From Nostoc sp. PCC 7120 = FACHB-418 (GTDB lineage: Bacteria > Cyanobacteriota > Cyanobacteriia > Cyanobacteriales > Nostocaceae): a DNA stretch of 32,000 nt. Position numbers and translations under genes: made by a program. The notes beneath the pieces are model-generated. The model worked only from the letters and a program-made list of their open reading frames with translations. It was not told the DNA's origin and did not search any database. Shown here piece by piece: positions 1 to 32,000 of this stretch; within the stretch, counting starts at the first letter, position 1, and every line of letters starts with the position of its first letter. The stretch covers positions 5,850,001 through 5,882,000 of the forward strand of contig NC_003272.1 in NCBI RefSeq assembly GCF_000009705.1, written 5' to 3'.

Positions 1-142
1 CTTGTCAAAGTTGAGAGAAAACACGGAGGACAAGTATGTACATAGAAAATATAAACATTTGGTTTGATTTTTGTCTAAAATTAGCTATTTGTAGCGTGTT
101 CGCCAAAATTAAAGTACGATCATCAAAGCTTTTCTAGGTTAT

Positions 143-150
143 GCGATCGC
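143..150. repeat. HIP1 octamer GCGATCGC (first of at least 24 copies)
   Basis: Copies found by eye start at 143, 872, 2144, 4549, 4802, 5730, 5834, 7223, 8159, 17841, 18045, 19266, 19747, 20189, 22645, 23195, 25951, 26299, 26401, 26809, 26911, 28132, 28619 and 31768. HIP1 is the highly iterated palindrome characteristic of many cyanobacterial genomes. Confidence 0.9.
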
Positions 151-343
151 TAACGTAGCCTGATTCAGATAACATGATCAAAATAGGTCGAAAAAATTTT
201 CCATTGGGTTATGCGGATTTTAACTCAATATAGTTCTCATGTACTATTAAATCTTGTATTTTTAGGAATCAAATCAGATTCAGATATTTACCAATTATTA
301 ATCTAGATTAAGTATTTTACGAAAATTAATATATAGTCTCACT

Positions 344-1999
344 ATGTTTCAGAAGCTAGATATTAAATCAATATTTTTAAAATTGCTGCGTCTCCCATTT
401 AAACTGCTGCCATCTCAGTTAATTACTATCACAGTGGTACTAACTCTCGTATTATTTTTGCCACAAACATGGGTTACTTGGCAAGCTTACAATGATTTCA
501 ATAGTATTATCAAAAATGAATTAAGACTACAGAGTCTTAGTGAAAAAATTACTTATTATGATGAAGTTCTGACAATGTCAGCACGCATGAATGCTGTTAC
601 AGCTAATTCTATGTGGGAAAGAAGATATCGTCAATTTGAACCTTTATTAGATGCAGTAATTAAAGAATCTATTCAACTTGCGCCCGAAGTTTATAATAAT
701 CAAGATGCTAAGGAAACTGATTTGGCGAATAAACGTTTAGTGGAGATGGAATATCAGTCTTTTGATTTAGTAAGAAAAGGTCAATCATTAGCGGCGAGGT
801 CACTTTTATTAAGCTCAAAATATGAATCGGAGAAACGAAAGTACGCATCGGGTGTTAATAAAATAAATCAAGCGATCGCTACACTGATAGATGAAAGAAT
901 TTTAAAATATAAAATATATTTATTATGGTCAATTGGTGGCTCAGTTACTAGCTTGGCTTTTCTTATACCTTCATGGTTATTGGTATTACGTTTATTAAAA
1001 AATTATTTAAGAACCAGTAAAATAGCTCAAATAACACTAAGGGATCTCAATCATGAATTAGAGATGCGCGTAGAAAAAAGGGCAAGAGAGTTGCGATATA
1101 AAAATGATCAACTAACCCAAACATTACAAGAACTACAACAAACGCAACTTCAACTAATTCAAACTGAAAAAATGTCATCTTTGGGTGAGATGGTGGCTGG
1201 TATTGCCCATGAAATAAATAATCCGATTACTTTTGTTAAAAACAACGTTAGTTATGTCAAAGAATATTCTCAGGATTTATTAAATCTAATCCAGAGTTAC
1301 CAAGAGTATTATACCCAACCGCCTGATATTCTCCAAGCACAAATTAACGATATCGATTTAGAATTTATCCAAGAAGATTTTATCAAGATCCTCAACTCTA
1401 TAGAATATGGCACTGATAGAGTTGAGAAAATTGTTAAATCCCTACGTAATTTTTCTCGACTTGACGAAGCCGAAATTAAATCAGTCGATATTCATGAAGG
1501 AATTGATAGCACTTTGATGATTCTATCTCACCGATTGATAGCTATAGACAAACATCCAGAAATTTTGCTCATCAAAGAATATGCTTCATTACCATTGGTT
1601 GAATGTTATCCTGGTTTACTCAATCAGGTATTTATGAATATTCTTGTTAATGCCATAGATGCTTTACATGAATATAATTGGCAACGCACAGATGATGGAA
1701 TGAAGAATAGCCCTTCTATGATTCGGATTTGCACTCATCAAATTGATGAATCTTGGATACAAATTCGGATTATTGATAATGGTATAGGTATTCCAGAAAA
1801 TATTCGTGACAAATTGTTTAACCCATTTTTTACCACTAAGCCACTAGGTAAAGGTACGGGTATAGGATTATCAATTAGTTACCAGATTATTGTGGAGAAG
1901 CATACTGGAAAGCTGTATTGTAATTCTATTGAAGAACAAGGTACAGAATTTGTGATTGAAATTCCTATTATTCAGAATTTATCTAGATTCACGAATTAG
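344..1999 (+). CDS. membrane-anchored sensor histidine kinase
   Basis: 551-aa ORF. Two hydrophobic segments flank a putative sensor region, followed by a coiled coil. H-box AHEINNP, N-box NAIDA, G-boxes DNGIGI and GKGTGIGL, in HisKA then HATPase_c order. Confidence 0.9.
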
Positions 2000-2101
2000 A
2001 TGTCGCTATTTAAAAATTGTCGCACTAGAAATAGGTGTCCCTGGGCTTTGGAGTTTTCGGACAAGTCTGATAATTTCTGGGCAAACTACTAGTAGAGACT
2101 G

Positions 2102-2740
2102 TTATGTTCCCGGACGAGAGCGAATATGATCGGGTATATGATGGCGATCGCCTAATATTTCTAATAAAGGGCCATTAACGTCAAATTTTACCATACTTAC
2201 CGACGCGACCAAAATATTCACCCGATAGCGATAGCGTCCCAAATCAATTCCTAGTAAGCTGCAAAGCATAATCCGAATCGTGGCTTTATGGGAAACTACT
2301 AAGACATTACCTTGGGGATATTTTTCCTGAATTTCCGCAATTACAGGCATAGAACGGTTTGCAATATCTACCGCCGTTTCTCCACCTATTGGTGCATTCC
2401 AAGCGGGTTCTGTCAACCATTTTACATAGTTTTGGGCGTAATTCTCTTGGGCAAAGGATTTACTTTTGGTTTCCCATTCGCCGTAACTACCTTCTCTAAG
2501 TCCGTCACGCAACCGCATTTCCATACCAATTGCATCACAAAATGGTTTGGCTGTGGCAATTGTGCGCTTCATCGGGCTAGCATAAACCGCTTCCCATTTC
2601 AGTTTTTGATAAACATCGGCAAAACTCTCTGCCATCTGCACCCCTTCAGAGGTCAAGTCTGCATCAGTTTTACCGCAGAAATTACCACTTTGACTAAAAG
2701 TAGTTTCTCCATGTCGCAGTAAATATAAATTGAGTGTCAT
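2102..2740 (-). CDS. histidine phosphatase family protein (phosphoglycerate mutase-like)
   Basis: 212-aa ORF starting MTLNLYLLRHGET, which contains the RHGE catalytic motif. A later SHKATIR histidine motif is typical of the PGM/cobC branch. Confidence 0.85.
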   Translation of the reverse strand: MTLNLYLLRHGETTFSQSGNFCGKTDADLTSEGVQMAESFADVYQKLKWEAVYASPMKRTIATAKPFCDAIGMEMRLRDGLREGSYGEWETKSKSFAQENYAQNYVKWLTEPAWNAPIGGETAVDIANRSMPVIAEIQEKYPQGNVLVVSHKATIRIMLCSLLGIDLGRYRYRVNILVASVSMVKFDVNGPLLEILGDRHHIPDHIRSRPGT

Positions 2741-2884
2741 ATGGGATAAAGGAGTCTGTGCAAAAATAAACTACCATCAATCTCACAATTGAGTATGTAA
2801 CAGCCGGACAAAGTAATCAACCAAAAAAGTCAATCAACCACAAACTTTTAATGTACAACAGCTTTTGCGACATTATTTTGTTAA

Positions 2885-2956
2885 AGCCAGCAGTCGGATT
2901 TGAACCGACGACCTTCCGATTACAAGTCGGATGCACTACCACTGTGCTATGCTGGC
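2885..2956 (-). tRNA. trnT: tRNA-Thr (anticodon UGU)
   Basis: The reverse complement folds as a 72-nt cloverleaf. Acceptor GCCAGCA/TGCTGGC, D arm GCAC-AGTGGTA-GTGC, anticodon arm TCCGA-CTTGTAA-TCGGA, 5-nt variable loop, T arm GTCGG-TTCAAAT-CCGAC, discriminator U. CCA is not encoded. Confidence 0.93.
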
Positions 2957-3241
2957 AACTCAGTAATTGCTTTAACGCACTTACCGATTTTTAATTATAT
3001 CACAAGTAATTTATTTGTCTACCTCTAGAGCAACTTAATTTGGCTTGGTGGAAGGGGATTGGCAAGAGGAAAAGAAGCCCTCCTTGTGAATTTACCTACC
3101 AAAAAACACAGAAATGGGTAATTCCTCATCAACTCCTTACGGGTAGGTGAGGGGGTTCTTTTTGTTCAGGGTAACTGTAGTTTTTTGCTTGACTGGGTAA
3201 AGGAAGAGAGATTTATAATTGTTATTTAACAGATAACAAGC

Positions 3242-4162
3242 ATGGCAGCATTGTTAGGACGAGATTTGTTAAGTCTGGCAGACTTGACTCCTACAGAACT
3301 TCAGGAACTTCTGCAATTGGCGACCCAATTGAAATCGCAACAGTTGAAGTTGCGGTGTAATAAAGTATTGGGTTTGTTATTTTCTAAGGCTTCAACTCGG
3401 ACACGAGTCAGTTTTACTGTGGCGATGTACCAACTGGGTGGACAAGTAATTGATCTCAATCCGAATGTGACTCAAGTTAGTCGGGGAGAACCAGTACAAG
3501 ATACTGCACGAGTATTAGAGCGATATTTGGATGTTTTGGCAATTCGCACTTTTGAACAGCAGGAGTTAGCAACTTTTGCTGAGTATGCGAAAATTCCTGT
3601 AATTAATGCACTCACTGATTTAGAACATCCTTGCCAGATATTAGCGGATTTATTAACTGTGCAAGAATGTTTTGACTCAATTTCTGGGCTAACTTTGACC
3701 TATGTTGGTGATGGCAATAATGTCGCCAATTCTTTGATGCTTGGCTGTGCTTTGGCGGGGATGAATGTGAGAATTGCCACTCCTAGCGGATATGAACCAA
3801 ATCCGCAAGTTGTCGCACAAGCACAAGCAATAGCTGATGGGAAAACGGAAATCCTCCTAACTAATGACCCAGACTTAGCAACCAAAGGTGCATCGGTACT
3901 TTACACTGATGTTTGGGCGAGTATGGGACAAGAAGCAGAAGCAGACGATCGCTTTCCTATTTTCCAACCTTATCAAATTTCTGAGCAGTTATTAAGTCTG
4001 GCTGAACCAAATGCAATTGTTTTACATTGCTTACCAGCCCATCGTGGTGAAGAGATTACAGAAGAAGTAATCGAAGGTTCTCAATCACGAGTTTGGCAAC
4101 AAGCGGAAAATCGATTGCACGTTCAAAAAGCTTTGCTTGCTAGTATCTTAGGGGCAGAGTGA
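3242..4162 (+). CDS. argF: ornithine carbamoyltransferase
   Basis: 306-aa ORF with the carbamoyl-phosphate motif STRTRVSF, HPCQ, the ornithine-binding DVWASMG region, and HCLPA. The length is typical of anabolic OTCase. Confidence 0.93.
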   Translation: MAALLGRDLLSLADLTPTELQELLQLATQLKSQQLKLRCNKVLGLLFSKASTRTRVSFTVAMYQLGGQVIDLNPNVTQVSRGEPVQDTARVLERYLDVLAIRTFEQQELATFAEYAKIPVINALTDLEHPCQILADLLTVQECFDSISGLTLTYVGDGNNVANSLMLGCALAGMNVRIATPSGYEPNPQVVAQAQAIADGKTEILLTNDPDLATKGASVLYTDVWASMGQEAEADDRFPIFQPYQISEQLLSLAEPNAIVLHCLPAHRGEEITEEVIEGSQSRVWQQAENRLHVQKALLASILGAE

Positions 4163-4182
4163 ACGGTTAAAGGTCGAAAATA

Positions 4183-4240
4183 AAAAGGCAAAAGAACAGT
4201 AACTTATGTTTCTTTTGCCTTTTAAATTTTTATTTTTATC
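4183..4240 (+). terminator. rho-independent terminator downstream of argF
   Basis: Perfect 14-bp inverted repeat AAAAGGCAAAAGAA (4183-4196) / TTCTTTTGCCTTTT (4210-4223), followed by a T-rich tract AAATTTTTATTTTTAT. Confidence 0.7.
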
Positions 4241-4261
4241 TTGTTATTAGAGATATTTTGT

Positions 4262-4275
4262 AGTACTAATGTTCT
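4262..4275 (+). promoter_or_regulatory. cyanobacterial LexA box upstream of lexA
   Basis: AGTACTAATGTTCT fits the Anabaena-type LexA consensus RGTACNNNDGTWCB at every position. It lies 34 nt upstream of the lexA ATG. Confidence 0.7.
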
Positions 4276-4308
4276 AGGGACATTTATATTTATCCTCCCT
4301 ATTATTTT

Positions 4309-4914
4309 ATGGAACGCCTAACAGAAGCGCAACAAGAACTTTATGAATGGCTGGCAGAATATATCCGTATTCACCAGCATTCGCCCTCAATTCGTCAGAT
4401 GATGCAGGCGATGAATTTAAAATCACCTGCACCTATCCAAAGTCGTTTAGAACATTTACGCACGAAAGGATACATTGAATGGACTGAAGGTAAAGCCCGA
4501 ACAATTCGAGTTTTACAACCTATTAAGCAAGGTGTGCCGGTTTTGGGAGCGATCGCCGCAGGTGGTTTAATAGAACCATTCACTGATGCTGTCGAGCATA
4601 TCGACTTTTCTAATTTCGTTTTACCTGCTCAAACTTATGCTTTGCGGGTAACTGGTGACAGCATGATTGAAGATTTAATTACCGATGGGGATTTGGTATT
4701 TTTGCGCCCAGTTCCCGAACCAGATCAATTAAAAAATGGTACTATCGTCGCTGCCAGAGTGGATGGTTATGGTAATACATTAAAACGTTTTTATCGAAGT
4801 GGCGATCGCATCACTCTTAAACCAGCCAACCCCAAATATAACCCCATTGAAGTTGCAGCCATACAGGTAGAGGTGCAAGGTTCTCTGGTTGGTGTGTGGC
4901 GCGGTTATATGTGA
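4309..4914 (+). CDS. lexA: LexA repressor (S24 peptidase)
   Basis: 201-aa ORF with an N-terminal winged HTH, an Ala-Gly cleavage region AIAAGG, catalytic Ser in VTGDSM, and Lys in NTLKRF. Confidence 0.9.
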   Translation: MERLTEAQQELYEWLAEYIRIHQHSPSIRQMMQAMNLKSPAPIQSRLEHLRTKGYIEWTEGKARTIRVLQPIKQGVPVLGAIAAGGLIEPFTDAVEHIDFSNFVLPAQTYALRVTGDSMIEDLITDGDLVFLRPVPEPDQLKNGTIVAARVDGYGNTLKRFYRSGDRITLKPANPKYNPIEVAAIQVEVQGSLVGVWRGYM

Positions 4915-5003
4915 ATGACTGGAGACTGGGGGGAGATGGGGAAGAATTTCACCTACCTTGTTTCCCTCATCCTTCTCATCTTGTCAATGTTCAATCCCTA
5001 GAA

Positions 5004-5027
5004 ATTTTGAATTTTGAATTTTGAATT
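5004..5027 (+). repeat. heptamer tandem repeat (ATTTTGA x3.4)
   Basis: ATTTTGA occurs at 5004-5010, 5011-5017 and 5018-5024, plus a partial ATT. It sits immediately upstream of the ATG at 5034. This is the STRR-style heptamer repeat class common in heterocystous cyanobacteria. Confidence 0.8.
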
Positions 5028-5033
5028 GGTATT

Positions 5034-6512
5034 ATGTACCTGAAGCAAGCACCAGTGCAGCAATTTCCTGCTTTCCGGCTCAAATTACCATTTGTCAGGG
5101 AAAGTCAAGGTAGTTATCAGACTCAGCCATTACCAGGGTGTCCTAGAATGCCGTTATCTGTGCAGTTGCGCCAGTATCAGCGTCAAGCTATGACTAACTG
5201 GTTTGCGAACAATGGCCGAGGAACGCTGAAGATGGCGACTGGTAGCGGGAAAACTATAACTGCACTGGCGATTACTTGCGAGTTATACCAGCAGATTAGC
5301 TTACAGGTGTTGTTGGTGGTGTGTCCCTATCGTCATTTGGTGACACAATGGGCGCGAGAATGCGAGAAGTTTAATTTACAACCGATATTAGCCTTTGAGA
5401 ATTTACGCAGTTGGCAAAGTCAACTTTCTACCCAACTTTACAATCTGCGTTCTGGTTCTCAAGGCTTTGTGACTGTGATTACTACCAATTCCACGTTAAT
5501 TGGGGATGGGTTCCAGTCACAACTCAAGTATTTTCCGGCTAAGACTTTAATTATTGGTGATGAAGCCCATAATTTAGGCGCACCTAAGTTAGAGGAAAGT
5601 TTACCCCGGCGGGTGGGTTTGCGACTGGCTTTATCGGCGACACCAGAAAGATATTTTGATGATGGTGGTACGCAATCTTTATTTGATTACTTCGGCCCAG
5701 TTTTACAACCAGAGTTTACTTTACGGGATGCGATCGCTCAAGGTGCTTTGGTGCATTATCTATATTATCCCATCTTAGTAGAGTTAACTGAGGCTGAAAG
5801 TATTGCTTACTTGAAACTAACTAAACGCATCGGGCGATCGCTATTATATAGAGAACGGAATAATGGCGAATCACCTAATTTTGAAGACAACGAAGATTTA
5901 AAGCCTTTATTAATGCAACGCGCTAGATTAATTGGTGCAGCAGCAAATAAACTCAAAGCTTTACGTCAATTAATGGCTACTCGCCGGGAAACCACTCACA
6001 CACTTTTTTATTGTAGTGATGGTTCATTAGAAACAGGACAGCGTTCATCACTCCATCAACTCAAAACTGTGGCGAAAATTCTGGGCGGAGAATTAGGGTA
6101 TAAGGTAAGTACATACACAGCGCAAACATCTTTACAAGAAAGAGAAGTTTTACGTCGTCAATTTGAAAGTGGCGCATTACAAGGTTTGGTGGCAATTCGC
6201 TGTTTAGATGAAGGGGTGGATATTCCGGCAATTCAAACTGCCGTGATTTTATCAAGTTCTGGTAATCCTCGTCAGTTTATTCAGCGACGGGGTAGGGTTT
6301 TACGTCCTCATCCTAGTAAGGAAAGGGCGACTATCTACGACATGATTGTTTTACCACCAGATTTGGATAGGGAAACCATAGAAGTTGAACGCAATTTGTT
6401 AAGAAAAGAGTTGCGGCGCTTTGTGGAGTTTGCCGATTTAGCTGATAATGCTGGAGAAGCTCGCATCAAGTTGCTGGATTTACAAAAGCGATATGGGTTA
6501 TTGGATGTTTAG
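5034..6512 (+). CDS. SF2 helicase/translocase, type III restriction res-subunit-like (candidate dnd-linked restriction helicase)
   Basis: 492-aa ORF. Motif I ATGSGKT, motif II DEAH (IIGDEAHNLG), motif III SATPER, motif VI QFIQRRGRVLR. No nuclease domain is visible. The start could instead be the internal Met (MPLSVQLRQYQ). Confidence 0.85.
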   Translation: MYLKQAPVQQFPAFRLKLPFVRESQGSYQTQPLPGCPRMPLSVQLRQYQRQAMTNWFANNGRGTLKMATGSGKTITALAITCELYQQISLQVLLVVCPYRHLVTQWARECEKFNLQPILAFENLRSWQSQLSTQLYNLRSGSQGFVTVITTNSTLIGDGFQSQLKYFPAKTLIIGDEAHNLGAPKLEESLPRRVGLRLALSATPERYFDDGGTQSLFDYFGPVLQPEFTLRDAIAQGALVHYLYYPILVELTEAESIAYLKLTKRIGRSLLYRERNNGESPNFEDNEDLKPLLMQRARLIGAAANKLKALRQLMATRRETTHTLFYCSDGSLETGQRSSLHQLKTVAKILGGELGYKVSTYTAQTSLQEREVLRRQFESGALQGLVAIRCLDEGVDIPAIQTAVILSSSGNPRQFIQRRGRVLRPHPSKERATIYDMIVLPPDLDRETIEVERNLLRKELRRFVEFADLADNAGEARIKLLDLQKRYGLLDV

Positions 6513-6833
6513 TCATTACTCATTCTTCTATTGTTAATTTTGTAAAATTTTGTTCACTGGCTGAAAATATTTGTAGTCAATATGCGAGAATAATATTGAT
6601 TATAATGGAATGTGAGTGAAATTTTTAAAACGACAAAAAATCCATCATGATCAATATTGAATTTATGTAATTAAGTATATCAGTAAACAGCACGGAAATA
6701 CGGTCATTTTTATCAAAAACATTTAAAATCTTCCGAGCATAATCCGCCTAAATTAAAGATAAGAGTAATAGTGGCTTTACTGAGGTGAAATCAACGATGC
6801 AGGGGGCTAAAATAAAGCATAACCTATTGCCCA

Positions 6834-7013
6834 ATGAAGATGTCTCAAGAGCAAAATATTGATGATGTTCAGGAGCCAATTATTAATGCACCGCCGGAGG
6901 TACGGCAAATTATTGAACGGGTATGGCATTTGGAAAAAAACAGACTAGATAAAAAAAGCAATAGCCCAATCAATGATGATATTTTGACAATTGTGAAGGA
7001 AGCGGTGCAATGA
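6834..7013 (+). CDS. 59-aa hypothetical protein, translationally coupled to the downstream ATPase
   Basis: This ORF is below the track cutoff. Translation: MKMSQEQNIDDVQEPIINAPPEVRQIIERVWHLEKNRLDKKSNSPINDDILTIVKEAVQ. Its TGA (7011-7013) overlaps the ATG (7010-7012) of the next gene as ATGA. No family recognised. Confidence 0.45.
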   Translation: MKMSQEQNIDDVQEPIINAPPEVRQIIERVWHLEKNRLDKKSNSPINDDILTIVKEAVQ

Positions 7014-9082
7014 AGCTGACTTCAATTAAACTATGCAATTTTCGCTCTTTTTATGGCAGAACACCGGAGATAGTTATCGCTGGGGGAGATGTTCTCAACA
7101 CTACGATAATTCATGGGAATAATGGCTCAGGTAAAACTAGTTTACTTAATGCCTTTACGTGGGTATTATATGAGAAGTTTAGTGCAGCTTTTGCCTCGAT
7201 AGAACAACTAGTTAATAAACGAGCGATCGCCGAAGCTAAACTTGGACAAGCTGTAGAATGTTGGGTAGAGATTAACTGGGAACACGAAGGTAAACGCTAC
7301 AACGTCAAACGCCAGTGTAAAGGCTATAAAAATAAAACCGACTTTGCCATAGGTAAAACAGAATTACTCATGCAGGTAGCTGGGGATGATGGTAGATGGT
7401 ATTACCCAAGCCAGCAACCAGAAGAAATCATTGGGCAGATTTTACCAGTTAGTTTACATCAATACTTTTTCTTTGACGGCGAACGCATAGAAGAAATCGT
7501 GCGTTCTGATAAAAAAGCGGAAATTGCTGAAGCTACTAAAATCTTTTTGGGTGTGGAAGTAATTAACCGTTCTATCAGACATTTGGGTGAAGCTAAAAAA
7601 AGTTTAGAAAATGAGTTAAAAGCAATTGGGGATTCCGAGATTAAGCAGCTTTTGCGTGAACAAGAGAAACTAGAACAAGAGATTGAACGCATTCACACCA
7701 GACAAACAGAAATTAAGCAAGAATTAGAATATCAGCAAACCTTTAAGAAAGAAACAGGTAACCGTTTACAAGAACTGAGTGCTGCTAAGGAATTGCAACA
7801 GAGACGACAAGAATTAGAAAATCAAAAAAACTCAAATCAAGAAAGCCTCAGACAAACTAGAGAAGCACTAAAAAAGATTATTTCCGCACGGGGTTACACA
7901 GTATTATTGTCAGATACTACAGCCCAATTTCGGACGATCATCAATCAACTTAAGCAACAAGGTGAATTAACTGCGGGAATTTCGCGGGAATTTATTCATG
8001 AATTATTAAAATCCCAACGCTGTATTTGTGGTGCAGACTTACATGAAGGTAATCATGCTCACACAAATGTGAGTCTCTGGTTAAATCAAGCAGGTTCCTC
8101 GGCTGTAGAAGAAACAGCAATTCGTATGAGCGCCCAAGTAGACGAAATCGATAAGCAAGCGATCGCATTTTGGGAAGAAGTTGATAAGGAACAAGCGAGA
8201 ATCAATCAGTTACGTCAAAATATATCTCAAGTTGAAAATGAATTAGAAACTATTCAAGAACGCTTACGCAAAGACGCTAACGAAGAAATTAGCAGTTTAC
8301 AAAAGCGGTTAGATGAGATTGAAAGTAAAATTGATGAATTAAATAGAGAACAAGGTGCAAATCAGCAAGAAATTTCTCATGTACAGGCTGATATTGATGC
8401 TTTAGTTAAACAAATTGCTAAACAAAAGCTCAATGAAGAAAAGCAGTTATTAGCTCAAAGACGGATTAACGCCACACAAGACGCAATTGAACGCTTAACA
8501 GAAGTCAGAAATCGGCAAGAAAATCAGTTTCGACTGCAATTAGAAAAGCGCTTGCAAGAGATATTTAACTCCGTATCTTTTACGCCTTATGTACCTAAAA
8601 TTAGCGATAAATATGAGTTAACTCTGGTAGAAAGTACATCAGGGATGGAAGCATCAGTTGCAGCCTCTACTGGTGAAAACCAAATTCTCAGTTTATCTTT
8701 TATTGCCAGTATTATTGATAAAGTCAGAGACTGGAGCGAAAAACGCAAAATCTTAACGGTACCTGATAGCAGTACTTTTCCCATCGTCATGGACTCACCA
8801 TTTGGGAGTTTAGATGAAACCTATCGTCGGCGCATTGCTCAAACATTACCTGAGTTGGCTAATCAGTTGATAGTGTTAGTAACAAAAACTCAATGGCGGG
8901 GAGAAGTGGAAACAGAGATGACAGATAGAATTGGTAGGGAATACGTGCTGACTTACTACTCTTCTAAGCCAGATTGTGAACAAGATTATATTGAATTGAG
9001 TGGGGGAAGATTTCCTTTGGTGAAACAAAGCCCGAATGAGTTTGAATATACTGAGGTGATAGTGGTAGAGAGGGAGTGGTGA
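7010..9082 (+). CDS. DndD-family SMC-like ABC ATPase (second paralogue, outside dndCDE)
   Basis: 690 aa. Walker A GNNGSGKT, FFFDGERIEE (compare FLFDGEQVKE in the canonical DndD here), and a long coiled coil with C338-I-C340-G at mid-length. Signature-like STGENQILSLSF and Walker B/D-loop IVMDSPFGSLD align with the DndD motifs LSAGEKQLLAIAF and VAIDTPLGRLD. Confidence 0.85.
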   Translation: MKLTSIKLCNFRSFYGRTPEIVIAGGDVLNTTIIHGNNGSGKTSLLNAFTWVLYEKFSAAFASIEQLVNKRAIAEAKLGQAVECWVEINWEHEGKRYNVKRQCKGYKNKTDFAIGKTELLMQVAGDDGRWYYPSQQPEEIIGQILPVSLHQYFFFDGERIEEIVRSDKKAEIAEATKIFLGVEVINRSIRHLGEAKKSLENELKAIGDSEIKQLLREQEKLEQEIERIHTRQTEIKQELEYQQTFKKETGNRLQELSAAKELQQRRQELENQKNSNQESLRQTREALKKIISARGYTVLLSDTTAQFRTIINQLKQQGELTAGISREFIHELLKSQRCICGADLHEGNHAHTNVSLWLNQAGSSAVEETAIRMSAQVDEIDKQAIAFWEEVDKEQARINQLRQNISQVENELETIQERLRKDANEEISSLQKRLDEIESKIDELNREQGANQQEISHVQADIDALVKQIAKQKLNEEKQLLAQRRINATQDAIERLTEVRNRQENQFRLQLEKRLQEIFNSVSFTPYVPKISDKYELTLVESTSGMEASVAASTGENQILSLSFIASIIDKVRDWSEKRKILTVPDSSTFPIVMDSPFGSLDETYRRRIAQTLPELANQLIVLVTKTQWRGEVETEMTDRIGREYVLTYYSSKPDCEQDYIELSGGRFPLVKQSPNEFEYTEVIVVEREW

Positions 9083-9209
9083 TATTCAGCACAATTTTGA
9101 GAGGTTATTTATAGCGATTCTTCGTGAAGATGGGTGCATAATTATTGTTTTTAAACGCGGAGGAGCGCGGAGAGTTTTTATTAGTGCATTTGAAAAAAAG
9201 GAGTTGGTT

Positions 9210-9776
9210 ATGGTTGCAAGTCCAGACCGGAATTATATGTCTCCTCAAGAATATCTGGAATGGGAAGAACGCCAAGATATTAAATATGAGTATGTCAATG
9301 GTGAAGTTTTCGCCATGACTGGGGGAACTCTTCCTCACACTACTATTGCTTTAAACTTAGCCTCAGCATTAAAAAGCCATGTACGCGGTGGTTCCTGTCG
9401 TGCTTTTATGTCTGACGCGAAAGTAGCAGTATCTGAGGGTATGTCGTTTCATTACCCTGATGTTGTTGTGAGTTGTGATGAAAGAGATAAACAAGCCACT
9501 AAATTTCTTCAGTATCCTTGTCTAATTGTCGAAGTTTTATCTCCAAGTACGGAAGCTTACGACCGAGGTGCTAAATTTAAGCAATATCGCCGCATTCAAA
9601 CCTTAAAAGAATACGTCCTAATTGATGCAGAAAAAATCAATTTAGATTGTTTTCGATTAAATGAAAATGGTATTTGGGAGTTGTATTCTTACGAAGAGGG
9701 AAATGAGGTTTATTTGCAGAGTGTTGATTTTCGCTTTCCCATATCTCTGGTTTATGAGGATGTATTTTTGGGTTAA
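9210..9776 (+). CDS. Uma2 family (DUF820) PD-(D/E)xK endonuclease
   Basis: The N-terminal SPQEYLEWEE...YEYVNGEV opening is typical of Uma2. Nuclease core is YPDVVV ... IVEVLSPST. I chose ATG 9210, which has AAGGAG 6 nt upstream, over the TTG at 9204 used in the track. Confidence 0.85.
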   Translation: MVASPDRNYMSPQEYLEWEERQDIKYEYVNGEVFAMTGGTLPHTTIALNLASALKSHVRGGSCRAFMSDAKVAVSEGMSFHYPDVVVSCDERDKQATKFLQYPCLIVEVLSPSTEAYDRGAKFKQYRRIQTLKEYVLIDAEKINLDCFRLNENGIWELYSYEEGNEVYLQSVDFRFPISLVYEDVFLG

Positions 9777-9841
9777 TTTTTACGCAGAAATGAGGAGAGA
9801 TTGTTAGATTAAAATTATCTGCACTTCTTATTAGGTGGTTG

Positions 9842-10393
9842 ATGAATATCAAAACTGAGGCGAATATTGAAGAATTGTACAGCTTACCTGACAATTGTAA
9901 AGCAGAAATTGTCAATGAAAAATTAGTGTTGATGTCTCCAACTGGATTTTTACCAGGACGTGCTGGGGGTGAAATTTATGCAAGTCTGCGGGACTATGAA
10001 CGTCTGACAAAAAGCGGTTACGCTTTGCCCGATAATGTTGGTTTCTTGATTAATCTTCCTCATCGACGTTCGTTAAGTCCTGATGCTGCGTTTTATCGTG
10101 GACAACCTACAGGCGGAAAGTTTCTGAATGGTGCGCCTGTGTTTGCGGTTGAAGTGAGAAGTGAAAATGATTATGGGGATAAAGCCGAGGAAGAAATGGC
10201 AAAAAAACGTCGTGATTATTTTGCGGCTGGTACTTTGGTAGTGTGGGACGTAGATGTACTCAAAGAGGAAGTGATTAGAGTGTATCGTGCTGACAACCCA
10301 GAACAAACGCAGGTTTATCATCGTGGTGAAGTAGCAGAAGCTGAACCTGCATTACCAGGATGGTTTATGCCAGTAGATAATTTGTTTATGTAG
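9842..10393 (+). CDS. Uma2 family (DUF820) PD-(D/E)xK endonuclease
   Basis: Core motifs SPDAAF ... FAVEVRSEND and an overall Uma2-like layout. I chose ATG 9842 over the TTG at 9839. Confidence 0.85.
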   Translation: MNIKTEANIEELYSLPDNCKAEIVNEKLVLMSPTGFLPGRAGGEIYASLRDYERLTKSGYALPDNVGFLINLPHRRSLSPDAAFYRGQPTGGKFLNGAPVFAVEVRSENDYGDKAEEEMAKKRRDYFAAGTLVVWDVDVLKEEVIRVYRADNPEQTQVYHRGEVAEAEPALPGWFMPVDNLFM

Positions 10394-10501
10394 ACTGTGT
10401 GGGCGTAGACGCAACCCATCGCTCTTTTACTTGGTATAAACATATAAGAGGTAACACGCGTACCCTTCGGTTAAAATAGCAACAAAGTAGATATTCAAGT
10501 C

Positions 10502-10972
10502 ATGGCTGCAAACAGAATCAGGGTTGCTAAAGATAAGGCTGAGTTGGTGAAATCGCTTTTAGCATCAAAAGACACAACCGGGCCTTTTCATACCTATGTA
10601 GAAGTTATGGTATTTGCAGCCGCATTGGGCGTTAAATATAAAAAGCGAGTTCCGCTTGGTGAAACGACTAAAAGGGAACCTTCCCCTATTCCCCAAGAAA
10701 ATTTTGCATCATTAGGACATGAGCTAATCATTAAATTATTAGCCGTCAATGAAACACATGATATAGAAATAATTTCTTCCAGAGAAGAAGAGTATGAAGA
10801 TAAACGTACCGAAATATTTGAAGAATATGCCAACGGAGGACTAGCAATATTAGAAAATGAATTACGTGGTTCCGTTGATTATTCAGAACGGATTCTCTTA
10901 TTTTTAATTTCCGAGAGAGATAATAAAGAAACATTAGAAGAAGAATTTGATTTAAGTAAATTCTTACCCTAA
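10502..10972 (+). CDS. hypothetical 156-aa protein with strongly acidic C-terminal half (possible dnd-associated small protein)
   Basis: Clean ATG ORF, 13 nt upstream of the HNH gene and on the same strand. The C-terminal half is rich in Glu/Asp (EEEYEDKRTEIFEEY, ETLEEEFD). Assignment to a dnd-associated family is only a recollection of such small families and is not verified. Confidence 0.6.
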   Translation: MAANRIRVAKDKAELVKSLLASKDTTGPFHTYVEVMVFAAALGVKYKKRVPLGETTKREPSPIPQENFASLGHELIIKLLAVNETHDIEIISSREEEYEDKRTEIFEEYANGGLAILENELRGSVDYSERILLFLISERDNKETLEEEFDLSKFLP

Positions 10973-10985
10973 TTCAAATTAATAT

Positions 10986-11927
10986 ATGAAAAATCTAGAT
11001 TATTATTGCCAGTCATTTTCTCAGTTAAATGTAAGTAGTACTCGCAAGCGTGGTAATGCTCAATATAAACCAATTTTAGTTTTAACGGTAATTGATTTGA
11101 TTACCCAAGGACTTATTACTGATAATCAAATTCGAGTTTCTGAAGAATTAATTCAAACATTTACTCGTTATTGGAGTATCTTAGGTTCTGAATCTTATAA
11201 AGGTGGTTTACACTATCCGTTCTTTCATTTACAGAGTGATGGGTTTTGGCACTTAGTATTTAAGCCCGAATTTAATGGATTACAACCAAAAACAACTAAT
11301 AAGCTGAAAGAAGCTGTTGAATATGCTTATCTTGATAAAGAACTATTCAATTTTTTACAAGATGAGTCTCCCAGACAAGAATTAATTGATGCACTGGTAA
11401 CAACGTTTTTTCAAGAACAACAGGATGAACTTGAAGAGATGTTACAAATTAATCAATCTTTTCAAGATGCTGACTTAGCTACAGAAACATCATCTGGCTC
11501 AATAAACTTAGACAATAATCCAAAATGGGGTTGTAGAAAAGCAATTATTAGAAATGCTTTTTTCCGAAAAACTATTGTTCGCGTTTATGACTACAAATGT
11601 GCATTTTGTGGTTTAAGAGTGACTAAAGCCATAAATCAAAATATTGTGGATGGCGCACACATCAAACCATTTGCACAATTCTATGACAGTAGAATCCATA
11701 ATGGTATTGCTCTTTGCAAAAATCACCACTGGGCTTTTGATCGTGGTTGGTTTACTGTGGATGAGCAGTATAAAATCATTGTTAGCAAAGAATTACAAGA
11801 AATATCCCCCCACAGTAAACCCATGAAAGATTTTCATGGCGAAAGACTACTCCTACCAAATCAGGAGCAATATTTACCAGAGTTAGAATCCCTGCAATGG
11901 CATCGCCAAAATGTATTTCAAGCGTAG
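10986..11927 (+). CDS. HNH_2-type endonuclease with unassigned ~190-aa N-terminal domain
   Basis: 313 aa. The C-terminal part reads CAFCG ... DGAHIKPF ... NGIALCKNHHWAFDRGWF, the HNH_2 pattern. The N-terminal part has RG-NAQ-YKPILVL and HYPFFHLQSDGFWHL motifs. Confidence 0.85.
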   Translation: MKNLDYYCQSFSQLNVSSTRKRGNAQYKPILVLTVIDLITQGLITDNQIRVSEELIQTFTRYWSILGSESYKGGLHYPFFHLQSDGFWHLVFKPEFNGLQPKTTNKLKEAVEYAYLDKELFNFLQDESPRQELIDALVTTFFQEQQDELEEMLQINQSFQDADLATETSSGSINLDNNPKWGCRKAIIRNAFFRKTIVRVYDYKCAFCGLRVTKAINQNIVDGAHIKPFAQFYDSRIHNGIALCKNHHWAFDRGWFTVDEQYKIIVSKELQEISPHSKPMKDFHGERLLLPNQEQYLPELESLQWHRQNVFQA

Positions 11928-13526
11928 TTACAAGACGGGCGGAAGCCCTACCTCCTTTGGTTCAACTAACTCACCATTAAACCCAATTGTTTTATTTTCT
12001 ACAGTCCTAGCATTAGCCAAAGCTTTACGAAGTTCAGCACGTTCCATAGAATCTTGAATTCCGCCAAGGATATAAATTAATAACTTCGTCGCCAATTCCT
12101 TTCCTGAAACCTGCACTCGCTTTTTATTAGGGTCATACAATACCCCATACCACAGAGATTGGGGGTATTCCATACCAGTAAAACCCCCTTGCTGGTCAAA
12201 CTTGCGTAACTTTTTAAAAATGCTGGCTACAGACAAACCTTTTTTAAAAACTAAAAATCCTAAAGCTTGCGCTAAAGCCACTTGTGCTACAGGACGAAAA
12301 AGTATATTTGCTTCACCACCGCCCTTTTCAAAACTGAAGCGTCTTAAAATAGGTGTATCTTCGTGTTCCAAAATCTTATAACTAGGTAAGCTTGCCAAGT
12401 TATCAAAGAGTTTGGTGAATTCTGCAATTCCCTCCTCAATTTCCTCATCTTCTGGACGCATAGGAATTAAACCTTTCTCAAAAGGTTTCCAGTGTGGGAA
12501 TTTTTGACCCAAGTATCTTTCTGACATATCTTGCAATGCTTGCAAAGTTGTCAAAACTGTGGAATTTGCTGCAACTGTTGCACTATTCCAATTAACGCGG
12601 GGGTTACGATTTGGTTTTTGTTCCAAAAGCGGATGAGTAACTGCAATTTTTCGCGCCACAATTGCAAAACCATCATCTTCGTTTAGCTGTGCTAACTGAC
12701 CTTTAGTTAACGGTGCAGCCATTAAGTTAACATGGACAAAAACTGACCTTACCCTTCGCCTTGCTTCGGTGCGAGTCTCCCCAGCATTCACCGCACAAAT
12801 GAACTCAATACCTATTTTTTCTTTGGGTAAACTTTGTAAATAATCAGGGTCTACTTGATACTGCTCTAGCAAATCTGACACCGTGATAAAACTATCATCA
12901 GCCGTTTTATCCTTTTTGTATCGCTGGAGTTTGCCAGTTTTGATTAACTCTATCAACCCCTGCACTCCCATTAATCGATGTTGTCCATCTAATGCGTAAA
13001 TGCTGACGTTATCCTCAGACACATTGAGCAAGCCGACCTTACCATCTTGATCCAGGGGTGTAAAATCAGTAGTAGACTTTCTCGCACATCCTTCACTATC
13101 CCACTCATCAGCTTTGTGCTTATCTACCCAAGACTGATTAATTACCACTAGGACTGGTGGAAACTTATGATTTTTTCTAGCTGCTAAATACTGAACAAGT
13201 GGCGCTTGACGTGACCAGTCAAGGGGACGCTGTTGGATTTCGTCAATACTATCCGCGTCAATTTCGACGTTATCAGTCTCTGCATTATACTTTTTTTGCA
13301 GCAGAGGTAGACCAGAGGCAAAGTGAACCCTACCTGCAAACCATTCCAGCGTGACAGACCCGATATAAGCCTCTATACCCCCCATCTCGGTTTTTTGAAC
13401 GAGAATTTGGTCTTCTTTCTGTAAAAACTTGTCCAAAAGTAAAGCTAGTACCTGTTTTTCCTTGTCTTCTCGCTCTAAGTAATCTCTAGCAATATCAGCA
13501 GTTGGGTCAGATGCGGTATCTCTCAT
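11928..13526 (-). CDS. dndB: DNA sulfur modification protein DndB (DGQHR domain)
   Basis: 532 aa. QQRPLDWSRQAPLVQYL, then the DGQHR motif at aa 180-184 (YALDGQHRLMG), then VHVNLMAAPLTKGQ. It seems longer than the DndB lengths I recall (from memory, not checked), with an extended C-terminus. Confidence 0.9.
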   Translation of the reverse strand: MRDTASDPTADIARDYLEREDKEKQVLALLLDKFLQKEDQILVQKTEMGGIEAYIGSVTLEWFAGRVHFASGLPLLQKKYNAETDNVEIDADSIDEIQQRPLDWSRQAPLVQYLAARKNHKFPPVLVVINQSWVDKHKADEWDSEGCARKSTTDFTPLDQDGKVGLLNVSEDNVSIYALDGQHRLMGVQGLIELIKTGKLQRYKKDKTADDSFITVSDLLEQYQVDPDYLQSLPKEKIGIEFICAVNAGETRTEARRRVRSVFVHVNLMAAPLTKGQLAQLNEDDGFAIVARKIAVTHPLLEQKPNRNPRVNWNSATVAANSTVLTTLQALQDMSERYLGQKFPHWKPFEKGLIPMRPEDEEIEEGIAEFTKLFDNLASLPSYKILEHEDTPILRRFSFEKGGGEANILFRPVAQVALAQALGFLVFKKGLSVASIFKKLRKFDQQGGFTGMEYPQSLWYGVLYDPNKKRVQVSGKELATKLLIYILGGIQDSMERAELRKALANARTVENKTIGFNGELVEPKEVGLPPVL

Positions 13527-13531
13527 ATTAA

Positions 13532-13613
13532 TTTTTAAAAACTTAGTCTTGTAGTGTAGCTATATTTTCCAAAAAGTTAGATACTAGTTAATCAGTTTTT
13601 AAAAACTTTTTGG
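13532..13613. promoter_or_regulatory. repeated dyad elements in the dndB-dndC divergent promoter region
   Basis: TTTTTAAAAACT occurs at 13532-13543 and again inside the perfect 14-bp palindrome AGTTTTTAAAAACT at 13594-13607. There is also an inverted repeat CCAAAAAGTT (13569-13578) / AACTTTTTGG (13604-13613). Function as an operator is inferred only. Confidence 0.4.
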
Positions 13614-13683
13614 CAACCCGCGCATTCCATTCGTTGGGTCAGAAAAAACGCGGTAACGCCCGAATGTTCACAGGTAGGAAGCA

Positions 13684-15372
13684 ATGAGTACAACACAACA
13701 GCCAGAAAATAAAGGTCAGCAAAAACGTACTGTAGCAGAGTTAGTGGAGTATATCCAAGCTCTGACTACTGAAATTCAAGAATTGTATTGTTTAGATGCG
13801 ATACCTTGGGTTGTTGGTTATTCAGGTGGAAAAGACAGCACTGCTACTTTACAGCTCGTTTGGAATGCCATATCATCTCTACCGCCAGAAAGGCGGAACA
13901 AAACAATATACGTTATCACCACAGATACCCTAGTAGAGAATCCTATTGTTGCTACTTGGGTACGAAATTCTCTCAAAGAAATGACTGTGGCTGCTAAAAA
14001 ACAAGGAATGCCAGTTGAACCCCATTTACTACAGCCAGAGATAAAAGAAACTTTCTGGGTGAGCTTGATTGGTAAAGGTTATCCAGCGCCAAAAGGAAAA
14101 TTTCGTTGGTGTACAGACCGCCTAAAAATTCATCCCTCTAACCGATTTATTCGTGATGTAGTCAGAGCCAAAGGGGAAGTCATTCTTGTTTTAGGTACGC
14201 GCAAAAATGAAAGTGTAAAACGTGCTATCTCGATGGAAAAACATCAAGCAGGCAGTCTCAGGGAACGTCTCAATTCTAATTTAATTTCATCTAAATCCTT
14301 ACTATACAATAGCGCCAGCCTACCAAATTCTTTTATTTATAGTCCTCTAGAAGATTGGCGTACAGATGAAGTTTGGATTTATCTTAATCAGTGGCAAAAT
14401 CCTTGGGGTTACAACAATAAAGATTTATTTTCTATGTATAGAGGAGCAACAGCCGATAATGAATGCCCCTTAGTTGTTGATACTTCTACCCCTAGTTGTG
14501 GCGATTCTCGGTTTGGATGCTGGGTTTGTACAATTGTTAATAAAGATAAATCGATGGAGGCGATGATTCAGAATGATGAAGAAAAAGAATGGATGCAGCC
14601 TCTATTAGATATCCGTAATGAATTAGATAATGAGAATGACCAAGATAAAAGAGACTTTCGCCGTCTTCGCGGGGAGGTTCAACTAGTTGAGCGCCATAAG
14701 GATGGAGAAACTCGCGTTGAGCCAATTTATGGGCCTTATACTAAAGATTCGCGCGAATATTGGTTAAAACGATTATTAGAAGCACAAACCTACATTCGCC
14801 GCACAGCACCAGAAAATATGCGCGATATTACTTTGATATCTCTAGAAGAACTGAGCGAAATTCGCCGTATTTGGTTAGAAGAAAAACACGAATTTGATGA
14901 CAGCTTACCCCGCATTTATCAAGAGATAACTGGTGAAGAATTCAAAGACCCGCGTCCTGGTGCAGACCTGAGTTTACTAGGTAGCGATGAATGGTCTGTA
15001 TTAGAAGAAATCTGTGCAGGTGATGGTATGCACCTGGAACTGATGGCGAAACTTTTGGACACAGAACGCCAGTATCGGAAAATGTCTCGTCGTGTGGGAA
15101 TCTACGAAACTTTAGAAAAATGTTTTGCTACCAGTTCTCGTTCTAAGGATGAAGCAGTTAAAAATGCTCATTTAAAACGAGATTTGAAAACAGCAGTTGA
15201 ACAAGGTGATATTGAAAAAGTCAAGCAGTTAACTTTAGCAGACTTTAGCGCGCCTGATTTAATGACAAACGCACCTAATACACCAAGTGATGAAACCAGT
15301 ACCACAAAATCAGGTGCTAAGGCGAAAGCTTGGGCAAATAAGAAATTCAAAAATAAAGAGACAAAGCCTTAA
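13684..15372 (+). CDS. dndC: DNA phosphorothioation sulfurtransferase DndC (PAPS-reductase/PP-loop ATPase fold)
   Basis: 562 aa. PP-loop GYSGGKDST, KFRWCTDRLK, and the Cys cluster PSCGDSRFGCWVCT. The C-terminal tail is Lys-rich. Confidence 0.93.
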   Translation: MSTTQQPENKGQQKRTVAELVEYIQALTTEIQELYCLDAIPWVVGYSGGKDSTATLQLVWNAISSLPPERRNKTIYVITTDTLVENPIVATWVRNSLKEMTVAAKKQGMPVEPHLLQPEIKETFWVSLIGKGYPAPKGKFRWCTDRLKIHPSNRFIRDVVRAKGEVILVLGTRKNESVKRAISMEKHQAGSLRERLNSNLISSKSLLYNSASLPNSFIYSPLEDWRTDEVWIYLNQWQNPWGYNNKDLFSMYRGATADNECPLVVDTSTPSCGDSRFGCWVCTIVNKDKSMEAMIQNDEEKEWMQPLLDIRNELDNENDQDKRDFRRLRGEVQLVERHKDGETRVEPIYGPYTKDSREYWLKRLLEAQTYIRRTAPENMRDITLISLEELSEIRRIWLEEKHEFDDSLPRIYQEITGEEFKDPRPGADLSLLGSDEWSVLEEICAGDGMHLELMAKLLDTERQYRKMSRRVGIYETLEKCFATSSRSKDEAVKNAHLKRDLKTAVEQGDIEKVKQLTLADFSAPDLMTNAPNTPSDETSTTKSGAKAKAWANKKFKNKETKP

Positions 15373-15611
15373 GCTGGTTCATCGTCGTCACCATCTCCCA
15401 AGTACAACCTGATAAACTCCTCTGCTGCGGCTGGATTAATTTTCTTCAGCGCATCCCGAATTTCCAGCACTGCATCAGCTACAGGGTCCATTATCTCATT
15501 TACCCAACGATGAACATTGGAGCGCCCAGTTCCCATTGTTACCGCTAACTTGTTTTGGCTGATGCCGTAGATTTCTAACACCTGTTTCAGCGCCTTTCCT
15601 GCTTTTCCCAT
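15369..15611 (-). CDS. XRE-family helix-turn-helix transcriptional regulator (80 aa)
   Basis: ISQNKLAVTMGTGRSNVHRWVN is a classic HTH_3 pattern. Its stop codon overlaps the dndC stop within TTAA (15369-15372). Confidence 0.8.
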   Translation of the reverse strand: MGKAGKALKQVLEIYGISQNKLAVTMGTGRSNVHRWVNEIMDPVADAVLEIRDALKKINPAAAEEFIRLYLGDGDDDEPA

Positions 15612-15650
15612 GCCTCTGATTGTGTCAAAGGCCTATGACTAAGTAAATGT

Positions 15651-15700
15651 GCCGTATAAGCGACAAAAGGTGTAATATACTTATGTCCCTTATAAGGGAC
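15651..15700. promoter_or_regulatory. candidate operator pair between the XRE gene and orf84
   Basis: Perfect 16-bp palindrome GTCCCTTATAAGGGAC (15685-15700), plus a related copy GCCGTATAAGCGAC (15651-15664). Both lie in the 123-bp divergent intergenic region. Confidence 0.45.
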
Positions 15701-15734
15701 AATACGTTTTATTTAGGAAAACATCTGAATCCCA

Positions 15735-15989
15735 ATGACTAAAAGCTTCTTGGCAGATACCTTTCTAACTCCTACACCCCTTGTTTCATCGGATGAATCA
15801 ACAGAAACGACACCAGCCAGAGAGTCTGTAAAAGTAGTAATTTTCGGAACCAAAACAGGTGTCAACAACACAATTCTCACACTCTACAAACTGGGTTTTG
15901 CTCAAGTTAACGAATGGAGTCCTTTGTTACCTAGTTCTAACCCTGGTGAAGTGATGAGTATATTAACAAGGCATATTGCGATGACTTAA
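15735..15989 (+). CDS. hypothetical 84-aa protein
   Basis: ATG ORF divergent from the XRE gene and co-directional with dndD. No motif recognised. Confidence 0.5.
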   Translation: MTKSFLADTFLTPTPLVSSDESTETTPARESVKVVIFGTKTGVNNTILTLYKLGFAQVNEWSPLLPSSNPGEVMSILTRHIAMT

Positions 15990-16136
15990 CTTAAAAAGTG
16001 GTAACGTGGGCAATGCCAACCTAACCTTACTTCTCTGTGTTTCCGTGGTGAAAATGATTTCTAACCTACAGAGATACAGAGATAAAAATTGCAGTTATAC
16101 ATACTAAACCCATCACTGTGGGTTGAACATAAATTA

Positions 16137-18125
16137 ATGATATTTCTCGAACTCGTTCTACAAAACTTTGGCCCCTATTCTGGGAGACAAGTAATCAATC
16201 TTGACCCCAGAAGTGAAGACAATCCTCACCCAATTATTCTATTAGGGGGGATGAATGGAGGTGGAAAAACCACACTCATGGACTCTATCCGCCTGGCTTT
16301 ATATGGACAACGCGCCCAATGTTCTACCCGTGGCAATTTAAGTTATGGTGATTTCTTAACTCAATGCGTTAATAGTCAAGCTAATCCTACGGAAAAAACG
16401 CGGGTTGAATTGCTTTTTGAACATATTGAAGATGATAAACCGATAAAATATCGGATTGTGCGAACTTGGGAAAAAAACCCTAAAGATGGTAAGGATGCAC
16501 TAGGGATTTTAGGTGATGATGACACCTGGCCTGTGGATTCTCTGGTGAATATCTGGGATGACTATATAGAAAATCTTCTCCCTTTGGGTATTTCTAATTT
16601 ATTTTTATTTGATGGGGAACAAGTTAAAGAACTGGCAGAACAAGAGACACCACCACAAATTGTGATTGAAGCTATTCGTGGATTGTTGGGTTTAGAATTG
16701 GCGGACAGATTAGCTGTTGATTTAGAAATTTTGGTCAATCGCAAACGTAAGGAACTGGCTGAAACTAAAGATTTAGCTGAACTGGAAGAAATTGAGCAGA
16801 GGTTAAAATCACAGCAAGAAGATTATCAAGTTATAGAGGAAAAGTTAGTAACTTTTAAAAATGAAATTGAAGAGTTAGAAACTATACAGCGAGAAGCTTT
16901 AGATAAATTTGTTTCTGAAGGTGGTAAGATTGCTGCCGAACGCAATCAGCTAGAACAACAACAAAAGGAAAAATCTAGCGCCGCCGAGAATATTAGACAG
17001 TCAATGTGTGAATTAGCGGCTGAGGTTTTACCTTTGGCGTTAATTCCTAATTTATTGAGTCAATTACAAACTCAGGGAGCAAAGGAATTTCGCTATCAAC
17101 AGATACAATTAGCTAGAGATGTTTTACTTGAGCGAGATAAACGCTTATTGCAATGGTTAAGTGAATTAGCAATTGGTTCTGAACAGGTAGATAAAATCCA
17201 ATCTTTTTTAGTGGAAGATGTGGATAATTTATATACAGGTTACGCCCAAGCAGAAGCACCTTGGTTATTAGCTGATGAAGAAAGTTTAAGTCAGTTAGAT
17301 AATACCAGATATTATTTACAAAATGCTCAAATTTTAGCCAGGCAGCAATTAACTAATCTCAAAAGTATAGAAGAAGAGTTGATTGTCTTAGCTAGACAGG
17401 TGCAGACAGCAGCAGAACCAGAAGCTTATCAAAAGCTACGCGAAACTGTAGAAGCAGCACAAAATCAAGTCGTTCAAGCTAAGGCTAATTTTGAAACAAC
17501 TCGTCGTATTTCATCAGAATTAGCAGACTCTATTGAACGAACAAAGAAGGAATTGAAAGAATATACTGATAAAAATATTGATACTAAAAATAGAGGACAC
17601 ATTATTACTTCAGCCGCTAAAGTTCAAGAAACACTGAAGGTTTTTCGGGAAAAATTAACTCTACGAAAACTCAACAAACTAGAGGAAGAAGTAAAAAATT
17701 GTTTCCTCTATCTACTGCATAAATCAGATTTAGTATATCGCCTGACTATTGATACTAAAACCTTTGCCTTATCTCTGTTTGATTTCAATGGTAAACCTGT
17801 TCCCAAACATCGCCTGTCAGCAGGGGAAAAACAACTACTAGCGATCGCCTTTCTCTGGGGATTAGCCAAAGTCTCTGGTCTGCGTTTACCTGTAGCTATC
17901 GATACACCCCTCGGTAGACTTGACTCCTCCCACCGCCAAAACCTAGTAGAAAAGTACTTTCCTGCCGCCAGCCATCAAGTAATTCGCCTATCTACCGATA
18001 CTGAAATCGGGAAAAAGGAAGTAGAAACACTAAGGAGTAATGAGGCGATCGCCCGTGAATATCTTTTAAAATATAATTCAGCTACTCGTCAAACAAAGAT
18101 AGTAGAAAATCAATATTTTTGGTAG
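16137..18125 (+). CDS. dndD: DNA sulfur modification protein DndD (SMC-like ATPase)
   Basis: N-terminus MIFLELVLQNFGPYSG, Walker A GGMNGGGKT, FLFDGEQVKEL, coiled coil, LSAGEKQLLAIAF, VAIDTPLGRLD. I chose ATG 16137 (662 aa) rather than the TTG at 16089 used in the track. Confidence 0.92.
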   Translation: MIFLELVLQNFGPYSGRQVINLDPRSEDNPHPIILLGGMNGGGKTTLMDSIRLALYGQRAQCSTRGNLSYGDFLTQCVNSQANPTEKTRVELLFEHIEDDKPIKYRIVRTWEKNPKDGKDALGILGDDDTWPVDSLVNIWDDYIENLLPLGISNLFLFDGEQVKELAEQETPPQIVIEAIRGLLGLELADRLAVDLEILVNRKRKELAETKDLAELEEIEQRLKSQQEDYQVIEEKLVTFKNEIEELETIQREALDKFVSEGGKIAAERNQLEQQQKEKSSAAENIRQSMCELAAEVLPLALIPNLLSQLQTQGAKEFRYQQIQLARDVLLERDKRLLQWLSELAIGSEQVDKIQSFLVEDVDNLYTGYAQAEAPWLLADEESLSQLDNTRYYLQNAQILARQQLTNLKSIEEELIVLARQVQTAAEPEAYQKLRETVEAAQNQVVQAKANFETTRRISSELADSIERTKKELKEYTDKNIDTKNRGHIITSAAKVQETLKVFREKLTLRKLNKLEEEVKNCFLYLLHKSDLVYRLTIDTKTFALSLFDFNGKPVPKHRLSAGEKQLLAIAFLWGLAKVSGLRLPVAIDTPLGRLDSSHRQNLVEKYFPAASHQVIRLSTDTEIGKKEVETLRSNEAIAREYLLKYNSATRQTKIVENQYFW

Positions 18126-18157
18126 ATATTGCCGTAAAGTTGAGCAAATAGTAATTT

Positions 18158-18400
18158 ATGCTATCACCACATTTACAAGCTATAGAGCGTGATATACGTA
18201 CGCTGTCATTAGCAGAACTAGAATGGCTGTTAGAACGCATTACCAAGCAAGTGCAAACAAGGAAACAAACATCAGATAAATTTACTGATATGCAATATAT
18301 GAATGAACAACTAGCAGCAATGGCTAATGATTTGGAAGTGCAGACAGAAATTAGTTTGATTAATCACGAATTTAATTCTACAGAAATGGATGGTTTATAA
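18158..18400 (+). CDS. putative antitoxin (80 aa) paired with MazF-like toxin
   Basis: Small ORF ending 5 nt before the toxin start. The assignment rests on position and size, not on a recognised fold. Confidence 0.6.
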   Translation: MLSPHLQAIERDIRTLSLAELEWLLERITKQVQTRKQTSDKFTDMQYMNEQLAAMANDLEVQTEISLINHEFNSTEMDGL

Positions 18401-18405
18401 AAACT

Positions 18406-18753
18406 GTGAGCATCGAAAGAGGACAAATTTATTTTGTCAATCTTAATCCAGTACATGGTAGAGAACAGGCGGGAGCAAGACCTGTTTTAGTTTTATCTAC
18501 AGATGCTATCAATCAATTACCTTTAGTTATTACTGTAGTTGTAGGGACAAAAGGCACAAATATTAAGCGCGATTATCCAACTAATATTCGGGTTTCACCA
18601 AGTGACAGTGGGTTAGTTATAGAAACAGTATTCCTATGTTTTCAAATTCGTTCTTTAGACCCCAACCGCTTTCCCACTGACCCATCAGGTAAGCTTTCAG
18701 CATCCAAAATGCTGGAGGTTGAAACTGCTGTTCGCTACTGTTTGGGGTTATGA
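18406..18753 (+). CDS. mazF: type II toxin, MazF/PemK family mRNA interferase
   Basis: 115 aa, GTG start. The N-terminus ERGQIYFVNLNPVHGREQAGARPVLVLS is the hallmark PemK/MazF opening. Confidence 0.85.
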   Translation: MSIERGQIYFVNLNPVHGREQAGARPVLVLSTDAINQLPLVITVVVGTKGTNIKRDYPTNIRVSPSDSGLVIETVFLCFQIRSLDPNRFPTDPSGKLSASKMLEVETAVRYCLGL

Positions 18754-18800
18754 CCAAAAACCATCTTAATTTCTGTAAAACTTAATTATTAACAAAGACT

Positions 18801-19202
18801 ATGGAATCGCCCATCGAAAGAATTAAACTCTCGCAAACTGCTAAAGACCAATTATTAAAACTCCGCCGCAATACTAAAATAGACCAATGGAATATCCTCT
18901 GTCGTTGGGCTTTTTGTCGTTCTCTCGCCGAAACCACTCCACCTTCCCCTGTCCCCATTCCCCAAGATAGCAACGTCGAAATGACATGGCGCGTTTTTGG
19001 CGGCGAAATCTCAGATGTTCTCCTCCTCGCCCTGAAGCAACGCTGTCATAATGATGGCTATTCCACAGATAAAGAAACTTTAGCAACCCAGTTCCGCCTA
19101 CATTTACATCGTGGTATCGGTTACTTAGCAGGCGACCCAAATATCAAGAAAATTGAAGACTTAATTGAGCTAGCAATCAAAGATAAAAATGATATGAGTT
19201 AG
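18801..19202 (+). CDS. dndE: DNA sulfur modification protein DndE
   Basis: 133 aa. IKLSQTAKDQLLKLRRNTKIDQWNILCRWAFCRSL matches the conserved DndE N-terminal pattern. It is the last gene of the dndD-side unit. Confidence 0.85.
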   Translation: MESPIERIKLSQTAKDQLLKLRRNTKIDQWNILCRWAFCRSLAETTPPSPVPIPQDSNVEMTWRVFGGEISDVLLLALKQRCHNDGYSTDKETLATQFRLHLHRGIGYLAGDPNIKKIEDLIELAIKDKNDMS

Positions 19203-19287
19203 TGATTGACATTGATGTAGCCGTCGCACTGGTTGACTCGAAATATGATGCTCTGAATCTTCCAGGCGATCGCCCTTTGGTGATAAT

Positions 19288-20259
19288 TTAAGGTGTGTTG
19301 ACCAGATATTTGTAGAGGTCATCAATTATTCTATTAGCTCCCATCGCCCCCCCGACAGTCCAATTTACCCTGTACACTTGCTTATTCTGAACAGCTTTCA
19401 GTTTTGACCAAATAGGCTTTTGTAGGAAAGATAAAAAGTCGGGATTTGCAGATTTAAAATCTTGACTCAAATGTTCTGTCATAATAAATAAAATATCTGC
19501 ATCGTATTTGGGTAAAACTTCAATACTTAAAGTTAACTCTAGTTGTTTTTGATTTTTCTGAATTAGTTGTAATCCAACGTCACTCAGAATTTGCCCATAA
19601 GTAATAAAATCTGGTCTGTAGCTATAGAAAATATCTGCTGAACCTGCAAGATAAATTACAGATATTGTTTTTGTTTCTAATTGTTTTCCTAATTGCTGTC
19701 GTAGTTTTTGAATGCGATTTTGATACTGAGTCAGGAGTTCTTCGGCGCGATCGCTCTTTCCTAACACCTGGGCTACATATCGTAGTCTTTCTTTAAAATC
19801 GTACATAGTAGTAAAATCAACTAGTACAGTAGGTGCGATGCTGGAAAGCAGTTTGTAAGAACTCTTGAGCCAAGTTAACCCCAAAATCAAATCTGGTTTT
19901 AAACTGAGAATTTTTTCTAGGGAAGGCTGAGTTCCAATGTTTCCTACCACTGGAACATCAGCAAGTAAATCACTGGGTATACCTCGAAATTTTTCCTCAC
20001 ATTCCCGACAATACGCCACACCAACTGGCTTTATCCCCAACGCCAGTACAGAATCGAGAACTATATTTTCTTCTAAGACAACAACTCGCTGCGGTTTTAG
20101 GGGAACTTTCACTTCACCTAAAGTATTGCTAACGGTTCTTGTGGCTATTTGGCTTTTTGCTGACTGGGGTATGTTGTGGTTACAAGCTGCGATCGCTAAA
20201 ACCACAACTATTGTCAGCAGGAATAGTAAAAATTTGGAATTACGCATTAAAAATCCCAA
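19288..20259 (-). CDS. iron-siderophore ABC transporter substrate-binding lipoprotein (FecB/FhuD-like)
   Basis: 323 aa. Signal peptide with lipobox LAIAAC and the two-lobe periplasmic binding protein pattern (PQRVVVLE ... KPDLILG). It overlaps the receptor gene 3' end by 13 nt. Confidence 0.85.
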   Translation of the reverse strand: MGFLMRNSKFLLFLLTIVVVLAIAACNHNIPQSAKSQIATRTVSNTLGEVKVPLKPQRVVVLEENIVLDSVLALGIKPVGVAYCRECEEKFRGIPSDLLADVPVVGNIGTQPSLEKILSLKPDLILGLTWLKSSYKLLSSIAPTVLVDFTTMYDFKERLRYVAQVLGKSDRAEELLTQYQNRIQKLRQQLGKQLETKTISVIYLAGSADIFYSYRPDFITYGQILSDVGLQLIQKNQKQLELTLSIEVLPKYDADILFIMTEHLSQDFKSANPDFLSFLQKPIWSKLKAVQNKQVYRVNWTVGGAMGANRIIDDLYKYLVNTP

Positions 20260-22823
20260 GAAATTGTACCTGAGATGGTGAATGGATCGCCTCGCAACAC
20301 GAAATCTCTATTGGTAACAGAGACGAAATAGTCTGTATCAAAGATGTTTTTCATGTTCAATGCAAATCTGAGTCTATCTCGGCGGTAAAAAATACTCGCA
20401 TCGGTACGGAGGTAGCTGGGTACTTCAAAGGAATTGTCTAAATCTCCCGCACGATCGCCAATATAAAATAGTCCTAAACCAAACCCCAATCCTCTGAAAT
20501 CTCCTGATGAAATTTCGTAAGTTGTCCAGATATTAAAGCTATGTTCAGGAACATTAGTTAAACGATTACCAGACGTGTAAGTATTATCTTCAACAATTTC
20601 TGCATCCGTGTAGGCATAGCCAGCAAAAATTTTCCATCCTGGTAATATTTCTCCAGCAATATCAAATTCAATTCCTTGACTACGTTGTTCACCCGTTTGA
20701 ATAGAAAAGCGGGAATTATTGGGATCTGTAGTTAAAAGGTTGGAACGTGTCAACCTATAAAGGGAAAGAGTGCTGGAAATTCGGTCATTCAAATCGGCTT
20801 TGACACCAACTTCATACTGAGTACCCCGTTCTGGTTGAAATAGATTCCCATCCGCCGATCTACCTTCTGTGGGGTTAAAAGACTGACTGTAACTAGCGTA
20901 CAATGAAATGGCGGAAATGGGTTTATAAACAATACCCACGCGAGGTGTAAAGGCATCACCCGCTTGAATTTCAGTGGTATTATCTAAAAAATTTTTATTC
21001 TTTTGTGTAAATAAATCAAACCTACCACCTAACAACAGTTGGAAGTTTTCAGCAAATTTAATCTGGTCTTGAATATAGATACCCAGCGTATCTGTCAAAC
21101 GAGAATTATCTTCATAGACTGCATCAATTCGACCAACAATTGGCTGACGATAGACAGGATTATAAATATCAAGTGGGGTTAATTCTGCTAAATCGATGCC
21201 AAAATTGTTAAAGTTATCAAATCGGCTCATATTGACACCAAACAATAACTGATGTTCAATTGAGCCAGTAAAAAAGCGTCCCGATATATCTGTTGTTAGG
21301 TTATAGATATTAGAATCACTTTCTGAACTATAAGTGCTACGATTGGCAGTGCGATTATCAGCGTCAAGACCAAGAAAGAACGCTTGATTGTTATCAGCAT
21401 TATGCTCAAAGGTGACGCGAAAATCATTTCGTAATGACCAATTCTCGCTAAATCGATGCTCTAAGCGATACCCTAATCGGGTGGTTTCGATTTGAGTATC
21501 GCCTTCTGGTTCATAGACTGTGCGATTACGCGGAATCCGACGACCATCTGGCCCAGGTAACACTGTACCAACGGCTGGTAAGACAACAACTGTCCGAGAA
21601 TCAATGGTTTTCTGGGAGTATTCACCCTCAAAAGTCAAGGTTGTATTTTTGCCGAGTGCTGCACTAATTACAGGTGCAATAAAGAATGACCGATTACCAA
21701 CAAAATCAATGTAACTGCCAGAATTCTGATAGGCAAGATTGAGACGATATAGAAGTGTTTTGGAATCATTTAAAGGCCCGGAAAAATCAATACCACCTCG
21801 ATATAAATCATAGTTTCCCACTGTGGCTTCTATATTATAAAAGGGGTTAGCTAGGGGCTGTTTAGTGACTATATTTACTGTGCCGCCTGGGTTGCCTAAA
21901 CCATATAATACGGAAGCTGGGCCTTTGAGAACTTCTACCCTTTCTACATTGTATAAATCTCTAGTTTCCGTCAATGTGCGATCGGGTAACCCATTATTTA
22001 AGACGTTACCACTAAAAATCTCAAAGCCGCGAATTGTAAAAGAATCTGCTCTGTCCCCAGATCCTCTGGTAGGGTTAACACCACTCACATTTCTCAACGC
22101 ATCACCTAAGCGTGTGGCTCGTTGCTCTTGGAGAACTTGTCGGGGAACAACCTGAATTGATTGGGGAATATCCCGTAGTGGTGTATCGGTTCTAGTTCCC
22201 ACTGAAGCTGCTGGTACTCGATATTGATCTTGCTCTCCCGTCACCACCAACTCAATTGGTTCATCTGGCTGTGCTGCTGGTTGCTCTGGAATTGCTGGTG
22301 TTTCTGGTGGTTGCATTGCGACTTTTGCAGATGTCACAGCAACAATTAATCCTTCGTCTCCATCAAATAACTCCACCGCCGGTAAAGCTGTTTCTCCTAC
22401 CACCGTTACCCGCACAGTATTACTGTCAATATTTGTCGCATTTATCTCTGTGATTCCCGCTATTGGTTTTTCAGATTTAAACGTGAAAGCATCGCCATTG
22501 ACTAGTTGTAATTGTCCGCCAGTGATATCGACAATAAAATTATTACCTGTACTGCGATTGGTGACTTGCAGTTTATCCCCTTGGGTTGTCTCTAAAATTA
22601 CCTCCACACCTTTATCTGTGGAATTGGCTTTTACTCCCGTAATAGCGATCGCCTCCCCAGGAGAATTAGTTGGTGCTTGTACCAACAATTGCGCCTTAGT
22701 TGCGTTAAGTTGATCATTTTCTGACTTTGTATTAGCCGCAGCAGGTTGAGACGCAAGTAATACTAAAGCTACAATCCATAGTTGCCTATGCCATAACCCA
22801 AAAGCCACTAAAGATTTTTGCAT
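20247..22823 (-). CDS. TonB-dependent siderophore receptor with N-terminal AMIN-like extension
   Basis: 858 aa. Signal peptide, ~130-aa beta-rich extension, Pro-rich linker, plug domain (RDIPQSIQVV, VEVLKGPASVLYG), and a 22-strand-type barrel ending in terminal Phe (ISWDF). Confidence 0.9.
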   Translation of the reverse strand: MQKSLVAFGLWHRQLWIVALVLLASQPAAANTKSENDQLNATKAQLLVQAPTNSPGEAIAITGVKANSTDKGVEVILETTQGDKLQVTNRSTGNNFIVDITGGQLQLVNGDAFTFKSEKPIAGITEINATNIDSNTVRVTVVGETALPAVELFDGDEGLIVAVTSAKVAMQPPETPAIPEQPAAQPDEPIELVVTGEQDQYRVPAASVGTRTDTPLRDIPQSIQVVPRQVLQEQRATRLGDALRNVSGVNPTRGSGDRADSFTIRGFEIFSGNVLNNGLPDRTLTETRDLYNVERVEVLKGPASVLYGLGNPGGTVNIVTKQPLANPFYNIEATVGNYDLYRGGIDFSGPLNDSKTLLYRLNLAYQNSGSYIDFVGNRSFFIAPVISAALGKNTTLTFEGEYSQKTIDSRTVVVLPAVGTVLPGPDGRRIPRNRTVYEPEGDTQIETTRLGYRLEHRFSENWSLRNDFRVTFEHNADNNQAFFLGLDADNRTANRSTYSSESDSNIYNLTTDISGRFFTGSIEHQLLFGVNMSRFDNFNNFGIDLAELTPLDIYNPVYRQPIVGRIDAVYEDNSRLTDTLGIYIQDQIKFAENFQLLLGGRFDLFTQKNKNFLDNTTEIQAGDAFTPRVGIVYKPISAISLYASYSQSFNPTEGRSADGNLFQPERGTQYEVGVKADLNDRISSTLSLYRLTRSNLLTTDPNNSRFSIQTGEQRSQGIEFDIAGEILPGWKIFAGYAYTDAEIVEDNTYTSGNRLTNVPEHSFNIWTTYEISSGDFRGLGFGLGLFYIGDRAGDLDNSFEVPSYLRTDASIFYRRDRLRFALNMKNIFDTDYFVSVTNRDFVLRGDPFTISGTISWDF

Positions 22824-22966
22824 AACTCCTACACCAATAGATAAAAATTCTCAATTACCTCAGTAGAGTTAGATTACGAGGTTTGCGATAGTTCCGTCTA
22901 TCTGTAGAGCTGCATTTTTTTGTCACTGAAGCGGCTTGTCACAAAAACTTTAAAATTTTGATGATA

Positions 22967-23989
22967 TTAACTCAATTGTTTTTTGCCAAATTGAAATTCT
23001 TTAGGTGAAACTCCAAATTTCTGCTTAAAAGCCTTGGCAAAATAACCTAAATGTGAATAGCCGACAGCATTCGCTACTTCCGCAACTTGTATTTTACTAC
23101 CAGCTAACATCATTTTTGCTTGCTCCATACGGTAATCATGTAAATAACCAAATACCGTAGTCCCAAACACTTCTCGAAAACAGTAACGCAGTTTGCGATC
23201 GCCTAAACCAACTAATTGCGCTAGCTCCAACAACGATGGTGGATTTTCGGACTGACGCATGATAATATCTCTAGCATGGTAGGCTTTTTCAATATCTACA
23301 GGTCGTAAATTTGCCACTGCTGTCATCGCTGGTTCGTGATGGGAAAACTGACTTAATTGCAGTGCTAATAATTCTAAAACTTTACTTTCTAAATACATCC
23401 GTTTCATCATTCCTTGAAACGGAGGTTTAAGGAGTTGCTGCAATACCATAAACATCACTGGTGTGATTTCTCCGACAGTGTAATGAAACCTTGGCAAATA
23501 ATTTTTATTGATTAATGATTGTAAAGGAGCAGGTAAAGATGCAAAATCTTGACTAAAATTTTTAAATACTTCCATATCTATCTGGATGGTGATAAATAGA
23601 ATTGTCTCTGCTGCTGTAAAATCGTGAATTTCATCTACGTTAGGTAAGTAAAATAAATAGTTTTTGCCTACCTGCTCAATATAATCATCAGGAATCTCTT
23701 TCATTCCTGGGGTAACTGTCCGACAATTACCAGAGAGATGAAATTTAGAAATTAATGGGTAAGGATGAGCGTGAATACTCCAATATTTTAAGTTTTGATG
23801 CTGTCTTGCATCGGCTACAATTAATGTCAATCCTGGACGTAGCTCAACTGTGTAAGTTAATTCACTAAAAAACTTATTTTCCAATTGGTAAATTTCATCA
23901 AAGCCATCATGGTTTAATAATAGTTTGCCGTTGGTTTTGATACTTTCTTCCCATAGTTCGTCATATTGTTTTTCAGTGAATATATACAT
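22967..23989 (-). CDS. AraC-family transcriptional regulator (PchR-like, siderophore-responsive type)
   Basis: 340 aa. The C-terminal double HTH (LAQLVGLGDRKLRYCFREVFG ... VANAVGYSHLGYFAKAFKQKFGVSP) is the AraC signature. It is adjacent to the receptor gene. Confidence 0.88.
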   Translation of the reverse strand: MYIFTEKQYDELWEESIKTNGKLLLNHDGFDEIYQLENKFFSELTYTVELRPGLTLIVADARQHQNLKYWSIHAHPYPLISKFHLSGNCRTVTPGMKEIPDDYIEQVGKNYLFYLPNVDEIHDFTAAETILFITIQIDMEVFKNFSQDFASLPAPLQSLINKNYLPRFHYTVGEITPVMFMVLQQLLKPPFQGMMKRMYLESKVLELLALQLSQFSHHEPAMTAVANLRPVDIEKAYHARDIIMRQSENPPSLLELAQLVGLGDRKLRYCFREVFGTTVFGYLHDYRMEQAKMMLAGSKIQVAEVANAVGYSHLGYFAKAFKQKFGVSPKEFQFGKKQLS

Positions 23990-24272
23990 CTTTAATGATC
24001 TAGGAATTTTAAGCAGATACGATAGTTAGAATTGCCAGATATTCTTGGGTCAAGAACATTGTGCCGAAACGCTCTTCCAAACTAGTAACAGCTTGGATAA
24101 ACAAATAGTAATTATTATCAATAAATATACGCTAATTACCTTAGTAAATCAACAGAAGCAACAGGTAAGTAGACCAGATGCTATAAAATATACTTTAAAG
24201 GACACGATTTTACTGCTAAGGCAACGTGATGTTCGACGGAACCTAATCCAAATGATAAATATTCACACCCAC

Positions 24273-27200
24273 CTACTTATTAGGATTGCCAGTAATTGTA
24301 AAAGCTGCCCAATAATAAGGATGAGAATATAGATTTTTATCAGCAGGCATTTTGCTAATTCTATACAAATGCGTTGCTAAATAAGCTCTAAGCTTTAACT
24401 CTTGCGGGTCAAGGTTGTTGAGTAAATCTTCATACCACTGTGTTAATTCCGATGCCGTTAATTCTCTCAGCCAACCTGTAGCTTCAGCCAAAGCTGTACT
24501 TGCTGATTCTACTAACTGTAGTCGGCGGTAAAACTCAATGATGACTAAAGCGCTGGCTGATGATTCTACAGTCCAGAGAGTGCTAACTACTTGAGAAACA
24601 CCTTTGTAGAAAAATGCACTGACTAAATCTACATATTCACTGGTAGTTACTTGGTTAGTGTTAGTTACAGTTTCACAAGTGGAGAGAGTTACTAAGTTAT
24701 AAGTTGATAAATTTGTTTCACAGATTTCTGCCAAGGTGAATTTATCTTCACCTGCTAGGGCTAATTCTGATCTTTGCGGATCTGTTAACCTATTAATTGC
24801 CTGACCTGCAAAATGCAACACACTATAATTGCTAAAGAAGGCATCTTCAAAATTATTTTTAGTAGCTTCTCCACCTTGGAGCCGTTGACGATTGTTAAAC
24901 ATCTGGCTCACAACTTCGGCTTCCAGGTTAGCAAATCTCAAGGTCGGGTAAGCTGTATTATCAGGATATTCAACACTCAATAATGTTTGATTGACAAATT
25001 GGCCAATATTGGCTTGTTTTCCTGATAAAGCTATTTGAATATTTGGAAGATAGGCGATATCTGCAATTGGTATTGTTTCTGGGGAGTTAGAGATTTGAAA
25101 CAAGCAATGAAGAGGCACTCTAAATAAATCACGATGGGGAACCAAAATTAGTTGAGTAATATCTTCCAGTTCTTGTTGAATGGTGTCAATTTCCAGAATC
25201 TCTTTTAGCTGCAATAGCTTGTGTTCCATCTCCAACCGCCAAGGATGATTACTTTTGCTTTGTTGGTCTTGGGCTTGTTGATGATAATCTTGATAGTTTT
25301 GCTGCCAATCTTCTAACCAATTTTCAAAAGCAATTAGTCGTCTGGTAGCTTCGGGTAGAGGTAAATCTTGCAGAGGTGTGGCGTTAATTGCCCCTAAATC
25401 TTGGACTGGTGTAAAAACAAGAATTGGTGAGGGGGCTTGGTCTTTGATAATAAAGGTGTGTAAGGCGACTGGGCTAATATGCCAGTAAATAATTGCGGTG
25501 TGGGGATTCAGTAATTGTTGAACTGCACGATAATTTAGTGCTTGAATATCTGCGTTCCAACCACATAACAGCCAGGTTAAACAAGCATTTTTGCCCTGTT
25601 CTGCTATTTCCCAAGCTTCTACCAAATCACCATATTCTACAGCTACGTCAACGGCTAATTGTCCGAACCCCGCAAATTTAAGTGCCAGTTGTTTTTTAAT
25701 TTCTGCGGTGCGAGTTGGTTCACTCAGGAATTGTTGTAATAACCTTGAGCCGCGTTGCTGAAATTCTTGTGCTTGTGTTGTTTGTCCCAGTCCTAGCAAT
25801 GCTTTCACAAGAGATTGGAGAACTTCTAAATGTAACTGAGGAAAACCTGCACTTGTGAGGGTTAATAGGGCTTGATTGTACTCGGTTACAGCTTTGCGCC
25901 AATAGTTACGGGATGTAGAATATTTTTTACCTTGTTCATAATAGCTATTAGCGATCGCCAGATGTAATCTTCCCCAACCTTCTGGGTGGGTGTCTGGGCG
26001 AATATGTTTTAAACCTTCCTGATAACTAGCTAATTTACCTTCATAGCCAGCCTGCTTTAAGGTGGAATTATCGGCAGCTATGGTAGTCAATAAATTTAGT
26101 GGTGTGTCTGTCTCATTTAAATTACCAATAGCCGTCCCACGACCAATCCAAGCTTCCCAATAGTCCAGCTTGATTTGCAAAGCATTGTCATAACAAACGA
26201 TCGCTTCTAAAAATCGTTCTAAATAAAATAGCGCCACAGCTTGGTTGTACCAGGCGAGGTGAAAATCTGGCTTAATTTCTATCGCTTGCTTATAAGAGGC
26301 GATCGCTTCTGCACGACGACCTAAATTTTCTAAAGCTACACCCCGGTTATACCAAGCTAAGTAAAAATCTGCCTGAATTGATAAAGCTTGATCCCATGAG
26401 GCGATCGCTTCCGACCATTGTCCTAAATTAAATAGAACTACACCCCGGTCAATCCACACCTCATGGAAATCTGGTTGAATCTCTAAAGCTTTATCGTAGG
26501 AATCTATGGCCGCTTCGTATTGTTCATCTACACCTAAGGCAATACCTCGGTAATACCAATTTTCTTGGTCTTCCGGTGATAAAAGTAGGGCTTCATCGTA
26601 ACTCGCAATAGCTTCCCCAATTTGCCCCAACTTCAATTCTGCCCAACCTTTACTAGACCAAGCCCCTGGCATATCAGGCTGAATACTAATCGCTTGTTTG
26701 AGTGAGGCCACCGCTTCCTCATACAGTCCTAACTGCCCCAAAGTCCCACCCCGGTTATACCAAGCCTTGTAGTAATCGGGTTTAATTTCAATCGCTTGGT
26801 CATAGGAGGCGATCGCTTCCACAAACCTTTCTAAATGGAATAAAGTTAAACCGCGATTAAACCAGTATTCATAGGAACTGGGGTTTAATTGAATGGCTTG
26901 CTCATAATTAGCGATCGCCCCTAACAAATCACCTTGTTTAGCTTGCTGCAACCCTTGGTAAAATAATTCTTGTGCCTTGACAAAAGCATTTGAGTGTTCA
27001 TTGATAATAGCTGGTGGCTGCTGGTTAGTCTGCACGGTCAAATTTGCCGCCAATTGTTGGACTAAATTGGCACTTTGATCCAACCGCACCATTAACTCAT
27101 CCAAAGTGTAAGCAACATTGGGGTCTAAATTGACTAAAGACTCATCCCAATTACTTTGGGTTGAGACTATGGCTGCTGAGTTTTGTTCTCGATAATCTAA

Positions 27201-28094
27201 TACCAGTTCGCTTAAGTTACTGATGACATCTTCTTGGGCCGGCATCAGTAAAGGTGGTGCTGTAAATTCTGCTTGTTGATATTCCCAACTTAGTTCTTGT
27301 AAGTTTGTAGTGGCATCAACTACATCAGTTGGGGCTGTTTGCTCTTGCCAGCTAAGTTCTGGTGGATTTTCGATGATGTTGTCATCCACTAATTCAGTGG
27401 GAGCTATGTGATATTCCCAATTCAATTCCTGCAAATTTTCGATTGTATCTTCATCGACTGAGGCAGTGGGGACTGCGTGATATTCCCAACTCAGTTCTTG
27501 CAAGCTTGTGATTGTATCTTCATCAACAATCTCTAATTTTGCTTGGGTAGTAGCCGTTTCTGCTTCCCTTGACTCCCATAATAAATCTCCGAGATGGCGG
27601 ATTAATTCCTGTCCTGGCGAATCTGGAAGATTATCGCTAGTTTCGGGAACTGTAGTTGATGGTGCTTTTGTCTCCTCATTCACGTCATTTATTTCTATGA
27701 ATTCCCTGTCTAGTAAACGGATGCCAATATCATAAGAAAGCTCTCCCACCTTGCCAATCCCCAGTTCACCCAAAGTCACCATTTGTTTACCTAAATGATG
27801 ATTTGGTGCAGGTGACATCAGTAATTTTTCCCCAAATACCAACAACCAATCTATCCAGCGCTCAACACTAATGCGGTCTTCCATCCGTTGCAAATACCTA
27901 ATCGCCCACTGCTGCCCCCGCCCTTGATTCACACCTTGCAGCAACTGATTAAACAACAGTTCTAGATCCCCATTAGTTAGCTCAGGTGGTTCTTCTGCCA
28001 CCTGTTCCTTGACACCCTGGAAATAATCAGTTTGTGGATCATCAACAGGGTGTTTGTCAAAAGTTTTAAGCCACTGAAATAGCCGAGTGAGCAT
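24273..28094 (-). CDS. TPR-repeat CHAT-domain (caspase-like) protease, 1273 aa
   Basis: Unassigned N-terminal region, then 4-5 tandem 23-24-aa repeats, then ~9 TPR units (AWYNRG..L..L.R..EAIASY..A..I.PD). The C-terminal CHAT has a His in VLHFAGQA, a Cys in LSTCET, and the family-typical end HPYYWAAFTITG. Confidence 0.9.
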   Translation of the reverse strand: MLTRLFQWLKTFDKHPVDDPQTDYFQGVKEQVAEEPPELTNGDLELLFNQLLQGVNQGRGQQWAIRYLQRMEDRISVERWIDWLLVFGEKLLMSPAPNHHLGKQMVTLGELGIGKVGELSYDIGIRLLDREFIEINDVNEETKAPSTTVPETSDNLPDSPGQELIRHLGDLLWESREAETATTQAKLEIVDEDTITSLQELSWEYHAVPTASVDEDTIENLQELNWEYHIAPTELVDDNIIENPPELSWQEQTAPTDVVDATTNLQELSWEYQQAEFTAPPLLMPAQEDVISNLSELVLDYREQNSAAIVSTQSNWDESLVNLDPNVAYTLDELMVRLDQSANLVQQLAANLTVQTNQQPPAIINEHSNAFVKAQELFYQGLQQAKQGDLLGAIANYEQAIQLNPSSYEYWFNRGLTLFHLERFVEAIASYDQAIEIKPDYYKAWYNRGGTLGQLGLYEEAVASLKQAISIQPDMPGAWSSKGWAELKLGQIGEAIASYDEALLLSPEDQENWYYRGIALGVDEQYEAAIDSYDKALEIQPDFHEVWIDRGVVLFNLGQWSEAIASWDQALSIQADFYLAWYNRGVALENLGRRAEAIASYKQAIEIKPDFHLAWYNQAVALFYLERFLEAIVCYDNALQIKLDYWEAWIGRGTAIGNLNETDTPLNLLTTIAADNSTLKQAGYEGKLASYQEGLKHIRPDTHPEGWGRLHLAIANSYYEQGKKYSTSRNYWRKAVTEYNQALLTLTSAGFPQLHLEVLQSLVKALLGLGQTTQAQEFQQRGSRLLQQFLSEPTRTAEIKKQLALKFAGFGQLAVDVAVEYGDLVEAWEIAEQGKNACLTWLLCGWNADIQALNYRAVQQLLNPHTAIIYWHISPVALHTFIIKDQAPSPILVFTPVQDLGAINATPLQDLPLPEATRRLIAFENWLEDWQQNYQDYHQQAQDQQSKSNHPWRLEMEHKLLQLKEILEIDTIQQELEDITQLILVPHRDLFRVPLHCLFQISNSPETIPIADIAYLPNIQIALSGKQANIGQFVNQTLLSVEYPDNTAYPTLRFANLEAEVVSQMFNNRQRLQGGEATKNNFEDAFFSNYSVLHFAGQAINRLTDPQRSELALAGEDKFTLAEICETNLSTYNLVTLSTCETVTNTNQVTTSEYVDLVSAFFYKGVSQVVSTLWTVESSASALVIIEFYRRLQLVESASTALAEATGWLRELTASELTQWYEDLLNNLDPQELKLRAYLATHLYRISKMPADKNLYSHPYYWAAFTITGNPNK
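27189..27530 (-). repeat. in-frame tandem repeats inside the CHAT gene (aa 189-302)
   Basis: Units VDEDTI(T/E)(S/N)LQEL(S/N)WEYH.(A/V)PT.. appear four times, plus a degenerate fifth unit. Confidence 0.8.
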
Positions 28095-28220
28095 TTGCCA
28101 TACTCTTAAATTTTATTTACCCTAGATTGTAGCGATCGCTGTGTTGAACAACTCATGATAATTCATGATTTACGTGAAATCCACTAAAATTAATAGAGTT
28201 TTTCATATTTATGTGTAGAA

Positions 28221-28246
28221 GGGGCGTACAGCTAGCTGTACGCCCC
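28221..28246. repeat. 26-bp perfect palindrome / stem-loop
   Basis: GGGGCGTACAGCTAGCTGTACGCCCC is self-complementary over all 26 nt. It lies between the receiver operon end and the CHAT gene start. No clear U-tract on either strand. Confidence 0.85.
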
Positions 28247-28283
28247 TACAAATCCTATGTTTGAGAATTAATATTAAATATTC

Positions 28284-28478
28284 TTAACAATGTTTCCCTA
28301 CCTCTGCCAATGGTTTTTGTCCGCATTTGCCGATATTCGCAGTCATTTGCTGGTAAGCAACACCCGTTAATGTCGGTCTATTGTCTCTACAGTAACCATG
28401 ATACGGTTGGCAATACACATAGGTAGGTCGGTGTAAATAATTATTGTGGGAATCAAGATTTTTCTCGTTATTCCTCAC
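28284..28478 (-). CDS. hypothetical 64-aa Cys-containing ORF (doubtful)
   Basis: It overlaps the receiver gene 3' end by 11 nt on the same strand and has 4 Cys. No motif recognised. It may be spurious. Confidence 0.25.
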   Translation of the reverse strand: MRNNEKNLDSHNNYLHRPTYVYCQPYHGYCRDNRPTLTGVAYQQMTANIGKCGQKPLAEVGKHC

Positions 28479-28941
28479 GCCTTAATTTCCAGCTAGGCTT
28501 CAGCAGTTTTGTTATTTCTGTGACTAATTGCTCTATGGTTGAAGTCTTGCAGATACACGTTTGAAATCCAGCAGCAATAGCCTTTTTCTGTATGTTAAGT
28601 CCAGCATCCCCAGTAAAAGCGATCGCCGGAATTTCTCTATTTTTTGAATCTGTCAGCGTTCTGACTTGTTGGATTAACCAATAGCCATTTCTTTCTGGCA
28701 TATTAATGTCGCTAATCAACAGATCAAGTTTGATTTTTCTAATTAACTCAAATGCTTCTAAGGGATTAGTTGCTGTCATCACCTTAGTTCCATAGATTTC
28801 AAAAATCTCAGCAATTAAAAACCGCATATTCTCATCATCATCCACCATCAAAATTGTTAATTCTTTGAAAACATTTAAGTCTCTAATATCGTCTATAAAA
28901 TGCGTATTCTTAGGGCAATTTGACACAAGTATGTTATTCAT
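28468..28941 (-). CDS. single-domain response regulator (CheY-like receiver)
   Basis: 157 aa with canonical receiver residues: MVDDDE, the phospho-acceptor Asp in LLISDINMP, Thr in IAFTG, and a later Lys. Confidence 0.88.
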   Translation of the reverse strand: MNNILVSNCPKNTHFIDDIRDLNVFKELTILMVDDDENMRFLIAEIFEIYGTKVMTATNPLEAFELIRKIKLDLLISDINMPERNGYWLIQQVRTLTDSKNREIPAIAFTGDAGLNIQKKAIAAGFQTCICKTSTIEQLVTEITKLLKPSWKLRREE

Positions 28942-29461
28942 GATCTTTGTTCAAAGATGAGATTTGCATTCCTGTTAATGAGCTATCTGCTACTACCATG
29001 TCATTAATAAATGAGTGTTGTAGTACGTCAGTAAATAAATGATTACTACCAAATGGTAATAAATTCTGTATCAGGACAATTAATTTATCTAGGTCAATAG
29101 GTTTGATTAAATATCCTTCAAACTCTATCTCTGGAATTTCCTCAATAGTCCCTTTGATACAGGTTGAAGTTACAATAATGGGAATATGATTCCTACTACC
29201 TGCTTCCATTGCCATCAATTTATTTAGTAAAATGTAAATGCTTTCACCTAAGAATCTGATTTCACAAATGACAATGTGAGGGACAAAGCGAATCAAGATT
29301 TTTAATGCTTCCTTAATAGAATTTGTTGTGATTACAGTTGCCCCAACATCTTTGAGCAAAAGCGTATATAGCACTCCACTATCAATATCATTATCTACAA
29401 TGAGTATCTGCACACCTTTGAGTATCCCAACATTAAAAGTAGAAGCAGTATTTGGATTCAT
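28934..29461 (-). CDS. atypical receiver-domain protein (phospho-acceptor Asp replaced by Glu)
   Basis: Receiver fold motifs ILIVDND, IIVTS and YLIKP. The acceptor position reads HIVICEIRFLG, so Glu stands where Asp is expected. I chose ATG 29461 (MNPNTAST) over the GTG at 29518. It overlaps the next receiver gene by 8 nt. Confidence 0.8.
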   Translation of the reverse strand: MNPNTASTFNVGILKGVQILIVDNDIDSGVLYTLLLKDVGATVITTNSIKEALKILIRFVPHIVICEIRFLGESIYILLNKLMAMEAGSRNHIPIIVTSTCIKGTIEEIPEIEFEGYLIKPIDLDKLIVLIQNLLPFGSNHLFTDVLQHSFINDMVVADSSLTGMQISSLNKDHE

Positions 29462-29758
29462 AACAAAACCTGCAATTAGGATTTCCACTAGCCAAAGGAA
29501 ATAAAAAAACGTAATCACAAAGGTGGTAAATCAGTAGGTGGCGAAATCAAAAGTAGTAAATATCACTTGAATCATGCAGAGGAAATATCTACTTCTTGTA
29601 CTATGATTTGGTACTGTTTGATTTCGTGAATTAGTTGATTAACTACAACACAAAACTTATTCAAACTCATGTGTATTTTTAGTACTTCCAGATAGATAAC
29701 ACCCGTTGCCCATGAGCTTCAGCCTTTGACTGAGCGTTCACGAAGTTCTTTATGTTCC

Positions 29759-32000
29759 CTATTGCCATTCCCTATCCTCAAGTTCTTTTTGAGGCAATAA
29801 TAAGGTGGCTTCAATTTCCTGTCTGATAGCAGCAGTCACTTCACAGTTGCTATGCAGACAATCGAGTAGTAATTGATTGGCATCGTAATAGCGCTGTAGT
29901 ACTTGCTGCTGCTCTGGGCTAAATTGCCACTGATGATTAATATTGCGATAATTAGTAATCGTGATCTTTAATTGTTCAGCCCAGGCTGAATAACTAGTCT
30001 GCAACCATAGCCGAAACCGTTGTTGATTTTGACGAGAATTCGGCAACTGTTCAGCAAGTTTTTCCAGGGATTTATGAAGTCCAACATCTAGAACAATACC
30101 CAAAATGTTCGAGAGCGCATCTCCACAGGTGTGGAAGTGGGCAAAGTCCTGGTTCCCATCAATTGCACACTCTAACAGCAGGTCATCTAATGCTGCATCC
30201 AAAAACATCCCTTGGTCGAGGCTGCTGGCTAGGGCAAAGTGAGAAGATATATGAGGAGTCCGACTCAAGGCCAGGTAAAAAGCGCGAACTGTCGCATCTT
30301 TGGTTTGAGTGGGAATAGTACGAGATTTTTGGCTAGCCCAAGTCAAAAACTCTTGTAGATAAGGGTCTTGGGCGACTAGTGCATCAATCTGTTGCTTCAT
30401 CAACTGTACCAAGCCGTCTGCACTCCGGAGCATGGTAGCTGTCAACAAAAAGATTTCGCGCCAGTGGGGGTCGGTGATATGACTAACCAATCCTCCTAAG
30501 GCTTGCTCTAAAGCTTGTAGGTTATGACTAGCAACTATTTTTCTAGCCGTAAAATATTCTTGAAACGCCAGATAAGAAAAAGAGAAAATTCCCCTAGCTC
30601 TTTCTGCTAGTAACCCATGTTGAGCTTCGATTGCTTTGAGCGCTGCTTCGCTTTCTATTTGCAGTTCCTCTCCATCCATCGGTAAATGACTGAGATTCTG
30701 AATATAGTCAGCAATGTATTGCTCAACAACACGTTGTTCAAAAAAGTATTGACCTTTCTCAAATGTCGCGGCGGCAATTTGACTCAATAACTTGAGCTTT
30801 TGTGGTAACAAAAACCCTCGGTAAACTTCATCCCGTTCTATACCCCTGGCTTCATCCCATTTACCCAACAGCAGGTCTAAACCTTGCTTATAAAAGTCCG
30901 TGCGTTTAATGGGGAATTTTTCTTGACTATGAAACACCCAGCAGGCAAGATGCAGAAACAGGGGTGTAACAACGAGTTGGCGAAATTGCCAGTTTTCATC
31001 TAACTCTAGTTTCTCGATAAACTCAACAGATTGTGCCTGACCATCTTCAGTATTAGTCTTGGTAAAGGCGACAAACCATTTTTGAGCGAAGGCGATGATT
31101 TGTTCTAAGGTAAATGGGGCAATTTCAACATCGGTAAAGCCTCTGAGTACAAGTTTTTGAGAGGCTGTTCGACAAGTTGCGACAAACTGATTTTTGTGAT
31201 ATTTATCGGAAAATCGCCGAATTTCACTTAAGACAGCATTGCTTTGTTGGTTGAGGACTTCATCCATGCCATCAAGCAAAAGTAACACTCTACCTGCATT
31301 CAGCAAGGTTTCTATAACTGTGGGATCGGAAATTCCCGATGTGATAAACTCCTGGCGGATATAGTTTAATAGGCTGAACTCGTGGGTGACTTTAGATTCT
31401 TCCGCAAAATTCCTCAGTGTGATGAAGATTGGCACCTGATGAGCTGCAAATGTATTTTGGTTAGACTGAATGGCGAGATGTTGTAAAAAAGTAGTTTTAC
31501 CTACCCCCGGTTTACCTAGTACCCTGAGCTTGGAGTATGTTTCAACCGCCTGCATACTGGGTATTTGTTTTTGGGATACTTCACCTAAGCCAAAGCGATC
31601 AAATTCTTTGGGGTCGAGGTTCTGCAAATCAGTAATTTCTAAATACTGTTGACTAGCAATTAACTCCAAAATATTCACATCTATATATATGTCATCGATC
31701 GCCACAGGATGGCTGATGTCCAATAATTGCAAAATACCACACTGGTATTGAATCTTGTCAAAGCGTTGCGATCGCACTTGCTGCACTAATCTATCGATAT
31801 CCAAGACAGAGGGCTGGGCTATTTCCTCTCGTTCGCCAAATTCTGCTGGTGGGTTAGCAGCAATCTCCCGCCAATTCAATTCTAAAACCGAACAAATTTC
31901 AATAAAGGTCAGACGTTCAACTGGACGACCACTAAAAAATCGCCAAATTGGCTGTCGAGTTTTTAAGTTGACTTCAATGGCTAAATTTTCTTGAGTCCAC
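29759..32000 (-). CDS. HTH-NACHT STAND NTPase (5' end outside window)
   Basis: Walker A GKPGVGKTT, Walker B LLLLDGMDEV, and a long helical C-terminal region. The frame stays open upstream of the track start (TTG 31879) to the window edge. That stretch encodes WTQENLAIEVNLKTRQPIWRFFSGRPV, an XRE-type HTH. Confidence 0.88.
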   Translation of the reverse strand, partial: WTQENLAIEVNLKTRQPIWRFFSGRPVERLTFIEICSVLELNWREIAANPPAEFGEREEIAQPSVLDIDRLVQQVRSQRFDKIQYQCGILQLLDISHPVAIDDIYIDVNILELIASQQYLEITDLQNLDPKEFDRFGLGEVSQKQIPSMQAVETYSKLRVLGKPGVGKTTFLQHLAIQSNQNTFAAHQVPIFITLRNFAEESKVTHEFSLLNYIRQEFITSGISDPTVIETLLNAGRVLLLLDGMDEVLNQQSNAVLSEIRRFSDKYHKNQFVATCRTASQKLVLRGFTDVEIAPFTLEQIIAFAQKWFVAFTKTNTEDGQAQSVEFIEKLELDENWQFRQLVVTPLFLHLACWVFHSQEKFPIKRTDFYKQGLDLLLGKWDEARGIERDEVYRGFLLPQKLKLLSQIAAATFEKGQYFFEQRVVEQYIADYIQNLSHLPMDGEELQIESEAALKAIEAQHGLLAERARGIFSFSYLAFQEYFTARKIVASHNLQALEQALGGLVSHITDPHWREIFLLTATMLRSADGLVQLMKQQIDALVAQDPYLQEFLTWASQKSRTIPTQTKDATVRAFYLALSRTPHISSHFALASSLDQGMFLDAALDDLLLECAIDGNQDFAHFHTCGDALSNILGIVLDVGLHKSLEKLAEQLPNSRQNQQRFRLWLQTSYSAWAEQLKITITNYRNINHQWQFSPEQQQVLQRYYDANQLLLDCLHSNCEVTAAIRQEIEATLLLPQKELEDREWQ

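Follow-up and report, generated by a model that had tools for sequence, protein, structure and literature searches.

What is the function of a second DndD-like ATPase encoded next to the dnd genes of a cyanobacterium? The question is raised by the chromosome of the Nostoc/Anabaena strain PCC 7120, within a stretch of 32,000 nucleotides that was analysed as a whole and is referred to below as the window. A first-pass annotation of this DNA had proposed that the gene starting at 7010 encodes a second DndD-family ATPase, translationally coupled to a small unannotated ORF and engaged in PT sensing or DNA scanning rather than in modification. We consider it highly probable, as one joint explanation that includes the mechanism, that pbeB (6840-7013) and pbeC (7010-9082) together occupy the centre of a PbeABCD module lying beside dndB-like, dndC, dndD and dndE genes. 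The pair is a rediscovery of a described PT-dependent antiviral system and does not represent a new one.

PbeABCD, also named the CxC-ABC-ATPase system (PMC10853773), was shown to act against viruses in a PT-dependent manner, protection being lost once the 66-aa PbeB has been deleted (Xiong et al. 2019, PMC6459918). In Halogranum jeotgali, the only host in which the module was tested for antiviral defence, the PT-dependent block of viral DNA replication needs all four Pbe proteins (PMC6459918). Later work names PbeC the "CxC ABC ATPase", credits it with an apical Zn hook, and defines PbeB as the system's small component, fast-evolving and mostly disordered (PMC10853773). The 'CxC ABC ATPase-DndE' system of Krishnan et al. 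2020, as relayed by PMC10853773, is the same as PbeABCD. On whether the module cleaves DNA or blocks replication, PMC6459918 and PMC10853773 disagree. Publications from 2019 to 2024 had already covered the zinc-hook ATPase with CxC, the small partner encoded upstream of it and their defence role beside dnd genes, and the role anticipated by the first-pass annotation agrees with what has been written on PbeC and PbeB (PMC6459918, PMC10853773). The Pbe system is also already incorporated in the PADLOC and NCBIfam models.

The gene pbeC (7010..9082, plus strand) encodes a 690-aa ABC ATPase recognised by the PADLOC model PDLC02753 with 1179 bits. That the window holds two homologous SMC-like ATPases was borne out by BLASTP, since PbeC and the canonical DndD encoded at 16137 align over their full length with 24% identity (E=1e-19). 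Direct reading located all of the announced ATPase motifs in PbeC: Walker A (GNNGSGKTS, residues 36-44), FFFDGE (residues 153-158), the signature-like STGENQ (residues 553-558) and the Walker B/D-loop IVMDSPFGSLD (residues 592-602). The assignment to the DndD family stood only in part, as PbeC is a diverged homologue of DndD but not a DndD equivalog. On the DndD model TIGR03185 it scores 157.7, under the cut-off of 245.85, against 816.9 for the 16137 protein, and its neighbours are PbeA and PbeB instead of DndC; on both grounds an identity as DndD was rejected. In a neighbour-joining tree built on Poisson-corrected distances, CxC-bearing and CxC-lacking ATPases formed separate clades in 200/200 bootstraps, and this split tracked the gene neighbours exactly, with PbeA, the small ORF and PbeD on one side and DndC and DndE on the other. 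PbeC belongs to a sister clade of DndD marked by two invariant cysteines.

The AlphaFold2 model of PbeC (pLDDT 90.3) depicts an ABC ATPase head interrupted by a predicted antiparallel coiled coil of ~340 residues. Helices 182-316 ascend, helices 364-522 descend, and the CxC motif occupies a hairpin between the two arms. The predicted apex is a segment of ~47 residues (317-363) comprising a short helix and this hairpin, its position being taken from the secondary-structure string of the model rather than from measured distances. When the model was compared with solved structures by Foldseek, Rad50 came out best (E=5e-18), followed by MukB, JetC, Lamassu and SMC. On the Rad50 and SbcC family models, PbeC reached 36-47 bits against cut-offs of 478-1087. 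Its motif is C-I-C and not CxxC, its neighbours are a helicase, Uma2, PbeD and HNH genes, and PbeC was thus rejected as a Rad50/SbcC protein, the likeness being one of fold only. An SMC identity was discarded as well, because the arms measure only ~135 and ~159 residues and the ~47-residue apex consists of the short helix and hairpin instead of a hinge domain.

The Cys-Ile-Cys-Gly motif noticed in the middle of the coiled coil is present on direct reading at 8021..8029 of the plus strand, where TGT-ATT-TGT encodes C338-I339-C340, and it falls at the predicted coiled-coil tip. Among 135 full-length representatives of 50%-identity clusters, both cysteines are kept without exception (135/135), even in members only 28% identical to the query; the adjoining I339 and G341 are found in 125/135 and 108/135 of them. 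The motif is confirmed as a family trait and does not result from chance. Alignment also bore out its restriction to the 7010 ATPase, the canonical DndD of the window having no cysteine at the matching position. The nearby histidines H345, H349 and H351 are unconserved among the same 135 representatives, and each PbeC chain can therefore offer no more than two invariant ligands, as would suit an intermolecular site. The proposed resemblance to a Rad50-type zinc hook in position matches both the published apical Zn hook (PMC10853773) and the AlphaFold2 placement between the arms.

The small ORF ahead of pbeC proved to be real, conserved and selected, but not of the 59-aa length first given to it. 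The ATG at 6834 that defines the longer version is missing even from a locus with 99% identity (L001), which makes the ATG at 6840 the conserved start of pbeB (6840..7013, plus strand), a 57-aa protein whose peptide starts MSQEQNIDDVQEPIINAPPEVR. Neither is the ORF unannotated, since its products of 59 aa and 57 aa have identical entries in public records under the name 'hypothetical protein' (BAB76609.1/WP_010999036.1 and ABA21820.1). All Nostocales loci compared (80/80) contain it, with neither its length nor its ATGA overlap changing, and they supply 81 different DNA sequences and 61 different proteins. Purifying selection is apparent from an in-frame dN/dS of 0.15, against 1.0 and 1.6 in the other two frames, and from a value of 0.10 over codons 1-49.

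Beyond close relatives, unrelated metagenomic loci all (17/17) have a small ORF, 45-79 aa long, ahead of their CxC ATPase. A PbeB profile made from close relatives recovered the small ORFs of loci L087 and L090 among 1447 ORFs with E ~1e-3 and no false hits, reaching only as far as PbeC relatives of ~24-29% identity. Searches up to E=10 gave no PbeB family model in Pfam, NCBIfam or PADLOC, the last apparently holding models of neither PbeB nor PbeD. The protein encoded here is matched to archaeal PbeB by position and size rather than by detected sequence homology, and the notion of a small, translationally coupled partner agrees with the published PbeB (PMC6459918, PMC10853773). PbeB combines a conserved two-helix core, alignable across distant loci, with an acidic and variable N-terminal tail. 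Judging from its substitution pattern (dN/dS 0.10), PbeB of Nostocales seems to behave as a constrained two-helix subunit, unlike the 'mostly disordered, rapidly evolving' decoy that was proposed.

The stop of pbeB and the start of pbeC are joined in the ATGA at 7010..7013 (plus strand), which was read directly as announced and is kept in 80/80 Nostocales loci; the small ORF likewise overlaps the ATPase start in 16/17 of the diverse CxC loci. A Shine-Dalgarno-like GAAGGAAG lies at 6995-7002 on the plus strand, within the final pbeB codons, where an AAGGAAG/AAGGAGG motif is conserved. Over codons 50-57 of pbeB, dS amounts to 0.22, against 1.15 over codons 1-49. The last codons of pbeB carry the Shine-Dalgarno sequence of pbeC, and the low dS over them reflects a constraint at the nucleotide level.

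Upstream, pbeA (5034..6512, plus strand) encodes a 492-aa SF2 (ResIII/DEAD) helicase with 661 bits on TIGR04095 (dnd_restrict_1), above the cut-off of 600, and is separated from pbeB by a gap of 327 nt. Its Pfam domains are ResIII and Helicase_C, and the PADLOC PbeA match (540.8 bits) covers profile positions 241-681 of 682 only. The PbeA of this locus is a helicase alone, the N-terminal HKD/PLD nuclease domain being absent. Relatives outside Nostocales (L082, L086, L089) measure ~700 aa and possess an N-terminal PLDc_2, and the literature attributes an HKD domain to 'the vast majority' of PbeA; the domain is typical, not obligatory. The lexA gene lies ~120 nt 5' of pbeA. A perfect LexA box occurs only before lexA itself (4262-4275), with none ahead of pbeA or pbeB, and a control of pbe by LexA was rejected on this basis. 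A promoter and terminator scan of positions 4800-11100 returned sites no more numerous than in shuffled sequence, and an Rfam scan of the whole window yielded one tRNA and nothing else.

Downstream of pbeC, two Uma2-family genes (9204-9776 and 9839-10393, plus strand; Pfam Uma2 E=1.6e-43 and E=3.3e-26) precede pbeD. Their number at the pbe locus varies from 0 to 2 across Nostocales (none in L030, L074 and L079), and they are intervening cargo outside the core. With these two genes, pbeC and pbeD stand 1.4 kb apart here, whereas pbeD abuts pbeC in other taxa, homologues having been found immediately 3' of the CxC ATPases of seven loci (L082, L086, L087, L088, L090, L092, L095). pbeD itself (10502..10972, plus strand) encodes a 156-aa 'DNA phosphorothioation-associated protein 4' (TIGR04062, 204 bits against a cut-off of 74), and the literature treats PbeD as a clade-2 DndE with two RHH repeats. 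An hhalign comparison of PbeD with DndE, using alignments from the relatives' loci, gave no signal (probability 0.05), and a PbeD profile search of PDB sequences missed DndE. With Foldseek, the DndE structures 5wtu and 4lrv were the sole compact matches (TM 0.58-0.64, E at least 0.67), for a model of pLDDT 69 built on a shallow alignment of homologues with at least 66% identity. The relationship of PbeD to DndE was weak in these comparisons, the fold search giving no more than a hint of it.

An HNH endonuclease gene (10986..11927, plus strand; Pfam HNH_2) follows pbeD after 13 nt and scores 134.6 on NF045808, 'phosphorothioated DNA-binding restriction endonuclease', and so falls short of the cut-off of 180. 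Elsewhere in Nostocales, the variable slot after pbeD is taken by canonical DndB, by other genes or by a different HNH gene. The HNH product is a candidate for the nuclease that PbeA does not supply to this Pbe module. The dnd cluster then comprises a DGQHR/DndB-like gene on the minus strand (11928-13526, TIGR03187), dndC (13684-15372, TIGR03183, 751 bits), dndD (16137-18125, TIGR03185, 817 bits) and dndE (18801-19202, TIGR03184, 140 bits).

By analogy with Rad50 and its CxxC, two PbeC protomers could be bridged at their tips, or form a closed ring, through one shared Zn2+ coordinated by two plus two cysteines. PbeC, the helicase PbeA and PbeD as a putative DNA-binding partner would form a complex that loads onto DNA and scans it at the expense of ATP. 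Such a complex would spare DNA bearing host phosphorothioate marks, and unmarked incoming DNA would be stalled or attacked. PbeB, produced in step with PbeC by translational coupling, would be a bound subunit gating or stabilising the ATPase. In this lineage, the module may work differently or not at all, given that PbeA is devoid of the HKD domain and pbeD is displaced 1.4 kb from pbeC.

Other explanations were weighed against this one. It has full-length homology to DndD in its favour, as well as the location of pbeC within 7 kb of dndC/D/E and the argument that CxC-DndE pairs can couple to modification enzymes such as cytosine methylases (NAR 2024, PMC10853773), to take the 7010 protein as a redundant second DndD acting in PT modification, perhaps with a second sequence specificity provided by the DndE-like PbeD. 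We judge this very improbable: the protein remains under the equivalog cut-off, CxC ATPases in the loci examined are preceded by PbeA and a small ORF and never by DndC, no methylase or second sulfurtransferase adjoins pbeC in the window, and pbe deletion abolishes defence in H. jeotgali (PMC6459918). The CxC pair might instead be a redox-sensitive disulfide or serve a different cofactor, be it an Fe-S cluster or persulfide chemistry connected with sulfur handling. The spacing, which differs from the CxxC of Rad50, and the adjacent sulfur-transfer enzymes speak for this idea; the apical position on the antiparallel coiled coil of a Rad50-like ATPase, the two invariant ligands per chain expected of an intermolecular hook, and the occurrence of CxC in systems without nearby dnd genes (PMC10853773) make it improbable.

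For PbeB, the proposal of the Aravind group would make it a labile negative regulator, antitoxin-like or sensing a viral trigger, that restrains the complex until infection rather than a constitutive stoichiometric subunit. The description of PbeB as small, fast-evolving and mostly disordered (PMC10853773), a sequence untraceable across the whole family and the acidic, variable tail are compatible with such a regulator. We nonetheless find it rather unlikely, as pbeB deletion causes protection to be lost and does not unleash toxicity (PMC6459918), as PbeB in Nostocales is constrained like PbeC (dN/dS 0.10 against 0.09), and as a two-helix core conserved across distant loci is atypical of a disordered decoy. 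Finally, the Nostocales module could be a decaying remnant whose defence no longer works, the nuclease of PbeA having been lost and the operon split by Uma2 insertions. A helicase-only PbeA, the 327-nt gap before pbeB and the 0-2 genes inserted between pbeC and pbeD are consistent with decay, which nevertheless appears quite doubtful when none of the four pbe genes is disrupted and purifying selection acts on all of them in 80 Nostocales genomes, at a dS of ~1.0-1.2 where most synonymous sites differ, with helicase and ATPase motifs preserved.

Returning to a PbeABCD defence module as the preferred reading, we tentatively suggest, as a possibility we hold far from established, that Nostocales possess a natural nuclease-less PbeABCD characterised by a bare-helicase PbeA, a loosened operon and interchangeable cargo after pbeD. 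If this form were functional, a core of PbeA helicase, PbeB, PbeC and PbeD would defend without cutting DNA, which would favour the disputed replication-block model; alternatively, a separately encoded HNH nuclease would be recruited as a swappable effector. As a discovery, the Pbe finding is of little weight, being already in the literature and in models. Its practical value lies in the presence of a copy in a genetically tractable model cyanobacterium, Anabaena/Nostoc sp. PCC 7120, where the zinc binding of CxC, the role of PbeB and the need of a nuclease for defence could be addressed, this last question being sharpened by the natural loss of the HKD domain from PbeA.

Compared with the described PbeABCD, the locus keeps the same gene order of helicase, small ORF, CxC ATPase and ~155-aa protein, with similar sizes for the small protein (57 aa here versus 66 aa) and PbeD (156 aa versus 152 aa). 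Both have an invariant CxC at the coiled-coil apex and both stand beside dnd modification genes. The present module differs by a PbeA without the N-terminal HKD/PLD nuclease found in most family members, by the two Uma2 genes that displace pbeD and by the HNH endonuclease gene after pbeD. DndD (TIGR03185), which serves as the ATPase in DndABCDE modification, shares with PbeC the FFFDGE head, a coiled-coil insert of ~300-340 residues and the pairing with a small protein, DNA-binding or putatively so, but is deprived of CxC and has DndC before it and canonical DndE after it.

Likewise, Rad50/SbcC and PbeC both carry two cysteines at the apex of an antiparallel coiled coil, implying metal-bridged dimerisation. 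However, PbeC has CxC instead of CxxC and a far shorter coiled coil, and it is accompanied by an SF2 helicase, a small protein and a putatively DndE-like protein in place of the Mre11/SbcD nuclease. SMC proteins depart further, having an apical hinge and 800-1000 residues of coiled coil where PbeC has short arms. JetC of Wadjet and LmuB of Lamassu, which were among the structural matches, are also coiled-coil ABC ATPases of anti-invader systems, but they bear a hinge or other apex domains, associate with kleisin-type partners and act independently of host DNA modification.

The ATPase encoded at 7010-9082 (PbeC, 690 aa) and the canonical DndD at 16137-18125 are homologous, as the first-pass annotation had proposed: the two proteins align pairwise from end to end with 24% identity (E=1e-19) and have in common Walker A, the FFFDGE motif, a signature-like motif and the Walker B/D-loop. 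The coordinates of that annotation all proved correct on direct reading, including the ATGA at 7010-7013 and the codons TGT ATT TGT at 8021-8029, which encode C338-I-C340. Of the two ATPases only PbeC carries this Cys-x-Cys (CxC), no cysteine standing opposite it in the aligned canonical DndD. We searched 1.84 billion cluster representatives exhaustively with HMMER and collected 1083 relatives at E≤1e-30. Of the best 150 hits, 134 are full-length proteins (28-50% identity to the query); in their alignment, C338 and C340 were invariant in 135/135 sequences including the query, while I339 was kept in 125/135 and G341 in 108/135. The histidines H345, H349 and H351, to which the annotation had also drawn attention, were not conserved in this alignment. 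In a second alignment, of 64 sequences, no more than 12 columns are invariant over the entire protein; both CxC cysteines belong to them, as do residues of Walker A, of Walker B and of the signature motif.

An AlphaFold2 model of PbeC built from the relatives' alignment (mean pLDDT 90.3) predicts a head domain, helices running up at 182-316 and back at 364-522, and places the CxC between the two helical arms, in a short hairpin, in agreement with the proposed mid-coiled-coil position. Compared with the PDB by Foldseek, this model matched Rad50 best (E=5e-18), followed by MukB, JetC, Lamassu and SMC; no member of the DndD/PbeC family was among the solved structures found. Since each chain offers only two invariant ligands, the natural reading is that a putative metal site would be shared between two PbeC chains.

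The small ORF that overlaps the pbeC start, pbeB, was compared across 80 Nostocales loci with a PbeC identity of 80-99%. It had been described as an unannotated ORF of 59 aa; it is present with the same ATGA overlap in 80/80 loci, but its start at 6834 is not conserved and it was already annotated, the exact protein being in public records as a hypothetical protein (BAB76609.1, WP_010999036.1). The conserved start lies at 6840 (ORF 6840-7013, forward strand); the ORF has 57 codons in 78 of the loci and 62 in the other two. No two of the 81 pbeB DNA sequences are the same, and they translate into 61 different proteins, with 30, 24 and 54 variable columns at codon positions 1, 2 and 3. Against the window sequence, the median dN/dS is 0.15 in frame, against 1.0 and 1.6 when the two alternative frames are read; for pbeC it is 0.09. 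Within pbeB, codons 1-49 show a dN/dS of 0.10, and dS falls about five-fold, from 1.15 in these codons to 0.22 in codons 50-57. The last codons contain a Shine-Dalgarno-like GAAGGAAG at 6995-7002, kept across loci as AAGGAAG or AAGGAGG. A ribosome-binding site of pbeC embedded at the pbeB 3' end predicts both this collapse of dS and the retained motif, and the drop indicates nucleotide-level constraint on the pbeC initiation region. Judged from its conservation, the in-frame dN/dS and the dS of codons 50-57, pbeB is a selected protein whose 3' end also serves as the translation-initiation region of pbeC.

The association extends beyond Nostocales. Scanning metagenome contigs with the PbeC family alignment yielded 35 loci, and an ORF of 45-79 aa lies directly upstream of the ATPase in 17/17 of those with a readable ATPase start region and a CxC-type ATPase, the locus L096, where the ATPase frame is broken and the CxC unreadable, being classed as CxC-type because its ATPase matches PbeC by phmmer and PbeA is its neighbour. 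The ORF overlaps the ATPase start in 16/17 loci; eight of these overlaps are ATGA and the rest span 10-29 nt. In alignment, the small proteins follow a common pattern: a variable tail and a helix that ends in a conserved Glu come first, and a basic linker then leads to a second amphipathic helix. A profile from close relatives retrieved the small ORFs of two metagenomic loci, L087 and L090 (E about 1e-3), and neither further small ORFs nor false matches among 1447 background ORFs. Where flanks are present in CxC loci, the gene upstream encodes a PbeA homologue of about 700 aa, and the ATPase stop is abutted or overlapped by the gene of a PbeD homologue. ATPases lacking the CxC have DndC upstream and, wherever a homologue was found, DndE downstream; the upstream exceptions are two metagenomic loci: in L102 the only ORF there is an unrelated one of 41 aa, and in L101 an ORF of 76 aa intervenes before DndC. 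A neighbour-joining tree of 24 of these ATPases splits the proteins with the CxC from those without it in 200/200 bootstraps; the 7010 protein belongs to the former, the 16137 protein to the latter.

In the window, DndC residues 438-480 weakly match Pfam PF20306 'Sp-DndD', a family of small proteins from certain Dnd DNA modification systems (20.5 bits versus a cut-off of 27.2), and the 76-aa ORF of L101 (1473-1703) is free-standing in the place matching the DndC C-terminal part. Given these two observations, a small protein corresponding to PbeB may exist in the DndD branch too, fused to DndC in the window.

The Nostocales operon is loosened relative to the Pbe loci of other taxa, in which pbeA and pbeB abut or overlap, pbeD overlaps the pbeC stop and all four genes abut. 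In Nostocales, pbeA (5034-6512, forward) and pbeB are separated by 327 non-coding nt (6513-6839), where only a weak promoter-like site was found (6785-6813), and shuffled sequence gives such sites no less often. The pbeC-pbeD interval holds 0-2 Uma2 genes ('putative restriction endonuclease'; here 9204-9776 and 9839-10393, forward) or other inserts, some of them unrelated genes spanning up to 4.6 kb (L045). Between pbeD (10502-10972, forward) and the 532-aa DGQHR/DndB-like gene (11928-13526, minus strand) lies a slot interchangeable among Nostocales (window, L015, L019, L021, L031). The window has an HNH_2 endonuclease there (10986-11927, forward) that matches 'phosphorothioated DNA-binding restriction endonuclease' below threshold; elsewhere the slot is taken by a canonical 396-aa DndB, by a pair of 665 and 227 aa, or by a 577-aa protein with a different HNH. 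PbeD itself occurs in two sequence types, about 86% and 63% identical to the window protein, which track the slot contents. Downstream follow dndC (13684-15372), dndD and dndE (18801-19202), all forward; a MazF/PemK-type toxin gene (18406-18753, forward) and an 80-aa ORF (18158-18400), presumably its antitoxin, are inserted between the last two. The only Rfam match in the whole window is a tRNA gene (2885-2956, minus strand; RF00005, 77 bits). The Nostoc parmelioides locus is 99% identical to the window over the region.

PADLOC names the ATPase PbeC (1179 bits) and the helicase PbeA (541 bits), and the NCBIfam DndD model scores 157.7 on PbeC, below its cut-off of 245.85. NCBIfam assigns the helicase to TIGR04095, 'DNA phosphorothioation system restriction enzyme', and the 156-aa PbeD, whose exact protein is in public records, to TIGR04062, 'DNA phosphorothioation-associated protein 4'. 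Xiong et al. (PMC6459918) named pbeABCD and reported that it protects about 10^4-fold against virus SNJ1 in a phosphorothioate-dependent manner, with no DNA cleavage visible; deletion of any single gene (4/4) impaired this protection. The Aravind group (PMC10853773, with reference to Krishnan et al. 2020) states that PbeD is a clade-2 DndE, that PbeA joins an HKD nuclease to an SF2 helicase, and that DndD-centred and CxC-centred systems stand in tandem in 936 bacterial taxa. By hhalign, PbeD gave no signal of a DndE relationship; DndE crystal structures were the only compact Foldseek matches of its model (pLDDT 69; TM 0.58-0.64, E-values non-significant). The first-pass interpretation of a DndD relative with a zinc hook, a small partner and a non-modification role is supported and, since these two papers cover the PbeABCD/CxC system, it repeats published work almost fully; the system is already known.

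The Nostocales form also differs from it in PbeA. PbeA of the window (492 aa) is a bare SF2 helicase that matches only the helicase two-thirds of PbeA profiles and has no nuclease domain, and all Nostocales loci with the upstream flank present combine such a nuclease-less PbeA with lexA just upstream (here 4309-4914, forward, about 120 nt from pbeA). The consensus of the cyanobacterial LexA box (AGTACTAATGTTCT) is matched perfectly at 4262-4275, 34 nt upstream of lexA; as no LexA box precedes pbeA or pbeB, the conserved adjacency does not look regulatory. Relatives outside Nostocales (L082, L086, L089) are about 700 aa long and carry an N-terminal PLD/HKD nuclease domain, whereas Nostocales PbeA is without it, and the nuclease part seems to have been lost across the whole order. 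The remaining interest lies in this HKD-less Pbe form, found in an apparently tractable host.

Follow-up and report, generated by a model that had tools for sequence, protein, structure and literature searches.

The 32,000-nucleotide stretch of Nostoc sp. PCC 7120 that we analyzed (the window) carries, at positions 10986-11927 of the forward strand, a gene that starts with an ATG, ends with a stop codon at 11925-11927 and encodes a protein of 313 aa, 100% identical to BAB76614.1 from Nostoc/Anabaena sp. PCC 7120 and named merely "HNH endonuclease" by NCBI. Sequence, profile and fold comparisons, together with matches to PF26340 and NF045808, make it near certain that the product is a two-domain endonuclease, in which a sulfur-binding domain (SBD) is fused to an HNH nuclease. 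The gene ending 13 nt upstream, probably its operon partner, encodes a 156-aa protein of the TIGR04062/PF27807 family, "DNA phosphorothioation-associated protein 4" (10502-10972, forward strand; TIGR04062, E-value 9e-61). On the other side, a DndB-like DGQHR protein of 532 aa is encoded on the reverse strand (11928-13526; TIGR03187, E-value 4.7e-60; PF14072, E-value 2.7e-11) by a gene that converges tail-to-tail on the nuclease gene, the two stop codons directly abutting (0 nt apart), and is divergent from dndC. There follow, all on the forward strand, dndC, encoding the phosphorothioate (PT) sulfurtransferase (13684-15372; TIGR03183, 751 bits; DndC in PADLOC), dndD, encoding an ABC/SMC-like ATPase (16089-18125; TIGR03185, 817 bits), and dndE (18801-19202; TIGR03184, E-value 3.7e-41); dndA is absent from the window. 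We found no published evidence of PT in Anabaena PCC 7120 DNA, and a literature search for the gene and its neighbors under the locus tags alr4909-alr4917, guessed from the numbering around lexA, returned nothing relevant.

Further upstream on the forward strand lie genes resembling those of the Pbe system. The first encodes a PbeA-like SF2 helicase (5034-6512; TIGR04095, "dnd_restrict_1", 661 bits) without the N-terminal nuclease domain of canonical PbeA (the PADLOC PbeA model is matched at 241-681 of 682). It is followed by a small PbeB-like ORF of 59 aa (6834-7013), which is conserved (62-98% identity) and overlaps the start of pbeC by 4 nt, PbeB of the founding system having 66 aa, and by the gene for PbeC, a DndD-paralogous "CxC" ABC ATPase (7010-9082; PADLOC PbeC, 1179 bits). 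None of the PADLOC Pbe models matches the SBD-HNH protein, which is not a PbeA-D component. The idea that it stands in for the missing nuclease domain of the PbeA-like helicase is not general: in many loci, among them those of Microcystis and loci L010 and L019, the SBD-HNH gene accompanies dndC although neither PbeA nor PbeC is encoded there. In Nostocales, the protein may replace that domain. As for the TIGR04062 protein, it is possibly DndE-like, since Foldseek returned recurrent matches to DndE, albeit weak and non-significant (TM 0.5-0.58); BLASTP of it as a DndE paralogue (PbeD) found a shared 16-residue motif only, and hhalign of shallow alignments with DndE gave a probability of 4.8%.

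The protein consists of a winged-helix SBD (aa 1-141; 10986-11408), delimited by its match to 8h0l_A, profile and Foldseek comparisons and residue mapping, an acidic, Gln-rich linker modeled with low confidence (aa ~142-190; 11409-11555) and an HNH_2 nuclease domain (aa ~191-313; 11556-11927; PF13391), all on the forward strand. The linker matches no Pfam family and, at ~50 aa, is too short for an SRA/SAD domain; no SRA domain matched the protein in Pfam or the PDB, and no NTPase signature (P-loop or DUF262 domain) was found in any library searched. The copy of Pfam that we used gave no family for the N-terminal ~190 aa, even at E-values up to 10; this copy holds HNH_2 as PF13391.12, versus.13 in the precomputed matches, and is probably older than PF26340 ("DNA-SBD_ScoMcrA"), a family that the precomputed matches assign to the identical protein. 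The NCBIfam model NF045808, "phosphorothioated DNA-binding restriction endonuclease," aligns end-to-end (aa 12-312) with an E-value of 3.5e-39, at a score of 134.6 bits that, against a curated cut-off of 180 bits, places the protein outside the curated family boundary; the Microcystis orthologue, with 126.9 bits, likewise falls below 180. An SBD followed by an HNH domain with a CxxC...CxxH zinc site and the H-N-H residues is the NF045808-type architecture, and this SBD-HNH arrangement is the commonest in the known family (PF26340, NF045808), of which the protein is a further member. It has 925 close homologues, while the SBD alone matches 1683 clusters (50% identity).

The preliminary description of this gene had suggested that its N-terminal domain is SBD-like, which our searches bear out. 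In PDB sequences, phmmer matched aa 5-141 to the SBD of Hga ("SBDHga1," 8h0l_A) with an E-value of 1e-18, far beyond chance, and a profile built from 41 homologues matched the same domain with an E-value of 4e-21, while also aligning the SBD of ScoMcrA (5zmo_A) correctly in register, although without significance (E-value 0.33). When the AlphaFold model, whose N-domain has a pLDDT of ~80, was compared to the PDB with Foldseek, the best eight matches were all SBDs in PT-DNA complexes; the Hga SBD (8h0l) was matched with an E-value of 7e-9, a TM of 0.86 and an rmsd of 2.0 Å, and the SprMcrA SBD (7ccd/7cc9/7ccj) with E-values of 2e-3 to 2e-2 and a probability of 1.0. The comparison with SBD structures that had been proposed, by profile and by Foldseek of an AlphaFold model, therefore came out favorably. 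In the linker region, at aa 144-203, the pLDDT drops below 50, and the HNH half of the model is of low confidence, so that it offers no structural argument on how the two domains are coupled.

The residues predicted to line the sulfur pocket are Y27, K28, Y77, P78, and H81, which are in register with H116, R117, Y164, P165, and A168 of ScoMcrA and with H25, K26, L75, P76, and H79 of Hga. The residues that the preliminary description had singled out, R22-G23, Y27-K28-P29-ILVL and H76-Y77-P78-F-F-H81-L-Q-S-D-G-F-W88-H-L, are all present at the positions given there, and the ScoMcrA-like spacing that it described is found as well: Y27-K28 is the equivalent of H116-R117, and 50 residues lead to Y77-P78, versus 48 in ScoMcrA. 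Its upstream Arg-Gly pair is half correct, since a three-way alignment that includes SBDHga and the SBD of ScoMcrA pairs the glycine (G23) with ScoMcrA G112, but shows the conserved arginine to be R20 (ScoMcrA R109), not R22. Across the 41 homologues, P29, P78, F79, H81, L82, and W88 are invariant and K28 is kept in 40. Tyr27 is a minority state at the position of ScoMcrA H116, where SBD pockets mostly have a histidine (His in 118 and Tyr in 16 of 157 representative domains), and three pocket variants occur within the clade (Y-K/HYP, H-K/HYP, and N-K/ALP). The stretch equivalent to loop L4 is four residues shorter than in Hga (26 versus 30 aa), and T19 occupies the position of the base-reading N16 of Hga. 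By sequence, fold and pocket the domain is an SBD, and binding of an Rp-PT is predicted: it would dock on the Rp-phosphorothioate link via the five pocket residues, while a basic patch (R20-K21-R22) would contact the phosphates of the DNA backbone.

As for the nuclease domain, its earlier assignment to HNH_2 holds, with Pfam PF13391 matching aa 205-259 at an E-value of 2.6e-12. The domain is homologous to the C-terminal HNH_2 domains of TagI (6GHS) and VcaM4I (6YEX), with E-values of 1e-4 to 2e-6, although the readers of these enzymes are SRA and YTH/EVE-like domains for modified cytosines, not PT. The predicted zinc ligands are C205, C208, C244, and H247 and the predicted catalytic residues D222/H225, N239, and H248; the CCDHNCHH motif that they form is intact in 74 of 76 orthologues. 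The flexible linker of ~50 aa would tether this zinc-stabilized nuclease to the SBD.

The gene is tightly coupled to dnd genes across cyanobacteria. We found the SBD-HNH protein in 80 genome loci (one per species, 59-98% identity, all cyanobacteria), and all 80 carry dnd genes. In every one of the 76 informative loci, i.e., those with at least 2 kb of downstream sequence, dndC lies on the same strand no more than 3.2 kb downstream, and in 29 loci only 2-84 nt (median 18) separate the nuclease stop codon from the dndC start; at each of the 10 places read in Microcystis, this distance is 4 nt. This linkage spans cyanobacterial orders, down to ~47% identity, and the pairwise identities of SBD-HNH proteins follow those of TIGR04062 (rho 0.85) and DndC (rho 0.76). 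The TIGR04062 gene adjoins the SBD-HNH gene in 67 loci, with a median spacer of 31 nt, while in Microcystis and other non-Nostocales the nuclease is found with dndC alone, with no TIGR04062 or DndB-like gene nearby. We infer cotranscription of the nuclease gene with that of the possibly DndE-like TIGR04062 protein in Nostocales, and a transcript shared directly with dndC in other orders. In metagenome loci anchored on DndC, the slot upstream is occupied by SBD-HNH in 15 of 49, its other occupants being TIR+Pterin_4a, GIY-YIG, other HNH or HNH_4 proteins or an extra DndB, none of which has an SBD. A slot with exchangeable occupants argues for an effector role, since a swappable effector position is typical of defense systems. 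SBD-HNH as a core cofactor of DndC is out, with 34 of the 49 loci having no SBD protein at all. What is new here is this linkage to dndC in 76 of 76 loci, the 2-84-nt spacers in 29 of them and the shared effector slot.

Comparison with characterized SBD enzymes sets this context in relief. The closest solved relative (32-35% identity) is the SBD of Hga from Hahella ganghwensis (PDB 8H0L; Hu et al., NAR 2023, PMC10602919), which shares an x-K ... x-P-x-x-H pocket, a basic R-R/K-H/R patch and a short L4 loop. It differs in being coupled to a PD-(D/E)XK nuclease rather than to HNH, in having H25 and L75 in the pocket in place of Y27 and Y77, and in contacting bases through N16 where T19 stands here. 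Hga is a PT-dependent restriction enzyme that was tested against foreign dnd clusters, and its SBD is sequence-promiscuous, with a short L4 loop that cannot reach the bases (PMC10602919). The founding SBD, that of ScoMcrA (PDB 5ZMO; Liu et al. 2018, PMC6224610), is only marginally similar (22% identity, at the E-value of 0.33 given above), although its pocket residues align in register; that SBD-SRA-HNH enzyme differs by its head domain, SRA domain and longer base-reading loop (S187, R191). ScoMcrA is lethal together with dnd, and its host has no dnd (PMC6224610). EcoWI, SprMcrA, Ksp11411I, Bsp305I, and Mae9806I (Lutz et al. 2020, PMC7461809; Yu et al. 2020, PMC7470945) have the same SBD-HNH architecture with a zinc CxxC...CxxH HNH. 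The characterized enzymes attack PT-DNA and, as a class, rarely lie near dnd (<3.6%), whereas the clade described here is next to dndC in all informative loci. Enzymes of the NF045808 type are expected to show no dnd linkage, owing to their incompatibility with a matching dnd cluster, and this clade departs from that expectation. For Lutz et al. 2020 (PMC7461809), SBD-HNH genes adjacent to dnd were unexplained outliers, most of them close relatives of Mae9806I, an enzyme whose preference for PT-DNA in Mn2+ was weak (2-4-fold). The accession of Mae9806I, a possible member of our clade, was not among the cluster members listed for our protein, and the paper gives neither source organism nor sequence for it.

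That a PT-reading nuclease beside PT writers is paradoxical, as the preliminary description remarked, is real and had already been noted (Lutz 2020; Krishnan 2024). Krishnan, Burroughs, Iyer, and Aravind (NAR 2024, PMC10853773) proposed that fusions of a PT-reading wHTH to nucleases in Dnd loci discriminate self from non-self, and predicted that "solitary" dndBCDE have their real restriction partner in such nucleases; their main text does not mention cyanobacteria. Their wHTH(SBD)+SAD(SRA)+HNH proteins likewise place a PT-reading wHTH and an HNH inside a dnd locus, but have three domains and are mainly downstream of the modification genes, whereas the protein described here has no SAD/SRA and is encoded upstream of dndC. 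Restriction by reading the host mark is also known from DndI, SspE, and DndFGH (PMC11662687, PMC9646914), which are encoded beside PT writers, sense PT on host DNA, by which they are either kept from cutting self or activated, and go on to nick or cut invader DNA that is free of PT; DndI, for one, has been shown experimentally to sense PT, dissociate from self DNA and restrict PT-free phage. These are unrelated proteins that rely on an NTPase-driven change (DUF262/ATPase modules), unlike our SBD protein, and the likeness is one of logic only.

Together, these observations speak for a restriction effector that is cognate and PT-aware, and not for a type IV enzyme lethal to PT-modified cells, with the mark probably used to tell own from foreign DNA. 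The SBD-HNH protein would provide the cyanobacterial dnd island with its nuclease arm and would read the mark that its neighbors write. PT would serve as a self mark: an SBD engaged on host PT would hold the HNH domain in, or release it to, a non-cutting state, and DNA without the host PT pattern would then be nicked or cut, following the logic of DndI but with an SBD as the reader and no NTPase. This explanation as a whole has about an even chance of being correct. Its most specific part, that a single NTPase-free polypeptide is the cognate effector of a minimal PT-based restriction-modification system with inverted logic (PT, no cut; no PT, cut), we put forward more tentatively, at somewhat short of even. 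Several points count against the self-mark model. The protein offers no obvious switch, such as an NTPase, to turn PT binding into inhibition, and all characterized SBD nucleases (ScoMcrA, SprMcrA, EcoWI, Hga, and others) cut PT-modified, not unmodified, DNA (PMC10602919, PMC7461809). Tyr27 in place of the usual pocket histidine, the weak PT preference of Mae9806I, the search for published evidence of PT in Anabaena PCC 7120 that found none, the absence of dndA from the window and the low-confidence HNH model were counted on the same side.

The alternative that survives best, although rather unlikely, is a genuine type IV PT-dependent enzyme that cuts PT patterns unlike those of its host (another motif, or sites in one modification state only, either full or hemi), thereby leaving its own genome intact while keeping out DNA of competitors or of phages grown on hosts whose dnd specificity differs. 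Every SBD-HNH enzyme tested is PT-stimulated and several are sequence-selective, the three pocket variants of the clade could reflect different specificities, and Lutz et al. offered this very explanation for their dnd-adjacent cases (PMC7461809). However, linkage in 76 of 76 loci, with 2-84-nt spacers and across orders to ~47% identity, is much tighter than for type IV enzymes, which usually show a loose island association; overall, dnd adjacency concerns <3.6% of predicted PT-dependent enzymes (PMC7461809), and coexpression with a PT writer would be the riskiest arrangement for such an enzyme. A rescue by different specificity is further disfavored because the domain is nearest to the promiscuous SBDHga, has an even shorter L4 stretch and carries T19 in place of N16. 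Of the two ways out of the paradox contemplated in the preliminary description, the context data thus favor PT as a self or activation signal over different sequence specificity.

An improbable reading is that of a suicide or abortive-infection effector, restrained by the dnd module, which attacks its own PT-marked chromosome when infection perturbs PT, the DndB-like protein or TIGR04062. A PT reader would efficiently target the host chromosome, TIR and other toxin-like effectors occupy the same slot in sister loci, and the tight pairing with TIGR04062 could be that of an inhibitor and its effector; suicide action has indeed been proposed for nucleases near Dnd/Pbe by Krishnan et al. (PMC10853773) and Makarova et al. 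Against this, no sensor or trigger is identifiable, SBD proteins offer no experimental precedent, and in Microcystis and other non-Nostocales the nuclease accompanies dndC without either putative restraining partner.

More doubtful still is an accessory role in modification or maintenance, whereby the protein would read PT sites and nick nearby so that DndCDE place, space or repair (oxidized) PT. DndE-type proteins bind nicked DNA, which we counted for this idea, as we did the operon with dndC and the partial occupancy of PT sites in genomes (PMC7461809). It is at odds with the 34 of 49 DndC-anchored loci of cyanobacterial type (those with enough upstream sequence) that have unrelated effectors instead of an SBD protein, from which it follows that DndC functions independently of SBD-HNH, and with canonical Dnd systems of other phyla, which work without it. 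Least credible of all is a tolerated relic, with nuclease or dnd genes inactive in vivo and their co-occurrence meaningless, which Lutz et al. invoked for some outliers (mutated dnd clusters or inactive enzymes) and which fits the low, PT-independent activity of Bsp48385I, the dnd-adjacent enzyme that they assayed (PMC7461809), because the dndB-like, dndC, dndD, dndE, and nuclease ORFs are intact and far above family cut-offs, save for the nuclease on NF045808, and catalytic and pocket residues are invariant across orthologues of 59-98% identity, indicating purifying selection.

The gene bears on two published views, namely that SBD nucleases are incompatible with PT writers and that cyanobacterial dnd is without a restriction partner. 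Jian et al. 2021 described cyanobacterial dnd clusters as lacking a restriction component, attributed their evolution to antioxidant or epigenetic roles, and proposed them as the evolutionary origin of PT modification. Should the protein turn out to be a PT-dependent enzyme of the ordinary type whose specificity differs from that of its host, the finding would be routine. The host, Anabaena/Nostoc PCC 7120, is a model organism amenable to genetics and well known for its barriers to conjugal DNA transfer, so that the question is directly testable and matters in practice for how efficiently the strain is transformed. If the SBD-HNH protein is a restriction enzyme from which PT protects, no simpler PT-based effector of self/non-self discrimination would be known. 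If the inverted logic is true, the same reader fold would have been wired for either modification-dependent or modification-protected cleavage, and cyanobacterial dnd clusters would be complete defense systems.

The gene at 10986..11927 (+) is an ATG-initiated ORF encoding a 313-aa protein 100% identical to BAB76614.1, which carries in the database just the name "HNH endonuclease" (Nostocaceae). All residues named in the preliminary description lie at their positions in this ORF, and its assignment of the C terminus to an HNH_2 nuclease is borne out by a Pfam match on aa 205-259 (E 2.6e-12). The Pfam copy that we used gave no assignment for the N-terminal ~190 aa; current Pfam already labels the protein, with PF26340 (DNA-SBD_ScoMcrA) on the identical database entry. 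The NCBIfam model NF045808 ("phosphorothioated DNA-binding restriction endonuclease") matches aa 12-312 (E 3.5e-39), under its curated cut-off (134.6 vs 180 bits). A phmmer search of PDB sequences aligns aa 5-141 with 8h0l_A "SBDHga1" (E 1e-18), that is, the sulfur-binding domain (SBD) of the phosphorothioate (PT)-dependent nuclease Hga, whose crystal structure was solved on PT-DNA (PMC10602919). This match strengthens to E 4e-21 with a profile of 41 homologues, which also retrieves the ScoMcrA SBD (5zmo_A) in the expected register, at a non-significant E of 0.33. In the AlphaFold model (mean pLDDT 61.8), the N-domain reaches ~80, and confidence is poor for the linker and a large share of the HNH domain; the eight best PDB matches of the model by Foldseek are all PT-DNA-bound SBDs, headed by that of Hga (E 7e-9, TM 0.86, rmsd 2.0 Å) and followed by three SprMcrA entries (probability 1.0). 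Profile, structure and Pfam label thus agree on the SBD that had been suspected, and we are highly confident that the protein is an SBD-HNH nuclease.

The sulfur pocket is formed by H116/R117/Y164/P165/A168 in ScoMcrA (PMC6224610) and by H25/K26/L75/P76/H79 in Hga (PMC10602919), with which Y27/K28/Y77/P78/H81 of SBD-HNH align. The pocket layout given in the preliminary description was therefore essentially right, except that the alignment puts the conserved upstream Arg at R20 and the Gly at G23. The 41 close homologues all share P78, F79 and H81, and 40 of them keep K28; position 27 varies among Y, N and H. Within a family of 1683 clusters at 50% identity (E up to 1e-3), the 150 nearest representative clusters yield 157 SBD domains, of which 118 have His at this position and just 16 have Tyr, so that Tyr27 is a less common variant in a pocket that is otherwise typical. 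As for the C-terminal domain, it shares homology with the HNH domains in TagI and VcaM4I. Its zinc/catalytic residues (C205, C208, D222, H225, N239, C244, H247 and H248) never vary among the 41 homologues, and 74 of the 76 orthologues taken from genome loci keep them intact. Since just ~50 low-confidence residues separate the SBD from the HNH domain, an SRA/SAD domain would not fit between them.

The nuclease gene does lie beside PT writer genes, as had been noted, within an island ordered lexA, PbeA-like SF2 helicase, PbeB-like ORF, PbeC, two Uma2, TIGR04062, SBD-HNH, dndB-like (opposite strand), dndC, XRE-type HTH, dndD, MazF/PemK pair and dndE. All dnd ORFs of the window are intact and score far over family cut-offs; dndA is absent from the window. 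The TIGR04062/PF27807 gene ("DNA phosphorothioation-associated protein 4," 10502-10972, +) ends 13 nt before the nuclease start. On the other side, the stop TAG of the nuclease (11925-11927) directly abuts, with 0 nt between, the stop TAA (minus strand, 11928-11930) of a 532-aa dndB-like DGQHR protein (11928-13526, -; TIGR03187 204 bits, Pfam DndB 43.6 bits only), and there is no terminator-like site between them, so the convergent transcripts would overlap. Further upstream, lexA (4309-4914) adjoins the PbeA-like helicase (TIGR04095; 5034-6512, +), which PADLOC PbeA models match over positions 241-681 of 682 only, and from which the HKD/PLD nuclease domain at the N terminus of canonical PbeA is therefore missing. 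The 42 cyanobacterial helicase orthologues recovered are all 490-548 aa, and in Nostocales loci the helicase gene keeps this place immediately after lexA. A 59-aa ORF (6834-7013, +), with a 4-nt overlap at the start codon of pbeC and lacking any Pfam match, is probably a small, fast-evolving PbeB, easily overlooked in annotation; it shows 62-98% identity across related loci. Two tandem Uma2-family genes (putative restriction endonucleases; 9204-9776 and 9839-10393, +) lie between pbeC and TIGR04062, and related Nostoc loci have one, both or neither. The 700-bp dndC-dndD gap holds the XRE-type HTH gene (15369-15611, -), and a PemK/MazF toxin gene preceded by an 80-aa ORF (18158-18753, +) is inserted between dndD and dndE, an insertion found in some related loci only. 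Downstream of the island are a 1273-aa TPR-CHAT protein (24273-28094, -) and a 706-aa NACHT/NCH2 STAND NTPase (29759-31879, -), kinds typical of cyanobacterial conflict systems.

A genome scan limited to one genome per species gave 80 loci, all cyanobacterial, encoding proteins 59-98% identical. By tblastn with the window proteins, dnd genes are present at 80/80, and dndC lies at most 3.2 kb away on the same strand in every one of the 76 loci that extend 2 kb or more downstream, the other four being ended by a contig boundary. In Nostocales the layout is TIGR04062, SBD-HNH, dndB-like (opposite strand), dndCDE, and in Microcystis, Chamaesiphon, Crocosphaera, Phormidium and Coleofasciculus, among others, dndC immediately follows the nuclease. 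Over genome and metagenome loci together, 29 show 2-84 nt (median 18) from the nuclease stop to the dndC start. At all ten places read in Microcystis, SBD-HNH and dndC are paired with 4 nt between them (L069 9983-12590; also L161-L170); the pair stands isolated between xisI and gyrA, with no dndD or dndE in the 10 kb downstream (L069) or the 4-kb flanks (L161-L170). Linkage of the nuclease to dndC is thus obligate and often operonic. Conversely, DndC does not need the nuclease, since in a metagenome scan anchored on cyanobacterial-type DndC (49 loci reaching 3.5 kb or more upstream) SBD-HNH occurs at 15 and other proteins hold the slot in the remainder. Between TIGR04062 and dndB/dndC are found TIR+Pterin_4a (locus L085), GIY-YIG with a 665-aa DndB-like protein (L084), an HNH PF01844 protein (L116), an HNH_4 protein (L114) or HATPase_c_3 with Methyltransf_35 (L150), none with an SBD. 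Several metagenome loci without SBD-HNH (L088 2806-4017, -, and L093 3170-4135, -) encode, besides the DGQHR protein, a canonical DndB (321 or 403 aa; PF14072 246-268 bits) that occupies the exact SBD-HNH slot. SBD-HNH is one of several interchangeable effectors on a cyanobacterial modification module.

By sequence, we found no solved relative of TIGR04062. Foldseek with its AlphaFold model (pLDDT 69.7) matches DndE structures repeatedly, though not significantly (7x4e, 5wtu, 4lrv; TM 0.5-0.58), and a PIPQ motif is common to it and the window DndE; it may be a DndE-like "PbeD." The pairwise identities of SBD-HNH follow most closely those of TIGR04062 (rho 0.85, vs 0.57 between TIGR04062 and PbeC), then those of DndC (0.76), and less closely those of DndB-like (0.67), PbeA (0.59) and PbeC (0.53), which track one another (0.90-0.94). 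In a Nostoc subclade (L056-L059, L062, L064, L065, L067, L071, L072, L075 and L076), the pocket has N27, S74, F75, A76 and L77 in place of Y27, G74, L75, H76 and Y77 (N-K/A-L-P type); TIGR04062 is divergent too (~62% vs ~86% identity), with the flanking pbe and dndB-like genes still at 82-90%. This joint replacement, with the rho pattern, suggests that SBD-HNH and TIGR04062 form a two-gene cassette with its own history, although plain adjacency could give the same pattern. The subclade looks like a cassette replacement, possibly with changed PT-reading properties.

SBD-HNH is no novel type of protein: its domain, its architecture and even the proposal that dnd loci encode PT-reading nucleases have been published. 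It is the commonest architecture among SBD proteins (PMC10602919). Lutz et al. tested nine such enzymes, leaving ~64 cases unresolved, nearly all relatives of Bsp305I and Mae9806I, and classed 72 of 279 first-round Mae9806I relatives as "outliers" (PMC7461809). Krishnan et al. reported wHTH(SBD)+SAD+HNH genes in Dnd loci of 698 taxa, and explicitly modeled the PT-recognizing wHTH as a self/non-self discriminator of the restriction step (PMC10853773). DndI, encoded with dndBCDE, has been shown experimentally to leave self DNA on PT sensing and to restrict PT-free phage. Jian et al. described cyanobacteria as without PT restriction components, on which their antioxidant-origin scenario rests. 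Our searches turned up no experiments on an SBD nuclease linked to dnd, nor on PT in PCC 7120.

With its domains identified, its pocket and active site conserved, its gene tied to dndC and its place that of a swappable effector, SBD-HNH would read the PT marks of its own host. A nuclease stimulated by PT and expressed alongside a PT writer would be self-destructive, and selection nonetheless keeps pocket and active site, which leaves two ways out: the host PT context may not be recognized, or PT binding may not be the activating signal. The former, a type IV enzyme whose specificity is shifted from that of the host, seems unlikely to us. SBDHga, to which the domain is closest, is sequence-promiscuous, its short L4 loop being unable to reach the bases (PMC10602919), and in SBD-HNH the equivalent stretch is four residues shorter and the base-reading Asn of Hga is not conserved. 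We therefore favor the second way out: by marking DNA as self, PT would hold or release the HNH domain in a state that does not cut, and attack would fall on DNA without PT. For this whole explanation, identity of the protein included, we see about an even chance. The chief argument against the self mark is that every SBD nuclease assayed so far prefers PT-DNA; SBD-HNH also has no NTPase that could serve as a switch. A suicide effector we consider improbable. A modification or repair accessory is a poor candidate, weakened by the other proteins holding its slot beside DndC, and an inactive relic, weakened by conservation, is the least credible of all.

What is added here is the strict, often operonic linkage of SBD-HNH to dndC in cyanobacteria, including a tractable model host, which makes the clade a good place to settle the direction of the PT response.
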